In this document: positions 1 through 64,000 of the stretch, one piece after another | How the letters are laid out: each line of letters begins with the position of its first letter | Numbering within the stretch: the stretch's first letter is position 1 | Source: an uncultured Eubacteriales bacterium | GTDB taxonomy: Bacteria; Bacillota_I; Bacilli_A; RF39; UBA660 | Assembly (NCBI GenBank): GCA_905211265.1 | Contig: CAJMAC010000001.1 | Span: 70,928 to 134,927, forward strand | Reading direction: 5' to 3' | DNA: 64,000 nt | Position numbers and translations under genes: made by a program | The notes under the pieces: generated by a model | What the model was told of the DNA's origin: nothing | The model's database searches: none | Seen by the model: only the letters and a program-made list of their open reading frames with translations

Positions 1-51
1 ATATAACCACCTTATATCCTTAATATAATTATAAAACAATAAGCTTTAAAA

Positions 52-85
52 GTAAATAAAAAGAGTACTTTTTTCAAATACTCTT
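52..85 (-). terminator. Rho-independent terminator after the giant surface-protein gene
   Basis: Inverted repeat AAGAGTA (61-67) / TACTCTT (79-85) lies just after the TAA stop at 92-94. It is followed on the minus strand by a T-run (plus-strand A-run 52-60). Confidence 0.6.
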
Positions 86-91
86 AATATT

Positions 92-3000
92 TTATTTCAT
101 TTTTCTAATTAGTAAACCTATGATTGCTACTAGTAATAAACTTAATATATTTGTATTATTTGATTCAATCATAATACCAGTTTTTGGAGGTAATTCTTTT
201 AATTTATAAACATAAATTACTTCTTTATCTTCTAAAGCAAATTCTCCTTCAACTTCTCCAATTGTTTCAACTAAAATATAATTGTCAAATGTTTTTTCAT
301 TAGTAACATATGTTGTACCAACAAGTCCATTTAATGTAATGTCATCAATTAAATTTTCATAACTATTATCTTTAACAGTAACATATTTAACTACTACATT
401 ACCTTCATTAACTTTTGTAAATACTCCATTGTCACTATCTTTAGTTACTTCACCATATGTAAGATTAGATATTACTCCATTATATACTTCATTTGTATCA
501 ATGCCAATATAATATAAACTTAATTCTTCGTTAAAATCAATAACTAATTTTTCAGTAACATTATATTTCTTAGTATATGTTAAAGTTAATGTTTCTTCAT
601 CATAAGTCCATACATTTTTATTAAATACTGATTTACTTAAATCTAACTTGTAAGGTAATTCATCTATAATAGTAATAGTAGCATCCCCAACATAGTCAGT
701 AATTACTGCATTATATTTAATAGTATAATTAAATTCACTATTAATTCCTTCAACTTCATAATTACCTTCTTTAATTAAATCTTCTTCAGAACCGCCAATA
801 TTCTTAGTATAAATATAGTATACTACTAATGTATTATTAGCAACATATTCACCACTTACACTAGCACCTTTATTTTCTTTAAATGTATATCCATAGAAAG
901 ATTCTTTAACTGTACTATATTTAGTTCCAGCAAGTTCAGTAGTTTCAGATAATTCTTTTAATACTACATTATCAGTAGTTTTATAAATTACTTTTAAACT
1001 TCCCTTTTCTATTTCAGTTTCTTTTTCTGTTTCTTCACTTGGATTATTATTTCCATCTAAATCAATGATAGTTTTTGCTTTATTTACAATAGTATCTTTA
1101 TCAATACCAATAAATATTAATTCTAAATTAAATTCTTCATTTATTTTATATTCTCCATCGATATAATCAGTATCTTTAATATTATATTCTTTTGTACAAG
1201 TAATTGTATAATTACCATCATAAGAACACATATTATCTAATTTACTATTATTTTCATCTATTTTATATGGAAGTGTATCTACTACTTTTAATGTAGCTTT
1301 TCCAACATAATCTCTTACTATTGCACTACCTTTTAAAGTATAGTTAAATGTACCATTAATACTAGATACTTTATCTGGTCCTTCTTTTACTGTTTCTATT
1401 TCAGTTATTTCACCATTATTTTTAGTATAAATATAGTTAACATATAATGTTTCTTTTCCTACATATTTACCTGCTTCATCTGCACCAGTAACACTCTTTA
1501 ATGTATAACCAATAAATTCTAATTCATTAATTACATAATCAGTTCCTGCTAAACCAGTTGTAGTAATATTTTCATGTAATTCTTCGCCAGTCTCTGTTTT
1601 GTAAGTAGCAATAACTGTACCATTAAAAATTACATCTTTAACTTCATCATTATCAGTTACATTGTTTGAGCCATAAGTTAATTTAGATTGAACTTTATTT
1701 ATAACTTCTGCTCCAACATTTGTATATCTTAATTTAATTTCAAAGTTTGCATTAATTGTATTATTATTTTCAGTAATATTATAAGTATCACTGCAAATAA
1801 TAGTTTTACCATTAATATTACATCTGTTATCCATTGAAATAATTTCTGCATTATAAGGTAGAGTATCAATTAATTCTAATGTAGCTTCTCCTACATAATC
1901 TTTAACTTTACCATTATAACTTAATACATAATTATATTCTGAATTAATATCAATTATTTGATTATTTTGAACCTTAGTTACTTTATTTTCAGTAACTTCA
2001 CCATTATTCTTAGTATAAATATAGTATACTACTAATGTATTATTAGCAACATATTCACCACTTACACTAGCACCTTTATTTTCTTTAAATGTATATCCAT
2101 AGAAAGATTCTTTAACTGTACTATATTTAGTTCCAGCAAGTTCAGTAGTTTCAGATAATTCTTTTAATACTACATTATCAGTAGTTTTATAAATTACTTT
2201 TAAACTTCCCTTTTCTATTTCAGTTTCTTTTTCTGTTTCTTCACTTGGATTATTATTTCCATCTAAATCAATGATAGTTTTTGCTTTATTTACAATAGTA
2301 TCTTTATCAATACCAATAAATATTAATTCTAAATTAAATTCTTCATTTATTTTATATTCTCCATCGATATAATCAGTATCTTTAATATTATATTCTTTTG
2401 TACAAGTAATTGTATAATTACCATCATAAGAACACATATTATCTAATTTACTATTATTTTCATCTATTTTATATGGAAGTGTATCTACTACTTTTAATGT
2501 AGCTTTTCCAACATAATCTCTTACTATTGCACTACCTTTTAAAGTATAGTTAAATGTACCATTAATACTAGATACTTTATCTGGTCCTTCTTTTACTGTT
2601 TCTATTTCAGTTATTTCACCATTATTTTTAGTATAATAATATATAACAGTAGTATCATTAACACTATATTTACCATTTTCATTACCGTTAACACTATCAT
2701 AGTTATAACCAAATATTTCTTCAGCATTAGTACTATAATTTGTACCAACTTTATCAATACTTATTTTTTCATTTAATAATTCTTTATTTGTATCTTTTTC
2801 AAGATATTTAACTATTAATTTACCTTTAACTTCTACTAAAACTGTTGCTTCAGCAGTAACACCATTAGATAAACTACTATTATTAACGCTAGTTATACCT
2901 ATTACAGTGTTTGTTAAAGTATTGTCTTCTTTTGAAGATACTTCTTCAAAGTTTGTATATACTACTTGATATTTAATAGTTTTATTAACTATATATTCAT

Positions 3001-5350
3001 CATAATATTTATCAGATGTAGTAGTAAATGTCCATGTAACAGTTTTAGAATCTTTATCATAAATACCAGTATTACCATTATATGTTAAATTAGATTTACT
3101 TAAATCTATTTCATAAGGTAATGTATCTATAATTTTAGTTTCTATTACAGAACCTTTATTAACATTTTTAATTGTTGCTTTATAGTTAACTTCATAATTA
3201 ACTACTTGATTAGAACTTGTAATCTTATTATTTAAAGTATCAGCAGTCTTAGTAATTTTTTCACTATTATTTACTAAGTGTGTATTAACATAATATACAT
3301 TAATAACATTATTATTTTTATCTACTTCAATTGTAATTTCATCTGGATTATAAGGTCTATTTGGATTTAAGAAGTAATCTCCTCTTCCTTTATTAATAAG
3401 TTCTTCAATAGATAAATTAAAATCTCTAGCATATAACTTATCACCATATAATGCTTCATTTGTTTTAGTAAATGTATTATCATAAACATCATTAAAATAA
3501 TAATTTACTGTATAAGCATATATATTTTTCTTATAGTATATTTTTATTACAATATTATTATCTGTTATAGTATATGTAGTATTATCACTCTTATCAGTAT
3601 CTAAGATATATCCAGTTGGAATATTTTCTTCACTTAGATAATATTTAGTGGAATCAACAGTTGTATTATATGGAATATTACTTTCTAATTTACTATCAAA
3701 TAAAATATTATCTTTGTAATATTCTACTCTATAACTAAATTTTTTAATTGTATATAACACATTTATTTCATTATGAGTACCATCATTAGTAATAACAATA
3801 CTTGTTTCTCCATTATTACCAAACTCAATTTTATTATATTCATAACCAGTAGGCATATATAAAGATTTATCTACATTATTTTCAGTTATTTCAGTACCTT
3901 TAACTGCTTTATAAGTTTCACTACCTAAATAGTTACTATCATTTTTATTAGTAATTTCATCTTTATAATAATTTACTACATAATTATATTCAGTTTGTTT
4001 CCAATATACCTCTGGATCCTTAGTTGAAGATATTATTTTTGCTTCATTATTAGAATCAGTATAAACTAAATTAAAACCTTCATTAGTTTTATGCCATCCA
4101 GTTTCAGTATCAGGATTAATTTGAATATCAAATGATAAGATAGTAGTTTCATCTTCAGTAATTTCAGTTAAAACATCACTAGTCATTACTTTACCATCTT
4201 TATCAACAACATTAAATTTACCTCCAACATTATCAGTAACTGTAGCATTAGTTCCTGCGCTTGATTTAGATATAGTTTTTGCTAAATCTGCAAATATTGC
4301 TGCAACATCAGCATCACCTGCTAAAACTGAGTGTTTAACTTTTACTTCACCAGTTTCTTCATTTACTACATCTTCTGATGCAATTTCTCTTAATATTCTT
4401 TGAGCCTCTGCATCATTTGCAATATCATAACCAATAGAGAATATTTCAACACCAGCATTTTTTAAAGCAGTGGCTTTTTTACTAGCATATTCTTCACTCG
4501 AACCATCAGAATCTGAACTACCTTCACCTTGTGTCATACCATTTGCATCTGAATAATATGTTGGTCTTCCATCACCAATTACAACAACATATTTTTTAGC
4601 GCCTTCTGGAAGTGGATTAGAATTATCAGTAAATAATCCTAATGCTTTGTTTAATCCTTCGCCTAGGTTAGTACCACCATCAGCACTACCAAAATTAACA
4701 TCAGAAAAATCAGCAGTAGCAAATCCTCTTTCAACACTAGCATCATTCCAAGCAGTATCTCTATAATAGCCTCCAAATAGTCCTGGTACCCATGTACCTT
4801 CTGAACCTGAAAATTGTACTAATGCAATATTAGCATATTTAGTTTCACCACTATTTAAACTTTTATTAAGTGAACTAGCAAAATCTTTTGCACCTTTAAC
4901 AGCATTGTCCCATTTCTTTACTTCAACATTTTCTTTTCTTATACATTTTCCCCATTGATTGTATTTAACACAAACTTCTTTAGTATAATTCTCCATACTA
5001 CCAGATTTATCAAATACTACTACGGCATAAATTGGATTTAATGAAGTATTTTCTTTATCCTTTCCTTTTATTTTAAATGTTACATTGTATTTACCTTCTG
5101 CAGCATTTAATGTAGTAACTGTCTTTGTTATCTGAACATCACCTTCATGTTCTAATGAACCTTCTGTTACAGTAACACTTCCAGTTTCACTTATTTTACC
5201 ATCTAATCTGATTGCACCAACTGATGGTTCAGTTTCATTAGATAAAGTATCTGCAAAAACTTTAATTGGACTTGCTAAATCAGATATAATGATAGCAATA
5301 AGTAAGAAAATTTTAGCAAATTTATTGCTTACTTTTTTCATTTTTTTCAT
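92..5350 (-). CDS. LPXTG-anchored giant surface adhesin (signal peptide, von Willebrand factor A domain, alternating MucBP-like and pilin-like DTLPY modules)
   Basis: ORF 92..5383. An SD-like GGGGGAAAGGAA precedes the ATG at 5350 (MKKMKKVSNKF...), followed by a hydrophobic signal peptide. It has the vWFA MIDAS motif VVVFDKSGSM. Repeated units of the type KYxTxxG..L....G..G..Y.....GY......G.Y......VxYxY (MucBP-like) alternate with YVGxATLxxxDTLPY units. The C-terminus carries LPPKTG, a hydrophobic stretch and RKMK (sortase signal). Confidence 0.85.
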   Translation of the reverse strand: MKKMKKVSNKFAKIFLLIAIIISDLASPIKVFADTLSNETEPSVGAIRLDGKISETGSVTVTEGSLEHEGDVQITKTVTTLNAAEGKYNVTFKIKGKDKENTSLNPIYAVVVFDKSGSMENYTKEVCVKYNQWGKCIRKENVEVKKWDNAVKGAKDFASSLNKSLNSGETKYANIALVQFSGSEGTWVPGLFGGYYRDTAWNDASVERGFATADFSDVNFGSADGGTNLGEGLNKALGLFTDNSNPLPEGAKKYVVVIGDGRPTYYSDANGMTQGEGSSDSDGSSEEYASKKATALKNAGVEIFSIGYDIANDAEAQRILREIASEDVVNEETGEVKVKHSVLAGDADVAAIFADLAKTISKSSAGTNATVTDNVGGKFNVVDKDGKVMTSDVLTEITEDETTILSFDIQINPDTETGWHKTNEGFNLVYTDSNNEAKIISSTKDPEVYWKQTEYNYVVNYYKDEITNKNDSNYLGSETYKAVKGTEITENNVDKSLYMPTGYEYNKIEFGNNGETSIVITNDGTHNEINVLYTIKKFSYRVEYYKDNILFDSKLESNIPYNTTVDSTKYYLSEENIPTGYILDTDKSDNTTYTITDNNIVIKIYYKKNIYAYTVNYYFNDVYDNTFTKTNEALYGDKLYARDFNLSIEELINKGRGDYFLNPNRPYNPDEITIEVDKNNNVINVYYVNTHLVNNSEKITKTADTLNNKITSSNQVVNYEVNYKATIKNVNKGSVIETKIIDTLPYEIDLSKSNLTYNGNTGIYDKDSKTVTWTFTTTSDKYYDEYIVNKTIKYQVVYTNFEEVSSKEDNTLTNTVIGITSVNNSSLSNGVTAEATVLVEVKGKLIVKYLEKDTNKELLNEKISIDKVGTNYSTNAEEIFGYNYDSVNGNENGKYSVNDTTVIYYYTKNNGEITEIETVKEGPDKVSSINGTFNYTLKGSAIVRDYVGKATLKVVDTLPYKIDENNSKLDNMCSYDGNYTITCTKEYNIKDTDYIDGEYKINEEFNLELIFIGIDKDTIVNKAKTIIDLDGNNNPSEETEKETEIEKGSLKVIYKTTDNVVLKELSETTELAGTKYSTVKESFYGYTFKENKGASVSGEYVANNTLVVYYIYTKNNGEVTENKVTKVQNNQIIDINSEYNYVLSYNGKVKDYVGEATLELIDTLPYNAEIISMDNRCNINGKTIICSDTYNITENNNTINANFEIKLRYTNVGAEVINKVQSKLTYGSNNVTDNDEVKDVIFNGTVIATYKTETGEELHENITTTGLAGTDYVINELEFIGYTLKSVTGADEAGKYVGKETLYVNYIYTKNNGEITEIETVKEGPDKVSSINGTFNYTLKGSAIVRDYVGKATLKVVDTLPYKIDENNSKLDNMCSYDGNYTITCTKEYNIKDTDYIDGEYKINEEFNLELIFIGIDKDTIVNKAKTIIDLDGNNNPSEETEKETEIEKGSLKVIYKTTDNVVLKELSETTELAGTKYSTVKESFYGYTFKENKGASVSGEYVANNTLVVYYIYTKNIGGSEEDLIKEGNYEVEGINSEFNYTIKYNAVITDYVGDATITIIDELPYKLDLSKSVFNKNVWTYDEETLTLTYTKKYNVTEKLVIDFNEELSLYYIGIDTNEVYNGVISNLTYGEVTKDSDNGVFTKVNEGNVVVKYVTVKDNSYENLIDDITLNGLVGTTYVTNEKTFDNYILVETIGEVEGEFALEDKEVIYVYKLKELPPKTGIMIESNNTNILSLLLVAIIGLLIRKMK
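799..1430. repeat. Copy 1 of a perfect ~630-bp direct repeat inside the adhesin gene
   Basis: By direct base-by-base comparison, 799-1430 is identical to 2005-2636 (offset 1206 bp, a multiple of 3). It encodes the duplicated peptide NNGEITEIETVKEGPDK...VVYYIYTKN. Confidence 0.9.
2005..2636. repeat. Copy 2 of the perfect ~630-bp direct repeat inside the adhesin gene
   Basis: Identical to 799-1430. The 574 bp between the copies (1431-2004) encode a diverged version of the same module. Confidence 0.9.
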
Positions 5351-5418
5351 TTCCTTTCCCCCATTCCAAGCGAAAAAAGTCAAATACTCTCCTCACTGTT
5401 GACTTACTATTATACATT

Positions 5419-5446
5419 AAATTATTCTTTTGTCAAGCACTTTATA
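5419..5446 (-). promoter_or_regulatory. Sigma-A type promoter of the adhesin gene
   Basis: On the minus strand: TTGACA (5441-5446), 16 nt spacer, TATAAT (5419-5424), upstream of the SD/ATG at 5350. Confidence 0.65.
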
Positions 5447-5473
5447 GGAAAATCATACACTTGTATTATAAAA

Positions 5474-5508
5474 ATAAATAAAAAAATATTACTTAAAAAA
5501 GTAATATT
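5474..5508 (-). terminator. Rho-independent terminator after the M23 peptidase gene
   Basis: Stem AATATTAC (5485-5492) / GTAATATT (5501-5508) overlaps the stop codon. It is followed on the minus strand by TTTTTTTATTT. Confidence 0.6.
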
Positions 5509-6671
5509 TATCTATAAAAGAATTCTTTACTATCATAATAAACTACCGGAAATTTTAATATATTTCTTGCATCAATGGCATTATCATTAAATTCATCAGT
5601 AGATATATAATATCCTTCACTTACTCCAAAATGTAAATGTTCCCCTTTACTACATCTATCATAACCACCAAATAATGTTGAGGTACTTTTTCCTCCCATT
5701 AAACCAATAATAGTATTTTCATCTACAACTTGTCCTAATTTAACTTTTATTTCAAGCAAATGCATATAAACAGTAGTATACTTTTTACCATTTACATTAT
5801 GATAAATATAAATGGTATTACCTCCACATCTATATTTAGCAAGTAATGCCACTACTCCTTTTGAAGCAGCATAAACATTATCTCCTTCACTTCCACAGTC
5901 TAAATCTATTCCATAATGCCCGCCAAGTTCTTCATAATCACTTCTTACTTTATTACCAGTAAAATCGCTAGTAACACATCCCTTTTCCAATGGATAATAC
6001 CATAAAGAAGTTAAAGGAATATTTTCACATGAATTAATATCTTGATATAATCCACATCCAATACTTTTATAATATTTTATTTTTTCTTTTAGACTTAAAA
6101 TATCTTCTTCAATACTAGCACCTTCAATATTATTATTATTTACTCTATAAATATTATATTTTTCTATATATAATTTACGTTGTTTATCTAATTCATCATA
6201 CTTATTAACTAATTCTTGTGTATCATTATTTAACTTATCAATTAATTCTAGTGTATCATTAATTAAATTACTATTATATTCACTTAATTGATTAATAATA
6301 CCATATTTATAAATAAATTCAGTAACAGTATTTGAGTCAAATATATATTCTAAATAAGCATTAGATAATCCTGATAATTGTAAAAATTTTAAATATTCAT
6401 TTGTTTCTAATTTCTTTTGTTCTAATAAATCTTGATAACTATTAATTAATTCTTCTTTTTCTTTAATTTTATTTTTAATATCATTTTTTATTATATCAAT
6501 ATCCATTATTTCATAAGTTAAATTAGATAATTCACTACTAGATAATTTATTACTATTTAAACTTTCTAAATATCTTAATTTTTCTTCTAAATCATTAATA
6601 GTAACTCCATATACATTATTAGGTATAAATAAAATTAATAGTATTAATATTTTAAATAACTTCTTATACAT
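5508..6671 (-). CDS. Secreted M23 (LytM-type) metallopeptidase with N-terminal coiled coil
   Basis: Has a signal peptide (LILLILFIPNNVYG), a long heptad-like N-terminal half, and C-terminal M23 motifs GGHYGIDLD and HLHFGV. Confidence 0.85.
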   Translation of the reverse strand: MYKKLFKILILLILFIPNNVYGVTINDLEEKLRYLESLNSNKLSSSELSNLTYEIMDIDIIKNDIKNKIKEKEELINSYQDLLEQKKLETNEYLKFLQLSGLSNAYLEYIFDSNTVTEFIYKYGIINQLSEYNSNLINDTLELIDKLNNDTQELVNKYDELDKQRKLYIEKYNIYRVNNNNIEGASIEEDILSLKEKIKYYKSIGCGLYQDINSCENIPLTSLWYYPLEKGCVTSDFTGNKVRSDYEELGGHYGIDLDCGSEGDNVYAASKGVVALLAKYRCGGNTIYIYHNVNGKKYTTVYMHLLEIKVKLGQVVDENTIIGLMGGKSTSTLFGGYDRCSKGEHLHFGVSEGYYISTDEFNDNAIDARNILKFPVVYYDSKEFFYR

Positions 6672-6765
6672 AATTCCCCCATAATACCTTTTTATACCTT
6701 TTGTAATTAATATTTATTATAAAATAAATAGAATAAAAAGTCTACAAAAAAAGTATCAAAAGATA

Positions 6766-8610
6766 CTATTTTTTTAAAATTCTAAGAGCATTAAGAATAG
6801 CAAGCACAGATACTCCAACATCAGAAAATACTGCTGACCACATTGTAACAATACCTAACATAGATAATATTAATACAATAATCTTAACACTTATAGCAAA
6901 TAAAATATTTTCTTTTACTATTTTCATAGTTTTCTTAGATATGTCTATAGCATCAGCAATTTTTGATATTTCGTCAGTCATAATAACAACATCTGCAGCT
7001 TCAATAGCAGCATCACTTCCAATTCCTCCCATTGCTACACCAATATCAGATAATGCAAGTACTGGAGCATCATTTATTCCATCTCCAATAAATAATAATT
7101 TATCTTCATTACTTTTTTCTTTTATTAAATCTTCAACAATTTTAACTTTATCTTGTGGTAATAACTCTGAATAATAACCATCAAGTTTTAATTCATTATA
7201 AACATTTTTACTTATTTCATCTTTATCACCAGTTAACATAATAATTTTATTTATATTATTAATTTTAAATAATTTTATTGCTTTATAAGAATCATCTTTA
7301 ATTTTATCAGATATACCAATATATCCAGAATATTTATTGTCAATTGCAACATATATAATTGTACCAATAAAACTACTCTTTTTAAATTTAATTTTATATT
7401 CATTCATTAATTTTTCATTACCTACTAAAATATCTTTACCTTCTATTTTAGCATATACACCTTTACCAGATATTTCTTTAGTATCAGTAATTTTCTTAGT
7501 ATTAATTTTTTTATCATAACTATTCTTTAAAGATAAAGATATTGGATGATTAGAAAAACTTTCAGCATAAGTAGCATACTTTAATAACTCATCTTTTGAT
7601 ATATCTACCGGGCTTATTTCTTGGACTTCAAATACCCCTTCAGTTAAAGTACCTGTTTTATCACATACAATAACATTTACATTACTTAAAGCTTCTAAAT
7701 AATTACTTCCTTTTACTAATACACCAATTTGACTAGAAGATCCAAGTCCAGCAAAAAAACTTAAAGGAATAGAAACAACTAAAGCACAAGGACAAGAAAC
7801 TACTAAAAATGATAATGCTCTATATATCCATATACTAAAACTTTGATTTAATATTAACGATGGAAATATTGCTAATATTACTGCAATTATTACTACTGTC
7901 GGAGTATAATATTTAGCAAACTTAGAAATAAAATTTTCTGAATTAGATTTTCTACTACTAGCATTTTCTACTAAATCTAATATTTTACTAACCGTAGAAT
8001 TATTAAAGTTTTTAGTAACTTTAATTTTAAGTATACCATCATTATTTATACATCCACTTAATACTTCGTCATTAACACTAACTCTTCTTGGAACTGATTC
8101 ACCAGTTAAAGCAAGAGTATTTAACATTGAAGTTCCTTCAACCACTATTCCATCAAGAGGTATTTTTTCTCCAGGTTTAACTAAAATTATTTCACCAACT
8201 TTAACTAAAGTAGGATTAATTTTAATATGTTTATCTTCCCTAATAACATTAGCATAATCAGGCCTAATATCCATTAACTCTATAATTGACTTTCTCGATT
8301 TATTAACAGCATAATCTTGAAATAATTCACCAATTTGATAAAACAACATAACAGTTACAGCTTCAGCAAGTTCATTAATACATATCGCACCAATGGTAGC
8401 AAATGCCATAAGAAAATTTTCATCAAATATTCTACCTCTTTTAATATTTTTTATTGCTTTTAAAAGTATATCATAACCTATTACTAAATAAGATACACCA
8501 AATAATATAATACTAACAATATTATTAACATTTTTAAGTATTACTGCAATAATTAGTAAAATACTAGACCATATTATTCTATATAATTTTTCTTTCATCT
8601 TCTTATTCAT
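6766..8610 (-). CDS. cadA: Heavy-metal (Cd/Zn-type) translocating P1B-type ATPase
   Basis: Carries the CPC motif (VVSCPCALV), phosphorylation site CDKTGTLT and hinge GDGINDAP. Ends with TAG. Confidence 0.9.
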   Translation of the reverse strand: MNKKMKEKLYRIIWSSILLIIAVILKNVNNIVSIILFGVSYLVIGYDILLKAIKNIKRGRIFDENFLMAFATIGAICINELAEAVTVMLFYQIGELFQDYAVNKSRKSIIELMDIRPDYANVIREDKHIKINPTLVKVGEIILVKPGEKIPLDGIVVEGTSMLNTLALTGESVPRRVSVNDEVLSGCINNDGILKIKVTKNFNNSTVSKILDLVENASSRKSNSENFISKFAKYYTPTVVIIAVILAIFPSLILNQSFSIWIYRALSFLVVSCPCALVVSIPLSFFAGLGSSSQIGVLVKGSNYLEALSNVNVIVCDKTGTLTEGVFEVQEISPVDISKDELLKYATYAESFSNHPISLSLKNSYDKKINTKKITDTKEISGKGVYAKIEGKDILVGNEKLMNEYKIKFKKSSFIGTIIYVAIDNKYSGYIGISDKIKDDSYKAIKLFKINNINKIIMLTGDKDEISKNVYNELKLDGYYSELLPQDKVKIVEDLIKEKSNEDKLLFIGDGINDAPVLALSDIGVAMGGIGSDAAIEAADVVIMTDEISKIADAIDISKKTMKIVKENILFAISVKIIVLILSMLGIVTMWSAVFSDVGVSVLAILNALRILKK

Positions 8611-8834
8611 TATAATTCCTCTATACTAGCATCAGGTTCATTATTACTAACAGTTTTATTAATCATATTAACAGCATTATTATAATCACTTTCCATACAT
8701 TCAAAATTTATTTTTTGTGTCATAAAGTTAACACTAACATTACTAATAATATCAATTTTATTTAAGTTTCTTTCTAACTCTAATGCACAATTAGCACAAT
8801 CTAATCCAACAATTTTTAACTTATAACTATTCAT
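8610..8834 (-). CDS. Stand-alone heavy-metal-associated (HMA) domain protein / metallochaperone
   Basis: Has the GLDCANCA CxxC metal-binding motif. Its stop overlaps the ATPase start as TAATG (8608-8612). Confidence 0.8.
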   Translation of the reverse strand: MNSYKLKIVGLDCANCALELERNLNKIDIISNVSVNFMTQKINFECMESDYNNAVNMINKTVSNNEPDASIEEL

Positions 8835-8848
8835 AAATATCCTTCTTT

Positions 8849-9211
8849 CTATCTTTTATGATTAATATGTTCTAATCCTACTTCAAATAATTTAACTATA
8901 TGTTCATCATCCAAAGTATAATATACTTCTTTACCTATTTTTTCACATTTTACTACACCACTTCTTCTTAAAGTAGCAAGTTGATGAGATACTGCAGACT
9001 TAGTCATATTAAGTACATTAGCAATATCACATACACACAATTTTCTTTTATCTAAAGCAAATAATATCTTACATCTTGTAGTATCACCGATTAATTTAAA
9101 TAAATCTGCTAAATTATTAAATATAAAATTATCAGGCATATCTTTAATTACATCTTTTACCATATCTTCATGTATAATATTACAATCACATATAAATTCA
9201 TTCTTAGACAT
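8849..9211 (-). CDS. cadC: ArsR/SmtB-family metalloregulator (CadC-like)
   Basis: Has the winged-helix segment LCVCDIANVLNMTKSAVSHQLATLRRSGVV and N-terminal Cys residues (ICDC). GGAGG (9217-9221) lies 5 nt before the ATG at 9211. The longer ORF-track start at 9241 would overlap the predicted operator. Confidence 0.85.
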   Translation of the reverse strand: MSKNEFICDCNIIHEDMVKDVIKDMPDNFIFNNLADLFKLIGDTTRCKILFALDKRKLCVCDIANVLNMTKSAVSHQLATLRRSGVVKCEKIGKEVYYTLDDEHIVKLFEVGLEHINHKR

Positions 9212-9223
9212 ATTAACCTCCAT

Positions 9224-9243
9224 AGTTGAGTATTTATTCAACT
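9224..9243 (-). promoter_or_regulatory. Candidate CadC operator (inverted repeat between -10 and SD)
   Basis: Minus-strand sequence AGTTGA-ATAAATAC-TCAACT has 6-bp perfect arms. The core TTGAATAAATACTCAA resembles, as I recall it, the cad operator core (TCAAATAAATATTTGA). Confidence 0.5.
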
Positions 9244-9249
9244 ATATTC

Positions 9250-9278
9250 ATTATATAAAATATTATGCTATTTGTCAA
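9250..9278 (-). promoter_or_regulatory. Sigma-A type promoter of the cadC operon
   Basis: On the minus strand: TTGACA (9273-9278), 17 nt spacer, TATAAT (9250-9255). Confidence 0.7.
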
Positions 9279-9319
9279 TATTTTTTATACAAAATAAAAG
9301 CACCATATGATGCTTTTAT

Positions 9320-9664
9320 CTACCTAAAATTACAACAACTTCCACATTGTACATTACTAACAACATTCTCTTCACTGCAAGTATATCTTGGTTGATAAGT
9401 ATGTCTATAAATATGGTTATTGATAATCTTAGTATTTATTGGACAAACATGTGGTACTTCATGATAAATATTTCTATAAACACATCTTTCTCTTGGAGTT
9501 TCAATAATAGGACTAGACATCATTCCCATTGAACTACCTCCCATATTATTATCCATTACATTAGTATTTGTGTTTGTATTAGTATTAACATTTTGATTAA
9601 TAATATTGATATCAATATCATTATCCAAAGGCATTTGTCTTAAATTATCATTGTTACAAAACAT
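9320..9664 (-). CDS. CotD-like (inner spore coat protein D family) small Cys/His/Pro-rich protein
   Basis: The C-terminal half (CVYRNIYHEVPHVCPINTKIINNHIYRHTYQPRY...CGSCCNFR) resembles the His/Pro/Val-rich CotD repeats. The N-terminus has a (NT)n low-complexity run. Confidence 0.45.
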   Translation of the reverse strand: MFCNNDNLRQMPLDNDIDINIINQNVNTNTNTNTNVMDNNMGGSSMGMMSSPIIETPRERCVYRNIYHEVPHVCPINTKIINNHIYRHTYQPRYTCSEENVVSNVQCGSCCNFR

Positions 9665-9745
9665 TTTTAATCCCCCTATCTGTTTTATAATATGAATTAT
9701 TTAAAGATATTGATAGTGTTAAAGTCTAATCTTATAAATTATACT

Positions 9746-10438
9746 TTAAATAAATATTCTTTGTTTTATTTCATTAATTAATTTTCTATTAAAAGAAATA
9801 ATATATAAAATTAAACCAATAATTGTAATAGGTAAAATAGCATATATAGACCAATTTATAACAACTTTTTCATATTTAAACATATCTATACATGCTTCAA
9901 TTATTAAAAGTATTATAGAAATAAACGAAAATGCAATAGAAAATCTTCTTAATAAATTATACTTCTTTTTTTCTAATACAAACACACATAATACAATATA
10001 TATCCATATTATAAATATAAAAGGACAAACTAAATATAAAAACCAATGTAATCCATTATTTAAATATGCAATTACAAAAATTAATGTTTCAGTAGTAAGT
10101 AAATCAATAAACAATGGTATAAATTTATTTTTAAATAAAATAAATGATAGTTTAGAATTTAATGACAAACTAGAAACAATTACATAAATACTCCATGTAA
10201 TATCTCCAGTAAATACTATATCACATAAAACAGTAATAATAGTAGCACATAATAAAACTGTTGTTATTAATTCACATAAAAATTTTTTATTTATTTCTTT
10301 ATGCTTTTCTACTACTTGACTATATACAGGAATAAAATCATTATTTAAATTATTAGGATTTATTACCATTGTATTACATAAAGGGCAAACCTTTTCAGAT
10401 TGTTTTAATTTAACACCACAATTAACACAATAACTCAT
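9746..10438 (-). CDS. Zinc-ribbon membrane protein (N-terminal CxxC...CxxC, about 5 TM helices)
   Basis: Begins MSYCVNCGVKLKQSEKVCPLCNT, followed by several hydrophobic helices. Its start overlaps the stop of the upstream acyltransferase-like gene by 1 nt. Confidence 0.65.
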   Translation of the reverse strand: MSYCVNCGVKLKQSEKVCPLCNTMVINPNNLNNDFIPVYSQVVEKHKEINKKFLCELITTVLLCATIITVLCDIVFTGDITWSIYVIVSSLSLNSKLSFILFKNKFIPLFIDLLTTETLIFVIAYLNNGLHWFLYLVCPFIFIIWIYIVLCVFVLEKKKYNLLRRFSIAFSFISIILLIIEACIDMFKYEKVVINWSIYAILPITIIGLILYIISFNRKLINEIKQRIFI

Positions 10439-11715
10439 TATAACCTCCGATTACTTTCTATTAAAACAGGTACACCCATTTTAATTAAATTAGTAAATAA
10501 TATTCTTTCAAAATCTGCTTCTTTTATTTTTCTTGTTATAGTTAAATATACATTACCATTATAACCTATCATTGCCGAAGAAGAAGGTTTCCCTCTAGAT
10601 TTACCAATTAAAAATCCTACTTCTAAAACATACTTACTAACTTCTTTAGGTAAATCAATATTACCCAAATTAGATAAAGTACAAGAACAATATCTATCAC
10701 CCATCATTTTTTCAGTAAATGACATTATATATTTTTTTATAAACATAGGCAATAATCTAATAAAATAATTTCTAGTTATTTTTACATTAGCACTTATCTT
10801 AGAATTTAAAACCTTTTCTGTTAAATTAAGTTCCATAGAATTTTTTATTATTTTTATTATTTCTTCTAAAGAATAATTACCATATATTGGTTTTATCCCA
10901 ATATTTATATAAGAAGAAAAATTTCTCATAGTTTTACTTTCATAATAATTTCTTAAATTAACTGGAATAGATACTTTTATTTGTTTATTATTTTTTTTAC
11001 TATCCATATTATATAACTCTTGAATAGCTAAAATATGTAAAGACGCAATCAAACAAGTAATAGTACAATTATATTTCTTTGTAATTTTTTTTAAATCCTC
11101 TATATTTATTATACCAGTAATAACATTTAGTTCATCATCATTAATTAGTGTTCCTTTATAATGATATGCAGGTTTTTCATGGAGTAATTTACCTATTCCT
11201 CTTGCATATTTTTTAAAATCATCATTATATTCATCATTAGTTACTTTATCTTTTGGATTTAAAACATAATTATTATATGTTATATTAATCTTATATTTTA
11301 ATTTAATATACTCTCCCACTAATGTTGATAAAAATTTAATCGCACCAGTACCATCAGTCAATGCATGAAAGAATTCAACTGATATTCTATTTTCGTAATA
11401 CCTAACTCTAAATAAATAATTTCTATGGTTTTTAAATTTAATTCTTAACATAGGATTATTATAATCTTTTTCTATTAATGGATTTTCATTTATTCGTTTA
11501 AAATAACACCAAAAAAGTCCTTGTTTTAATTTATATTTAAAAGAAGGAAATCGATTTATTACATTGTTTAAAGCTATTTGCAATATATCACAATCAATTT
11601 TATCATTTAAACTCATAGTAACACGAAACATTGCAGCATATTTTCTTGATAAAGTTGAAGGATATATAGTTCCCGCATTATCCAATTTTAACCAATCAGG
11701 TGTTTTTTCTTTCAT
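10438..11715 (-). CDS. HxxxD-motif acyltransferase (alcohol acetyltransferase / condensation-domain superfamily)
   Basis: A 425-aa soluble protein with the catalytic-type motif FFHALTDGTG (HxxxDG). Confidence 0.6.
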   Translation of the reverse strand: MKEKTPDWLKLDNAGTIYPSTLSRKYAAMFRVTMSLNDKIDCDILQIALNNVINRFPSFKYKLKQGLFWCYFKRINENPLIEKDYNNPMLRIKFKNHRNYLFRVRYYENRISVEFFHALTDGTGAIKFLSTLVGEYIKLKYKINITYNNYVLNPKDKVTNDEYNDDFKKYARGIGKLLHEKPAYHYKGTLINDDELNVITGIINIEDLKKITKKYNCTITCLIASLHILAIQELYNMDSKKNNKQIKVSIPVNLRNYYESKTMRNFSSYINIGIKPIYGNYSLEEIIKIIKNSMELNLTEKVLNSKISANVKITRNYFIRLLPMFIKKYIMSFTEKMMGDRYCSCTLSNLGNIDLPKEVSKYVLEVGFLIGKSRGKPSSSAMIGYNGNVYLTITRKIKEADFERILFTNLIKMGVPVLIESNRRL

Positions 11716-11728
11716 ATTAAAACTCTCC

Positions 11729-12586
11729 TTAATTTATATCAAATCCTCTAATATTTTCATAATTAGTTATTATTAATTCTTCAACCTTACCTCTTTTTTT
11801 ACCATTAGCGTTAATATTTCTTTTAGCCTCAATTGTATAAATATGATAACCTTTATATAGTTCATTAACTAAAATAGTACTATGATTAGATAACATAACA
11901 TATACACCTTTTTTATCTAATTCCTTAAATACTCTTGCTAATCTAGTTTGTTCACTTTTATCAAATCCCGTTTCAGTATAACTAGTAAATGATTTAGTGT
12001 CAGAGTCATATGGAGGATCAAAATATACAAAATCTCCCTTTTTAGCATCCTTAACTGCTTCTTCAAAATCAACACTTAATATCTTAACATCATTCATTGT
12101 TAAATAATTACTTACAGTTATTAAATTACTACCTTCATAAGTATTTACATGTGTTTTTTTACCAAAAGGTACATTAAATTCATTTTTACTATTTACCCTA
12201 TAAAGACCATTAAAACAAGCCTTATTTAAATATATAGTTCTAGCAGCCCTAGTATAATCAGATAATCTATTAAAAGCTGTTTTACTCCTATCTTTATTTC
12301 TAATATTATAATAGAATTCTTCACTATGTTTAGTTTCATAACTATTTAATAAATTACACATTTTCTTAAATTTTTCTTCATTACATAAAACATTATATAC
12401 ATTCATTAATTCTTCATTTGAATCATTAATTACTGCTTTTTTTGGTGAAAGTTCAAAAAGTAAAGCTCCTCCTCCTACAAAAGGTTCATAATATGTATCA
12501 AATTCATCAGGTACATATTTTAATAATTCATTAATTACTTGTCTTTTACCTCCAGCCCATTTAACAAATGGTTTACCTTTTATCAT
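11729..12586 (-). CDS. dam: Dam-family (D12 class) N6-adenine DNA methyltransferase, probable GATC specificity
   Basis: Shows end-to-end similarity to E. coli Dam as recalled: FVKWAGGKRQ, the AdoMet motif EPFVGGGA, NVPFG, and the catalytic FDPPYD. Confidence 0.85.
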   Translation of the reverse strand: MIKGKPFVKWAGGKRQVINELLKYVPDEFDTYYEPFVGGGALLFELSPKKAVINDSNEELMNVYNVLCNEEKFKKMCNLLNSYETKHSEEFYYNIRNKDRSKTAFNRLSDYTRAARTIYLNKACFNGLYRVNSKNEFNVPFGKKTHVNTYEGSNLITVSNYLTMNDVKILSVDFEEAVKDAKKGDFVYFDPPYDSDTKSFTSYTETGFDKSEQTRLARVFKELDKKGVYVMLSNHSTILVNELYKGYHIYTIEAKRNINANGKKRGKVEELIITNYENIRGFDIN

Positions 12587-12651
12587 TATTTCACTTCCTT
12601 AAACATCATAACATAATAAAATTATACCAAATTATAAAGAAAAAGAAAATA

Positions 12652-15183
12652 CTATTTAATACTTTCTTTAAGTTCATTTAATTTATTTAAAGCTTCAAGT
12701 GGAGTCAATTCTAAAATATTAATACTCTTTAACTTCTCTTTTAATTCATCTTTTGGTTCTTCAAAATTTAATGGTAAAGTAGTTTGAATAGTAATGTCTC
12801 TTTTCTTTTCTTTATTTTCATATATCTTTAATATATCATCTGCCCTTGTAATAACTTCATTAGGTAATCCTGCTAATTTAGCAACATTTATACCATAACT
12901 CTTATCAACACTACCATCTTTTACTTTATGTAAAAATATTATATTGCCATCTTTTTCTTCTGCTGAAACATGTTTATTTTTAAGTTTTTTAAGATTTTTC
13001 TCTAAATCAGTTAATTCATGATAATGTGTAGAAAATAAAGTCTTACAACCAATATGATCATGAATATATTCAAGTATTGCTTGTGCTAAACTCATTCCAT
13101 CAAATGTTGCAGTACCTCTACCTAATTCATCAAATAATATTAAACTATTTTCTGTAGCATTTTTTATTGCATTAGAAGCCTCAATCATTTCAACCATAAA
13201 AGTAGATTCTCCACTTACCAAGTCATCACTTGCACCAATTCTAGTAAATATCTTATCAAATATAGGCAAATTAGCCTCTTTCGCAGGAACAAAGCAACCG
13301 ATCTGAGCCATTATAGTAATAATACCAAGTTGTCTCATATATGTTGATTTACCTGCCATATTAGGACCTGTAATAAGAAGTATATTAGTATTCTTATCCA
13401 TTATAATATCATTTTCTACATAAGAATCTTTTATAACTTTTTCTACAACTGGATGTCTTGAATCAATTACTTTTATTTCATGTTTATTATTTAATTTAGG
13501 TCTAACATAATTATATTTTTCACTAATAAATGCAAAACTTTGAATAACATCAATCTCACTTATAACCTTACTTATTTCTTGTAAATTAGGTATATATTCT
13601 TTTACTTTATCTCTTATTTCAATAAATAAATTATACTCAAGTTCAATAATTTTTTCTTCACTAGTTAAAATTAAATCTTCTTTTTCTTTAAGTAATGGTG
13701 TTATAAATCTTTCGCCATTAGCAATAGTTTGTTTTCTAATATATCCCATTTCTGGAGTAATTAAATTTAAATTACTTTTAGATACTTCAATAAAATAACC
13801 AAATACTTTATTAAATCCTATCTTTAAATTTTTTATACCAGTTCTTTCTTTTTCTTCAAGTTCAAATTTAGATATAAAGTCCTTACCACCACTTCTTAGA
13901 CTTTTTAATTCTTCTAATTCACTATTATAACCATCTTTAATTAAATAACCTTCTTTTAATCCTACCGGTGGAGTTTCATTTAAACTATTATTTAATAATT
14001 CATATAAACTATCCAATGTTTCTATTTGTTTATAGAAATTAATTTTAGTTAATATTTCCTTTATATTTGGTAAAACTCTCAAAGAATTTTTAAGTTGTAC
14101 TAAATCCCTAGCATTAGCATTACCCAATGATATTCTACCACATAATCTTTCTAAGTCATATACCTCATATAAATATTTTCTAAGTTCATCACTAAGTAAA
14201 AATTCATTTAATAATTTATCTATAATATCATATCTTTGATTTAATATATCTTTATCAATAATAGGATTTTCTATCCATTGTTTTAACTTTCTACCACCCA
14301 TCGCAGTTTTAGTATTATCCATAAGCCATAATAAAGAATATTGTCTTTCCTTTAATCTTAAACTTTCAGTTAATTCAAGATTCCTTTTAGTATGAACATC
14401 CATCTTTAAATAATTATCTTGTTTTTTTTCAATAACAAGTCTAATATGAGATAAATTTCTTCGTTGTTCTACTACTAAATAATATAATAAATGTTTAATA
14501 GCAATTTGATAATTAACATCAAAATTATTATATAAATAACTATAATTATCAAGTTCATATAATTTATCAGTAATAGTAACAGTAAGTTTATATTGACTTT
14601 TTAAAATATTAATAATATAAGGATCTAACTTAGAATTACAAATAACTTCTTTTAATCCCAAAGAAATTACTTCACTTAAAACTTTATCTTTATCATGATC
14701 CAATTTTTCAATATAATATTCACCAGTAGTAATATCAGAATAACTTATTACATACATATAATCAAAATCATAAATATTACCAATAAAATTATTTTCTTTT
14801 TCATTTAAACTACTTTCACTTATAACAGTACCAGAACTAATTACCTCAGTAATATCTCTTTTTACAATTCCTTTAGCAGTTTTAGGATCTTCCATTTGTT
14901 CACATATAGCAACTTTATATCCTTTTTTAATTAATTTATCTATATAAACATTAACCGCATGATATGGTACTCCACACATAGGAACTCTCTCTTCAAGTCC
15001 TGCTGCTCTACCTGTTAATGTTAATTCTAATTCATGAGATACAGTAACTGCATCTTCAAAAAACATTTCATAAAAATCTCCTAATCTATAAAATAACAAA
15101 ACATCTTTATAATTATCTTTCATTTCTACATAATGCTTCATCATCGGAGCAAGTTTACTTCTATCTACTTCACTTAATTTCAT
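12652..15183 (-). CDS. mutS: DNA mismatch repair protein MutS
   Basis: Has Walker A GPNMAGKSTYMRQ, STFMVEM, and N-terminal MMKHYVEMK...FYRLGDFYE. The likely start is the ATG at 15183, preceded by GAAGGTGAAG. The ORF-track start at 15198 is a TTG inside that SD region. Confidence 0.95.
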   Translation of the reverse strand: MKLSEVDRSKLAPMMKHYVEMKDNYKDVLLFYRLGDFYEMFFEDAVTVSHELELTLTGRAAGLEERVPMCGVPYHAVNVYIDKLIKKGYKVAICEQMEDPKTAKGIVKRDITEVISSGTVISESSLNEKENNFIGNIYDFDYMYVISYSDITTGEYYIEKLDHDKDKVLSEVISLGLKEVICNSKLDPYIINILKSQYKLTVTITDKLYELDNYSYLYNNFDVNYQIAIKHLLYYLVVEQRRNLSHIRLVIEKKQDNYLKMDVHTKRNLELTESLRLKERQYSLLWLMDNTKTAMGGRKLKQWIENPIIDKDILNQRYDIIDKLLNEFLLSDELRKYLYEVYDLERLCGRISLGNANARDLVQLKNSLRVLPNIKEILTKINFYKQIETLDSLYELLNNSLNETPPVGLKEGYLIKDGYNSELEELKSLRSGGKDFISKFELEEKERTGIKNLKIGFNKVFGYFIEVSKSNLNLITPEMGYIRKQTIANGERFITPLLKEKEDLILTSEEKIIELEYNLFIEIRDKVKEYIPNLQEISKVISEIDVIQSFAFISEKYNYVRPKLNNKHEIKVIDSRHPVVEKVIKDSYVENDIIMDKNTNILLITGPNMAGKSTYMRQLGIITIMAQIGCFVPAKEANLPIFDKIFTRIGASDDLVSGESTFMVEMIEASNAIKNATENSLILFDELGRGTATFDGMSLAQAILEYIHDHIGCKTLFSTHYHELTDLEKNLKKLKNKHVSAEEKDGNIIFLHKVKDGSVDKSYGINVAKLAGLPNEVITRADDILKIYENKEKKRDITIQTTLPLNFEEPKDELKEKLKSINILELTPLEALNKLNELKESIK

Positions 15184-15258
15184 GTACTTCACCTTCAAAC
15201 TATATATATTATAACAAAATTAACAAAAAATTCCAAGTACCTTTACAAGAGTATTAAT

Positions 15259-15915
15259 CTATAAATTCTTTACTTTTTTATTATGAATTAAATAATAATC
15301 TCCCTCGATAATAGTATAATTATCATCAACTATTCTAATACCAGTATCATTAGGTAAACCATATATTTTAATATTATTAGATAGTGGATATAATTCTTCA
15401 TTAAGTAAACTAAGATTATTTATATCAAAATGAGGTTCAATAGTATAATTTATTCTACCTATACCATTATAGATAGTAGTTTCTTCTACACCATCAAGTA
15501 AATCCTTTGAACATAGTGAAATACTACCTAAATTAATTGCACCTGCACTAATACCTATTACTACCTTTTTAAAATTCTTTATTATTTCTTTTAAATTATA
15601 TTTATCTAAAAATATATTTTGTTTTCTAGTATCTCCACCCATTATAAAGATAATATCTGTATTATTAATTGCATTTATCATATCATCTTTAGTCATACTT
15701 GAAGTTAAAATATCAACCTTTTTTATATCAATACCAATTTCCTTAAACCAAGAAACATCAGTTAATACATATCTTTTTACTTTATCAATATCATCAAATT
15801 CTCCTGGTATAAATACAATTTTTTCATAATTTTTCATATCTTTTTGAAAAAGTTCACTTACCCTCTTACCAAAATGTTTCTTTATATCAAATCCGTTAAA
15901 TATATAAGTTATCAT
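15259..15915 (-). CDS. Peptidase S51 (dipeptidase E-like) family protein
   Basis: Has motifs IFIMGGDT and GISAGAI. GGAGG lies 6 nt before the ATG at 15915, whereas the longer ORF would overlap the priA 3' end. Confidence 0.7.
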   Translation of the reverse strand: MITYIFNGFDIKKHFGKRVSELFQKDMKNYEKIVFIPGEFDDIDKVKRYVLTDVSWFKEIGIDIKKVDILTSSMTKDDMINAINNTDIIFIMGGDTRKQNIFLDKYNLKEIIKNFKKVVIGISAGAINLGSISLCSKDLLDGVEETTIYNGIGRINYTIEPHFDINNLSLLNEELYPLSNNIKIYGLPNDTGIRIVDDNYTIIEGDYYLIHNKKVKNL

Positions 15916-15928
15916 TATATCCTCCATT

Positions 15929-18112
15929 TTATAATCTAATAGGATCAACATCAATTTCAACATTAACCTTATTATTAGTTTTATATATATTATCAATATT
16001 AATTAAAGTATCTTTTAGCTTTAAATCTTTTTTATATTTAATAATACATTGATAATTATAAATATTATTAATCTTAAACATACTAGCCATTGTAGGACCT
16101 AATAATATAGTATCACTACTTAAATTTTTTTCTAAATAATCTTTTATCTTATTCGCATGTTTAAATCCTTCTTCATAGTCCTTACAACTAATTCTAACTA
16201 AAGTAATAAAATAATATGGTGAATAATTAAGTTGCTTTCTAATAGCCATTTCTTCTTTATAAAAATTTAAATAATCATGATTTTTAGCATATCTAATACT
16301 ATAATGTTCAGGATTAAATGTTTGAATAATTACTTCACCAGGATATTTACCTCTACCTGCTCTACCTGAAACTTGTGATAATAATTGAAATGTTCTTTCA
16401 CTACTTCTAAAATCAGGTACACATAAACTCATATCAGCATTTATTACTCCAACTAATGTAACTTTAGGAAAATCAAGTCCTTTTGCTATCATTTGAGTAC
16501 CAAGTAAAATATCATATTTACCTAAACCAAATTCTTTAATTATTTTTTCATGCATACCTTTTTTACTTGTAGTATCAGCATCCATTCTTATAACTCTAGC
16601 CTTAAATTTATCTATTATTTCTTGTTCTAATTTTTCAGTACCAAGTCCTATTCCTTTAATATCAGTGCTTCCACATTTCATACATTTACTTGGACATTTT
16701 TTAGTATAATTACAATAATGACATCTTAAACTATCACTGGATTTATGATAAGTTAAACTAATATCACAATTAGGACATTTCTCTACTTCACCACATTTAC
16801 TACATTTAATTAATGGTGAATATCCTCTTCGATTAAGAAGTAAAATAACTTGTTCACCTTTACTTATTTTTTCATTTATTTTATCAATTAATAATTTAGA
16901 AAAAGTATAATTACCTCTTTTTATTTCCTCTTTCATATCTACAATATGAACATCTGGTAATACCATATTATTAGCTCTTTTTTTCATAACTAGAAGTTCA
17001 TAATTTTTATTCATTGCCCTAGCAAAAGATTCTAATGAAGGTGTAGCACTACCTAAAACAATTGGACAATTATGATATTTACTTCTTAAAATAGCAATAT
17101 CCCTAGCATGATATCTTGGATGATTTTCTTGTTTATATGTTGCAGTATGTTCTTCATCAATAATAATAACACCAATATTAGTTAATGGTGCAAATATAGC
17201 ACTTCTAGCACCTACTACAATTCTAACTTTACCCATAGTTATTTTTCTATATTCATCATACTTTTCAGCATCACTTAATCCAGAATGCAATATTGCTATA
17301 TTATCTCCAAATCTTAAAGTAAATCTTTCTACAATTTGTGGAGTTAAACTAATCTCGGGTACTAACATAATCGCAGACATTCCTTTATTAATTGCTTTTT
17401 CTATTATATTCATATATACTTCTGTTTTACCAGACCCAGTAACACCATATAATAAAAATGTTTTACTAATACCAAAACTATTCGTTACTTTATTAACACA
17501 AACTTCTTGTTCATTATTTAAAATAACTCTAGTATCACTATTATTAGTATTAAATTTATATCTATAATCTTCTTCATATATAAATTTAATTAAACCATTT
17601 TTTTCTAATGTATTAAGATAACTTTCTAATTTATCAACTTTAATTTTCTTTTCTACAATTAATTTCTTTAAAAATTCTCTTTGTTTTTCATACTTAGTAT
17701 TTTCAATATAAGTAATAAGTTCCATATCTTTTTTATTACTAACTGCATACCTAATCAACTTAGTATTAATATTAGTTTTAATACTAGCCTTTAATGCCTT
17801 AGGTAACATTACTTGATAAGCACTAATTAAACTACATAAAGTTATCTCTTGTATCTTTTTCCCTAATTCTAACATTTCTTTATTTAATATAGGTATTTTA
17901 TCTACTAATTCAATAATTTCTTTTAATTCATAATCTACTTTATCAATAGTATTAGTTAATTCTAAAACAAAACCTTCTAATACCATACTACCAAATTTAA
18001 CTTTTACTCTACATCCTACCTTAATATCTTCTTTCATATTATCTGGTACAACATAAGTAAACATCTTATCTACATTTTTAACACCTATTTCAATAATTAC
18101 CTTTGCATACAT
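15929..18112 (-). CDS. priA: Primosomal replication protein N' (PriA helicase)
   Basis: Has Walker A GVTGSGKTEVY, DEEH, and the Cys-rich zinc-binding insertion CSKCGEVEKCPNCDISLTYHKSSDSLRCHYCNY. AAGGTGA precedes the ATG at 18112. Confidence 0.95.
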   Translation of the reverse strand: MYAKVIIEIGVKNVDKMFTYVVPDNMKEDIKVGCRVKVKFGSMVLEGFVLELTNTIDKVDYELKEIIELVDKIPILNKEMLELGKKIQEITLCSLISAYQVMLPKALKASIKTNINTKLIRYAVSNKKDMELITYIENTKYEKQREFLKKLIVEKKIKVDKLESYLNTLEKNGLIKFIYEEDYRYKFNTNNSDTRVILNNEQEVCVNKVTNSFGISKTFLLYGVTGSGKTEVYMNIIEKAINKGMSAIMLVPEISLTPQIVERFTLRFGDNIAILHSGLSDAEKYDEYRKITMGKVRIVVGARSAIFAPLTNIGVIIIDEEHTATYKQENHPRYHARDIAILRSKYHNCPIVLGSATPSLESFARAMNKNYELLVMKKRANNMVLPDVHIVDMKEEIKRGNYTFSKLLIDKINEKISKGEQVILLLNRRGYSPLIKCSKCGEVEKCPNCDISLTYHKSSDSLRCHYCNYTKKCPSKCMKCGSTDIKGIGLGTEKLEQEIIDKFKARVIRMDADTTSKKGMHEKIIKEFGLGKYDILLGTQMIAKGLDFPKVTLVGVINADMSLCVPDFRSSERTFQLLSQVSGRAGRGKYPGEVIIQTFNPEHYSIRYAKNHDYLNFYKEEMAIRKQLNYSPYYFITLVRISCKDYEEGFKHANKIKDYLEKNLSSDTILLGPTMASMFKINNIYNYQCIIKYKKDLKLKDTLINIDNIYKTNNKVNVEIDVDPIRL

Positions 18113-18178
18113 ACTTATCACCTTGTAAATTCATAATACAAGACCTAAGAAAAAAAGTCAAGAAAAAAAGACATATTT

Positions 18179-18574
18179 CTATATCCATTTTGTACTAACA
18201 ATTTCTCTCAATTGTTTTTGTTCATACTTACTCGTAAAAACAATTATTTTCTTTATTAAATCTTTAATAGATTTTTTATTTTCTAATGTTATATCTTCAA
18301 TTGTAATATATTTTTTAAATTCATTTTTATACTTATTATCTTTTAAATATAAATATAATCCTTTATCTAATGCTTCCACAACTTTAAGTTGTTTTTCATC
18401 AGTACCATTAACAGCAAAAATTAATTCTCTATACCAATCAATAAGTCTTGAAGTAATATTATCTCCATACTCATATTCATAATTAATAATATAATCATAA
18501 TTAATACAATGAGATAATATTTTATTAACAAAAGTTACATCAATAGTTTCAGTATGAACTAATTCATTTACCAT
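18179..18574 (-). CDS. Hypothetical protein (131 aa)
   Basis: Long ORF in the co-directional gene array with no recognisable motif. Confidence 0.5.
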   Translation of the reverse strand: MVNELVHTETIDVTFVNKILSHCINYDYIINYEYEYGDNITSRLIDWYRELIFAVNGTDEKQLKVVEALDKGLYLYLKDNKYKNEFKKYITIEDITLENKKSIKDLIKKIIVFTSKYEQKQLREIVSTKWI

Positions 18575-18669
18575 ATAATCGCCTATCTTTCTTATTTTTC
18601 TAACATAAGTATAGCAATATTTTATTTATTTGTAAATACTAAAATTAAAAAATAACTAGATTACTCTAA

Positions 18670-19935
18670 TTATTTAATTATTTCATATATAAGTTTATCA
18701 TTATTATTTATACTATCAGATATTGTATAACATAATGTATCAATATGTTCTATTTTTTTATCAGAATATATAGTATATATAGTATCTCCAACATTAACAT
18801 AATCATTAATATTTTTATTAACTACAATACCACTTGCATAATCAATAACATCATCTATTTTTTTCCTACCACTACCAAGTGATAAACTTATCTTAGCAAG
18901 TTTTAAAGCATCAATATTAGTTAAATATCCTTCTTTTTTAGACTTAATTTCACACTTTAAACTAGCTTTAGGTAACTTAGTAATATTACCATGTTGATAA
19001 TTAACAAATTCTAAAAATTTATTATAAGCACTCATATTATTTAAATTAGTTAATACTTTATTTTCTGCTTCTTCATAACTAATATTAAGACCTAAACTAA
19101 CCATATGACTAGATAACGCAACACATAAATCATATAAATGACCTTTTTTATTATTCTTAAGTATTTCCATTGCTTCTTCTACTTCAAGAGCATTACCAAT
19201 ATTATTTCCTAATGGAATATCCATATTAGTAAGTAAACATACTACTTTAATTCCATGATTATTACCAATATTAACCATTAATCTAGCAAGTCTCTTAGCA
19301 TCAGTCATATTTTTTATTAATGCACCAGTTCCCACCTTTAAATCAATAACAAGATTCTTTGAACCACATGCTATTTTCTTACTCATAATAGAACTAGCAA
19401 TAAGGGGAATAGACTCTACTGTACCAGTTACATCTCTTAAAGCATATATTTTTTTATCTGCAATTACTAAATTATCAGTTTGACTAACTACAGACATTCC
19501 AATATCTTTAATTTCTTTAATAAACTCTTCACTAGTTAACTTAACATTAAATCCTGGAATAGATTCTAATTTATCAATTGTTCCACCAGTATATCCTAAA
19601 CCTCGACCACTCATTTTAGCAACACATACACCACATGAAGACACAATTGGTGCAATAATCATAGTAGTTTTATCACCAACTCCACCAGTTGAATGCTTAT
19701 CACATACATGTTTAAACATACTTAAATCTATTCTATTTCCACTATCTAACATATATTTTGTTAAACTATAAACTTCATTATCGGTCATATCATTAATAGT
19801 AATAGCCATAAGTAAACTACTCATTTGATAATCTTTAATATTACCATCAACGAAATTATTAACTACATATTTTATTTCTTCATCAGTTAATTCTTCTTTT
19901 TTTCTCTTCTTATCAATTATGTCTATTATATTCAT
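18670..19935 (-). CDS. pdp: Pyrimidine-nucleoside (thymidine) phosphorylase
   Basis: Has DKHSTGGVGDKT and GRGLGYTGGTIDKLESIPGF motifs. The 421-aa length is typical of the family. Confidence 0.9.
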   Translation of the reverse strand: MNIIDIIDKKRKKEELTDEEIKYVVNNFVDGNIKDYQMSSLLMAITINDMTDNEVYSLTKYMLDSGNRIDLSMFKHVCDKHSTGGVGDKTTMIIAPIVSSCGVCVAKMSGRGLGYTGGTIDKLESIPGFNVKLTSEEFIKEIKDIGMSVVSQTDNLVIADKKIYALRDVTGTVESIPLIASSIMSKKIACGSKNLVIDLKVGTGALIKNMTDAKRLARLMVNIGNNHGIKVVCLLTNMDIPLGNNIGNALEVEEAMEILKNNKKGHLYDLCVALSSHMVSLGLNISYEEAENKVLTNLNNMSAYNKFLEFVNYQHGNITKLPKASLKCEIKSKKEGYLTNIDALKLAKISLSLGSGRKKIDDVIDYASGIVVNKNINDYVNVGDTIYTIYSDKKIEHIDTLCYTISDSINNNDKLIYEIIK

Positions 19936-19949
19936 GATCTCCCTCCATA

Positions 19950-20798
19950 TTATTGAAACATATTTATGTTATTATTTTGATTATTATTTACACCACTATT
20001 AGTATCTGTATTTGTATTAGTATTAACATTATTAGTTTCAGGCATAACTGGTGTAACACTAACTATACCATTAATATCAGTATTAGCTTGCATATTATTC
20101 ATACCTTGTTCCATAGTTTGATTAACATTATTTACAGTTTGTTCAGTATTTTGATTTACAGTTTGTATATCACTCATTGAATTAAAACTATTAACATCAT
20201 TATTTACATTATTCATTGTATTATTATTTACTTGTTCAACATTAGTATTCATAATATTAACATTATTCATTTGATTAACATCATTAACCATATTATTAAC
20301 ATCTTGAACATTAGTATTATCAACTGGATTAACATTATTCATAACATTATTATTTGGTATATTGTTATTAACATTATTATTACTTGCATTACCATTTGAA
20401 CTATTTGTTACTCCTTCATAATTGCATTTACTAAATGCTAAAACAGGAAAACCTACAATTGGAACAAATACGGTTAATACTCCAAATCCTGCACCTTTTC
20501 CAAATTTCTTAGCAAGTTCAATGTAAGTTTTAAACATTGCATATATATTAACAATTGGTATTATGTATAAGACTAAATACCACATTGGTAACCCTGATAT
20601 TTCAAGCATAACAATAACATTGTAAATAGGTACAATTGATTCCCAACCTTGTTTACCTGCTTTCTTAAATATCTTCCACATAGATACAATAATTAAAATT
20701 GATAATATTGTTCCTACAAGGAAAAATCCTCCGCCCAATGCTGCAAAACCTCCTAAACTTGTGCTATCATAATCCCCATAATAAGTATAATCATACAT
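19950..20798 (-). CDS. Membrane protein (DUF5684-like N-terminal domain) with long Asn-rich low-complexity tail
   Basis: The N-terminal region MWKIFKKAGKQGWESIVPIYNVIVMLEISGLPMWY contains about 4 TM helices. The C-terminal ~150 aa are dominated by N/V/M/Q. Confidence 0.6.
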   Translation of the reverse strand: MYDYTYYGDYDSTSLGGFAALGGGFFLVGTILSILIIVSMWKIFKKAGKQGWESIVPIYNVIVMLEISGLPMWYLVLYIIPIVNIYAMFKTYIELAKKFGKGAGFGVLTVFVPIVGFPVLAFSKCNYEGVTNSSNGNASNNNVNNNIPNNNVMNNVNPVDNTNVQDVNNMVNDVNQMNNVNIMNTNVEQVNNNTMNNVNNDVNSFNSMSDIQTVNQNTEQTVNNVNQTMEQGMNNMQANTDINGIVSVTPVMPETNNVNTNTNTDTNSGVNNNQNNNINMFQ

Positions 20799-20805
20799 CT
20801 TTAAT

Positions 20806-21363
20806 TCACTCCTTTTCTACATATTTTGACTTAAATAAGTCTGTTTCATCATTTTCTTCATTAGAATTCACTTCTATTTTAGGTAAATCATCTTTACTAG
20901 ATAAACCAAAACAATCTAAAAACTCATCAGTAGTTTTATATAAAGTTGGTTTACCAGGAAAATCACTCTTTCCACATTCTTTAATTAATCCTTTTGCTAA
21001 TAATCTTCTTACTAAATAAGCTGAATCTATTCCTCTTAATTTATCTATTTCAATTCTTGTAATAGGTTCATTATATGCAATAATAGCAAGAACTTCTAAT
21101 GCAGAATTAGTTAAAACTTGTGTTTTAGAATCAGTAATTAATTTTTGATAATATTCTTTATGTTCTTCCTTAGTAGTTAATTTAAAAGTATTTCCTAAAA
21201 AATTTATTCTAAGACCTCTATCAGGACTTTCATAAGAACTTTTTAATTCATATACTAAATTCTTCGCTTCATCACTACTTATATTAAGTATATCCATAAC
21301 TTGTTCAATAGTAAGACCTAAATCACCTTGAACATACAATAATCCTTCCAAAACTGCTTTCAT
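20806..21363 (-). CDS. scpB: Segregation and condensation protein B
   Basis: Has LEGLLYVQGDLGLTIEQ and AYNEPITRIEIDKLRGIDS motifs. Lies directly after scpA. Confidence 0.9.
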   Translation of the reverse strand: MKAVLEGLLYVQGDLGLTIEQVMDILNISSDEAKNLVYELKSSYESPDRGLRINFLGNTFKLTTKEEHKEYYQKLITDSKTQVLTNSALEVLAIIAYNEPITRIEIDKLRGIDSAYLVRRLLAKGLIKECGKSDFPGKPTLYKTTDEFLDCFGLSSKDDLPKIEVNSNEENDETDLFKSKYVEKE

Positions 21364-22079
21364 TAACTTGCTCCCTCTATAAATATATTATCAAAATTTT
21401 TATCCTGACTAATTTTAAGTTCATGTTCTTTCGCTAATTCCAAAACTGATAAGAATGTTACCGCAATATAACTTTTGTTATATTCTTCAAATAATTCTGT
21501 AAATTCTACTCTTTTTTTATTTCTAATTATATTTCTTATACTATTCTTTCTTTCCTTAACACTATATTCTTTATTAGTAATTTTAGTCTTAAGAGGTTTT
21601 TCTAACTCCTTCCTATTTAAGAAATTTTTCATAGCCTCTACTAATTTATCTATTTCAATTTCTTCATTATATATTTCATTATTAACATAATTGTTAATAT
21701 TTTCTGGTGGTTTAATATATATATTATTTCTATTTATCTCTAATTCTTTAAATACCTCAGTCATCTCTTTATATTTTTTATACTCTACTAATTTATTAAT
21801 TAAATTTTCTCTACTTACTTCTTCTTCCTCATTATCTTCTTCATTTTCTACCTTAGGAAGTAATGATTTAGATTTAATTTCCATAAGCTCTGCTGCCATA
21901 ACTAAATAACTTGAAGCAATATTTATATTTAATTCTTCCATTTTATTAATATAATCTAAATAACTTTTAGTAATTTCTTCAATTGAAATATCATATATAT
22001 CTACATTCTTTTCCTTAATTAAATGTAATAGTAAATCTAATGGTCCTTCAAAAGCATCAATCTTAATATTGTAGTCCAC
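21363..22079 (-). CDS. scpA: Segregation and condensation protein A
   Basis: The N-terminus FEGPLDLLLHLIKEKNVDIYDISI is typical of ScpA. The gene overlaps the scpB start by 1 nt. Confidence 0.9.
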   Translation of the reverse strand: MDYNIKIDAFEGPLDLLLHLIKEKNVDIYDISIEEITKSYLDYINKMEELNINIASSYLVMAAELMEIKSKSLLPKVENEEDNEEEEVSRENLINKLVEYKKYKEMTEVFKELEINRNNIYIKPPENINNYVNNEIYNEEIEIDKLVEAMKNFLNRKELEKPLKTKITNKEYSVKERKNSIRNIIRNKKRVEFTELFEEYNKSYIAVTFLSVLELAKEHELKISQDKNFDNIFIEGAS

Positions 22080-22111
22080 TTCTTACCACCCTCTATTAAC
22101 ATTTTACCACA

Positions 22112-22139
22112 AAAAAAAACATCTTTCTAGATGTTTTTT
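22112..22139 (-). terminator. Rho-independent terminator after rplT
   Basis: Stem AAACATCT / AGATGTTT with loop TTCT, followed on the minus strand by a run of 9 T. Confidence 0.75.
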
Positions 22140-22140
22140 A

Positions 22141-22677
22141 TTATTTTTCTTCTTTTTTAGTAGTAGTTTTCTTTGTAGTAGTTTTTTTAACTGGTTTTTC
22201 TTCTTTATCCTCTACTTTTTTAGTAGTTTTAGCAGCTGTTTTTTTAGTTTCCTTAACTTCTTTTACTTCTTCAGTTTTTGCTTCCTTTTTTGTAGCTACT
22301 TTTTTAGGAGTATATTTTTTTCCTTCTAAAGCATCTTTTGCAACTTTAACTAATTCACTAAAATCACTAGGACTAGCAATTGCAATTTCAGAAAGCATCT
22401 TTCTATTTACTTCAACTCCTGCTAATGATAAACCATTAATAAATTTAGAATAACTAATTTCATTTTCTCTACAAGCAGCATTTATTCTTGTAATCCATAA
22501 TTTTCTGAAATTTCTCTTATTTTGTCTTCTGTCTCTGAATGCATATTGACCTGAATGCATCACTTGTTCATGAGCAGTTTTAAATAATCTATGTTTACTA
22601 CCAAAGTAACCTTTAGCTTGTTTTAATACTTTTTTTCTTCTAGCACGTGCTACTGTGCCACCTTTAACTCTTGCCAT
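22141..22677 (-). CDS. rplT: 50S ribosomal protein L20 with ~60-aa Lys/Glu/Thr-rich C-terminal extension
   Basis: Begins [35 protein letters not shown]. The core is about 118 aa and is followed by [22 protein letters not shown]...TTKKEEK. Confidence 0.95.
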
Positions 22678-22690
22678 TTCTACATCTCTC

Positions 22691-22897
22691 CTATCCTAAT
22701 ATTGATTTTACGCGTTTATAGTCTGATTTACTTAATTCGCTACCTTTTCTTTTTTGTCTACTTCTTTTTGAACTATTTTTACCAGTATTGTGATTAATTC
22801 CTTGACTAGTAATTTTAATTGAACCGCTTTGTCTCATTTTAAATACTTTTGCAGTTCCTTTATGAGTTTTCATTTTATTTTTCTTAACTTTTGCCAT
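22691..22897 (-). CDS. rpmI: 50S ribosomal protein L35
   Basis: Begins [21 protein letters not shown] and lies between infC and rplT. Ends with TAG. Confidence 0.9.
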
Positions 22898-22912
22898 AAT
22901 TGGTTCCTCCTT

Positions 22913-23433
22913 CTATTTTTTAGGTGTTAATTGCATAAACATACTTCTACCTTCAATTTTTGGGACAATTTCAACTTCAGCAATATCTTCTAATGCCAAA
23001 GCAAACTTATCCAAAACTTCTTTTGCAAGTTCAGGGTGTGCAATTTGACGGCCTTTAAATCTAATACTTGCTTTTACTTTTGATCCTTTTTCAAGATTCT
23101 TTCTTGCATTTTTTACTCTTGTATCAAAGTCATGCTTATCAATAGTAACAGATAATCTAAATTCTTTAGTATCTATCATTGTTTCTCTTTGTTTCTTTTG
23201 AGTTTCTTTAATTTTTTTCTTTTTTTCATATTTGAATTTATTGTAATCCATAATTTTACATACTGGTGGATTAGCACCTTCACTCATTAAAACTAAATCA
23301 AAACCAGCATAACCTGCAAGTGTAAGAGCATCTTGCTTACTTTTAATACCAAGTTGTTCTCCATTTGGACCAATAACCATCATTTCCTACATCTAATTTG
23401 TTCATTTATAGGGTTTTCCCTAACATTTGCGAT
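22913..23433 (-). CDS. infC: Translation initiation factor IF-3, with a frame break near the 5' end
   Basis: The main ORF 22913..23383 begins MMVIGPNGEQLGIKSKQDAL. The conserved N-terminal IF-3 motif is encoded upstream in another frame: ATC(23433) A N V R E N P I N E Q I R C R K TGA (23380-23382), with GGAGG 8 nt before the ATC. A non-AUG start is typical of infC. The two frames join at AGG AAA TGA TGG. Confidence 0.8.
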
Positions 23434-23446
23434 AAATAACACCTCC

Positions 23447-23580
23447 ATTAAATATAAAAATGAATACATAGAAAGTACGTATTCATCTTAAAGCATTATA
23501 AAAATTCATAACTTTTATTTGGCTTTTTACCTATTGCTAGTCTGCAATCAGGTGAGATAAATACATCTTCTTTCCGTTTC
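23447..23580 (-). promoter_or_regulatory. infC-rpmI-rplT 5' leader, candidate L20-responsive attenuator (L20-leader type)
   Basis: A leader of about 135 nt runs from a consensus promoter to the infC SD and ends in an intrinsic terminator. This is the layout described for the L20-controlled leader in Bacillus. No covariance search was possible here. Confidence 0.4.
23451..23485 (-). terminator. Leader terminator (attenuator) immediately upstream of the infC SD
   Basis: Stem TGAATAC (23461-23467) / GTATTCA (23479-23485), followed on the minus strand by TTTTTATATTT and then AATGGAGG (the SD). Confidence 0.6.
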
Positions 23581-23587
23581 GATATAG

Positions 23588-23616
23588 ATTATATTATAAA
23601 TTAATGATTTTGTCAA
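23588..23616 (-). promoter_or_regulatory. Sigma-A type promoter of the infC operon
   Basis: On the minus strand: TTGACA (23611-23616), 17 nt spacer, TATAAT (23588-23593). Confidence 0.7.
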
Positions 23617-23665
23617 TAAAAATATAACCTTTTTCCTTAATTTATGCTATTTTTTAATATTTTTA

Positions 23666-25060
23666 CTACTTTATTACCTTATATGTAGTACCTTCCCTAG
23701 TATCAGTAAGTTCAATACCCATATCTAATAATTCTTTTCTTATTGTATCTGCTAATTCAAAATCTTTATTTTTTTTAGCATTTTTTCTTTCCTCTATTTT
23801 ATTTAATATAAATTCTTCATTTTCTACCTTTTCATTCTTATTATCACTAATTAAAGATAATGAAAGTACTTTATCAAAATCCTTAACTAAATATAATTTA
23901 GTATTATCATTTAATTCACTCTTTAATAAATCAAATAAAACAGTTAACATTGAAGAAGTATTCAAATCATTATTAATTGCATCTTTAAATTTATCTTGAT
24001 ATTCTTTAATTTTATCTTCTTCAAGTTCTCCTTCATTAGTTAATTTACTAATTTTATTTAATACTCTATTATATGCAACTTTTGCACTATCCAAAGCTTC
24101 ATAACTAAATACTAATTCTTTTCTATAATCAGATCCTAAACAAAAGAATTTATATACCAATGGATCATATCCTTTATTAATTAAAGTATCAATAGTAATA
24201 AATTCACCACTACTTTTACTCATCTTACCATTCTTACTAGTTAAATGTAATACATGAAACCAATAATTACACCATTTATGACCTAAAAAACTTTCACTTT
24301 GTGCAATTTCATTAGTATGGTGTGGAAACTTATTATCAATTCCCCCACAATGTATATCTAAATATTCTCCCAAATATTTATAACTTATTCCTGAACACTC
24401 TATATGCCATCCAGGATATCCTACTCCCCATGGACTATCCCATTTTAATGCTTGATTTTCAAATTTAGATTTTGTAAACCACAAAGCAAAATCATATGGA
24501 TTCTTCTTACCTAAATCCTCACTAACATTGTCTCTTGCACCTACTATCATATCCTCACTATCTTGATTAGAAAAAACATTATATTTATCTAACTTACTAA
24601 TATCAAAATAAACATTACCATTAGATTTATAAGCATACCCTTTTTCAAGTAACTTAGTAATCATTTCAATATAAGTATCAATACAAGATGTTGCAGGTAC
24701 TACAATACTAGGCCATTTTAAATTTAATTTATTAAATCCTTCCTTAAATGCTTCAGTATAAAACTTAGCAATTTCTAATACATCTTTATGTTCACTTTTA
24801 GCTTGTTCAACCATTTTATCTTTACCAGTATCAGTATCCCCAGATAAATGTCCAACATCAGTGATATTCATTGCCCTAGTAACATCATAACCAATATATT
24901 CTAAAGATTTTACTAAAACATCTTCAAAAATATAACTACGATAATTACCAATATGTGCATAATTATATACAGTTGGACCACAAGTATACATTTTTACCTT
25001 ACCATCTTCATTAGGAATAAATTCTTCTTTTTTTCTAGTTAACGAATTATATAATAACAT
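23666..25060 (-). CDS. cysS: Cysteine--tRNA ligase
   Basis: Has the HIGH motif ([11 protein letters not shown]), KMSKS (GKMSKSSG), and GWHIECS. Ends with TAG. Confidence 0.95.
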
Positions 25061-25164
25061 AATGACACTCCTTTCAAATATATACTATATTTTATAACAA
25101 AATTAAAAATAATTCAATAGTAACAAAATATACTATTTAAAATAAAATATTATAGGTGAAATAT

Positions 25165-25371
25165 ATGTTTAATAATTTCTTTAATGTATTTAGAGTATGC
25201 TTTGGATGGAAACTATTTTGTTTTATATTTTGTTTTATATTAACTATGTTTATCTTTTATCAATTCTTGATTGCTTTATTTGTACCATGTTTCTTAAATG
25301 TATTACTTTTATTTATAGAATTCTGTGCACTTATTTGTTTAATATTTTATACTATTTTTGGTCTTTGTTGA
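25165..25371 (+). CDS. Possible small hydrophobic Phe/Cys-rich membrane peptide (68 aa)
   Basis: AGGTGA lies 5 nt before the ATG at 25165. The product MFNNFFNVFRVCFGWKLFCFIFCFILTMFIFYQFLIALFVPCFLNVLLLFIEFCALICLIFYTIFGLC has two hydrophobic spans and ends with TGA at 25369-25371. It lies in an otherwise unexplained 290-nt gap and converges on the trxB-like gene. A T-rich strand can also produce such ORFs by chance. Confidence 0.3.
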   Translation: MFNNFFNVFRVCFGWKLFCFIFCFILTMFIFYQFLIALFVPCFLNVLLLFIEFCALICLIFYTIFGLC

Positions 25372-26215
25372 TAATAGCTACTGCAGCACTAACTCCATCA
25401 TATGATGCACTAACTAATTGATAAATATCTTTCTTTATTACATCACCCACTGCATACACATTATTAATATTTGTTTTAAAATGATTATCTACTAATATAT
25501 AATCATTTTCTTTTTTTAAATTAAATATCTTACTATTAGGAACATACCCAATACATACAAATATACCATCAACTATATACTTATTATTAATATTAAATTT
25601 ATCATCATTGTATGAAATATTTTTTATTTCTTCATTATTAATAACTTTAATATTATTAGTTTCTTTAACTTTTATTTGTTCTTTTTGTTCTGCTCTTAAA
25701 TGATTACTTCTATTTAAAATAATAACACTATTTACAATATTAGATAAGTATAAAGCTTCTTCAAAAGCAACATCTCCCCCACCAATAACCATAACATCTT
25801 TATTCTTATATAAATTACCATCACATAAAGCGCAATAACTTACACCCTTACCTACATAATCATTTAATATATCTAATTTTCTAGGACTTCTACCAGTAGC
25901 AATAACTAAATATTTATATTCAATATTACTATTACTAGTATTAACTATATTTTTATTAAAATCAACACTAGTTACTTCTTCATATAAATACTCTATACCC
26001 AAATTATTTACTTGATTATATAAATTATATGCTAAACTAGGTCCATCAATACTAGTATATCCTGGATAATTTTCAATAATACTACTTCTATTTAATTGAC
26101 CTCCAACTACATTAGATTCAATCATTAATACACTCTTATTACTTCTTTTTAAATATATTGAAGCACTAATTCCTGCTATTCCAGAACCTATTATAATAAC
26201 ATCATACTTTTTCAT
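25352..26215 (-). CDS. trxB: Thioredoxin-disulfide reductase family flavoprotein
   Basis: Has the FAD motif VIIIGSGIAGISAS, a redox-active CALCDG, and the NAD(P)H motif VIGGGDVAFEEALYL. AGGTGA precedes the ATG at 26215. Confidence 0.85.
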   Translation of the reverse strand: MKKYDVIIIGSGIAGISASIYLKRSNKSVLMIESNVVGGQLNRSSIIENYPGYTSIDGPSLAYNLYNQVNNLGIEYLYEEVTSVDFNKNIVNTSNSNIEYKYLVIATGRSPRKLDILNDYVGKGVSYCALCDGNLYKNKDVMVIGGGDVAFEEALYLSNIVNSVIILNRSNHLRAEQKEQIKVKETNNIKVINNEEIKNISYNDDKFNINNKYIVDGIFVCIGYVPNSKIFNLKKENDYILVDNHFKTNINNVYAVGDVIKKDIYQLVSASYDGVSAAVAIINKDQK

Positions 26216-26987
26216 TGTTATCACCTTTCTTTTCTAGTATTACTATACCTACTATTCCTATAATTATTAAAATAATTGCTACTATTTGACTAACTCTAAA
26301 ATTAAATATATATAAACTATCAGTTCTAAGTCCTTCGATAAAGAATCTACCTAATGAATATAATATAAAATATAAGCAAACAATAATACCTTCTTTTTTA
26401 TATTTCAATTTATTTCTAACTATTATTAAAATAATAAATACAATAAAGCACCAAATAGATTCAAATAAAAATGTAGGAATATAATAATTACCATTTATAT
26501 ACATACCTTTAATTATAAAATCAGGTATATGTAAACTTTTTAAATATGATAAACTAGTAACTACACCATGAGCTTCACCATTAAAATAGTTTCCCCATCT
26601 ACCAATTGCTTGACCCAATACTAAACAAGGAGTTAATATATCTAAAGTAAGTAAAATACTTTGTTTTTTCTTTTTACAGTAATATATTGTAAAAAGTATT
26701 CCTGCAATAACTGCACCATATATAGCAAGTCCACCTTCCCATATTTTAAATATATCTATAAAATTATCTTTAAATACTGAATAATTAAATATAACATAAT
26801 ATATTCTTGCACCAACAATAGCAACAGGTATTAAATAAAATATCAAGTCAAAAACAAAATCTTTATCTAATTTTGTTTTAACAACTTCTTTTTTTACAAT
26901 TAATAATCCAATTAAAATAGATAAAAATATTAAAAATGAATACCAATATATAGTAATTGGACCAATACTAATAAGTACCCTATCCAT
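26202..26987 (-). CDS. lgt: Prolipoprotein diacylglyceryl transferase
   Basis: Has the Lgt signature GRWGNYFNGEAHG. It is a polytopic membrane protein with an N-terminus typical of the family. Confidence 0.9.
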   Translation of the reverse strand: MDRVLISIGPITIYWYSFLIFLSILIGLLIVKKEVVKTKLDKDFVFDLIFYLIPVAIVGARIYYVIFNYSVFKDNFIDIFKIWEGGLAIYGAVIAGILFTIYYCKKKKQSILLTLDILTPCLVLGQAIGRWGNYFNGEAHGVVTSLSYLKSLHIPDFIIKGMYINGNYYIPTFLFESIWCFIVFIILIIVRNKLKYKKEGIIVCLYFILYSLGRFFIEGLRTDSLYIFNFRVSQIVAIILIIIGIVGIVILEKKGDNNEKV

Positions 26988-26989
26988 AG

Positions 26990-27424
26990 TTATTTACTGT
27001 CCTTAGTTATTGGTTTAATAATAAATCCATCCATAAACATATTAAAAATACTAATTAATATTGAAGCAAAAAACGCTGTAAAAAATCCAGTAATATTAAA
27101 ATTATTACCCATTATAAAACTAGTTAAATATAAAATAATCATATTAACAATTGGATAAGATAATCCTAAAGTAATCGCAGTAAGAGGCATAGTCATAACT
27201 ACTAATACAGGCTTAATAGTTTTATTTAATATATCTATAATTAATGCTGCAATTACTGCATATAATCCATAATATTTATTATTAATATAAAAATCTTTAA
27301 ATAACATACTAACTAATATTAATACTAATGCATAACATACTAAACTAATAATAAAATTAACAAACTTATTCTTTACTAAATTATTTTTAGTACTTTCTTC
27401 TTCTACAATAATCATTTTTTTCAT
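26990..27424 (-). CDS. Phage-holin-4_2 (DUF360/YvlD-like) family membrane protein
   Basis: Has four TM helices with the family-typical LNKTIKPVLVVMTMPLTAITLGLSYPIVNMIILYLTS segment. Confidence 0.65.
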   Translation of the reverse strand: MKKMIIVEEESTKNNLVKNKFVNFIISLVCYALVLILVSMLFKDFYINNKYYGLYAVIAALIIDILNKTIKPVLVVMTMPLTAITLGLSYPIVNMIILYLTSFIMGNNFNITGFFTAFFASILISIFNMFMDGFIIKPITKDSK

Positions 27425-27498
27425 TCATAATCACCTTCATATATATTGTACCATAAAAAAAGAAAATTTTACCATTAAGATAATATTTTCTCTATATT

Positions 27499-29730
27499 TT
27501 AATTTAATCTTCTTCTGATATCACTAATTAATTTAGTTACTTCTTCCTCATTTTCATCTAATAAATCTACTCTATAATTATATATATGTAAATTCTTATA
27601 TCTTTCTATATCAAGTATTCTATCAATATTCTTATAATGCATAATACTAGTAATACAATTATTATGTAATATTCTATACATTCTATCTTTATTATCTTTT
27701 AAATAATATTTATTATTATCATTCTTACAAATATTACAATGATTCATATTTAATTTTAAAGGACAATACTTAGTAATCATTAATTCTACTTTACCATAAA
27801 TATATACTTCAACATTATAAACTTTCTTCATAATATCTTTTATTTGCTCATAAGTTAACTCAACAGATAAAGTAATTAAATTAACTTTAAATTTATTTAA
27901 TAATTCAATAGATTTAGTATTACAAACATTTAAAGTATAATCAGTATTAACATTATTATTTAAACTATATTTATTTATACTACCAAGTTCACTTGCTAAA
28001 ATATTACCATTCTTAATATCTACAAATTTATTCATAATTCTTGGAGTCTTATAATAAATATTTGCTACTTCCTTATATTTATTATATAGTTCTTTATCTG
28101 TAGTATATATATTATCTACATCATTTAACATACAAGTAATTAATTGTTCTTTATTTCTTACAAGTACATTAATATTATATTTCTTTTCTACTTCCTTTAT
28201 TTTTATAATCTCATTATGCGTATCAATCATTAGTCTTTTATTAAATTTATTTATTCTCTTTTCATCTAAAGCACTTAACATATTTCTTCTTATATCATTT
28301 AACTTACTAATAGGAATAAATATATCTTGATTATAATTAATATTTATATTATTTACTTTATATATTGTATCTCCTAATTTAGATAAACTTGTTTTAATAT
28401 TATCTATACTTGTCGGAGTATTTTTAGCGTCTTCCACTTCATTAATAGTATCTACCATATTACCATCAATATCTATTATAGAAATAGCAATAGTATTATT
28501 ACTAACTAAAACACTTATATCTATACCTATCTTCTTTTCGTCATATTTCTTTAAACTATCTATTAATTTCTTATCAATAGTTTTAAGAACAGTATCTCCA
28601 ATATGTACTTTATTAACTTTATTATCTACAATTGCTATCTTACCTTTAAATACACTATTAGTAAGCATCATATTTTCATTATATAGCATATTTACCATCA
28701 TACCAGTATCAGGTTCCTTAAATCTAATGCCATCTTCCTGATTTAAAGTTTCAGTTAATTTAATATATATTTTATCCTTTAATACATTTATAACGCTACC
28801 TATAACAATCCCTTGATGATTTGGAGTCTTAATATTCATAATTTCATTTGATTCAAATAAATAACCATTAGTAAATTCTCTATTAAATAATAATTTTAAA
28901 TTTCTTATTTCTTCATCAGTTACAATCATTTCTTCTTTATTATAATATGCATCAATTAACTTACGATATAATTTAGTAACATAACCAACATACTCTGGAC
29001 TTTTCATTCTACCTTCAATTTTAAAACTAGTAATTCCAGATTCTAATAAATCTTTTAAATTAAATAAAGTATTAAGTTCTCTTGTACTAAGTAAATAATC
29101 ACCTTTAGTGTCTATTTCTTTACCATTTTGATATAAAGTATAAGGTAATCTACAACATTGAGTACATTCACCACGATTACCACTTCTTCCACCATTTAAA
29201 CTACTAAATAAACAGCATCCAGAATAACTAACACATAGTGCTCCATGAACAAAAACTTCCTTTTCTAATATATCAGGTAATTTCTTAATATCTTCCAAAG
29301 ACATTTCTCTATCTAATACTATTCTAGATACCCCAAGTGATTTTAAAAATTTAATACCTTCCTCATTATGATTATGACATTGTGTTGAAGCATGTACTTC
29401 AATATTAGGAAACTTTTCTTTTACTACTTTAATCATACCAATATCCTGCATAATAAGTGCATCAACATTAATTTTATGCAAATAAAAAATATACTCTAAA
29501 AAATCTTTAACTTCATTTTCAAAAATTATTGTATTAACAGTAACATAAACTTTTACTCCATATAAATGTGCATATCTAATTGCTTCCTTTAATTCATCAT
29601 TAGAAAAATTACTAGAATATTTTCTTGCACCATAATTCTTACCACCTAAATATACTGCATCACAACCATTATGAATTGCTTGATAAAGTGTAGCCATATT
29701 ACCTACTGGACTTAATAATTCTACTCTCAC
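27499..29730 (-). CDS. Peptidase U32 family protein (long, two-module form)
   Basis: Has the U32 signature EVFVHGALCVSYSGCCLFSS. The start is uncertain: either the GTG at 29730 preceded by AAGGGAAG, or the ORF-track ATG at 29763, which has no SD. Confidence 0.85.
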   Translation of the reverse strand: MRVELLSPVGNMATLYQAIHNGCDAVYLGGKNYGARKYSSNFSNDELKEAIRYAHLYGVKVYVTVNTIIFENEVKDFLEYIFYLHKINVDALIMQDIGMIKVVKEKFPNIEVHASTQCHNHNEEGIKFLKSLGVSRIVLDREMSLEDIKKLPDILEKEVFVHGALCVSYSGCCLFSSLNGGRSGNRGECTQCCRLPYTLYQNGKEIDTKGDYLLSTRELNTLFNLKDLLESGITSFKIEGRMKSPEYVGYVTKLYRKLIDAYYNKEEMIVTDEEIRNLKLLFNREFTNGYLFESNEIMNIKTPNHQGIVIGSVINVLKDKIYIKLTETLNQEDGIRFKEPDTGMMVNMLYNENMMLTNSVFKGKIAIVDNKVNKVHIGDTVLKTIDKKLIDSLKKYDEKKIGIDISVLVSNNTIAISIIDIDGNMVDTINEVEDAKNTPTSIDNIKTSLSKLGDTIYKVNNININYNQDIFIPISKLNDIRRNMLSALDEKRINKFNKRLMIDTHNEIIKIKEVEKKYNINVLVRNKEQLITCMLNDVDNIYTTDKELYNKYKEVANIYYKTPRIMNKFVDIKNGNILASELGSINKYSLNNNVNTDYTLNVCNTKSIELLNKFKVNLITLSVELTYEQIKDIMKKVYNVEVYIYGKVELMITKYCPLKLNMNHCNICKNDNNKYYLKDNKDRMYRILHNNCITSIMHYKNIDRILDIERYKNLHIYNYRVDLLDENEEEVTKLISDIRRRLN

Positions 29731-29772
29731 ACTTACACTTCCCTTGTATATATATGATAACATATTTTGTAA

Positions 29773-29802
29773 ATAAAAAAAAGAAGTAATTTTCTACTTC
29801 TT
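29773..29802 (-). terminator. Rho-independent terminator after murE
   Basis: Stem AAGAAGTA (29781-29788) / TACTTCTT (29795-29802), followed on the minus strand by TTTTTTTTATTT. Confidence 0.7.
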
Positions 29803-29838
29803 AACAATTTTATTATTAAATACTTATATTATAAGGTT

Positions 29839-31194
29839 TTATTTATTTATATTTTTTATTACTTCCTCATAATCAGATAAATGAATTTTAGTTCTACCTA
29901 TTATTTGATAATCTTCATGACCTTTACCTAAAATAAGTAGACAATCATTATCTTTTAACATACTAATTCCTTTTTTTATAGCGTCTTTTCTATCATAAAT
30001 AACTTCATAGTTATCAGTAGTTATACCTTCTAAAATATCTTTCATTATAAGTTTTTCATCTTCTGTACGAGGATTATCATTTGTTAAAATAACATAATCA
30101 CTTAAACTAGTAGCAATATTACCCATAATAGGTCTTTTCATAGGATCTCTATCTCCTCCACAACCTATTATTGTAATTATCTTACCCTTAGTAACTTCAC
30201 GAAATAATGGAATAATTTTACTTACAGCATCTGGTTTATGAGCATAGTCTATTACTGCAATGGAAGTACCTACTTTAATAATTTGTGCTCTACCTACTGG
30301 AGCATGTATACTATCAGTTACATTAATAATATCATTAACACTAATACCTAAATTATTAATTAATGCTAAACTTGTTAAATAATTATATACATTAAATTTT
30401 CCAATTAAGTTAGTTCTTACTTCATAACTATCATTATTAACATTAAATAATATATCAGTATGAGTATTTTCCATATGAAATTCTTTTATTTTATAGTTAG
30501 AACCATTTATTCCTAAACTTAAACTTTTATCACAAATAAAATATTTAGAATATTCATCATCAACATTAACTATTATCTTACCATTATCCTTTAAATAATT
30601 AATTATTTTTACTTTACATTTACAATATTCTTCCATAGTCTTATGATAATCTAAATGATCTTGACTTAAATTAGTAAAAGCACATACATCAAATTTTAAC
30701 CCTTTAATTCTCTCTTCTGCTAAAGAATGACTACTTACTTCCATAACTATTACTTTGCAACCTTTTTCTTTGGCAGTAAGTAATAAATTATATAATTCTA
30801 AAATATCTGGTGTAGTATTAGATAACTCAACTACATCATTATCAATATAACATCCAATTGTACCAATATAACAAGTTTTAATACCTAATTTATTTAATAT
30901 TTGATAAGTTAAAAAACAAGTTGTAGTCTTACCACTAGTACCAGTTACTCCGATTAATTTTAAATCTTCAAATTCCTTACTATAATTATTAACTAAATAA
31001 TTCTTTAAATACTCATGAGTATCACTTACATTAATTGTATCAACATCATATTTACCATGTTCACAAATTATCTTTTCTGCACCATTTTTAATCGCAGAAT
31101 CAATAAAATCATGTCCATCAACAGTATTACCTTTTAAAGCAATAAATGTATCTCCCTTAACAACTTTTCTTGAATCAGTTTTAATATTTAACAT
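29839..31194 (-). CDS. murE: UDP-N-acetylmuramoyl-L-alanyl-D-glutamate--2,6-diaminopimelate ligase
   Basis: Has the Mur ligase P-loop GVTGTSGKTTT. A DNPR motif (LTNDNPRTED) points to meso-DAP specificity. Confidence 0.9.
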   Translation of the reverse strand: MLNIKTDSRKVVKGDTFIALKGNTVDGHDFIDSAIKNGAEKIICEHGKYDVDTINVSDTHEYLKNYLVNNYSKEFEDLKLIGVTGTSGKTTTCFLTYQILNKLGIKTCYIGTIGCYIDNDVVELSNTTPDILELYNLLLTAKEKGCKVIVMEVSSHSLAEERIKGLKFDVCAFTNLSQDHLDYHKTMEEYCKCKVKIINYLKDNGKIIVNVDDEYSKYFICDKSLSLGINGSNYKIKEFHMENTHTDILFNVNNDSYEVRTNLIGKFNVYNYLTSLALINNLGISVNDIINVTDSIHAPVGRAQIIKVGTSIAVIDYAHKPDAVSKIIPLFREVTKGKIITIIGCGGDRDPMKRPIMGNIATSLSDYVILTNDNPRTEDEKLIMKDILEGITTDNYEVIYDRKDAIKKGISMLKDNDCLLILGKGHEDYQIIGRTKIHLSDYEEVIKNINK

Positions 31195-31210
31195 TATTCC
31201 TCCTTATAAT

Positions 31211-31239
31211 TTTAAAAAATAAGGAAATACTTCCTTATT
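31211..31239 (-). terminator. Rho-independent terminator after the rubrerythrin gene
   Basis: Stem AATAAGGAA (31218-31226) / TTCCTTATT (31231-31239) overlaps the stop. It is followed on the minus strand by TTTTTAAAATT. Confidence 0.6.
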
Positions 31240-31777
31240 AATAATTATCTGCTTTTCTTTCAAAGAAAGATTTTTTATGATTACAAATAGGACATACTTC
31301 AGGTGCTTTTTTACCAATAACAACATGACCACAATTTCTACAAATCCAAATTGTATCATTATCACTAGAAAATACTACTTCATCATTAATATTCTTTAAT
31401 AATTTTCTGTATCTTTCTTCATGTTCTTTTTCTATTTTAGCAACACCTTCGAATAGATTAGCTATTTTTGTAAATCCTTCTTCTCTTGCTACTTCTGCAA
31501 ATTCTTTATACATATCAGTCCATTCATAATTTTCACCTTCTGCAGCAGCTTCTAAATTATGAATAGTATCGGATATTTCACCACCATTCAATAATTTAAA
31601 CCATATTTTAGCATGTTCTTTTTCATTATTCGCAGTTTCTTCAAAAATTGCAGCTATTTGTTCATAACCATCTTTTCTAGCTTTACTAGCAAAATATGTA
31701 TATTTATTTCTTGCTTGACTTTCTCCTGCAAAAGCAGTCATTAAATTTTGTTCAGTTTTACTTCCTTTTAATTCCAT
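31238..31777 (-). CDS. rbr: Rubrerythrin
   Basis: Has a ferritin-like di-iron domain (EKEH...EKEHEERY) and a C-terminal rubredoxin-type CRNCGH...CPICNH. Confidence 0.9.
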
Positions 31778-31840
31778 AATTTTACCTCCAATTAAATTAT
31801 ATCATAAACTATATTTAATTTCATTCTTTTTACAAATACT

Positions 31841-33049
31841 TTACAAATTATTTATATGATAATTATATATTAAATTAGATATATCATTAACAATATCCCG
31901 ATAATTACCTAATCCATGCGTAGTTAATACAATAAGAATATATGGTTCTTTATCAAATATTATTCCACAATCATGATAAATACTATCCCAATAACCATAT
32001 TTATGCATAACAACATTATCATTTATTTTTAAAGAATTAAAATAATCATTTATAAAATAAGATTTCATCTCATTATACTTATTATCTTTAACCATACTAT
32101 ATAATTTTTTAAATATAACCATTTGATCCATTACATTAGTCATACCAAAATCATCCGGACCAGAAAGAGTATATTTAGTGCCTAAACTATATCCATAATT
32201 TCTTAAATTATCCATTCCTACACTATATAACAAATTAAAATATGAATCATTATTACTAACACTAATCATTTTTTCCATATCATATCTATTACTATCATTA
32301 ACTAAATTATTTTCATACATATAAATAGATAATAAACTTTTAATTAAACTAGCACCATAATATATTTTATTTTCTTTATAATAAAAACTATTACCATTAA
32401 CTAAATTATAATATCCAATACTAACATTATACCCTTTATCATTTATATATTTAACTATTTCATTATTATTATCATCGTAGCCTTCATCTGTAACAAAAGT
32501 ATTAACTACCCTATTTATTACATTAACATTTCTTGAAGTACTACTCATATTACCAGAACTATCCACTACACTATATACTAAATTATATTCTCCAACTTTA
32601 CTTGTATCAACATTATCAGTAATTACTACTTTATTACTTATATCACCATCATAATTATCTATGACAGTTACTCCAAGTTCTTTATATACATCATTAACAT
32701 ATAAAGTAATATCTTTTTCACCATTTAAAGTTATCATAGGTTTTTCATTATCTACAACCTTAACTTTTCTAACTAAATTATATTCTTTATTTAAATAATT
32801 CAAATTATAATTAATATTATATTCACCAAGTACACTTACATCTAAATCAGTAGTAACTTCTACTTTATCACTTAAATTATGATTAAACACATTTGCCTCA
32901 AAACCAGATTCAAAATATAACTGTCCATAATTAATTAATAAAGTATCTTCCCCATTTAAAGCAAAACTAACCTTAGTATTAAACAAAGTTATGATTATAA
33001 TTAAAATTAAACTAATTAATAATATAGATAATTTAACATACCACTTCAT
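31841..33049 (-). CDS. Membrane-anchored protein with Ig-like (DUF5011-type) domain and class-A beta-lactamase-like serine hydrolase domain
   Basis: Has an N-terminal TM anchor and an Ig-like segment EKPMITLNGEKDITLYVNDVYKELGVTVIDNYDGDIS...GEYNLVYSVVDSSGN. The C-terminal half has SxxK (ASLIKS), SxN-like (SVSNND) and KxG-like (HKYGYW) elements. Confidence 0.6.
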   Translation of the reverse strand: MKWYVKLSILLISLILIIIITLFNTKVSFALNGEDTLLINYGQLYFESGFEANVFNHNLSDKVEVTTDLDVSVLGEYNINYNLNYLNKEYNLVRKVKVVDNEKPMITLNGEKDITLYVNDVYKELGVTVIDNYDGDISNKVVITDNVDTSKVGEYNLVYSVVDSSGNMSSTSRNVNVINRVVNTFVTDEGYDDNNNEIVKYINDKGYNVSIGYYNLVNGNSFYYKENKIYYGASLIKSLLSIYMYENNLVNDSNRYDMEKMISVSNNDSYFNLLYSVGMDNLRNYGYSLGTKYTLSGPDDFGMTNVMDQMVIFKKLYSMVKDNKYNEMKSYFINDYFNSLKINDNVVMHKYGYWDSIYHDCGIIFDKEPYILIVLTTHGLGNYRDIVNDISNLIYNYHINNL

Positions 33050-33051
33050 AA

Positions 33052-34104
33052 TTACTCCTTCAAATATTTATTTAACCTACTTCCCTCCATAGTATAAATA
33101 TTATTATCTTCTTCAAGTGTTTTCTCTAAAAGAAACTTACTATAATTCAAAATATCTTCCTCAAATTTCGAAGCACTTACACATAATAATCCATTAATTT
33201 TATAACCATATTTTTCTTTCTTTAATAAATATTTTTTAATAACATCACTAACTAATTTAATAGTCTTATCATTCTTATAACTATTCTTTATACAAATTGA
33301 ATTAATATTTATATAATTACCTACTTTTTTACTAAATCTTTTTATATCTTTAATATCAATATCAATGTATTCTTTATTCTTAGTTATTTCATCAAACTTA
33401 TCAAAAGGTATCCTAATAAAATTAATATATCCAATTAATTCATCATCATCATAAATAAAAATATAATCAGTTTTATTATTTTTAATTATTTCACCCTCCT
33501 TAGAAATAGACCAAATATACTCATCATCATAATTATTTTTATCTAATTTATTAAATATTTTAAGCATATTATTAGTAATACTAAACCCCTTTTCTATTCT
33601 TAAATTATCACTCTTTAAATAAATACTATAACAGTTAAGTAAAAATAAAGTATTAGATATAATTATAAAAGATTCCGCAACAACAGTACCATAACTACCA
33701 TAAGATAAATCATAAATAATCCATAAAGAATAAGTAATAATACTATATAAAACAACTTTATTACCTTTATTAGTTAATGCATATCCATCACAAAGTGAAG
33801 CAAATATACAAAATAAAGATAATACACTACCATTATAAGTCACAATTGCTATAATCAAATATACAATTATACTAATATAAAATATTTTCTTAGGTTCTTT
33901 AACTTTTAAATATAAATAATCCCTAATTATTTCAAATATAACTACTAGTAATCCACTAAAAGCTCCTAATATAGTATAATTTAAAGCAAAAAATATACAT
34001 GCAGTTATTTGTAAATATAATAATTTCTTACTACCACTTTTCCAATAACTAATAATTAAAATAAACCATGCTATTATACCAAGTAGTTGAGCTATATAAT
34101 ACAT
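33052..34104 (-). CDS. YgjV-like membrane domain fused to an uncharacterised cytoplasmic domain
   Basis: The N-terminal ~160 aa form 5 TM helices resembling the YgjV family (IIAWFILIISYWKSGSKKLLYLQ). The C-terminal ~190 aa are soluble with no clear motif. Confidence 0.5.
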   Translation of the reverse strand: MYYIAQLLGIIAWFILIISYWKSGSKKLLYLQITACIFFALNYTILGAFSGLLVVIFEIIRDYLYLKVKEPKKIFYISIIVYLIIAIVTYNGSVLSLFCIFASLCDGYALTNKGNKVVLYSIITYSLWIIYDLSYGSYGTVVAESFIIISNTLFLLNCYSIYLKSDNLRIEKGFSITNNMLKIFNKLDKNNYDDEYIWSISKEGEIIKNNKTDYIFIYDDDELIGYINFIRIPFDKFDEITKNKEYIDIDIKDIKRFSKKVGNYININSICIKNSYKNDKTIKLVSDVIKKYLLKKEKYGYKINGLLCVSASKFEEDILNYSKFLLEKTLEEDNNIYTMEGSRLNKYLKE

Positions 34105-34220
34105 CTTGTATCACTATCCTATCAATTATATTTTATCAAAAAATAAAGAAAAAATCTATACTAAAATTATATTTATTAATAACTATAAATTATAAATTAA
34201 ATATTAATATTATAAAAAAC

Positions 34221-34248
34221 TTGTAATTTAGTAAAAAAATGGTATAAT
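34221..34248 (+). promoter_or_regulatory. Promoter of the LysR-family regulator gene
   Basis: TTGTAA (34221-34226), 16 nt spacer, TATAAT (34243-34248), with an upstream TG (extended -10). The SD AAAAGGAGAA precedes the ATG at 34276. Confidence 0.6.
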
Positions 34249-34275
34249 AAGAAACACTTAAAAAGGAGAAAAGTT

Positions 34276-35181
34276 ATGTATAAAAGTAATATTAATTTAA
34301 ATCTATATAAAACTTTTTATGATGTTGCTAAAAATGGAAGTATATCAAAAGCAGCACAATATAGTTATACTTCACAACCTGCAATAAGTAAATCTATAAA
34401 AAGATTGGAAGAAGAATTGGAAGTTCAACTATTTTATAGAAACTTAAATGGTGTTGAATTAACTGAAAAAGGAAAAGAATTATTATACTATGTAGAAAAA
34501 TCTTACAATAATCTCTTAACTGCTAAAAAAATAATGTTAGAGACAGATGCATTAGAAAGAGGAAACTTATCAATAGGTATGCCATCAAATATAGGTTCAT
34601 TCTTTTTGTTTGATAAAATAATTGATTTTCACAAAAAATATCCAAAAATTGAAATAACAATAATTACTGGTTCAACATCTAAATTATTAAGTTTACTTAA
34701 TTCACATAAAGTTGATTTCGTTATTGATACATCACCAATTGAAATTGAATTAGATAATGATGTTAAAATTGCTAAATTAGCAGAAGTACAATATTGTTTT
34801 GTTACCAAAAAAAACTTAAATAAAAATTATAAAAATATAACAAAACTTAAAGATTTAGAAAACGAACAATTAATACTACCAATACCAGGTACTGCCAATA
34901 GAAATGACTTAGATAAATTACTTATAAAAAACGAAGTAAAATTTAAAGATATTTTAAATATACACACAAGTGAAATGATAATTTCAGCAATAAAAAAAGG
35001 ATTAGGAATAGGATATCTTATTTATAATCTTGTAGAAAATGACATTGAAAAAAATGATTTAGAAGTACTAAACATTAAAGAAAAATTACCAACAGTAGAA
35101 ATAAACATTTTATATGATAAAGAACTATTAACAACAACATCAAAAAAATTTATTAAAGATTACATAGAATATAATTTCTAG
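34276..35181 (+). CDS. LysR-family transcriptional regulator
   Basis: Has an N-terminal HTH (GSISKAAQYSYTSQPAISKSIKRLEEELEVQLF) and a LysR substrate-binding-type C-terminal domain. Confidence 0.9.
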   Translation: MYKSNINLNLYKTFYDVAKNGSISKAAQYSYTSQPAISKSIKRLEEELEVQLFYRNLNGVELTEKGKELLYYVEKSYNNLLTAKKIMLETDALERGNLSIGMPSNIGSFFLFDKIIDFHKKYPKIEITIITGSTSKLLSLLNSHKVDFVIDTSPIEIELDNDVKIAKLAEVQYCFVTKKNLNKNYKNITKLKDLENEQLILPIPGTANRNDLDKLLIKNEVKFKDILNIHTSEMIISAIKKGLGIGYLIYNLVENDIEKNDLEVLNIKEKLPTVEINILYDKELLTTTSKKFIKDYIEYNF

Positions 35182-35248
35182 TTATATGGTACATATATAA
35201 CAATTATATACATAACAAATAATAATATAATTTATAAAAAAAAGATAT

Positions 35249-35277
35249 TTGTCAAAAAGTATCTTTTATTTTATAAT
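35249..35277 (+). promoter_or_regulatory. Promoter of the radical-SAM / NTP-pyrophosphohydrolase operon
   Basis: TTGTCA (35249-35254), 17 nt spacer, TATAAT (35272-35277), followed by SD GAAGGGAGG and the ATG at 35299. It overlaps a weak hairpin, AAAGATA (35241-35247) / TATCTTT (35260-35266), which could terminate lysR transcription. Confidence 0.6.
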
Positions 35278-35298
35278 TAAGCATGAAGGGAGGAAAAA

Positions 35299-36297
35299 AT
35301 GATAACAAATATTGGAACATTTAAAGATTATAGTGATGAAACAATAAAAACTGTATTTGATGCTGGAGATAAAAAAATAATTGAAATGTCTTTATTATTT
35401 AATAAAGAAGATAAAGATGTAATCTGTGTACCAACTCATCATTTTTGTAATTTAGGTTGTAAAATGTGTCATTTAACAAATAAGGGACTAAATAAAAAGA
35501 TGGTTCCTATAAAATATGAAGATTTTATATACTGTTTAACAGAAACATTAACTAAAAATAATATAAGGAGAACAGATAAAGAAAAATTATTAATTTCTTT
35601 TATGGGTGTTGGTGAACCACTACTAAACTTAAAACTAATCGAAGAAATATACCGAAATGAGGAAGTAATAAAAGAAAAGTTAGGATATAAAAATATTGGA
35701 TATGCATTATCAACAATGATGCCTAATAATAATATAAAAGTATTAAAAGAAATGGTTAATAAATCAAATATGCCACTTAAAGTACATTTCTCATTACATA
35801 CACCTATAAATGATGAAAGATATGAATTAATACCTAGTACAAAAGTTTCAGTTGAAGAAGCACTTGCATATTTAATTGATTATAAAAATTGTTTACAAAA
35901 AAACGAAGTATTAATGAATAAATATCAAGAGTTACATAGTAATAATATACCTGTTGAAATACACTATACTTTAATAAAAAATGTTAATGATAATAAAAAG
36001 GAATTAACAAAATTATGTGAACTATTAAAAATATATAATATACCTATAAAATTTATTAGATTTAATCCAATTAATGAATTAGAAAAAAGTACTAATGAAC
36101 AAATTTGGGTAAACAAAATTTCAGAAGAAATTCCTGAATTAAGGATTAAAACATATACTCCACCAGGAAGAGAAATTGGAAGTTCATGTGGAGAATTTAC
36201 AAAACATTATTATCACGAAGAAATTGAAACAAAAGAACAAAAAGAAGAATTTGAAAAGTGGAAAACAAAACATTTAATAAAGGAAGGAAATGAATAA
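35299..36297 (+). CDS. RlmN/Cfr-family radical SAM methyltransferase-like enzyme lacking the N-terminal accessory domain
   Basis: The segment VICVPTHHFCNLGCKMC aligns position for position with E. coli RlmN TLCVSSQVGCALECKFC (C118 plus the Cx3Cx2C cluster C125/C129/C132, recalled from memory). Other family motifs are present: FMGVGEPLLN, ALSTMMP, FSLHTP...ERYELIP, NVNDN, IRFNP, and a C-terminal GSSCGEF (the AACGQL equivalent). Cys43 here corresponds to Cys118 of RlmN, so about 75 N-terminal residues are missing. Confidence 0.75.
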   Translation: MITNIGTFKDYSDETIKTVFDAGDKKIIEMSLLFNKEDKDVICVPTHHFCNLGCKMCHLTNKGLNKKMVPIKYEDFIYCLTETLTKNNIRRTDKEKLLISFMGVGEPLLNLKLIEEIYRNEEVIKEKLGYKNIGYALSTMMPNNNIKVLKEMVNKSNMPLKVHFSLHTPINDERYELIPSTKVSVEEALAYLIDYKNCLQKNEVLMNKYQELHSNNIPVEIHYTLIKNVNDNKKELTKLCELLKIYNIPIKFIRFNPINELEKSTNEQIWVNKISEEIPELRIKTYTPPGREIGSSCGEFTKHYYHEEIETKEQKEEFEKWKTKHLIKEGNE

Positions 36298-36299
36298 AT

Positions 36300-36695
36300 A
36301 TGAATAAAGAATACATGGAAGTTAGAGAATTTCATAAAGCATTTGGACATCCAGTAGCAAACACTCCAACATTACTATCAAAAGATAGAGCCAAAAGAAG
36401 ATATGCATGGATTTTAGAAGAAATAAATGAATTTTTAGAGGCAACTGAAAAGCAAGATATAGTTGAGCAAGCTGACGCAATGATAGATACAATTTACTTT
36501 GCATTAGGTACACTAGTAGAAATGGGGGTTGAACCTGACCAACTATTTGAAATTGTACAACATGCAAATATGAGTAAATTATTCCCAGATGGAAAACCAC
36601 ATTATAATGAAATGGGAAAAGTAATTAAACCAGATAATTGGGAAAACCCACATAAAAAATTAGCATTAACAATCAACAAAATGAAAAATAAATAA
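36300..36695 (+). CDS. All-alpha NTP pyrophosphohydrolase (MazG/DR2231-like superfamily)
   Basis: Begins EVREFHKAFGHP and has the acidic metal-binding pattern ILEEINEFLEA...EQADAMIDTIYFALG...NMSK. The start lies 3 nt after the radical-SAM stop. Confidence 0.65.
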   Translation: MNKEYMEVREFHKAFGHPVANTPTLLSKDRAKRRYAWILEEINEFLEATEKQDIVEQADAMIDTIYFALGTLVEMGVEPDQLFEIVQHANMSKLFPDGKPHYNEMGKVIKPDNWENPHKKLALTINKMKNK

Positions 36696-36701
36696 AATTA
36701 A

Positions 36702-36736
36702 AAATCAAGTTCAAAAAATGGATTTGATTTTTTATT
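36702..36736 (+). terminator. Rho-independent terminator after the plus-strand operon
   Basis: Stem AAATCAAGTTC (36702-36712) / GGATTTGATTT (36720-36730), including two G-U pairs, followed by TTTATT. Confidence 0.55.
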
Positions 36737-36780
36737 AACTATAAATGTACCTAATATGTACCTAATACATAGTAAGCAAT

Positions 36781-36806
36781 AAGAAAACCCTTATAAAATA
36801 AGGGTT
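36781..36806 (-). terminator. Terminator hairpin downstream of tRNA-Cys
   Basis: Stem AACCCTTAT (36786-36794) / ATAAGGGTT (36798-36806), 3-nt loop, followed on the minus strand by TTCTTATT. Confidence 0.55.
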
Positions 36807-36816
36807 GATATACATT

Positions 36817-36890
36817 TGGAGGACCCAGTCGGATTTGAACCAACGATCAGGGAGTTGCAGTCCCATGCCTTACCACTTGGCTATGAGTCC
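36817..36890 (-). tRNA. tRNA-Cys (anticodon GCA), CCA encoded
   Basis: The minus-strand sequence is GGACTCATAGCCAAGTGGTAAGGCATGGGACTGCAACTCCCTGATCGTTGGTTCAAATCCGACTGGGTCCTCCA. Acceptor stem GGACTCA/TGGGTCC has one G-U pair. The anticodon loop is CTGCAAC. T-arm GTTGG-TTCAAAT-CCGAC. The 3' end is CCA. Confidence 0.9.
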
Positions 36891-36976
36891 ATCGACAATT
36901 AACATTATATCAAAAAAATATATAATTTACAATATAATATATGAAAAAAAATAAGAAAATCAACAACTTTCTTATT

Positions 36977-38098
36977 TTAATTCTCTATTTTGGGAGATAA
37001 TTTAACCTTCTTCTTTATCATTTCATTATTATTATCATATCTATATTCGTATTCTAACCTTATTTTCTTATTCTTATATTTATCAGGTATAGAATAAGTT
37101 AATATATATGTTTTATCAGTATTATATGCAATTTTTTGTCCTTTATAGCCTATTCCATAATTAGAAAAATAACTATAATAACCTCTATTGGCAATAAATT
37201 TTTCATTATTTATATATACTAAAAATTTATCTGTATTTAAAGTTATGTTACCATTATAGTTTGAATGAACTGTAAATTTAACAATTAAATATGTATTACC
37301 ATCTACACTTATCTCTTTTCCTTTTGAATTTTTATTCGTAATATAACTTTCATCAAACTTTAAAGTGTAATAATTATCTAAACTAATTACACTACCTTCT
37401 TTATATGTTGGATTAATTTTAATCGAAGTTACTATTTTATAACCAAAAAATACAATAATAACTGCTAAAATAATATTAATAAAATGTTTATTTTCTACAT
37501 AATAATATTTTAATTCTCTTAAACTTTTTCTTGCTTTTTGTTCTAATTTATTTTTGTCTACTCCTACAGTTAATTCAAATTCTTCATTATCTTCAACTGA
37601 AATATTTAATTCTTCTAAATCTTTTTTAAAATCAAATTTCTTTATATCAAATCCAATTGTTCTAATAACATAAGGGATAATTAATATATATTGACCAATT
37701 AAACAAAACATAGTTATATCTCTTGCTAAACTTATAGTCTTTCTATCCATTATAGAATATTGTAATGAACTTATAACTGAACTAAAATATATATAGCAAC
37801 CTAATATACCAATACACCCTGCTATTGTAATAATATAAAATGTAATTGGTTTCTTTTTTTCTTTAAATAGAAAAAGTATTGCTACTGCTGCTACTACAAT
37901 TACTATTATAGCTAAATACATAAAAATATTAAAATAATCATTAGGTACTACATCAATTAAACTATTAATTAAATACCTTCTGAAAAAGTTTAATATCTTA
38001 GTAGTCCTAGTTATTAAAAATACAAATAAAATACTCATAACTAAATGTATTAATTTAAAATTTTTAATTAAAAATGCATACGGCTTTCTAACTATCAT
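36977..38098 (-). CDS. Hypothetical polytopic membrane protein with beta-rich C-terminal extracellular domain
   Basis: Has about 5 TM helices in the first 230 aa, then a soluble domain with no recognised motif. Confidence 0.55.
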   Translation of the reverse strand: MIVRKPYAFLIKNFKLIHLVMSILFVFLITRTTKILNFFRRYLINSLIDVVPNDYFNIFMYLAIIVIVVAAVAILFLFKEKKKPITFYIITIAGCIGILGCYIYFSSVISSLQYSIMDRKTISLARDITMFCLIGQYILIIPYVIRTIGFDIKKFDFKKDLEELNISVEDNEEFELTVGVDKNKLEQKARKSLRELKYYYVENKHFINIILAVIIVFFGYKIVTSIKINPTYKEGSVISLDNYYTLKFDESYITNKNSKGKEISVDGNTYLIVKFTVHSNYNGNITLNTDKFLVYINNEKFIANRGYYSYFSNYGIGYKGQKIAYNTDKTYILTYSIPDKYKNKKIRLEYEYRYDNNNEMIKKKVKLSPKIEN

Positions 38099-38155
38099 TT
38101 ATGTCACCTCTATTATAATAATTATATCATAAAAAAAAGAAAAATAAATATATTT

Positions 38156-38623
38156 TTAATTTTTCTTATAAACGATTAATTGTTCTGGTAATAAATACAT
38201 TTGATTATTTTGATTAACTAAATCAATAACATTACTATTTAATTTGTTTCCTATATCAAGTAAAGTATCTCCTTCTTGAACAATATAATATTTTACACCA
38301 ACTTTAGGTACAGATATTATTTGATTAGGATAAATATAATCATTTTCATCTAATCCATTAATTAATGCTAATGTTTTATAATCAGTATTATATTTCTCTG
38401 CAATTTTATATAAACTATCTCCTTTTTTAATAGTATAATAATCAAAATATGTATTTGCTATTTTAGGAACAATAATATTATTACCAGGTATTAAACTAAC
38501 ATTATTATTAATACCATTTAATTGATACAAAATATATGGAGTAATATTATATTTATTAGCAATACTTTCAATTGTATCTCCTTCTTTTATAGTATAAACA
38601 TCATACATTTTATCACATCCCAT
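38156..38623 (-). CDS. LysM-repeat peptidoglycan-binding protein (three LysM domains)
   Basis: Contains three repeats of the type Y(T/Y)IKxGDxLxxIAxKYN....L..LNG. The start is ambiguous between 38623 and the ATG at 38608. Confidence 0.8.
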   Translation of the reverse strand: MGCDKMYDVYTIKEGDTIESIANKYNITPYILYQLNGINNNVSLIPGNNIIVPKIANTYFDYYTIKKGDSLYKIAEKYNTDYKTLALINGLDENDYIYPNQIISVPKVGVKYYIVQEGDTLLDIGNKLNSNVIDLVNQNNQMYLLPEQLIVYKKN

Positions 38624-38654
38624 AATATTTTATTATATAAAATTAAAAAGGTGA

Positions 38655-39107
38655 CTATTCATCACCATTCTTTTTCTCTCTTATACCATATTTTTTCTTT
38701 TCTTCCATCATGTATTCAGTAATATGAGTTTCAACTTCTGGTAGAGCATTCTTATCAATATTAGATAATCTTATTTCTTCTTTTACAGTATCAATAACTA
38801 TTCTTCCCCAAAGCATACCTTGTTTAACAGTTAAATCATTAAACATATCTGGAGTTACTGAAGTAAAGAAATAACCAAACATAACTCTTTTTGTAGCAAA
38901 AAGTAGTCTCTTATTAGTTAAGGCAATTACATTAGTATTAGTAAAATCAAATGAACTCTTATTCTTTTGACCTAAGAACACATATAATACTTCTTCACCA
39001 GGATTAAGATGTTTTTCTATTACTTTACTATGTGCTTTAATTCTCCATGCAACAGTACTAGGATATTTTCTTTTAAATTCTCTAGCTAATTCATAAACTT
39101 TTCCCAT
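38655..39107 (-). CDS. Hypothetical protein, possibly a bacterial PH-domain (YokE-like) protein
   Basis: The pattern EEVLYVFLGQKN...NVIALTNKRLLFATKR resembles bacterial PH-like domains. The assignment is weak. Confidence 0.45.
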   Translation of the reverse strand: MGKVYELAREFKRKYPSTVAWRIKAHSKVIEKHLNPGEEVLYVFLGQKNKSSFDFTNTNVIALTNKRLLFATKRVMFGYFFTSVTPDMFNDLTVKQGMLWGRIVIDTVKEEIRLSNIDKNALPEVETHITEYMMEEKKKYGIREKKNGDE

Positions 39108-39121
39108 ATTACCTACCTCTT

Positions 39122-39610
39122 TTATTCATTACTATCATTTTGTGAAGTAATTACATTTTTATTAATAAATTCAATAAATTTTTCTTTTTCAACATAACCT
39201 GAAATACTATCAATAACTTTATTACCGCTTAATAATAATGTAGTTGGAGTACCCCATTGATTTCTTTTTAAATAAGAATTTGAATTATTTAAACTAGTAA
39301 ATTCATCTTGACTCAAATTATCAGTATTAATGTAATAAACAGGTATTGCTAACTCCTTAGCAGTTTCTTCTACTACAGGCATATATTTAATACAATAAGT
39401 GCATCCTGTTCTTTCTATTATAACAATGAAATTATCACCATTTGCAATTTTTTCTTCATAAGTTGAGTAATTAATTTCAGTTAATTCCTTTTCCTCTCCT
39501 GATAATGCAAGTGGTCCAGTAGGATTAGCATTTGTTTTTCCTAATGCAAATATTGCTATAATAAATACTAATACAGCACCTGCAATTAATATAATATCTT
39601 GTTTCTTCAT
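39122..39610 (-). CDS. Membrane-anchored thioredoxin-like protein
   Basis: Has an N-terminal TM anchor and a CxxC active site (ERTGCTYCIKYMP) in a thioredoxin-fold context (WGTPTTLL). Confidence 0.75.
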   Translation of the reverse strand: MKKQDIILIAGAVLVFIIAIFALGKTNANPTGPLALSGEEKELTEINYSTYEEKIANGDNFIVIIERTGCTYCIKYMPVVEETAKELAIPVYYINTDNLSQDEFTSLNNSNSYLKRNQWGTPTTLLLSGNKVIDSISGYVEKEKFIEFINKNVITSQNDSNE

Positions 39611-39686
39611 AATTTACCTCCTACAACAATAATACACTTTTTTCGACTAAAAATCAAGTATATCACTTAAATTAATAGTGTATCTC

Positions 39687-40442
39687 TTATTTTTTACCTA
39701 TTTTTCTACCTTGAATTTTAGAATTAATAAATAATATTAAATTAGTAGGACATATTTTAGTTAAAGTATGATTTAACTTCATATTTGGAGGTAATATAAT
39801 TACTTTATCTTTAAACATATTATCTATTGCATATTTTGAAGCATATTCACTAGATAAAGATTTCAAGTTAAATTTAACATTAGCAACATTATTAAAATTG
39901 GTATCTACAGGTCCTGGACAAAAGATTGATATCTTAACATTTGAATTATCTTTCTTTAATTCTTCATATATTGCCAAAGATAAACTAACAACATAATTTT
40001 TAGTAGCATAATATGTAGCCATATAAGGTCCAGGCATAAAACCTGCCATTGAAGCAACATTTAATATTCTCCCATAATCTTTTTTTATAAAATCTTTTAA
40101 AAATAATTTAGTTAAAATATGATATGCTTTAATATTTAAATCAATCATATTAAGTTCTTTATCTAATGATGTTTCACTAAAATTACCTGCATCGCCAAAT
40201 CCAGCATTATTAATTAAAATATCAATATTTTCATTTTTTAACATTTTGTGTAAATTAATACAATTATCTGTAATAGATAAATCCATTTCTATTTTCTTAA
40301 CAGAAACATTTAAGTCATTAAATAATTCATCTAATTTCTTCTTATCTCTACTTACTACAATTAAATCATAACCGAAACTAGCTAAATAATTAGCCATATC
40401 CCTCCCCATACCAGAACTTGCCCCAGTTATTAATGCTTTCAT
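39687..40442 (-). CDS. Short-chain dehydrogenase/reductase (SDR) family oxidoreductase
   Basis: Has the cofactor motif ITGASSGMG, NNAG, and the catalytic YYATKNY (YxxxK). Confidence 0.85.
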   Translation of the reverse strand: MKALITGASSGMGRDMANYLASFGYDLIVVSRDKKKLDELFNDLNVSVKKIEMDLSITDNCINLHKMLKNENIDILINNAGFGDAGNFSETSLDKELNMIDLNIKAYHILTKLFLKDFIKKDYGRILNVASMAGFMPGPYMATYYATKNYVVSLSLAIYEELKKDNSNVKISIFCPGPVDTNFNNVANVKFNLKSLSSEYASKYAIDNMFKDKVIILPPNMKLNHTLTKICPTNLILFINSKIQGRKIGKK

Positions 40443-40461
40443 ATATTCACCCTTTCAATCC

Positions 40462-40490
40462 AAAAAAAGATAAGCAAATACTTATCTTTA
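40462..40490 (-). terminator. Rho-independent terminator after rplQ (end of the alpha operon)
   Basis: Stem AAGATAAG / CTTATCTT with loop CAAATA overlaps the stop. It is followed on the minus strand by TTTTTTTGG. Confidence 0.7.
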
Positions 40491-40829
40491 TACTAATTCT
40501 AAGATAACCATTAAAGCGTTATCTCCTTTTCTTTCTTGAGTTTTTACGATTCTAGTATATCCACCATTTCTATCTTTATATCTTGGTGCTAAATCATAAA
40601 ATACTTTATCAACACACTTAGCATCATTATGTAAGAAAGCTAATGCTTTTCTTCTTGAAATTAAAGTGCCTTTTTTAGCATATGTTACCATTTTATCAAA
40701 ACATTTTCTAACTTCTTTTGCTCTTGTTTCAGTTGTAACAATTTTTTCATTTTCAATTAGTTGTTTTGTTAAAGTAGCAAGCATACTTCTTCTATGTTTG
40801 TTATCTACGCCTAATTTTCTATAAGCCAT
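40488..40829 (-). CDS. rplQ: 50S ribosomal protein L17
   Basis: Begins [25 protein letters not shown] and contains GGYTRI. It is the last gene of the alpha operon. Confidence 0.95.
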
Positions 40830-40846
40830 GATTAATCCTCCTTATC

Positions 40847-41803
40847 TTAGTCTTCTTTTCTAAATGAAAGTCCCATATCTTTAACTTTATCTAATACTTC
40901 TTTTAATGATTTCTTACCTAAGTTTCTAATTTTCATCATTTCATTTTCTGATTTATCAACTAAATCTGCAAGTGTTAATATATTTGCTCTCTTTAAGCAA
41001 TTGTAAGCTCTTACAGAAAAATCTAAATCATCAATTGAAGTTTCAAGTATTTTAACACTAGGATCTTCAGTATTAGATATCATAAGACCAGTTTCATCTG
41101 CAATTTCATTTAAGTTTGCAAGTACTTCAAAATGTTCAATTAAAATTCTACTTGCAAGTGCTATTGATTCTTCTGGAGATATAGAACCATTAGTCCATAC
41201 TTCCATAATTAATTTATCATAGTTGTTATTTTGTCCAACACGAGCATTTTCAACTTCATAGTTAATTCTTTCAATTGGAGAATATAAACTATCAATTGCA
41301 ATAACTCCTGGTTTAGATTTAGTATCTAATATTTTCTTATTATCATCTGCTCTAGTATATCCTCTACCACTTCCGATAGTCATTTCCATATTTAAACTTC
41401 CACCTTCAGCTAATGTAGCGATAACTTGTTCAGGATTTAATATTTCAATATCAGCATCCTTTTCAATATCCCCAGCAGTAACAACACCTGGAGTACTAAC
41501 TGATAATCTTAATTTCTTATTTTCATCAGTTGAATGATTCTTTAAAACAATACTCTTTAAATTAAGTACTATTGCAGTCACATCTTCGATTACACCATCC
41601 ATTTTTTGGAATTCATGTGCAACTCCATCAATCTTAACACTTGTAATTGCATCTCCTGGTAAACTAGATAACATTACTCTTCTTAATGCATTACCTAATG
41701 TTGTACCAAAGCCTCTTTCAAGTGGTTCAATTTCAAATTTTCCATAGTGACTACTTTCAATATATTCTTTTACTTTATAATCTGGTTTTTCAAATTTTAA
41801 CAT
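40847..41803 (-). CDS. rpoA: DNA-directed RNA polymerase subunit alpha
   Basis: Has LERGFGTTLGNALRRVMLSSLPG and the C-terminal domain LDFSVRAYNCLKRANI. Confidence 0.95.
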   Translation of the reverse strand: MLKFEKPDYKVKEYIESSHYGKFEIEPLERGFGTTLGNALRRVMLSSLPGDAITSVKIDGVAHEFQKMDGVIEDVTAIVLNLKSIVLKNHSTDENKKLRLSVSTPGVVTAGDIEKDADIEILNPEQVIATLAEGGSLNMEMTIGSGRGYTRADDNKKILDTKSKPGVIAIDSLYSPIERINYEVENARVGQNNNYDKLIMEVWTNGSISPEESIALASRILIEHFEVLANLNEIADETGLMISNTEDPSVKILETSIDDLDFSVRAYNCLKRANILTLADLVDKSENEMMKIRNLGKKSLKEVLDKVKDMGLSFRKED

Positions 41804-41824
41804 TTTTAAACACTCCTTTTCATT

Positions 41825-42208
41825 TTAACCACGGCGTCTTTTTGGTGGACGACATCCGTTATGTGGAATAGGTGTTACATCTGTTATTGTTTTTACTTCA
41901 AGTCCTGCAGTTTGAAGTGATCTAATTGCAGCTTCTCTTCCTTGACCTAAACCTTTTACAAATACATCAACAGTTTTCATTCCCATTGATACTGCTTCTC
42001 TACCAGCTTTTTCAGCACTAGCTCCAGCAGCAAATGGTGTAGATTTTTTACTACCCTTAACTCCTTGAGTTCCTGAAGCAGCCCAAGCAATTGTATTACC
42101 TTCTTTATCAGTAATAGTAACTATTGTGTTATTAAAAGTTGAACGAACATGTACAACTCCATGTGGTACGTTCTTCTTAACTTTACGTTTTCTTGCTTTA
42201 TAAGCCAT
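41825..42208 (-). CDS. rpsK: 30S ribosomal protein S11
   Basis: Has [17 protein letters not shown] and ends [19 protein letters not shown]. Confidence 0.95.
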
Positions 42209-42227
42209 AAAACTTCCTCCTTAATTA

Positions 42228-42593
42228 TTATTTTTTCTTGTTAGCAACAACTTTTCCTTTACCTTTACGAGTTCTTGCATTTCTATTTGTTCTTTGACCT
42301 CTTACAGGTAAGTTTTTCTTATGTCTAGTACCTTGATAAGAATTAATTTCCATCTTAGTCTTAATGTTCATATTGATTTCTCTTCTTAAATCACCTTCAA
42401 CAGTAATTTTATCAACTTCTGCTCTGATTCTTGCAAGTTCATCTTCAGATAAATCCTTAGCTTTCTTATCTAAATCAACATTAGCATTCTTTAAAATTGT
42501 TTTTGATAAATTTCTTCCTATACCATAAATGTAAGTTAAAGATATTTCAACTCTTTTATCATTTGGTATATCAACACCTTTAATACGTGCCAT
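42228..42593 (-). CDS. rpsM: 30S ribosomal protein S13
   Basis: Begins [26 protein letters not shown]. Confidence 0.95.
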
Positions 42594-42611
42594 ATTTTTC
42601 TTCCTCCTATT

Positions 42612-42947
<336 letters not shown>

Positions 42948-42955
<8 letters not shown>

Positions 42956-43706
42956 ACTTATCATCTCCTGTTAGTATTTGATAACCATCTTTTGTAACAA
43001 CAACTGTATGTTCAAAGTGTGCTGATGGTTTATTATCACCTGTAACTATTGTCCAATCATCATCAAGCATGAATACTTGTCTAGTACCTAAGTTTAACAT
43101 AGGTTCAACAGCAATTACCATACCTTCTTTTAATACTGGACCAGTACCTTTTTTACCATAATTAGGAACTTCTGGATCTTCATGAATATTGCTTCCAACA
43201 CCATGACCAACTAGTTCTCTTACAACTCCTAACTTATGACTATTAGCATAAGTTTCAATTGCATTACCTATATCCCCAATTCTAGCACCTGGTTTTATTT
43301 GCTCAAGCCCTATATATAGAGCCTTTTCAGTATGCTCAAGCAAATATTTCTTTTTATCAGATATTTTACCAACTGCATAACTCCAAGCAGAATCACCATG
43401 ATATCCTTTATAACAAGCACCAATATCAATACCTATTATATCTCCTTCATGTAATTTCCTATTTGATGGAATTCCGTGTACAACTTCTTCATTAACTGAA
43501 GTACATATACTACCTGGAAATCCATTATAACCTTTAAATGAAGGAGTAGCACCTTGACTAATAATAAAGTCTTCAGCAAGTTTATCTAATTCCTTTGTAG
43601 TTATACCTGGTTTAATATAATCCTTTAAATATAAATGTGTAAGATATACAATATGACCAGCATGTCTCAAAAGTTCAATTTCATAATCGCTTTTTATACT
43701 AATCAT
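42948..43706 (-). CDS. map: Type I methionine aminopeptidase
   Basis: Begins [17 protein letters not shown]. Metal-ligand contexts are [19 protein letters not shown] and FEHTV. The start at 43706 overlaps the adk stop by 8 nt. The longer ORF-track N-terminus lies inside adk. Confidence 0.9.
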
Positions 43707-44361
43707 TATCAACAATCTCCTCAACTTTTTTAAATATATCATTTGCAGATAAACCATCTTCAACCTTTACAACCTTTAATACATCTTTATCTTTGTAATA
43801 ATTAATTAAATCTTGCGTTTTATTAATATATGTATCAAATCTAGTTATAAAAGATTCAGCATTATCATCACTTCTTATATTTAAGCGACTATTACATTTA
43901 TCACAAATTCCTTCTAATTTTGGTTTAAGTGCAGTAACTTCTAAATTATAACTTGTTCCACATTCAGGACAAACTATTCTACTTAAAGTTCTTCTTTTAG
44001 CAAGTTCTTTATCTATATCAAAGAATATTACTATACCTAAATCCTTATTTAAACTTTTTAATAAATCTTCATATATTTTAGCTTGTTCTAAATTTCTAGG
44101 ATAACCATCAAGTATATAACCATTATTACAATCTTCTTTCATTAGTCTTTTTTCAAGTAATGAAGTAATAATTTGATCACTAACAAATTTACCACTAGAA
44201 ATTATATCTTTTATCATCATACCTAATTCAGTAGACTTAGCTGCTTCTTCTCTTAACAAATCACCAGTTGAGATATGAGGAATATTATATTTTTCAGATA
44301 ATATCTTAGCTTGCGTTCCTTTACCTGCAGCAGGTGGTGCAATAAATATAATATTCTTCAT
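43699..44361 (-). CDS. adk: Adenylate kinase (zinc-lid type)
   Basis: Has the P-loop [10 protein letters not shown] and lid cysteines CPECG...CDKC. Confidence 0.95.
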
Positions 44362-45623
44362 TATCTTACTCCTCTATAGTTTCTATTTACTAAACTACTT
44401 TCTAATTGTTTATAAGTTTCAAGAGCAACTCCAACAACTATTAATAAACCTGTTCCACCAATACTTACACTAGTAGGTAAATTAGTATTTACAAAACTAC
44501 TAAATATAATTGGTATTGCAGCAATAATAGCAATGAATGTTGTACCTAATAAGGTAATTCTACCTAATATAGTTTTTATATAATCTTTTGTTTCTTTACC
44601 TGGTCTTATTCCTGGAATGTATCCACCTTGTTTATTTAAGTTCTTTGATAATTCATCTGGATTAACTTGTAAGAATGTATAAAAGAATCCAAATACAAAG
44701 ATACAAACAATGTATATTACAAATCCAACTGGAGTAGTATAATTTAAATATTTAGAAACAAATACTTTAAAACCACTCTCAGATTTAATTAATCCTGCAA
44801 TAAATGCTGGTATAGAGAATATTACAGATGCAAATATTACTGGCATAACTCCTGCTGAATTTAACTTAAATGGTATATAGTTTTGTCTTGCACCATATGC
44901 ACTACTTGTCTGGTTAGAATATTGAATTGGTATTCTTCTTTCAGATTCCTCAACAAATATTATTCCGACAATTATTGCAACATATAATAATATGAAGATT
45001 ACAAAACTAACTATTCCAACAAATCTTGATAATTCACTATTTAAGATAAGTGCATCAAAAGTATCAATCATCATCTTAGGCATAGTAAGTAATATACCAG
45101 CCATAATAATTAATGATACACCATTACCCAAACCTTTTTGAGTAATTTGATCTCCTAACCATAATAAGAATGCAGTACCTGCAGTTAATATAGTAGCAAT
45201 CTTAATATATTGTAATGCAGTACTATTTTGTACGAAAGCAAATGCCATTGCAAAACCTTGAATAAAGGCAAGTACTATACCAATATATCTATTAATTTGA
45301 TTAATTTTTTGTCTACCAGCTGCACCACTTTCTTTTAATTCCGTGAAATACGGAATTATATCCATTTGTAATAAACCAGTAATTATAGATGCAGAAATGT
45401 ATGGCATAACACCAAGAGCAAATATTGAAAAGTTCTTTAATGCTCCACCACCAATTGCATTATATAATTCCCATAATCCAAGACCACTTATTGCTCCTTG
45501 AGTACCAGGAACAGGTATTGTAGTACCTATACAAAATATCATAAGACCAAATAATGTAAAATATATTCTTTTTCTTAAATCTTTATTTTTTGGATTAAAG
45601 ATAAGCTTTAGATTTTTAAACAT
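44361..45623 (-). CDS. secY: Preprotein translocase subunit SecY
   Basis: A 10-TM protein in the canonical position, with the FALGVMPYISASII motif. Confidence 0.95.
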   Translation of the reverse strand: MFKNLKLIFNPKNKDLRKRIYFTLFGLMIFCIGTTIPVPGTQGAISGLGLWELYNAIGGGALKNFSIFALGVMPYISASIITGLLQMDIIPYFTELKESGAAGRQKINQINRYIGIVLAFIQGFAMAFAFVQNSTALQYIKIATILTAGTAFLLWLGDQITQKGLGNGVSLIIMAGILLTMPKMMIDTFDALILNSELSRFVGIVSFVIFILLYVAIIVGIIFVEESERRIPIQYSNQTSSAYGARQNYIPFKLNSAGVMPVIFASVIFSIPAFIAGLIKSESGFKVFVSKYLNYTTPVGFVIYIVCIFVFGFFYTFLQVNPDELSKNLNKQGGYIPGIRPGKETKDYIKTILGRITLLGTTFIAIIAAIPIIFSSFVNTNLPTSVSIGGTGLLIVVGVALETYKQLESSLVNRNYRGVR

Positions 45624-46067
45624 CTAAATCACCTCTGCTTTTCCACCGTTGTTTTCTATCTTTTCTTTAGCAGATCCAGAGAATTTATTTGCTTTAACAA
45701 CTAATTTCTTAGTTAATTCTCCGTTACCTAAAACTTTAATCCCATCTAATTCTTTCTTAACTAAACCAGTTTCAATTAATAATTCTGGTGTTACTGTAGT
45801 TCCATCTTCAAATCTATTTAAATCACTAACATTAACTGTAGCATAAACAGTTCTGAATTCATAATTGTTAAATCCTCTTTTTGATAATCTTCTGAATAGT
45901 GGTAATTGTCCTCCTTCGAAGCCAACTCTAACTCCACCACCACTTCTTGCGTTTTGTCCTTTATGTCCTTTTCCACTTGTTTTTCCTAAACCACTTCCAG
46001 GTCCACGTCCAACTCTTTTTCTTGAACTAACTGAACCAGGATTTGGACTTAATTCATGTAATTTCAT
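45624..46067 (-). CDS. rplO: 50S ribosomal protein L15
   Basis: Begins [38 protein letters not shown]. Ends with TAG. Confidence 0.95.
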
Positions 46068-46660
46068 TAGCCTCTAATCTCCTCTATTGTTTTTCCTCTA
46101 AGTGCTGCAATATGAGCAGGTGACTTTTGATTTTTTAAAGCATTTAATGTAGCTCTAGCCATATTAATTTTTGTGCTTGATCCAAGTGATTTTGAAAGAA
46201 CATCTTTAACTCCAGCAAGTTCTAGTACATCTCTAACTGGTCCACCAGCTTTAACTCCAGTACCTTCAGCAGCAGGTTTTAACATTACTCTTGAAGCACC
46301 TTCCTTAACTGTGATTTCATGTGAGATTGTACGATTATCAATTAATTCAACATTTATAAGATTTTTACTAGCAGCAAGTGTTGCCTTTTTAACTGCATCT
46401 GGCATTTCTTTTGCCTTACCAGTTCCTAAGCCAACCTTTCCTTTTCTATCTCCAACTACTACAGTAGCAGAGAAACGGAATATTCTTCCACCTTTAACAA
46501 CTTTTGTAACACGATTAATATCAATAACTTTTTCCTCTAATGTTTTTTGAGGTCTATTATTCATATTTCTTCTTGGTTTACGATTTTCTTTGTTTTCTTT
46601 ATTGTTTTTAGGTGAAACTTTTTCCTTAACGTTTTCTTTTTCTTTAACGTTTTCGTTCAT
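46067..46660 (-). CDS. rpsE: 30S ribosomal protein S5 with ~40-aa Lys/Glu/Asn-rich N-terminal extension
   Basis: The core is [27 protein letters not shown]. The N-terminus reads [31 protein letters not shown]. The stop overlaps the rplO start as TAATG. Confidence 0.95.
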
Positions 46661-46675
46661 AAGTTTTCCTCCTTA

Positions 46676-47038
46676 TTAGAATTCTAATCCATTTTCACGA
46701 GCAGCCTCAGCAAGTGCTTTAACTCTACCGTGATATAAGTATCCACCTCTATCGAATACTACTTTATTAATTTTAGCTTTTTTTGCTCTTTTAGCAATTT
46801 CTGCACCAATAATTTTTGCAGCTTCAACATTTCCACCGTTCTTAATATTAAGTTCTTTTTCAAGTGTTGAAGCACTTACTAATGTTATACCTTTAGTATC
46901 ATCAATAATTTGTGCAGTAATATTAGCGTTTGCTCTAAACACATTTAATCTTGGTCTTTCAGGAGTACCTGATAAGTTTTTTCTTATTCTATTGTGTCTT
47001 TCTAAACGCATTTCATTTCTTGAAACTTTCTTTATCAT
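46676..47038 (-). CDS. rplR: 50S ribosomal protein L18
   Basis: Has [25 protein letters not shown] and ends [23 protein letters not shown]. Confidence 0.95.
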
Positions 47039-47059
47039 AAGTCTTATCTCCTTTACTTA

Positions 47060-47599
47060 TTATTTAGAAGCTTTTTTACCTTCTTTACGACGAACATATT
47101 CACCTTTAAATCTAATACCTTTACCTTTATATGGCTCAGGAGATCTTACTTTTCTAATGTTTGCCGCAAATTCACCAAGTGCAACTTTATCAATTCCAGA
47201 AAGTTCTATTTCAGTATTACTGATTGCTTTTACTGTAATTCCAGTAGGTACTTCCATTTTTACAGGATGAGAATATCCAGCATTAATAGTTAAAGTATTA
47301 CCAGAAACTGCAAAACGATAACCAACACCGATAATTTCTAATCCTTTAGTATAACCTTCACTAACACCGATAATCATATTATTGATATTAGCATTTGTTG
47401 TACCATGCATTTGGTTAGTAAATTTATCATCTTTTAATTTTTCAACAGTTACTTCATTACCATTAACATTAACTCCAATTGTTTTAATTAAATCTAATGA
47501 TAATTCACCCTTAGGTCCTTTAACTGTAACTTTTTGTCCATCAACTGTAACATTAACTCCAGCAGGTATTACTAGTACTCTTTTACCAATTCTACTCAT
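47060..47599 (-). CDS. rplF: 50S ribosomal protein L6
   Basis: Begins MSRIGKRVLVIPAGVNVTV and contains PEPYKGKGIRF. Confidence 0.95.
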   Translation of the reverse strand: MSRIGKRVLVIPAGVNVTVDGQKVTVKGPKGELSLDLIKTIGVNVNGNEVTVEKLKDDKFTNQMHGTTNANINNMIIGVSEGYTKGLEIIGVGYRFAVSGNTLTINAGYSHPVKMEVPTGITVKAISNTEIELSGIDKVALGEFAANIRKVRSPEPYKGKGIRFKGEYVRRKEGKKASK

Positions 47600-47608
47600 A
47601 ATTTCCTC

Positions 47609-48001
47609 CTACCAAACATAAGCAATTACTTCTCCACCAACATTTTCCTTACGAGCTTTTTTATCAGTCATAATTCCTTTTGGTGTAGATATAATAGCAA
47701 TTCCTAATCCATTTAATACTTTTGGTAAGTCTTCTGCTTTTGAATAAACTCTAAGACCTGGTTTAGAAACTCTCTTAAGTCCTGTAATTACTCTTTCTTT
47801 CTTTTGACCATATTTTAATGTTAATGTTAATGTATTTTGAACATCATTTTCTTCTATACTAAATTCTTCAACAAAACCTTCGTCCTTTAAAATTTTAGCA
47901 ATTTCTTCTTTCATTTTTGAAGATGGCATACTAACAGTTTTAGCACGATTTTGGTTTGCATTACGAATTCTTGTAAGCATATCTGCGATTGGATCTGTCA
48001 T
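47609..48001 (-). CDS. rpsH: 30S ribosomal protein S8
   Basis: Begins [17 protein letters not shown] and ends GGEVIAYVW. Confidence 0.95.
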
Positions 48002-48032
48002 TAAAATCCCTCCTTCTTATTTTAAGGTATTT

Positions 48033-48218
48033 CTACCAACTTGATTTTTTTACGCCAGGTATTTGTCCCTTATAAGCTAATTCTCTGAAACAAATACGGC
48101 AAACGCCAAATTTACTCATAACTGCATGTGGTCTTCCACATCTTTTACAACGAGTATATTCTCTTACTTTGTATTTTGGCTTTCTTTGTGATTTTACAAC
48201 CATTGATTTTCTTGCCAT
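48033..48218 (-). CDS. rpsN: 30S ribosomal protein S14, type Z (zinc-binding, 61 aa)
   Basis: Has [25 protein letters not shown] (CxxC...CxxC) in the canonical position. Ends with TAG. Confidence 0.95.
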
Positions 48219-48229
48219 TGTTTTCCTCC

Positions 48230-48769
48230 TTATTTCCTAAAAGGAACTCCAAGTTCTTTTAATAAATCAAAAGCTTCTTCATTAGTCTTAGCACTTGTTA
48301 CAATAACAATATCCATTCCTCTAACTTTAACAACTTCATCAAAGTTAATTTCTGGGAATATTAATTGTTCTTTAATTCCTAATGTATAATTTCCTCTTCC
48401 ATCAAAACTCTTTGAAGATACTCCTCTAAAATCTCTAACACGTGGAAGTGCAATAGATATTAATTTATCTAAAAATACATACATATTTTCTCCTCTTAAA
48501 GTAACTTTACATCCAATTTTATGTCCTTCTCTTACTTTAAAAGATGCTATAGATTTTTTTGCTTTTGTTTCAATAGGTTTTTGACCTGTAATTTTTTCCA
48601 AATCAGAAAGTGCAGCTTCTAACATTTTAGAATTTGCAACTGCATCTCCAACACCAATATTAACAACTACCTTTTCAATTTTAGGTACTAACATAGGTGT
48701 TTTATAACCATGTTTTTCTATTAAACTTGGAACAACTTCATTTCTATATTTTTCTTCTAGGCGGTTCAT
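48230..48769 (-). CDS. rplE: 50S ribosomal protein L5
   Basis: Begins [16 protein letters not shown] and contains [16 protein letters not shown]. Confidence 0.95.
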
Positions 48770-48789
48770 ATAGACGCCCTCCTTCCAAA

Positions 48790-49101
48790 TTAGTCAATCT
48801 TTTGATTAGATTTTTTTGATATTCTAATTTTTTTACCTTTTTCATCTCTCTCGATTTTAACTCTAGTTGGTTTTTTAGTTTTTGGATCTAATAACATAAC
48901 ATTAGATGCATGAATAGGTGCTTCAACTTCAACAATTTCACCTGTTCCACCATTGTTTTTAGGCTTTAAGTGTTTTTTTCTTAAATTAACACCATTAACA
49001 ACTACTCTATTTTCTTCTCTTAAAACCTTAGCAATTGTACCTTCTTTACCTTTATTTGATCCAGAAATAACTACAACTTTATCACCTGTTTTTAGTTTCA
49101 T
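48790..49101 (-). CDS. rplX: 50S ribosomal protein L24
   Basis: Begins [23 protein letters not shown] (KOW motif). Confidence 0.95.
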
Positions 49102-49128
49102 GATATTTCCTCCTTATTAGTTATAGGA

Positions 49129-49497
49129 TTATAGCACATCTTTAGCTAAACTTACTATCTTAGTAAAATCTTTATCCCTAAGTTCACGTGCTACTGGTCC
49201 CAAAACACGAGTTCCTACTGGGCTCTTATCATCTTTGATAATTACACATGCATTATCATCGAATTTGATATAGCTTCCGTCTTCTCTTCTTACACCAAAC
49301 TTACTTCTAACGATTACGGCTTTTACAACCTTACCTTTTTTAATATTACCATTAGGAGTAGCTTTTTTTACTGTACCAACAACTATATCTCCAATATTTC
49401 CCGTTTTAACTTTGCTTCCACCAAGAACTCTAATTACTAATAATTCACGAGCTCCACAGTTATCTGCTACTTTTAATATACTTTCTTGTTGTACCAT
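49129..49497 (-). CDS. rplN: 50S ribosomal protein L14
   Basis: Begins [28 protein letters not shown]. Confidence 0.95.
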
Positions 49498-49521
49498 TTT
49501 TATTTCCTCCTTCCAACTAAA

Positions 49522-49785
49522 TTATAGAACTACAGCTTTTTCAATTACTTCTTTTAGTTCATATCTTTTAGTTTTAGATAATGGTCTAGTCGCAACTAAA
49601 CGAACTTTGTCACCAATTTTAGCAACATTTTCTTCGTCATGAGCTGTATATTTCTTAGAATATTTAATTCTTTTTCCATATTTTGGGTCTTTTTTGTAAG
49701 TTTCAACTTTAACTGTAATAGTTTTATTAGCTTTATCACTCACAACAACTCCAACTAATTCACGTTTTAATTGTTCATTATTCAT
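49522..49785 (-). CDS. rpsQ: 30S ribosomal protein S17
   Basis: Has [20 protein letters not shown]...[15 protein letters not shown]. Confidence 0.95.
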
Positions 49786-49802
49786 AAGGACATTTCCTCC
49801 TT

Positions 49803-49997
49803 TTAACCTTGTATTTCTCTTTCTCTAAGAATAGTTTTTAATCTTGCAACTAACTTTCTTAATTCCTTAATTCTTGAAGGATTTTCCAAAGTTCCAGTTG
49901 CTTGTTTCATACGAAGATTAAATAATTCTTCCTTAGATTCATCAATTTTTTTATTGATTTCTTCAGTGGTTAACTTTCTAATTTCACTATTTTTCAT
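49803..49997 (-). CDS. rpmC: 50S ribosomal protein L29
   Basis: Begins [34 protein letters not shown] precedes the ATG at 49997. The ORF-track start is a GTG inside the SD. Confidence 0.9.
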
Positions 49998-50418
49998 TAA
50001 CTTCACCACTTTCTTCTTTCTTTACAAATTTACATTTGATTGGTAACTTATGAGATGCTAGTCTTAAAGCTTCTCTTGCAGTAGCTTCATCTACTTCACC
50101 AATTTCAAACATAATTTTTCCTTCTTTTACTACGGCTACCCAAACTTCTGGATTTCCTTTACCTTTACCTTGTCTAGTTTCCAAAGGTTTTTTAGTTAGT
50201 GATAAATCTGGGAATATATTAATCCATACTCTACCACCACGTTTCATATATCTTGTCATTGCAATACGAGCAGCTTCAATTTGTTGTGCAGTTATCCAAG
50301 CACCTTCTTTAGCCATTAAACCATATTCACCAAAATGAAGTTCTGTATTACCTTTTGATTTTCCTTCATATCTTCTACGGAAAGTCTTTCTATGCTTTGT
50401 TCTTTTTGGCATTAACAT
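49987..50418 (-). CDS. rplP: 50S ribosomal protein L16
   Basis: Begins [20 protein letters not shown] lies 8 nt upstream of the ATG. Confidence 0.95.
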
Positions 50419-51064
50419 TAGAATTACCTCCCTTTTTGTCTTCTAGTATTTCACCTTTATAGATCCATACTTTTACACCTATTTTACCATAAGTTGTATC
50501 TGCTTCAGAAGTAGCATAATCAATATCTGCTCTTAAAGTATGTAGTGGAATAGTTCCTTCAGAATATCCTTCACCACGAGCGATATCTGCTCCTCCTAAT
50601 CTTCCTGATACTAATGTCTTAATTCCCTTAGCACCAGCTTTCATTGTATTTCTAATAGCTTTCTTTTGTGCTACTCTAAATGAAACACGATTTTCTATGT
50701 TATGGGCAATATTATCTGCAACTAATTGTGCAACTAAATCTGGGTTTTTAACTTCAACAACTGAAATTTGTACTTCTTCATTTACTAGTTTAGAAACTTC
50801 TTTCTTAACTTTTTCAATTTCAACACCGCTTTGTCCAATAATTAATCCTGGTTTTGATGCATGAATAAATACTTCACATCTTTTTTCATTTCTTTCAATA
50901 ACTATTTGAGAAATACCAGCAAGTTTAAATTTCTTAAATAAATATTTTCTTATTTTAACATCATTATTTAAGTATTTAGCAAAATCTTTCTCAGAATACC
51001 ATTTACTTTCCCAGTCTTTATTAATACCTATTCTAAGTCCCACTGGACTAACTTTTTGTCCCAT
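50390..51064 (-). CDS. rpsC: 30S ribosomal protein S3
   Basis: Begins [26 protein letters not shown] lies 8 nt before the ATG at 51064. Confidence 0.95.
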
Positions 51065-51078
51065 TAACATTCCCTCCT

Positions 51079-51426
51079 TTACTTATTTTTCTCACTTACA
51101 ATAACTGTAATGTGACTAGTTTTATGATCATTTCTTCCAACATGTCCCCTTGAATCCATTTTAGGTCTTTTTATTACAAGTCCTTCATCAACATAACATG
51201 CCTTAACGAAAAGATTTTCTTCTTTTAAATTAAAATTATTAACTGCATTACTAGTAGCAGACATTAATACTTTTTCGATAACTCTTGCAGCTTTTTGTGG
51301 TTGATTACTTAAAATTGCAAATGCTTGAGCTACATCTTTACCTCTAATTAAATCAATAATTAGACGAGTTTTTCTTGGAGCTATACGTACTGTCTTTGCT
51401 ACTGCCTTAGCTTCAGTTCTTTCCAT
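51079..51426 (-). CDS. rplV: 50S ribosomal protein L22
   Basis: Has [23 protein letters not shown]. Confidence 0.95.
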
Positions 51427-51447
51427 TATAATCCTCCTTATAAGTTA

Positions 51448-51717
51448 TTACTTAGCTTTATCTGCGCCGTGTCCACCAAATTTACGAGTTGGTGCAAATT
51501 CACCTAATTTATGACCTACCATATCTTCAGTTACATAAACAGGAATAAATTCTTTACCATTATGTACCGCAAAAGTGTGACCAATAAAATCAGGATAAAT
51601 AGTTGAACGACGAGACCAAGTTTTTATAACTTCTTTTTTTCCAGATTCATTTAATAATTGTACCTTTTTAAGTAATCTTTCAAATACATAAGGTCCTTTT
51701 TTTAAACTTCTTGCCAT
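51448..51717 (-). CDS. rpsS: 30S ribosomal protein S19
   Basis: Begins [11 protein letters not shown] and contains [27 protein letters not shown]. Confidence 0.95.
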
Positions 51718-51738
51718 TTTATTTTCATCCTTTCTTTA

Positions 51739-52569
51739 TTATTTAGTACGACGACTAACAATATATTTATTAGATTGTTTATTATTTTTTCTAGTTTTAT
51801 ATCCAAGAGCTGGTTTACCCCATGGAGTCATTGGTCCACTTCTACCAATTGGAGCACGTCCTTCACCACCACCATGAGGGTGATCATTAGGGTTCATAAC
51901 AGAACCACGAACTGTAGGTCTAATACCCATATATCTAGTTCTACCTGCTTTACCAATTTTAACTAAACTATAGTCTTCATTTCCAACTACACCGATTGTA
52001 GCACGACATGTACCAAGTATTTTTCTAGTTTCTCCACTAGATAATCTAATTAAAACATATTTATCTTCACGACCTAATATTTGTGCTGAACTTCCTGCAC
52101 CTCTTGCAAGTTGTCCTCCTTTACCAGGTCTAAGTTCAATATTGTGAATTACAGTACCTACAGGAATATTAGCTATTTCCATAGTATTACCAACTTTAAC
52201 ATCAGTCTTTACTCCACTTTCAACAATATCTCCTACTTTTAATCCCTTAGGAGCAATAATATATGATTTAACACCATCTTTATAAGTAATTAAAGCAATA
52301 TTAGCACTTCTATTTGGATCATATTCAATAGCACTTACCATAGCAGTAATGCCATCTTTATTTCTCTTGAAATCAACCAAACGATATTTTCTTTTAACAC
52401 CGCCACCACGATGTCTAACAGTAATTTTACCTTGGTTATTACGACCATTAGTTTTTTTCTTAGTTACTATTAAACTTTTCTCAGGAGTTGTTTTGGTAAT
52501 TTCTTCACTTGTTAAGACACTTCTTTGTCTTGTACCATTTGTCATTGGTTTATATACTCTTATTGCCAT
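51739..52569 (-). CDS. rplB: 50S ribosomal protein L2
   Basis: Begins [15 protein letters not shown] and contains [14 protein letters not shown]. Confidence 0.95.
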
Positions 52570-52587
52570 TGTCTTTTCCTCCTTTTA

Positions 52588-52866
52588 TTAGTCGAAACTA
52601 ATAGTACTTCCTTTTGCTAATTTTACAATAGCTTTCTTATATTTGTTAGTCATACCAGTATATTTTCCAACTCTTTTCTTTTTAGGATGAGAGTTCGAAG
52701 TATTAACACTTAGTACCTTAACATTAAATATTTTTTCTATTGCTTGTTTTATTTGTACTTTATTTGCTTTTGTATCAACTTTGAATACATACTTTCCTTC
52801 TTGTTCAAGTAAAGCACTCTTTTCAGTGATAACAGGTGCAATGATTATATCTCTATAACTATTCAT
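52588..52866 (-). CDS. rplW: 50S ribosomal protein L23
   Basis: Has [10 protein letters not shown]...[26 protein letters not shown]. Confidence 0.95.
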
Positions 52867-53491
52867 TTCTTAGCACCTCCTCTAATTTATTTAATGCTTC
52901 AACTGTAATTAACATATTATCAGCACTAACTACATCAAATGTATTTAATTCTTCAACTGTAGAAATTTTAACATTTCCTAAATTTCTTGAAGCAAGACAT
53001 ACATTCTCATTTAATTCAGTAACTACTATTAAAACTTTTTTATTAGTTAAGTTTAATTTATTTAAAACTTCAACCATAGATTTAGTTTTATTATTTTCTA
53101 GTTCTAAATTTTCAATAACAATAATTTCTTTATCTAAGTTTTTATAACTTAAAGCAGAAAGTAATGCTAATCTTCTTTCTTTTCTATTTTGTTTTTTAGA
53201 ATAATCTCTTGGTTTTGGTCCAAATGCTATTCCACCACCTGGCCATTGAACTGCTCTTATACTTCCTTGACGAGCATTTCCTGTACCTTTTTGTCTCCAT
53301 GGTTTTCTTCCACCACCAGAAACTTCACTTCTTGTTTTAGTTGAATGAGTACCTTGTCTCATTCCTGCTTGTGCTTTAATGATTGCATTGTGTAATACAG
53401 CATCATTAGGTTCTATTCCAAATATGTTATCTTCTAATTTAATGTCCTTAACTTTTTCACCATTTAAGTTTACTATTTCTAATTTAGACAT
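52859..53491 (-). CDS. rplD: 50S ribosomal protein L4
   Basis: Has [31 protein letters not shown]. Confidence 0.95.
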
Positions 53492-53502
53492 AATATCCTC
53501 CT

Positions 53503-54234
53503 TTACTCACTAACTGGAGTTTCTTCTTCATTAGCCTCAACAACTTCTACTACTTCTTCAGGTTCTTCAATTACATAAGTAATTAAATCTTGTTTTTCAT
53601 TAACAGTACCTTCATGCTTAACAGAAGCCTTAATTAACACTAATGATTTTTTTGGTCCTGGAACATTTCCTTTTACTAAGATAACATTATTCTCTAAATC
53701 AATTTGCACAATTTCCAAGTTTTGAACAGTTACTTGTTCTCCACCCATATGACCTGGCATTTTCTTACCTGGGATTACACGCATTGGAAGTAATGTACCC
53801 ATAGAACCAACACCTCTGTGATATTGGCTACCATGTCCCATTGGTCCACGAGATTGGTTATGACGTTTAATAACACCTTGGAAACCTTTTCCCTTAGAAG
53901 TGCCAGTTACATCAACCATTTCTCCTTCTTCAAATAAATCAGCCTTAATAACTTGACCAAGACTATAATCACTAACATTAACACCTCTAATTTCTTTTAA
54001 GAAGCGCTTAGGTGTAGTGTTAGCTTTTTTTAGATGACCTATTTCAGGTTTGTTTGCTAATTTTTCTCTTTTTTCAACAGCAGCAAGTTGTATAGCATCA
54101 TATCCATCAGTTGCAACAGTCTTAATTTGACTAACAACATTTGGTTCAACTTCAATAACTGTTACTGGAGTTAATTTACCATTCTTAGCAAAAACTTGAG
54201 TCATCCCAATCTTACGACCTAAGATTCCTTTCAT
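53503..54234 (-). CDS. rplC: 50S ribosomal protein L3 with acidic C-terminal extension
   Basis: Begins [15 protein letters not shown] and contains FQGVIKRHN. The tail reads [21 protein letters not shown]. Confidence 0.95.
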
Positions 54235-54248
54235 TTCTCTTTTTCCTC

Positions 54249-54557
54249 CTATAATTTGATTTGTATATCAACACCACTTGGTAAATCTAAATGTTGAAGT
54301 GCTTCAACAGTTTCTTTACTAGGGTTGTTGATGTCAATTAATCTTTTGTGTGTACGCATTTCAAATTGTTCTCTTGAATCTTTGTATTTGTGTACAGCTC
54401 TTAAAATTGTATACTTTTGGATTTCAGTAGGTAATGGAACTGGTCCACTAACTTCTCCACCTGTTCTCTTAACAGTAGCAACAATTTTAGCACATGCATT
54501 ATCAAGTATTTTATGATCATATGCTTTCAATTTGATTCTTACTTTAGTATTTGACAT
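54249..54557 (-). CDS. rpsJ: 30S ribosomal protein S10
   Basis: Has [14 protein letters not shown]...SGPVPLPT...HKRLIDI. It is the first gene of the cluster. Confidence 0.95.
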
Positions 54558-54683
54558 CTTGTATCCTCCCTTCGCCTATATCTATGTATAGACTTGCTCC
54601 GAGCAAATTACCTGATAACCTTGTTTTGTTTTAACAACTTAACCTGGTGTATCAGCAACTTTGCACATCTAAGCCAGTCACAC
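54558..54683 (-). promoter_or_regulatory. Structured 5' leader of the S10 operon (candidate r-protein autoregulatory RNA)
   Basis: A leader of about 125 nt lies between the promoter and the SD (GGGAGGA). It is clearly richer in G+C than other intergenic DNA here. It contains complementary segments such as CTGATA/TATCAG, CTGG/CCAG and TTGCTC/GAGCAA. Confidence 0.45.
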
Positions 54684-54690
54684 TTTTACA

Positions 54691-54719
54691 ATTATACTAA
54701 ATAATTATATGAAAATCAA
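54691..54719 (-). promoter_or_regulatory. Sigma-A type promoter of the S10 operon
   Basis: On the minus strand: TTGATT (54714-54719), 17 nt spacer, TATAAT (54691-54696). Confidence 0.7.
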
Positions 54720-54915
54720 GTGTTTTTTGAACTTTTTTATAAAAAAATCATATTTTCTAACTACTTTTAAAAAATATAATTAAATATAAGAAAATAGCAC
54801 CTAACCTATTTAATAGATTAAGTACTATTTATATATACTAATTAAAATATATTTAGGTAAGGTACAAATAAAATTATTATTATTTTTAATAATTTCTTAT
54901 ATTTTTACAAGTAAA

Positions 54916-54944
54916 TTAACAAAAGAATAATTTTATGCTATAAT
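54916..54944 (+). promoter_or_regulatory. Promoter of the M14/VanY peptidase pair
   Basis: TTAACA (54916-54921), 17 nt spacer, TATAAT (54939-54944), with an upstream TGc (extended -10). The SD AAGGAAAGGA precedes the ATG at 54969. Confidence 0.65.
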
Positions 54945-54968
54945 GATTTAAGGAAAGGATGAATTTAT

Positions 54969-56147
54969 ATGACTAAAATACTTGACTATGAACAAATGAA
55001 TGAAATACTAAATAATTTAGATACAAATATAATAAAAAAAGAAGAGCCAATTGGTTATACAACTTTCAACTACCCTATTAATCATTATACATATGGAAAT
55101 GGACCTTATCATGTAATATTAATCGCTGGAACTCATGCCTCAGAACTTATAAGTAATGTGTTTTTAATTAATTTTATGAAGGAATTATCAAATGGAAAAA
55201 TTAATATTGATAAAAATGAATATACAATACATTTTATCCCAATAGTCAATCCAGAAGGAACAATAATAGTAACAAGTGCAATTAGAAATATCATAAAAAA
55301 TACAGATGATGAATCAAAAGAACAATTAGCCTGTATGACATATTACTTTAATTCAAAATTAGAAGATGATTACGCCGAAAAATATAATGATAAAAGTATT
55401 AAGCTACATCAACATATGTTTAGATATGCAACTCCAGATATAATAGATGATAAACACAAAGAATTAAAAGAGCATATAAAATACTTGATAAATAAATATA
55501 ATATTCCCGACGGTTCGTTAATTAATTGGAGCAGTAATGGTAATGGAATAGATTTAAATGCCAATATTGAATTTGGAGAATATCTAGATAAGATTAATAA
55601 CGCTAAAAAAAATAATCAAACATTATATAATTCTTCAATAACAAGATTAAATACCATCAGTTGCACTACACCTGGTCCATTAGGATGTCCAACAATAGAT
55701 TTTCCATTTAAAGAAGAACCTGAAAATACTGCATTATGGAATTTATATAACAATATTAAAAATAATTATAAATTAATTGGAGGAATAATATATCATAGTT
55801 GTGGTAATGTTATTTATTATTTAGATGAAATGAAAGAATATAACCCATGGAATAAATTATTTAGCATAGATGATATAGCATACAATAAAGAAGTTGCTAA
55901 AAAATATGCTGAAATAACTAATTATAAGTTAGGAACACCAAATACATATACTACAATGGATGCTAAAATAAAATCAATTGTACCAGGTACTTTATTAGTA
56001 GAACTTGGAGGTATTAGATCTACACCACTTTCGCAGTTTATTGACTATTACCCTAAAAGCTTTTATACTGAAACAATAGAATTAAATACAAAAGCAATAC
56101 CAATAGTTATTGAAGAAATGAAAAAGCAATATATAAGGAGAAAATAA
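54969..56147 (+). CDS. M14-family zinc carboxypeptidase (gamma-D-glutamyl-meso-DAP peptidase-like)
   Basis: Has an HxxE zinc motif in LIAGTHASELISN and family-like NPEG (IVNPEGT). No signal peptide is present. Confidence 0.7.
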   Translation: MTKILDYEQMNEILNNLDTNIIKKEEPIGYTTFNYPINHYTYGNGPYHVILIAGTHASELISNVFLINFMKELSNGKINIDKNEYTIHFIPIVNPEGTIIVTSAIRNIIKNTDDESKEQLACMTYYFNSKLEDDYAEKYNDKSIKLHQHMFRYATPDIIDDKHKELKEHIKYLINKYNIPDGSLINWSSNGNGIDLNANIEFGEYLDKINNAKKNNQTLYNSSITRLNTISCTTPGPLGCPTIDFPFKEEPENTALWNLYNNIKNNYKLIGGIIYHSCGNVIYYLDEMKEYNPWNKLFSIDDIAYNKEVAKKYAEITNYKLGTPNTYTTMDAKIKSIVPGTLLVELGGIRSTPLSQFIDYYPKSFYTETIELNTKAIPIVIEEMKKQYIRRK

Positions 56148-56148
56148 T

Positions 56149-56727
56149 ATGAATTATGAAGTAATTGTAAACAAAGAAAATCCTATTAATGATTATGATA
56201 TTCCAACAAACTTAACCGAAATTGGAATGGATAGTGCTAAAATAATAGAAAGAAAAACATTTTTAGAAAATAAAACTGCAATTAATTTTAATAAAATGGT
56301 CAAAGAATGTAATAAACATTTTAAAAATAAAATAATTCCAAACTCAGGTTTTAGAACAATTAAAGAACAACAAGAAATATTAGATTTTTATCTTGACCCA
56401 AATCAAAGAGGATTAGATGCTTATAACTCAGTTGCTTTACCCAAAACATCAGAACATCATACAGGCTTAGCAATAGATGTTGCAATGATTAAAAATGGTG
56501 TATATACTGATGATTTAGAAGATACCGAAGAAGAAATAAAATGGTTACATAATAATTGTTACAAATATGGTTTTATTCTAAGATACCCAAAGGGAAAAGA
56601 AAACATAACGGGATATAGCTATGAACCATGGCATTTTAGATATGTTGGAGATATTGCAGAATACTTAACAAAAAATAATTTAACATTAGAAGAATACCAA
56701 GAAATGAAAAAGCATAAACATAAATAA
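56149..56727 (+). CDS. VanY-type (M15B) D-alanyl-D-alanine carboxypeptidase
   Basis: Has SGFRTIKEQQ, SEHHTGLAIDV and EPWHFRYVG motifs. The start lies 2 nt after the M14 gene stop. Confidence 0.85.
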   Translation: MNYEVIVNKENPINDYDIPTNLTEIGMDSAKIIERKTFLENKTAINFNKMVKECNKHFKNKIIPNSGFRTIKEQQEILDFYLDPNQRGLDAYNSVALPKTSEHHTGLAIDVAMIKNGVYTDDLEDTEEEIKWLHNNCYKYGFILRYPKGKENITGYSYEPWHFRYVGDIAEYLTKNNLTLEEYQEMKKHKHK

Positions 56728-56765
56728 AAAATCAATATTTAGATTAATTTCTATCTATTGATTTT
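56728..56765. terminator. Bidirectional terminator between the VanY-like gene (+) and truA (-)
   Basis: A 10-bp stem, AAAATCAATA (56728-56737) / TATTGATTTT (56756-56765), has an additional inner 4-bp helix. T-runs flank it on both strands. Confidence 0.65.
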
Positions 56766-56780
56766 TATTATTTTTTAATA

Positions 56781-57521
56781 TTAATAAAACACATTCTTTA
56801 AATATAACCCTTCAGGATTAGCAGTCTTACCTGCTTTAGTTCTATCTTCTTCATTTAAGATAGTTATAATTTCTTCACTTTTTCTTTTACCTTCACCTAT
56901 TTCAATTAGAGTACCTACAATATTTCTTACCATATATCTTAAGAATCCTGTACCTACAAAGGATAAAGTAATTTTATTTAAATCTTTACTATCTCTAATT
57001 AAAATAGTTTGAGATATTGTTCTAATATAATCATTTTTTTCTTCATCTGTTTTAGTAAAAGATTTAAAATTATGTGTTCCTTCAATATATTTCATTGCTC
57101 GTTCCATTTCTACTACATCTAATTTCTTATTATATTGATATACATAATTTCTTTCTAATGGATTATATTCCCCCATATTAATTATATATATATATTCTTT
57201 ACCTAAAGCATTAAATCTAGCATGAAAGTCTTCATTTACATTTTCTATTTTTTTTACATAGATATCTTCCGGTAAAAGACTATTAATACCTTTCATTAAT
57301 TTATCAATTGGAATATTAGTATCCATATCAAAATGAGCTTTCTGATTAATTGCATGTACCTTAGCATCAGTCCTTCCAGTTGCATGAACTTCAACTTTTT
57401 TATTATCATTAATTTGTTTTAATACTTTTTCAAGTTCCCCTTGTACAGTTCTTTCTTTTACTTGTTTTTGATAGCCACTAAAATTAGTACCATCATAAGA
57501 TAAAGTCATTAAATATCTCAT
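56781..57521 (-). CDS. truA: tRNA pseudouridine(38-40) synthase
   Basis: Has YDGTNFSGYQKQ and the catalytic GRTDAKVHA. Confidence 0.95.
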   Translation of the reverse strand: MRYLMTLSYDGTNFSGYQKQVKERTVQGELEKVLKQINDNKKVEVHATGRTDAKVHAINQKAHFDMDTNIPIDKLMKGINSLLPEDIYVKKIENVNEDFHARFNALGKEYIYIINMGEYNPLERNYVYQYNKKLDVVEMERAMKYIEGTHNFKSFTKTDEEKNDYIRTISQTILIRDSKDLNKITLSFVGTGFLRYMVRNIVGTLIEIGEGKRKSEEIITILNEEDRTKAGKTANPEGLYLKNVFY

Positions 57522-57524
57522 AAA

Positions 57525-58262
57525 CTACCTCCATAAACAAAGAATTAAAATAATTATATTTATGCTAAGAAGAAAAGTATCAATGTATTTCCATTTATTT
57601 AATCTATAATTAGTTCTACTAATACCATAATTATATAACCTAACTTCCATAATATCTGATAATTCATCTGCTTTTTTTAAAGATAAATATATCATAGGTA
57701 TAAATATATTAGATAAAGAAATAATCTTTGTTTTTAAATTTTTGTCAAAATCTACCCCTCTTAATCCTTGTGCTTTTATTATTCTTTCAGCCTGCATAGT
57801 TAGAATTGGTATAAATCTTAAAGCAAGTGTAATAGTAAGTGCAATATCATTTATAGGAAGAATTTTATTAAAAATAGATAAAACTCTTTCTAATCCATAA
57901 GTAATTTCCATTGGTGCAGTAGTTAATGTAAGAATAGCACTTATTAATACTAAATAAACAATTCTAAGTATCATAAATATTGTATTAACTATACCTACTC
58001 CAAATATTAAATTAATTATAATTATAAATATAATAAATACTCTTAAAGTATAAATATTTTTTAAATATATTTTAATATCTATCTTACTAAGTAACATAAT
58101 AATAACTAAATATATAAGTATTATACTAAAATCTATAAAACTATTACTAATAACTACAGATACAATCATTATAAATAAACATATTATTTTAAAAATAGGA
58201 TTTAATTTATGAATAAGAGAATCTTTTAAATAATAATTACCTATATTATATTTGTTTATCAT
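57525..58262 (-). CDS. ecfT: Energy-coupling factor transporter transmembrane component
   Basis: A polytopic membrane protein that follows the two ECF ATPase genes. Contains the ARG-type coupling helix region LALRFIP...AQGLRG. Confidence 0.85.
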   Translation of the reverse strand: MINKYNIGNYYLKDSLIHKLNPIFKIICLFIMIVSVVISNSFIDFSIILIYLVIIMLLSKIDIKIYLKNIYTLRVFIIFIIIINLIFGVGIVNTIFMILRIVYLVLISAILTLTTAPMEITYGLERVLSIFNKILPINDIALTITLALRFIPILTMQAERIIKAQGLRGVDFDKNLKTKIISLSNIFIPMIYLSLKKADELSDIMEVRLYNYGISRTNYRLNKWKYIDTFLLSINIIILILCLWR

Positions 58263-59067
58263 TTTTTATTTCCTCAACTAATTTATCTATATCCAAAGTC
58301 TTAGTAAATTTCTTATTCTTAATTTTATCACATCTATTTATAAAATTAATTATTGGAGGTACTTCCATACCACTTCTTTTTAATTTATCTATGTTATCTA
58401 ATAATTTATCACTAGTTATATCTAAATTAACTTTGCCTTTCTTTAAAAGTAATATATTACCTTCTAACTTCATAACAAAGTTAATATCATTAGTTATTAT
58501 TATTATAGTTTTATTATATTTTTCTTTTATTTTTTTAATTAACTCTACCAATTCATATATACTTTTATCATCTAAATATATAGTAGGTTCATCTAAAATA
58601 ATTACCTTAGGATTTAAAGATAAAGCAATTGCAATAGCAAGTTTTTCTCTTTCACCACCAGATAATGTAAATGGATTTTGTTCTAAATAACTAAGAGGTA
58701 AACCAACCATTTTTAATGCTAAAGAAACTTGTTTATCTAATTTATCTAATTTAAATTTATTATTTTTTAATCCAAATTCTATTTCTTCTTTTACACTAGT
58801 AGTAAAAAATTCTTCCATTGGTTCTTGAAATACATATCCTACTTGTCTTCTTATATAAGTAAAATCTTTTGTTTCACTATCTATTATATTACCTAAAATA
58901 CTTAAATTACCTTTAGTAGGAAGAACTAAACCAAGCATTAAATAACTAAGTAAAGTTTTACCAGACCCTGATGATCCAATTAAATAAGTAATCTCACCTT
59001 CTTTAAAAGTATAATTAATATCTTTTAATTTATCTAAATAACTAACATTATTAAACTTTATGGCCAT
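58246..59067 (-). CDS. ecfA2: Energy-coupling factor transporter ATPase (second)
   Basis: Has Walker A GSSGSGKT, the signature LSGGEREK, and Walker B IILDEPT. Confidence 0.9.
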   Translation of the reverse strand: MAIKFNNVSYLDKLKDINYTFKEGEITYLIGSSGSGKTLLSYLMLGLVLPTKGNLSILGNIIDSETKDFTYIRRQVGYVFQEPMEEFFTTSVKEEIEFGLKNNKFKLDKLDKQVSLALKMVGLPLSYLEQNPFTLSGGEREKLAIAIALSLNPKVIILDEPTIYLDDKSIYELVELIKKIKEKYNKTIIIITNDINFVMKLEGNILLLKKGKVNLDITSDKLLDNIDKLKRSGMEVPPIINFINRCDKIKNKKFTKTLDIDKLVEEIKNDKQI

Positions 59068-59864
59068 AAATCCTCCATCAAATCAATAGTATTAGTATAT
59101 ATTTTATTTATAATATGTTCATTAATTAGTTTATTAGATAATTTAATAACAAAGGGTAAATCTAATTTCAAAGAATTAATTTTATTACTACTATAAACAT
59201 CTTTAACACTACCATCTAAATATATATTACCATTATTTAATACAACAATTCTATCAGAATATAAAGTATTTTCTAGATTATGAGTAATCATAATAATAGT
59301 AAGATTTCTTTCTTTTTGATATTTTTTTAATATCTCTAACACATCTTTTTTATCAGACGGTGTTAATTGATGCAATGCTTCATCTAGTATTAATATCTTT
59401 GGATTAAAAATAAGACTACTTGCAATAGCAACTCTTTGTTTTTCAGAATTAGTTAGGTTCCTAGGTTCAGAATATAATATATTTTCTAATTTGAATATTT
59501 TTGATACTTCATTAATAGCATTAGTAATATCTTCTTTATCATATTGTAAATTTTCTAAAGAAAAAGCTAAATCATCAATAACAGTTTCACTAACAAAATG
59601 ATTATCAAGATTATCAAATACTACTCCTATTTTTCTTCTTATATCTTTTAAATAAAATGAATTTAAGTTATAACCATCTATATTTATATATCCATCATAT
59701 TTAATTAAACCAGTAAGTATTCTTATTAATGTTGTTTTACCACTCCCATTTGGACCAATAACACTAACAAAACTTCCCTTATTTATTTTTAAATCTAAAT
59801 TACTAAATACTACCTTAGACTTATATCTAAAACATAATTTATCTATTTTAATTATATCTTCCAT
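59058..59864 (-). CDS. ecfA1: Energy-coupling factor transporter ATPase (first)
   Basis: Has Walker A GPNGSGKTT, a degenerate signature LTNSEKQR, and Walker B LILDEA. Confidence 0.9.
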   Translation of the reverse strand: MEDIIKIDKLCFRYKSKVVFSNLDLKINKGSFVSVIGPNGSGKTTLIRILTGLIKYDGYINIDGYNLNSFYLKDIRRKIGVVFDNLDNHFVSETVIDDLAFSLENLQYDKEDITNAINEVSKIFKLENILYSEPRNLTNSEKQRVAIASSLIFNPKILILDEALHQLTPSDKKDVLEILKKYQKERNLTIIMITHNLENTLYSDRIVVLNNGNIYLDGSVKDVYSSNKINSLKLDLPFVIKLSNKLINEHIINKIYTNTIDLMEDLWP

Positions 59865-59901
59865 AAAACCACAACCTAATATTATTATAATAAATAAACA
59901 T

Positions 59902-59937
59902 TAAAAAAACAAGTAAAGAACATATATTTTACTTGTT
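59902..59937 (-). terminator. Rho-independent terminator after the 347-aa hypothetical gene
   Basis: Stem AACAAGTAAA (59908-59917) / TTTACTTGTT (59928-59937), followed on the minus strand by TTTTTTAATG. Confidence 0.6.
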
Positions 59938-60972
59938 TTTATTAGTTTTTACTTTAACCTTTTCCTTATTACTAGGTATATTCAATATAACTGGAGCATT
60001 TATATCTTCGATTAAAGAACTAATTTCATCTTTATGTTGTTCTTCATCTAATAATTTTAATACTTCTGTTTTCATTCCTTCTAGAAATATAGAACAATGT
60101 ATTCTTGTGTAATCAGGAGTATTTAAAGTTAAATTAATTTCATTTTTCTTACTATTATTTAATGATTCCATATATTTATTTAATTCTCCAATAATTAATG
60201 TTTTATATTTCTTTTTATTTTCAACAGATAGTTTATTAATTAATTCATCTAATTCTTTTGCTCTAATAATTATATCTTCATGATATTTATTCTTATTATT
60301 CTCGTTAGTTTTTCCTTTACTTTCAGAAATAAGTTTATTATAGTTTTCTTCTTGCAAAAATTTTTCATCAATTTCTTTTAAATATCTATTAGATTTAATT
60401 TCTTTACATGTCTTAATTAAAGTACATATATTAAAAAATAAAGTAGATATAATACCAGTATTAGCTAATACCATAAACAATTTAAATATAGGCGAAATAT
60501 TAAAATTTATGTCAAATATACATGTTAAAAGTATAGATATTATCCCACAATGAAGGCTAACAAAAAACATAAGAACATGCTCATTACCTAAACTAGCCAA
60601 ATTCTTTTTAAATATATTTTTAAACCCTTTATTCATATTATCTCTTTTTTCTTCAACTTCTTTTATATACTTTTTAGCTATATTAAATAAATTGTCTAGT
60701 TCTAAATCTATTTGTTTATTTTTTTCTTGATAGTACAAATAGTTAGAATCATATATAGTATACTTAGTAATAGTAGAGTCTTCATTTAATACACCATAAT
60801 AATAACTATCATCATCTCTACCACAATATATAATTCTTTTTTTATCTATTAACTTACCCAATTTCTTTAAAAATTCATTTGCAAAAACTTCATGATAGTT
60901 AATTATAAATTTACTATTATATTTATCATTTTTTCTATAAATTAGATACTCTTCATTATATTCAAATTCCAT
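59929..60972 (-). CDS. Hypothetical membrane protein (central TM hairpins, coiled-coil C-terminal half)
   Basis: A 347-aa ORF with two or three hydrophobic helices (VLMFFVSLHCGIISILLTCIF, LFMVLANTGIISTLFFNICTLI). No recognised motif. Confidence 0.55.
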   Translation of the reverse strand: MEFEYNEEYLIYRKNDKYNSKFIINYHEVFANEFLKKLGKLIDKKRIIYCGRDDDSYYYGVLNEDSTITKYTIYDSNYLYYQEKNKQIDLELDNLFNIAKKYIKEVEEKRDNMNKGFKNIFKKNLASLGNEHVLMFFVSLHCGIISILLTCIFDINFNISPIFKLFMVLANTGIISTLFFNICTLIKTCKEIKSNRYLKEIDEKFLQEENYNKLISESKGKTNENNKNKYHEDIIIRAKELDELINKLSVENKKKYKTLIIGELNKYMESLNNSKKNEINLTLNTPDYTRIHCSIFLEGMKTEVLKLLDEEQHKDEISSLIEDINAPVILNIPSNKEKVKVKTNKNK

Positions 60973-61018
60973 AAAATCTTTCTCCTTTTTAAGTAGTTTT
61001 TATTTTATCACAATAACA

Positions 61019-61048
61019 TTAAAAAAACAAGCGTGATTTATACTTGTT
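61019..61048 (-). terminator. Probable terminator after the CNNM-family gene
   Basis: Stem AACAAG (61026-61031) / CTTGTT (61043-61048), followed on the minus strand by TTTTTTTAATG. The stem is short. Confidence 0.45.
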
Positions 61049-61054
61049 TCATAT

Positions 61055-62317
61055 CTATATATCATATACATAATTAGTAGTAAAAGTAAGTTCTATTTTA
61101 GTAGGATTACCTGCGTCAATTGATAATATCTTCATTTTTATATTTTTATATTGAAATTCAGCATTCTTCTTAATTCTATTACTATCTAATTCCTTTAACC
61201 AACCTACAAAAGTTTTAGATTTAATATTAGGTACTTCCATATTTTCTAAATAATTATTAAAGAAATATTTTACTTCAATATTAGGATTAATTTGGAAAGT
61301 ATGTAAACCTATTTCTACAACATTTTGTGGTAAATCATCATATTCATCATATATTTCTCCGACTAACTCTTCGATTATGTCTTCTAGAGTAACTATACCT
61401 AAGAAATTATGATCTTCACTATTATCTACTACTATAGCCATATGCATTCTACTTTTTTGTATTTTATCTAATGCATAAGATAATTTTCTACCAGGGGTAA
61501 TATATATAACATCTTTAATTAATGATTGAATAGATATTTTTTTATTATTTAAAATATCATCAATTAAATCTCCTTCATGAACTATACCAATTACTTTATT
61601 AGTATTTCTACATATAACAGGTATTCTAGAATATTTTTGACTTGATATAATATCTCTAATAGTTTGTTCGCTAGCATCATCATACAAAAATATTACATCT
61701 TCTTTTTTTAGCATAACGCTAGATACTCTTTTATCATCAAAACTAACAGCATTTTGAATTAGTTCACTTTCTCCTTGATTAAGTACACCCTCATACTCAA
61801 TAGTTTGTACTATTTCTAATAATTCATCTTCAGTTGCAGTTATTTTCTTTTCATTCTTATTAAACTTATTTTCAAACTTTTGAACTAGTTTAGTAATAGG
61901 AAACATAATATTAACTAATACTGTAAATATTGGAGTAACTTTATACATTATATCTAAAGCATTATTTTTACCAAAAATTTTAGGAGTTATTTCTCCAAAC
62001 ATTAAAATAACAATAGTCATTATAATTGTAGCATATGCTACTCCAGAAGAACCTAAACTTTTAGAAAATATATAAGTAGCAAGTGAAGTAGATAAAATAT
62101 TAACAATATTATTAAATATAAGTATTGTTGTAACAGTTTCAGAATATTTTTTAACTAACCTATATACTTTAATAGATTTTTTATCTCCTTTTCTTGCTTT
62201 CGCTTTAATTCTAATTATACTAACCGAAGATAAAGCAGTTTCAGTCATTGAACATAATGCTGAAATACCAATTAAAATTATTAAAATAAAAATATACACT
62301 AACAAGTGGGGATCCAC
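61055..62317 (-). CDS. CNNM/CorC-family transporter (DUF21 - CBS pair - CorC/HlyC domains)
   Basis: Has an N-terminal 4-TM DUF21 region, tandem CBS domains (SRIPVICRNTNKVIGIVHEGDL; HMAIVVDNSEDHNFLGIVTLEDIIEELVGEI), and the C-terminal transporter-associated domain. The start is GTG at 62317, preceded by GAGGAAG. Confidence 0.9.
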   Translation of the reverse strand: MDPHLLVYIFILIILIGISALCSMTETALSSVSIIRIKAKARKGDKKSIKVYRLVKKYSETVTTILIFNNIVNILSTSLATYIFSKSLGSSGVAYATIIMTIVILMFGEITPKIFGKNNALDIMYKVTPIFTVLVNIMFPITKLVQKFENKFNKNEKKITATEDELLEIVQTIEYEGVLNQGESELIQNAVSFDDKRVSSVMLKKEDVIFLYDDASEQTIRDIISSQKYSRIPVICRNTNKVIGIVHEGDLIDDILNNKKISIQSLIKDVIYITPGRKLSYALDKIQKSRMHMAIVVDNSEDHNFLGIVTLEDIIEELVGEIYDEYDDLPQNVVEIGLHTFQINPNIEVKYFFNNYLENMEVPNIKSKTFVGWLKELDSNRIKKNAEFQYKNIKMKILSIDAGNPTKIELTFTTNYVYDI

Positions 62318-62596
62318 TTAAATCACTTCCTCTAAATTGTTCATTAATGATGTATTATCACATACACCTAATTTTTTTTCATTAAAATTTTCAATTAAAT
62401 AGTTTCTATTTAATTTTATAAATGTAGATTTATTATAATTATAACTATAATAATTATGATTATAACTTATTAATACAAAGTATTTTTTATTAATACTATT
62501 TACATATAAATTATTTATTTCTATATTATCATCAGGATAATATTTATTAAATAATTCTTTATATATTTTTTTGCATATTCTATGGTAACATCTATT
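62318..62596 (-). pseudogene. 5'-truncated remnant of a host gene (C-terminal 92 codons only) coupled to the CNNM gene
   Basis: The minus-strand frame is open from 62596 to the TAA at 62318-62320 and encodes NRCYHRICKKIYKELFNKYYPDDNIEINNLYVNS...CDNTSLMNNLEEVI. No ATG, GTG or TTG could give more than 8 aa. The frame is closed upstream by TGA (62597-62599). Its TAA abuts the GTG start of the next gene (TAAGTG). Composition matches the host, for example 6 G+C in the 60 nt 62401-62460. Confidence 0.6.
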
Positions 62597-63113
62597 TCAT
62601 CTAAGGTGGAACCACATTACTTGCTTGCTTTATTAATCCTTTTAACTCTGCAACTTGTTCTTGTAATTCCTTTATTCTAGGATCTTCTTGTTTCAAATTT
62701 TCCTCCTAATAATCCAACTACTTGAGTATTGCATCGCACTTATTCATCTCTTCTTCATACTTAGCTAAAGCCTCCTTCTTTGCCTTGTATTCATTATAAT
62801 TATTCTTTACCATTGTTATTATCTATTGTTTATCTGTTGCTATAGTTAAACCTACAGCTCCATCAGTTACAATAGACTTATTATCTTCTACAGATAATTT
62901 CTTCTATTCGCCGTCACACCCTATTGTTATATCAACTAGCTTCTTTCTATTCTAATTTGGTAGAGGAAACTATTGAGGAGGAAGGGGTTCATCATAAACC
63001 TTGGATACATTCATTACAGTACCTTTATAATAAGTAGTACTTTTCTTAAACGTTCCAGTTATTTCTAATACATGTATAGGATCTCCTATATTTAATTGTG
63101 CAAATGTTATCAT
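62559..63113 (-). CDS. Hypothetical phage-like protein, 184 codons with nine in-frame TAG codons (readable only if TAG is sense, probably Gln)
   Basis: Verified triplet by triplet: the frame runs from ATG (63111-63113) to TAA (62559-62561). It has TAG at 62580, 62592, 62601, 62706, 62718, 62823, 62904, 62952 and 62970 (plus-strand cta) and no TAA or TGA. Read with TAG=Q it gives MITFAQLNIGDPIHVLEITGTFKKSTTYYKGTVMNVSKVYDEPLPPQQFPLPNQNRKKLVDITIGCDGEQKKLSVEDNKSIVTDGAVGLTIATDKQQIITMVKNNYNEYKAKKEALAKYEEEMNKCDAILKQLDYQEENLKQEDPRIKELQEQVAELKGLIKQASNVVPPQMKQMLPQNMQKNI. No SD is seen before the ATG. Confidence 0.6.
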
Positions 63114-63127
63114 AATAAGTATTTATT

Positions 63128-63149
63128 AAAGGGCTCCTAAGAGCCCTTT
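63128..63149 (-). terminator. GC-rich hairpin terminator between the phage-like genes
   Basis: Stem AAAGGGCTC (63128-63136) / GAGCCCTTT (63141-63149) with a 4-nt loop, directly after the TAA of the 144-aa gene. The T-tract is better on the plus strand, so it may act in both directions. Confidence 0.55.
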
Positions 63150-63160
63150 TTGATTAAAGA

Positions 63161-63595
63161 TTACGCAGTAGCAGTAGTAGGCGGTATAATATGGTTTACA
63201 GTTTGAAATATACCATTTGATTTATTATAGTAAATCAGATATCTATTACCAGTGGATATTTCTTCTGTAGCCATTTGATCGCCTGAACCATTTATAAGAG
63301 CTCTAGCCCCTGTAGAAGTAGTAGTCGTAGGACTTACTTGATTAGCTGTTCTAGTAGTATCTATACTTACTAAAGAAGCTGCAGTTACTGTTGTAGCAGG
63401 AGTATTTACTATATTAAGTAAAAATATTCCCTCACAAGGAAGTTGTCTCCAGATTCTAGGACAGATACCATAAGTAACAGTATTATTGGTAGTATCAGTG
63501 GTAACATATATTGTTCTCAATGAAGGTATACCAAAGTTATCTATAGTTCTTACTCTACTTCTATTAAATGTATAAGGATTAAAATTAAAAAACAT
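63161..63595 (-). CDS. Hypothetical phage-like protein (144 aa, Thr-rich)
   Basis: A strong SD, AAAGGAGG, lies 6 nt before the ATG at 63595 (MFFNFNPYTFNRSRV...). The longer ORF-track start overlaps the upstream gene. Codon usage is richer in G+C than the host. No motif recognised. Confidence 0.65.
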   Translation of the reverse strand: MFFNFNPYTFNRSRVRTIDNFGIPSLRTIYVTTDTTNNTVTYGICPRIWRQLPCEGIFLLNIVNTPATTVTAASLVSIDTTRTANQVSPTTTTSTGARALINGSGDQMATEEISTGNRYLIYYNKSNGIFQTVNHIIPPTTATA

Positions 63596-63609
63596 AATTA
63601 CCTCCTTTC

Positions 63610-64000
63610 TTAGCATCCACAGCCACATCCATCACAGTAACCATTGTAACCATAGCCTGTAAAGCCACCATTACATCCATACGGGTTACAAGTCAGATAT
63701 GCAGGAACCGGAGTAGGTCTTAACTGATTAACAATGTTAGCGGTTTGAGCTTGCTGAGAAGCAGCTAAAGCCAACTGATTGTTTTCTTGACGCAATGAGT
63801 CAATCTTGTTCTGCATTTCACGCATTTCAAGTTGACAGAATTTGTCATTAATTATCTGAGTCTAAGCGTCTATTTTAGCACCCAAGATGTTGAACTGAGT
63901 ATTAGCGTTGCTTGTCAGAGTATTAGTCTGATTTACAATAGCTAATTGGCTCTCATAACCCTGAGTAGTTATAGCGTTACGTACATCACAGCAGCAAGAA
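63610..64000 (-). CDS. Hypothetical phage-like coiled-coil protein with Cys/Gly-rich C-terminus; 5' end outside the window; one in-frame TAG
   Basis: The frame is open from the window edge (64000) to the TAA at 63610-63612, with a single TAG at 63862-63864. It reads ...SCCCDVRNAITTQGYESQLAIVNQTNTLTSNANTQFNILGAKIDA[TAG]TQIINDKFCQLEMREMQNKIDSLRQENNQLALAASQQAQTANIVNQLRPTPVPAYLTCNPYGCNGGFTGYGYNGYCDGCGCGC. No SD precedes the ORF-track ATG at 63825. Confidence 0.6.

Follow-up and report, generated by a model that had tools for sequence, protein, structure and literature searches.

A short RlmN/Cfr-like radical SAM protein that appears to represent a mostly phage-borne sister family linked to dUMP-supplying enzymes

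Gene content and expression signals of the locus

The window, that is, the whole 64,000-nt stretch of DNA analyzed, contains a block of three plus-strand genes encoding a LysR-family regulator, a short RlmN/Cfr-like radical SAM (rSAM) enzyme, and an all-alpha MazG/DR2231-like NTP pyrophosphohydrolase (Table 1). The initial annotation, made from the sequence alone, had placed a LysR gene just upstream of the rSAM gene, where it indeed lies, and had described a 3-nt gap between the rSAM and pyrophosphohydrolase genes; the two are adjacent as stated, but the partner starts 2 nt past the rSAM stop codon (gap at 36298-36299). A LysR homolog is encoded directly 5′ of the rSAM gene in eight further loci as well (L004-L009, L073, and L074). 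The tRNA-Cys(GCA) gene marks the downstream edge of the block and has no functional tie to it.

Table 1. Features of the rSAM locus (positions in the window)
Feature	Position	Strand	Basis
LysR-family regulator	34276..35181	+	PF00126 + PF03466
Inverted repeat AAAAGATA / TATCTTTT, 12-nt loop, then T-run	35240..35267	+	Read from sequence
Predicted sigma-70-type promoter TTGTCA-17-TATAAT of the rSAM/MazG operon	35249..35277	+	11/12 match
Shine-Dalgarno sequence GAAGGGAGG, 5 nt 5′ of the ATG	35285..35293	+	Read from sequence
Short RlmN/Cfr-like class-A radical SAM enzyme, 332 aa	35299..36297	+	Homology, fold, tree, residue conservation
All-alpha MazG/DR2231-like NTP pyrophosphohydrolase, 131 aa	36300..36695	+	PF01503
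tRNA-Cys(GCA)	36817..36890	-	ARAGORN

The best promoter match of the region, TTGTCA-17-TATAAT, precedes the rSAM gene, and in an alignment the pattern TTTGT..-TATAAT is kept in nine loci, consistent with the earlier proposal that this gene has a promoter of its own; the promoter is nevertheless only a predicted one, because the AT-rich DNA here holds many consensus matches. The inverted repeat that overlaps its -35 box is likewise kept in nine loci of the alignment, with compensatory changes between the arms (AAGATA/TATCTT versus CGGATA/TATCCG), and is likely the lysR terminator, possibly an operator. The open frame extends for only four codons 5′ of the rSAM ATG (336 aa for the whole open frame), which, together with the short N-terminus found family-wide, led us to reject a mis-called start or a split gene, the former of which had already been judged improbable. 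An origin as a foreign island recognizable by composition was rejected too, the GC content being 21-27% over the island and its flanks and no anomaly being found.

A relative of RlmN and Cfr without the N-terminal domain

The 332-aa protein is a genuine relative of RlmN and Cfr. Its best family match is TIGR00048 (92.5 bits, model positions 74-351), and in a phmmer comparison with Escherichia coli RlmN (3rf9), its segment DVICVPTHHFCNLGCKMC aligns with ATLCVSSQVGCALECKFC, and IGSSCGEF with IDAACGQL. Because phmmer pairs the same motifs, the motif alignment originally proposed is correct, and so is the claim that both mechanistic cysteines are kept: C43, seven residues before the cluster, is equivalent to the resolving C118 of RlmN, and C297, the C-terminal ..CG.. 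cysteine within GSSCGEF, to the methyl-carrying C355; the CX3CX2C cluster C50/C54/C57 corresponds to C125/C129/C132. The cluster is invariant in all 101 members of the short family, with C297 being kept in 99 and C43 in 91 of them; in the remaining 10, the position of C43 is taken by V, Y, or F. The GEP, SLH, R174, Y223, and N230-D231 blocks are also common to RlmN and the 332-aa protein. In a Foldseek search with the AF2 model (pLDDT 94.6), the best fold match was RlmN (6fz6; E 1e-16, TM 0.65) and the top 11 matches were all RlmN or Cfr (E 1e-16 to 2e-10, TM about 0.65), with 1.8e-10 for Cfr and only 2e-7 for the family ranking next. Given that the cluster, C297, and C43 are all kept, class-A methyl synthase activity has most likely been retained.

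A structural difference from RlmN is an N-terminal domain of about 60-75 residues, found only in the latter. The initial annotation had the protein beginning some 75 residues later than RlmN and lacking this domain, and the match to TIGR00048, which starts at model position 74, agrees. Only 49 residues precede the cluster in the 332-aa protein compared with about 109-124 in RlmN, leaving no room for an N-terminal RNA-binding domain, which is absent. Alignments with homologs as distant as about 30% identity begin at residues 5-15 of the homolog, and the cluster is preceded by a median of 48 residues in the short family versus 109 in RlmN/Cfr; the short N-terminus is therefore a trait of the family rather than a mis-call.

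The scores against the models of the characterized families are far below their cut-offs, both for RlmN (TIGR00048, 92.5 bits versus 290; NF008396, 68.9 versus 633) and for Cfr (TIGR04432, 55.8 versus 550; NF000424, 63.3 versus 530; NF011024, 54.8 versus 468). In the phylogenetic tree, about 100 short homologs form a clade apart from RlmN+Cfr with 100% SH-aLRT support, whereas Cfr, Cfr(C), and Cfr(D) group together, with 100% support, in the RlmN part of the tree, away from the 332-aa protein. The active-site signature differs as well, in that residues near-invariant in the short family depart from those conserved in RlmN/Cfr (given in parentheses), namely, K161 (N), H222 (E), K251 (N), Y286 (R), G294 (D), and S296 (A), the invariant residues of the short family and RlmN differing at about eight positions overall. 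A canonical full-length rlmN (406 bits), the presence of which had been singled out as worth checking, is encoded elsewhere in the host genome. Judged by these scores, the tree, and the separate rlmN, the 332-aa protein is neither RlmN nor Cfr but a member of an uncharacterized sister family devoid of the N-domain. Literature searches found no published description of the short RlmN-like family, nor of a function for its pairing with a pyrophosphohydrolase, in line with the initial annotation.

The same evidence speaks against the Cfr-like resistance role that had been suggested as one option. Cfr and Cfr(B,C,D) (TIGR04432, NF000424), 23S rRNA A2503 C8 methyl synthases conferring PhLOPSA resistance, share with the 332-aa protein the class-A radical SAM architecture, the cysteines, and the status of an accessory gene; the N-domain, however, is present only in Cfr, and nothing ties the 332-aa protein to ribosome protection. 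Flagging this gene for Cfr-like resistance on homology alone is thus unwarranted.

The short family is mostly phage-borne, jumbo phages included; cultured carriers are Tunturiibacter phage Tunturi_5, Pseudomonas phages Psa21 and Phabio, and Klebsiella phage 05F01. In bacteria it is rare and patchily distributed: within the host family, the rSAM gene is carried by 5 of 151 genomes. Homologs from metagenomes number roughly 650. Searching genome contigs for related loci with the single protein retrieved only close relatives.

Recurrent association with dUMP-supplying enzymes

The neighborhoods of the phage rSAM genes are mostly heterogeneous, and BLAST-level clustering of the phage neighbors yielded almost no conserved partners, which were instead revealed by profile searches. 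Among 150 proteins flanking phage rSAM, the most frequent Pfam family is dCMP deaminase, which is encoded directly 5′ of the rSAM gene in L013, L027, and L030 and nearby in L020. The order in L027 is MazG-like gene, deaminase, and rSAM, with minimal gaps. Genes flanking the rSAM also encode dUTPase (L046 and L024), NrdD (L024 and L034), and NrdD/NrdG (Klebsiella phage 05F01). Such links in phages are seen in each of the two major subclades into which the family divides.

Gene fusions point in the same direction. The rSAM domain is fused to a ComEB/DCTD-type dCMP deaminase in many protein clusters, seven of them identified individually, and, additionally, in genomes G106, G016, and G559, with the HAE and PCNEC motifs of the fused deaminases being intact. 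No ComEB-type deaminase other than the fused one was found in G106 or G016. A larger fusion of 670 aa, representing a cluster of 65 member sequences, combines the rSAM and dCMP deaminase with a bona fide Dut (131.5 bits versus a cut-off of 103), and in one further protein, the rSAM is joined to a nucleoside 2-deoxyribosyltransferase-like domain. The recurrent rSAM partners, all of which act around dUMP, thus couple the short family, by fusion and by adjacency in phages, to the dUMP suppliers dCMP deaminase and dUTPase, whereas RlmN has no such partners.

In the window, the partner is the 131-aa protein. Its proposed identity as a MazG/DR2231-like NTP pyrophosphohydrolase is borne out by matches to PF01503 (80.4 bits versus a gathering threshold of 21.3), PDB 3nl9 (E 8e-30), DR2231 (E 1e-6), and phrog_671 (3e-39), and by the EXXE-X(11-12)-EXXD metal motif (E41xxE44 ... 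E56xxD59), which is invariant in its alignment. DR2231 of Deinococcus radiodurans and the protein of PDB 3nl9, both all-alpha MazG-like NTP pyrophosphohydrolases, share this motif and sequence similarity with the partner; DR2231 is reported to be specific for dUTP. Phage orthologs with 50-52% identity to the partner adjoin dCMP deaminase and rSAM in L020 and L027. The pairing itself, prominent in the initial annotation, did not hold up as the defining feature. Among about 15 bacterial loci read, a MazG gene lies 3′ of the rSAM only in the window, L006, and L007, and among about 40 distinct phage loci, 2 have one near the rSAM; the MazG-like gene was found in none of the 150 other host-family genomes sampled and is, in other lineages, far more widespread than the rSAM (>1000 clusters). 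The pairing is therefore recurrent, not conserved, and is one case of the wider link to dUMP-supplying enzymes. A predicted complex of the rSAM and MazG-like proteins scored 0.00, which weighs neither way.

A candidate methyl synthase for pyrimidine deoxynucleotides

The repeated fusion and adjacency of the rSAM to enzymes that make dUMP suggest that a free DNA-precursor nucleotide is probably methylated; of the substrates proposed in the initial annotation, a free nucleotide is the one that fusions and neighbors favor. A purine product such as 2-methyladenine, the cobamide lower ligand, was considered in view of the RlmN chemistry but set aside, every recurrent partner being pyrimidine-specific. 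We propose, with a probability of roughly one half, that the 332-aa protein is a class-A radical SAM methyl synthase whose substrate is not rRNA or tRNA but a pyrimidine deoxynucleotide, free and at the dUMP node. Under this proposal, a first SAM would methylate C297, and a second would be cleaved to the 5′-dA radical, which would activate the S-methyl group for addition to the substrate at an sp2 carbon, with C43 then resolving the adduct. The monophosphate would be supplied in the window by the co-transcribed DR2231/MazG-like enzyme, converting dUTP to dUMP or dCTP to dCMP, and in relatives by dCMP deaminase and/or Dut, whether fused or adjacent. RNA adenosines are the substrates of both RlmN and Cfr, to our knowledge the only class-A radical SAM methylases characterized so far; were the sister family to use a free pyrimidine deoxynucleotide instead, class-A chemistry would reach a new substrate class and have its first enzyme with a free-nucleotide substrate.

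The simplest product would be dTMP, formed either straight from dUMP or by deamination of a 5-methyl-dCMP intermediate, by a route that would be SAM-dependent, folate-independent, and anaerobic. The product is possibly dTMP made without folate, and the more specific idea that the short family constitutes a thymidylate synthase class of independent evolutionary origin, the third after ThyA and ThyX, we regard as tentative and rather doubtful; such a radical SAM, folate-independent enzyme would methylate dUMP, or dCMP ahead of the fused deaminase, through methyl-cysteine/methylene transfer. The likeness to ThyA and ThyX is one of functional analogy, that is, a place beside, or in fusion with, dCMP deaminase and dUTPase, which both yield dUMP; there is no homology, and SAM and radical chemistry are proposed in place of methylene-tetrahydrofolate. 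Chemical reasoning offers an argument against the proposal, in that the C5 of uracil is nucleophilic and radical chemistry is not required there; a nucleophilic thiomethylene radical might favor C6 over C5.

The host genome carries thyA and folA, along with dut and a stand-alone dCMP deaminase, so the rSAM would be redundant if its product were dTMP. ThyA or ThyX is likewise present in all four other rSAM carriers of the host family tested and, counting the genome of the window, in 5/5 bacterial carriers tested. Among 31 viral records with the rSAM, ThyA was found in 10 and ThyX in 7-10; of the 9 that are at least 90% complete, 6-7 have either enzyme and 2-3 have neither. Nearly all carriers of the short rSAM thus have ThyA or ThyX too, with no genomic complementarity between the rSAM and these enzymes, and a role as the sole thymidylate synthase was rejected on account of thyA and folA in its own genome and of ThyA/ThyX in the other carriers. 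The LysR gene and the conserved promoter suggest conditional activation of the rSAM route, beside the ordinary ThyA/DHFR route. Under the thymidylate synthase reading, the rSAM would serve anaerobic phages and a few gut Bacillota as a conditional alternative to ThyA/ThyX. As far as we know, the conversion of dUMP to dTMP is served only by these two enzymes; if the product is dTMP, an added folate-independent route would bear on antifolate action, on nucleotide supply during anaerobic phage infection, and on annotation, the genes being labeled rRNA methyltransferase RlmN in phage genomes.

Alternative readings

The coexistence with ThyA/ThyX would be expected if the product were not dTMP, and the 332-aa protein could convert dUMP or dCMP to a non-canonical pyrimidine nucleotide, such as a C6-methyl or other C-alkyl derivative, or 5-hydroxymethyl-dUMP if water traps a thioether or exocyclic-methylene intermediate. 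We consider this unlikely. Such a product might serve DNA hypermodification in phages, in keeping with a family borne mainly by phages, including jumbo ones, and might be an accessory nucleotide, such as an antimetabolite, defense product, or signal, in bacteria, where the distribution is patchy. The combination of MazG, dCMP deaminase, and a base-modifying enzyme is the classic layout of phage base-replacement modules, exemplified by T4, with gp56 dCTPase/dUTPase, cd dCMP deaminase, and gp42 dCMP hydroxymethylase, and by the SPO1-type modules with dUMP hydroxymethylase; L027 resembles them in uniting an NTP pyrophosphatase, a dCMP deaminase, and a C-modifying enzyme, although the last is a radical SAM relative of RlmN in the rSAM loci and a ThyA homolog in the phage modules. 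The absence of the resolving cysteine from 10 of the 101 members fits as well, and in L004, the rSAM gene is followed by genes for a protein with a 5-hmdU-DNA-kinase helical domain and an rSAM/SPASM enzyme, but this HMUDK-like neighbor occurs in one locus only, 519 nt off. Furthermore, the bacterial loci lack dedicated kinase, polymerase, and dTTP-exclusion genes, and the fused deaminase being the only dCMP deaminase in two bacterial genomes points to mainstream dUMP metabolism. PADLOC matched neither the rSAM nor the MazG-like protein, which also led to the rejection of a known anti-phage defense system.

It is similarly improbable that the protein is still an RNA methylase, of the m2A or m8A type or specific for a new site, that acts on tRNA or rRNA without an N-domain, for example, a phage-derived enzyme remodeling host or phage tRNA or ribosomes, its nucleotide-enzyme partners reflecting co-regulation and not a common substrate. 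Its sole characterized relatives methylate RNA adenosines, with RlmN being a dual-specificity C2 methyl synthase for 23S rRNA A2503 and tRNA A37 (PDB 3rf9/3rfa, 5hr6/5hr7, and 6fz6), and both mechanistic cysteines are kept; in some phage loci, moreover, the rSAM is flanked by the translation and tRNA genes IF3, PTH2, or Thg1, and phage genome annotations label short-family genes RlmN. However, the RNA-binding domain is missing family-wide, the host has its separate full-length rlmN, the short family has different invariant residues where RlmN/Cfr conserve R (Y286), D (G294), and E (H222), and there is no rationale for an RNA enzyme to be fused repeatedly with dCMP deaminase, Dut, or a deoxyribosyltransferase-like domain.

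Action on polymeric DNA, for instance, C-methylation of adenine or uracil with the nucleotide enzymes as mere neighbors, is very unlikely despite the replication and repair genes around phage rSAM (helicase, SbcD, ligase, and DNA methylases) and the base flipping that RlmN-type enzymes perform on nucleic acids (as in RlmN-tRNA, 5hr6/5hr7), given that no DNA-binding domain was detected in the 332-aa protein, which is smaller than RlmN and has lost the nucleic-acid-binding domain, and that the fusion partners act on monomers.

As a side observation, the only part of the fused rSAM relatives that resembles a PADLOC model is the deaminase, which is similar to the dCTP-deaminase model.

A short RlmN/Cfr-like family lacking the N-terminal domain

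The radical-SAM (rSAM) protein of the window is an RlmN/Cfr-like enzyme without the N-domain, as the initial annotation had proposed. In profile searches, its top family was RlmN (TIGR00048; 92.5 bits), matched over model positions 74-351, with the Cfr models at 55-63 bits; all RlmN and Cfr scores were far under the curated cut-offs, and the Cfr-like resistance role that had also been entertained found no support. Alignment with Escherichia coli RlmN reproduced the earlier correspondence of the cluster motif (C50/C54/C57), the cysteine seven residues upstream (C43, equivalent to the resolving C118), and the C-terminal cysteine (C297, equivalent to the methyl-carrying C355), and the AlphaFold model of the protein (pLDDT 94.6) was fitted far better by RlmN/Cfr structures than by other radical-SAM enzymes. 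A mis-called start does not account for the short N-terminus: the open frame continues for only four codons ahead of the rSAM start, and most of the 278 cluster representatives recovered below 1e-10 in an exhaustive phmmer search are 280-340 aa long, with alignments that begin at their own N-terminus. The median number of residues ahead of the cluster is 48 in this short family versus 109 in RlmN/Cfr. Literature searches found no published description of the family.

For phylogenetic placement, 101 short-family sequences were combined with 12 RlmN sequences (only those without internal stops) and 3 Cfr variants in a quick LG+G4 search. A branch supported at 100% (SH-aLRT) divided the short family from RlmN and Cfr; two members, L067 and L068, formed long branches. 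Several residues are nearly invariant in the short family and differ from those of RlmN/Cfr (in parentheses), namely, K161 (N), E220 (T), H222 (E), K251 (N), Y286 (R), G294 (D), and S296 (A). The cluster is retained, as are C297 in 99 and C43 in 91 of the 101 sequences. We read this signature, together with the retained cysteines, as pointing to a conserved mechanism with an altered substrate site. In the remaining 10 members (proteins P0157, P0195, P0198, P0222, and P0234 and those of loci L054, L055, L066, L067, and L068), C43 is replaced by V, Y, or F and the methyl-carrying cysteine is intact; these enzymes may resolve the adduct differently or form another product.

Gene block and regulation

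Three plus-strand genes are embedded in minus-strand surroundings in the window, with host-like GC content all along the block; the predicted promoter, the Shine-Dalgarno (SD) sequence, and the upstream LysR gene were all located as previously described (see table).

Features of the rSAM gene block in the window
Feature	Position	Strand	Remark
LysR regulator	34276-35181	+	
Predicted promoter TTGTCA-17-TATAAT	35249-35277		5' of the rSAM gene
SD GAAGGGAGG			5' of the rSAM gene
Radical-SAM protein, 332 aa	35299-36297	+	
PRA-PH/MazG-like protein, 131 aa	36300-36695	+	begins 2 nt past the rSAM stop
tRNA-Cys		opposite to block	closing edge of the block

A LysR gene lies directly 5' of the rSAM gene in nine loci, and the LysR-rSAM intergenic region (35240-35277 in the window) is conserved in nine loci; its alignment contains a hairpin with compensatory base changes, overlapping the -35 box, and downstream of it stands an invariant TATAAT. 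This hairpin probably terminates lysR and, in addition, contributes to the promoter or operator of the rSAM gene. The upstream LysR gene and the conserved hairpin/promoter suggest that rSAM expression is conditional. In two loci (L010:1592-5939; L011:58-324), five tandem paralogues of 282-319 aa with overlapping ends replace LysR directly upstream of the rSAM gene; the two of the five that were scanned had no Pfam match.

The pairing with the MazG-like gene is recurrent rather than conserved: among close bacterial relatives, this gene follows the rSAM gene only in the window, L006, and L007, phage loci L020 and L027 encode MazG-like proteins with 50-52% identity to that of the window, and the gene was absent from 150 other sampled genomes of the host family. 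It is common outside this family, for example, in Erysipelothrix. Public annotation of its orthologues as 'HAD family hydrolase' (P0346, P0366, and P0376; e.g., in Erysipelothrix) is at odds with the Pfam and structural matches of the 131-aa protein.

Association with dUMP-forming enzymes

The conserved theme among short-family partners is broader than the MazG-like pairing. Fusion to a ComEB/DCTD-type dCMP deaminase is found in many relatives; in a 670-aa form, a bona fide Dut accompanies the rSAM and deaminase domains, and a nucleoside 2-deoxyribosyltransferase-like domain is present in one form. The sole ComEB-type deaminase found in each of the two fusion genomes tested was the fused one. 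Among 150 proteins flanking phage rSAM genes, dCMP deaminase was the commonest family, being encoded directly upstream of rSAM in phage loci L013, L027, and L030 (in L027, in the order MazG-like, deaminase, rSAM), and dUTPase and NrdD were recurrent neighbors. Searches confirmed that the MazG-like protein is homologous to DR2231. DR2231 is reported to be dUTP-specific; dUMP is the common product of dCMP deaminase, Dut, and DR2231-like dUTPase. Links of this kind are seen in each of the two major subclades of the tree. Two apparent fusions were rejected: the tail of P0049 (488 aa) is G+C-rich and of low complexity, unlike the AT-rich gene, and the deaminase remnant of P0051 (436 aa) is degraded and frameshifted.

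In Klebsiella phage 05F01 (L070; 38631-43312), the homologue is flanked by an ADP-ribosylation gene on one side and by the anaerobic ribonucleotide reductase genes NrdD/NrdG on the other; an orotate phosphoribosyltransferase-like gene is close by, and together these form an anaerobic nucleotide-supply block.

Distribution

The short family is chiefly viral, with 56 loci in IMG/VR, many from jumbo phages, 31 GenBank phage records, and Atlas clusters that are 75-89% viral. The GenBank carriers include Tunturiibacter phage Tunturi_5, Pseudomonas phages Psa21, Phabio, and D6, Brevundimonas jumbo phages, and Klebsiella phage 05F01, with 'Fe-S-cluster redox domain' or 'RlmN' as the product annotation. 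Bacterial carriers are rare (5 of 151 genomes in the host family; 2 of 399 genomes sampled across the phylum), and the chromosomal contexts of the bacterial cassette differ between them.

Proposed function and alternatives

We propose, with a probability of about 0.5, that the rSAM protein works as a class-A methyl synthase whose substrate is a free pyrimidine deoxynucleotide at the dUMP node; dTMP would be the simplest product. Of the substrates suggested initially, a free nucleotide is favored by the fusions and neighbors, specifically as a pyrimidine deoxynucleotide. Co-occurrence with ThyA or ThyX was a check that could have strengthened the dTMP reading, and it came out against it: the source genome encodes thyA-folA and dut as well as a stand-alone dCMP deaminase; ThyA or ThyX is present in the other four carriers tested and in most near-complete phage carriers. 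Hence, if the rSAM protein makes dTMP, it would provide an alternative route rather than the sole one.

One alternative product is another modified pyrimidine, serving in the hypermodification of phage DNA or, in bacteria, in an accessory role; we consider this unlikely. An RNA methylase, as the resemblance to RlmN by itself might imply, appears comparably improbable; the source genome also carries a normal rlmN (406 bits) on a different contig, answering the earlier question of whether a canonical copy exists. Action on DNA itself is very unlikely.

Several loci have features of their own. In a 77%-identical bacterial relative (L004:7509-9459), an rSAM/SPASM enzyme and a 313-aa protein are encoded 519 nt past the rSAM gene, and the 313-aa protein matches the helical domain of 5-hmdU DNA kinase (PF18723; 362 bits); the two, observed in this locus only, could be a thymidine-hypermodification-like pair beside the dUMP-linked enzyme. 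Among the thymidylate synthase matches, two of ThyX type within one 533-aa open frame (G016:C34:3544-4782) suggest a tandem ThyX, and a ThyA match within a 454-aa open frame (G107:C3:15259-16143) is possibly fused to a neighboring gene.

Follow-up and report, generated by a model that had tools for sequence, protein, structure and literature searches.

The window, by which we mean the whole stretch of 64,000 nucleotides that was analysed, carries DNA of an uncultured Bacilli bacterium (a MAG species) up to position 62567 and ends in three phage genes, g3, g2 and g1. The following features lie around the point where the two meet:

61055 to 62317, minus strand: gene for a CNNM/CBS-domain membrane protein of 420 aa, ending in TAG; the last intact bacterial gene before the junction
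62318 to 62567, minus strand: 3' remnant of a gene for a 342-aa protein, with the last 82 codons and the stop; the first 260 codons are missing
62559 to 62567, minus strand: AAT ATA TAA, the pseudo-end of g1, which is DNA of the neighbouring bacterium
62568 to 64000, minus strand: crAss-like phage fragment (Crassvirales, Suoliviridae, Loutivirinae, Buchavirus-like), derived from the central part of the late/structural module
62568 to 63113, minus strand: g1, the first 182 codons for a 188-aa phage protein homologous to cr56_1 gp47
63120 to 63147, minus strand: GC-rich hairpin GGGCTC-TTAG-GAGCCC between g2 and g1, read directly from the sequence
63161 to 63595, minus strand: g2, complete gene for a 144-aa phage protein, ending in TAA and without TAG
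63610 to 64000, minus strand: g3, the C-terminal 129 codons for a 287-aa phage protein of phrog_16490

The original prediction had described a minus-strand frame running from the ATG at 63113 to a TAA at 62559-62561. Recounting gave 184 sense codons with nine TAG and neither TAA nor TGA, as claimed; the nine TAG codons, most likely read as Gln, lie in g1 at 62970-72, 62952-54, 62904-06, 62823-25, 62718-20, 62706-08, 62601-03, 62592-94, and 62580-82. A TAA is indeed present in frame at 62559, but it belongs to bacterial DNA. It is an accident of the junction and not the stop of g1, because the phage sequence ends at 62568. The window lacks the six codons that close the native gene (AMNEAS), together with its stop and its terminator hairpin: in native phages the protein ends in NMQKAMNEAS, while in the window NMQK is followed across the junction by NI and the bacterial TAA. 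The C-terminal half of the g1 product is a coiled coil, and the protein is without assigned function.

The hairpin between g2 and g1 resembles a terminator, yet it failed the T-run criterion of the consensus terminator scan, which returned zero sites meeting its criteria in 62300-64000. The g2 gene is preceded by a strong SD (AAAGGAGG). Its exact protein occurs in 286 blocks of the assembly collection, and all ten g2-bearing contigs listed (57-100 kb) display a crAss-like phage gene context. Searches of Pfam, PHROGs, and PDB sequences with the three products gave a match for g3 only (phrog_16490, function unknown, E=1.2e-16), none being obtained for g2 in any of them. The g3 profile alignment runs across the single in-frame TAG of this gene at 63862-63864; this additional TAG had been noted before, and the frame is otherwise open up to the window edge. 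In the g3 protein, a TM segment at the N-terminus is accompanied by a coiled coil and by a tail rich in Cys and Gly, and its RefSeq annotation reads 'spike protein/glycoprotein'. Sequence matches in the PDB were weak coiled-coil similarities only, e.g. to coronavirus HR1 at an E of about 0.01, and a similarity of this type is probably the source of the label.

The phage identity of positions 62568-64000 was evident from free phage genomes. Over its entire 1,433 bp the segment is 100% identical, without gaps, to three free crAss-like phage contigs of 57-99 kb (L014, L015, and L018), where CrAss_Ring_2, CrAss_Ring_1, and crAss_MUZ come after g1. The genes flanking the segment in free phages encode a holin, a LysB-like protein, DUF7841, and the two ring and the muzzle proteins just named. 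Buchavirus faecalis cr56_1 (NC_055890.1; Crassvirales, Suoliviridae, Loutivirinae), an uncultured phage of a human-gut species represented in RefSeq by CDSs that read through in-frame TAGs, shares 99.5% nucleotide identity with window positions 62568-63497, and the identity to cr52_1 is 79%. The GC content is 0.34 in 62568-64000 versus 0.25 in the rest of the window. Membership in the Crassvirales and Suoliviridae is given by identity and synteny, the signature genes themselves lying outside the window. The segment is thus a 1,433-bp internal piece of the genome of a Buchavirus-like crAss-like phage (Suoliviridae, 'Delta' group), in which g3, g2, and g1 are flanked by the lysis cassette on one side and by the tail ring and muzzle genes on the other. 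The parent phage belongs to a lytic podovirus lineage of gut Bacteroidota with late genes in genetic code 15 (TAG = Gln).

In the phage segment TAG is a sense codon. The chance of finding no TAA or TGA in 184 codons is 1.6e-6 as calculated from base composition, none of 20,000 shuffles reached zero, and TAA/TGA codons number 19 and 17 in the two remaining frames of this stretch. When TAG was read as sense, ORF coverage of 62568-64000 rose from 0.33 to 0.97; the gain in coding density from table 11 to table 15 that the original prediction called for is therefore present, and it recurs in cr56_1 (0.66 to 0.91), where it is confined to 28-97 kb. TAG occurs in frame without TAA or TGA, and g2, g3, and native g1 all stop at TAA. 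Among ten Suoliviridae phages of five genera, most encode g1 as one gene of 186-188 aa; two homologs deviate in their RefSeq annotation (232 and 138 aa). The TAG positions shift between these relatives and interchange with CAA/CAG, and in-frame TAA or TGA never occurs.

A tRNA with the anticodon CUA, for which a search had been proposed, is absent from the window, where ARAGORN detected only a bacterial tRNA-Cys, but present in the phage genome about 35 kb from the segment. In cr56_1 it is located at 92120-92199 and annotated by RefSeq as tRNA-Gln. The exact 49-mer of this tRNA and the exact 43-mer of the 3' end of g1 also occur together in four IMG/VR contigs. The tRNA begins UGGGG...CCCCA, in the manner of bacterial tRNA-Gln. 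None of the 89 CDSs of cr56_1 ends in TAG. In-frame TAGs number 252 in its minus-strand CDSs, which comprise the late genes, versus 5 in plus-strand CDSs, the early genes being nearly TAG-free, in line with the expectation that recoding would affect mainly late genes and come with a suppressor tRNA. In the complete phage genome the tRNA(CUA) is tRNA-Gln-like and opens the TAG-rich late block, directly upstream of the terminase. It would decode the TAGs scattered through the late genes; the early and replication genes hardly contain TAG, and all genes end in TAA or TGA. Such recoding of TAG to Gln, mostly in late genes and via suppressor tRNAs, has been described for Delta-group crAss-like phages (Yutin et al. 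2021, PMC7886860). We infer that the tRNA(CUA) is charged with Gln, which is supported by published metaproteomics demonstrating Gln at TAG in a Suoliviridae phage other than that of g1-g3 (Peters et al. 2022, PMC9523058; also PMC10136315).

Taken together, TAG in the phage segment most likely encodes Gln, as originally proposed, judging from what homologs carry at the TAG positions. Opposite the TAGs of g1, Gln is the commonest residue (54 of 134); in L017, a contig nearly identical in sequence, Gln occupies two of the TAG sites of the window, and both cr52_1 and the cultured Bacteroides phage C3_41T2LP have Gln opposite the TAG of g3. There is a very slim chance that TAG is sense but specifies another amino acid (Pyl, Tyr, Trp, or Leu), or that it is passed by ribosomal bypass without a suppressor tRNA. 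Such a reading could draw on the distant relatives, where E, K, P, T, H, or S stands in some of the TAG columns, and on the label 'tRNA-Pyl' from ARAGORN, a name that the program gives to any CUA anticodon. Against it stand the predominance of Gln in the alignments, the codon usage of g1 (9 TAG, 8 CAA, and 0 CAG), the likeness of the tRNA(CUA) to tRNA-Gln, and the metaproteomic detection of Gln at TAG. Pyrrolysine in particular, dismissed from the start, is rejected on the alignment with Gln and on a TAG frequency of 4.8% of codons, which is far too high. The chance that 62559-63113 is instead a string of short TAG-ended genes or a decayed pseudogene is practically nil. Table 11 does yield ORFs of only 31-47 aa, but both possibilities, already doubted in the original prediction, are refuted by the conservation of the full-length frame in most of the ten phages, by TAGs that move and swap with Gln codons without TAA or TGA lesions in relatives, by the low probability of so long an open frame, and by the single CDS annotated in RefSeq.

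The neighbouring bacterium reads TAG as a stop, as had been stated. In its part of the window, TAG terminates 25 ORFs that start with ATG and span at least 55 codons. The majority are real genes, and TAG stands at the normal C-termini of rpmI, infC, cysS, infA, rplO, rpsH, rpsN, rpsJ, rplP, rpsC, and rplD; two of the ORFs, at 41686-41871 and 52349-52591 on the plus strand, look spurious and antisense. With TAG read as sense, ORFs covered 0.945 of 1-62567 instead of 0.929, a small gain that the TGA control equalled. Code 4 or code 15 in the bacterium was rejected on this ground and on that of the normal C-termini.

The breakpoint between the two kinds of DNA could be placed exactly. Bacterial contigs (L003-L012) are identical to the window up to 62567, one of them (L010) at 100% from 51055 on, and the phage contigs are identical to it from 62568 on, L014 and L015 at 100% identity to position 64000. 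Both parents were thus found uninterrupted at 100% identity in independent assemblies, and the join 62567/62568 is blunt, with 0 nt of overlap or repeat between them. On the phage side, mid-way in the late operon, it interrupts g1 7 codons (21 nt) short of the native stop, and on the bacterial side it interrupts the 342-aa gene, which is without assigned function and complete in all ten independent bacterial contigs listed. The junction itself is unique to the window: its 40-mer had no match in genome_contigs, metagenome_contigs, or viral_contigs, and it was seen in none of the ten bacterial contigs listed and in none of 35 phage contigs (10 ENA/Logan and 25 IMG/VR), all of which continue as phage past this point. 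The bacterial-side 40-mer likewise had no match in genome_contigs, although it is identical in all ten ENA contigs of the bacterium.

These observations do not support the prediction that the segment is the end of an integrated element beside its host. The break lies inside genes on both sides, in mid-operon, and recurs in no other assembly. Only one junction is visible in the window, and it shows no att-like feature and no integrase context. A prophage would be recognised by a junction at the phage end or attP, an integrase, att repeats, and intact phage genes, by a reproducible junction or an occupied as opposed to an empty site, and by a plausible host; here the break is internal and intragenic, the junction is seen in the window only, and a Bacilli MAG species stands beside a phage with Bacteroidota hosts. 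The Crassvirales infect Bacteroidota (PMC7886860, PMC10136315) and are considered non-lysogenic (PMC10136315, PMC7886860), which also speaks against the neighbour as host.

We therefore consider a known recoded crAss-like phage fragment, artificially joined to Bacilli DNA, to be the explanation of the whole locus, with a probability of about 90%. The adjacency of phage and low-GC Bacilli genome would be a blunt join of unrelated sequences with one gene truncated on each side, and the junction most likely arose from assembly, binning, or contig concatenation and not from biology. The likeliest cause would be that two records of a MAG, one a bacterial contig and the other a phage contig binned in error, were set end to end, or that a chimeric contig was built. 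An origin as a de Bruijn-graph chimera was rejected, since such a chimera would normally leave a k-mer common to both sides and the overlap here is 0 nt; this favours plain concatenation or a long-read or ligation chimera, without proving either. A real insertion, in which a fragment or the whole genome of a crAss-like phage reached the Bacilli chromosome by illegitimate recombination or a route not yet known, so that a recoded phage truly resides in and perhaps infects a TAG-stop Bacillota host, appears very unlikely. In its favour, the window runs from one sequence into the other without any Ns, the shared k-mer that a de Bruijn chimera needs is absent, and the 82-aa partial product expected from a bacterial contig end had no record in an exact look-up of the gene collection, which is weak evidence. 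However, the break cuts a late phage gene shortly before its stop as well as a bacterial gene, the junction is missing from all three collections and from the contigs of both parents, the two sides differ in GC content, and the order is held to be non-lysogenic with hosts in another phylum. The complete identity to both free parents moreover leaves no time since the event. That a piece or all of the TAG-recoded phage entered the chromosome of an uncultured gut Bacilli bacterium very recently is likewise very unlikely.

The recoding of TAG to Gln in late genes of the Suoliviridae is already known, published, and validated by proteomics. With the artificial junction as the preferred reading, the practical value of the locus is one of caution: a mis-binned or concatenated phage contig can yield the signature of a recoded phage at the edge of a bacterial window, and with such contigs it is unsafe to call the neighbour a TAG-stop host. 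If the junction were true, it would be evidence that a crAss-like phage had entered the chromosome of a member of the Bacillota, and it would imply either DNA delivery across phyla or, for the Crassvirales, a host range or a lysogeny-like state that has gone unrecognised.

Among known systems, the recoded temperate phages and prophages of standard-code hosts (Borges et al., bioRxiv 10.1101/2021.08.26.457843), which the original prediction had as its model, share with the window that TAG-recoded phage DNA adjoins standard-code bacterial DNA; in those prophages an integrase is present and the att junctions coincide with the phage genome ends. In contrast, the junction in the window is blunt, intragenic on both sides, in mid-operon, and unique, the phage belongs to an order not known to lysogenise, and the bacterium is of the wrong phylum. 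In the Bacteroides phage C3_41T2LP (OR296439.1), a cultured phage that grows on Bacteroides uniformis and has a genome of 74 kb and a record lacking Crassvirales classification, the g3 homolog is 76% identical in amino acids where the two overlap; unlike g3 it has no in-frame TAG, Gln occupying the TAG position of the window. B. faecalis cr56_1 is far closer: all nine TAG codons of g1 in the window recur in its gp47, and it combines a tRNA(CUA) and the absence of TAG-ended CDSs with TAG-rich late and nearly TAG-free early genes. It differs in that identity ends at window position 63497, inside g2, and that no g3 ('spike') or DUF7841 gene is annotated at the matching position. With the Delta-group crAss-like phages as a whole (PMC7886860, PMC9523058), the segment shares the family, the code change, its restriction to late genes, and the suppressor-tRNA mechanism; there is no difference in kind, the window holding 3 of about 90 genes of such a phage, without the tRNA.

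Outside the phage part of the window, TAG terminates 25 ORFs that start with ATG and span 55 or more codons, including those for ribosomal proteins, IF1, IF3 and CysRS, each at its usual C-terminus. When TAG was read as a sense codon, ORF coverage of 1-62567 rose from 0.929 to 0.945, a gain not above that of a TGA control, whereas coverage of 62568-64000 rose from 0.33 to 0.97. The original prediction that the bacterium uses TAG as a stop is thus borne out. The phage part and the adjoining bacterial genes comprise the following features:

61055-62317, gene of a CNNM/CBS protein (bacterial)
62318-62567, last 82 codons of a 342-aa gene (bacterial)
62568-63113, minus strand, g1 (phage, cut copy)
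63161-63595, minus strand, g2 (phage)
63610-64000, minus strand, g3 (phage, C-terminal part)

From ATG 63113 to TAA 62559-62561, the minus-strand frame of g1 holds 184 sense codons with nine TAGs and no TAA or TGA, while the remaining two frames of 62559-63113 contain 19 and 17 TAA/TGA codons. The probability of finding neither codon in 184 codons is 1.6e-6 from base composition, and none of 20,000 shuffles reached zero. The g3 part has a single in-frame TAG (63862-63864), its frame being open up to the window edge. Direct reading confirmed the TAGs noted earlier in both genes. The GC content steps from about 0.20-0.25 to 0.30-0.40 near ~62550.

Window positions 62400-64000 were compared with GenBank phages by blastn. 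Only crAss-like phages matched: CrAssphage cr56_1 (NC_055890.1, Buchavirus faecalis, Suoliviridae, Loutivirinae) with 99.5% identity over 62568-63497, cr52_1 (Buchavirus copri) with 79% over 62569-63899, and other Suoliviridae more weakly. The exact 144-aa g2 product is present in 286 indexed blocks of the assembly collection; all ten contigs shown from these (57-100 kb) have a crAss-like phage gene context, and three of the ten (L014, L015 and L018) match the window gaplessly at 100% identity across 62568-64000. In the matching phages, the genes run as follows:

tail fibre, Phage_tail_C protein, Mtd-like tail protein, reverse transcriptase, holin, LysB-like protein
then DUF7841, g3 (287 aa), g2 (144 aa), g1 (188 aa)
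then CrAss_Ring_2, GIY-YIG endonuclease, CrAss_Ring_1, crAss_MUZ

Because of this order, the fragment 62568-64000 is placed in the middle of the late structural/lysis block and not at a genome end, where the original prediction had put it. The 99.5% identity to cr56_1 breaks off sharply at 63497, within g2 (63497-64000 versus cr56_1 57742-58178). Neither g3 ('spike') nor DUF7841 is annotated in cr56_1 between gp47, its g1 homolog, and the LysB-like gene, whereas both occur in the window's phage and in cr52_1; mosaicism or a deletion seems to separate these very close phages. Outside the window, about 3 kb upstream of g3, an RVT_1 reverse transcriptase adjoins a tail protein annotated as major tropism determinant-like (phage contig L013, 4693-7198; equivalents in L014-L022, L001 and L002), an arrangement that looks like a diversity-generating retroelement cassette.

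The join between 62567 and 62568 was examined using ten independent bacterial contigs encoding the exact CNNM/CBS protein. All are identical or nearly identical to the window through 62567 (L010 at 100% over 51055-62567) and diverge from 62568 on, and in all ten an intact 342-aa gene abuts the CNNM gene. Identity of the phage contigs to the window begins at 62568. Across the join, the phage reads ATGCAAAAA followed by GCAATG, the bacterium GGATT followed by AATATATAAAG, and the window ATGCAAAAA followed directly by AATATATAAAG, with zero bases common to both parents. Native g1 ends in ...NMQKAMNEAS and TAA, after which comes a GC-rich hairpin that has a T-run; in the window ...NMQK is followed by N, I and TAA from bacterial DNA. 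The TAA at 62559, previously taken as the stop of the gene, thus arose by chance where the two sequences meet. Each of the 25 IMG/VR contigs with the g1 43-mer runs on as phage past this point, and the junction 40-mer had no match in GTDB genomes, JGI metagenomes or IMG/VR. A look-up of the partial bacterial product expected from a contig ending at the junction gave no match.

The junction is most probably an artefact (probability about 0.9), either two records placed end to end or a chimeric read or contig, since the join is blunt with zero overlap, a gene is cut on each side, both parts are 100% identical to free parents, the junction was seen nowhere else and the partners belong to different phyla. 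End-to-end records could, for example, be a bacterial contig of a MAG followed by a mis-binned phage contig. No k-mer is shared at the join, which speaks against a de Bruijn-graph chimera and would favour simple concatenation. The features of the junction are unlike a prophage end, and the same observations make a real insertion of phage DNA into the bacterium's genome very improbable; a recoded element adjoining a TAG-stop host, as originally proposed, is not supported. Crassvirales have Bacteroidota as hosts and are considered non-lysogenising (PMC10136315).

The neighbouring bacterium belongs to an uncultured species represented by MAGs; a protein that clusters with its EcfA at >90% identity carries the label 'MAG: ... 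[Bacilli bacterium]'. The 40-mer 62470-62509, identical in the window and all ten ENA contigs, had no exact match in GTDB representative genomes, and the representative of this common gut Bacilli species may differ there. Downstream of the CNNM gene the locus varies among strains (window 59929-60972; L003-L012 at 11346-13540), with one 347-aa gene (window, L003, L009, L010, L012), two paralog-like genes of 345 and 346-349 aa (L004, L005, L007, L008) or an IS605 OrfB/TnpB-like gene (L006, L011). The presence of a VanY and M14 peptidase pair also differs. Local sign flips of GC and AT skew at 34000-37000 and 54000-57000 match short plus-strand gene blocks in the otherwise minus-strand window and reflect ordinary orientation switching, not foreign DNA. 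At 40-54 kb, where the GC content is 0.29-0.32, lies the ribosomal protein operon.

The g3 protein combines a transmembrane segment at its N-terminus with a long coiled coil and a tail rich in Cys and Gly. RefSeq labels on its homologs ('spike protein/glycoprotein', 'outer capsid protein/viral fiber') seem to go back to a weak match of the coiled coil to coronavirus spike HR1 (E about 0.008-0.02). Given the transmembrane segment, the tail and the adjoining holin and LysB-like genes, a membrane or lysis-related role appears no less plausible than a virion fibre. For g1 and g2, no relatives above noise were found in Pfam, PHROG or PDB.

Homologs of g1 were aligned from ten phages of five genera (Buchavirus, Blohavirus, Aurodevirus, Buorbuivirus and unnamed contigs). 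They are mostly single genes of 186-188 aa, two RefSeq annotations deviating (232 and 138 aa). Each contains 4-9 TAGs at partly shifted positions, and TAA and TGA never occur in frame; g1 is one conserved gene. In TAG-containing columns Gln is the commonest other residue (54/134), and at two g1 sites where the window has TAG, the near-identical phage contig L017 has Gln. At the position of the g3 TAG, Gln is found both in cr52_1 and in Bacteroides phage C3_41T2LP (cultured; host Bacteroides uniformis), whose g3 homolog lacks in-frame TAGs, and a match to the PHROG profile phrog_16490 spans this TAG (E=1.2e-16). Judged from these alignments, TAG is a sense codon in 62568-64000, most likely decoded as Gln. 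In the g3 homolog of L020 (9126-9986), codon 50 is TGA versus TGG (Trp) in near-identical L022, splitting g3 into calls of 49 and 195 aa; the cause is either a nonsense mutation in this TAG-recoded phage or a sequencing error.

The complete relative cr56_1 has one tRNA (92120-92199, late strand), directly upstream of a homing endonuclease and terminase, with anticodon CUA (ARAGORN; Rfam tRNA score 50.7 bits). It is annotated as tRNA-Gln in RefSeq, and its acceptor stem, UGGGG...CCCCA, resembles that of bacterial tRNA-Gln. Its exact 49-mer and the exact g1 3'-end 43-mer co-occur on four IMG/VR contigs. None of 89 RefSeq CDSs ends in TAG. Minus-strand CDSs carry 252 in-frame TAGs, nearly all within 28-91 kb, compared to five in 36 plus-strand early/replication genes and two in 12 small genes upstream of the tRNA. 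The TAG density of gp47 is among the highest (9/188 codons; CAG unused). With TAG as sense, the fraction covered by ORFs of 100 or more codons increased from 0.66 to 0.91, the whole gain lying within 28-97 kb. The predicted recoding is correct but already known: the species is in RefSeq, its CDSs are read through in-frame TAGs and tRNA-Gln(CUA) is annotated. TAG to Gln reassignment was confirmed by metaproteomics in a Suoliviridae phage (PMC9523058; reviewed in PMC10136315), and the pattern in cr56_1 is that published for Delta-group crAss-like phages, which reassign TAG to Gln chiefly in late genes via suppressor tRNAs (PMC7886860).
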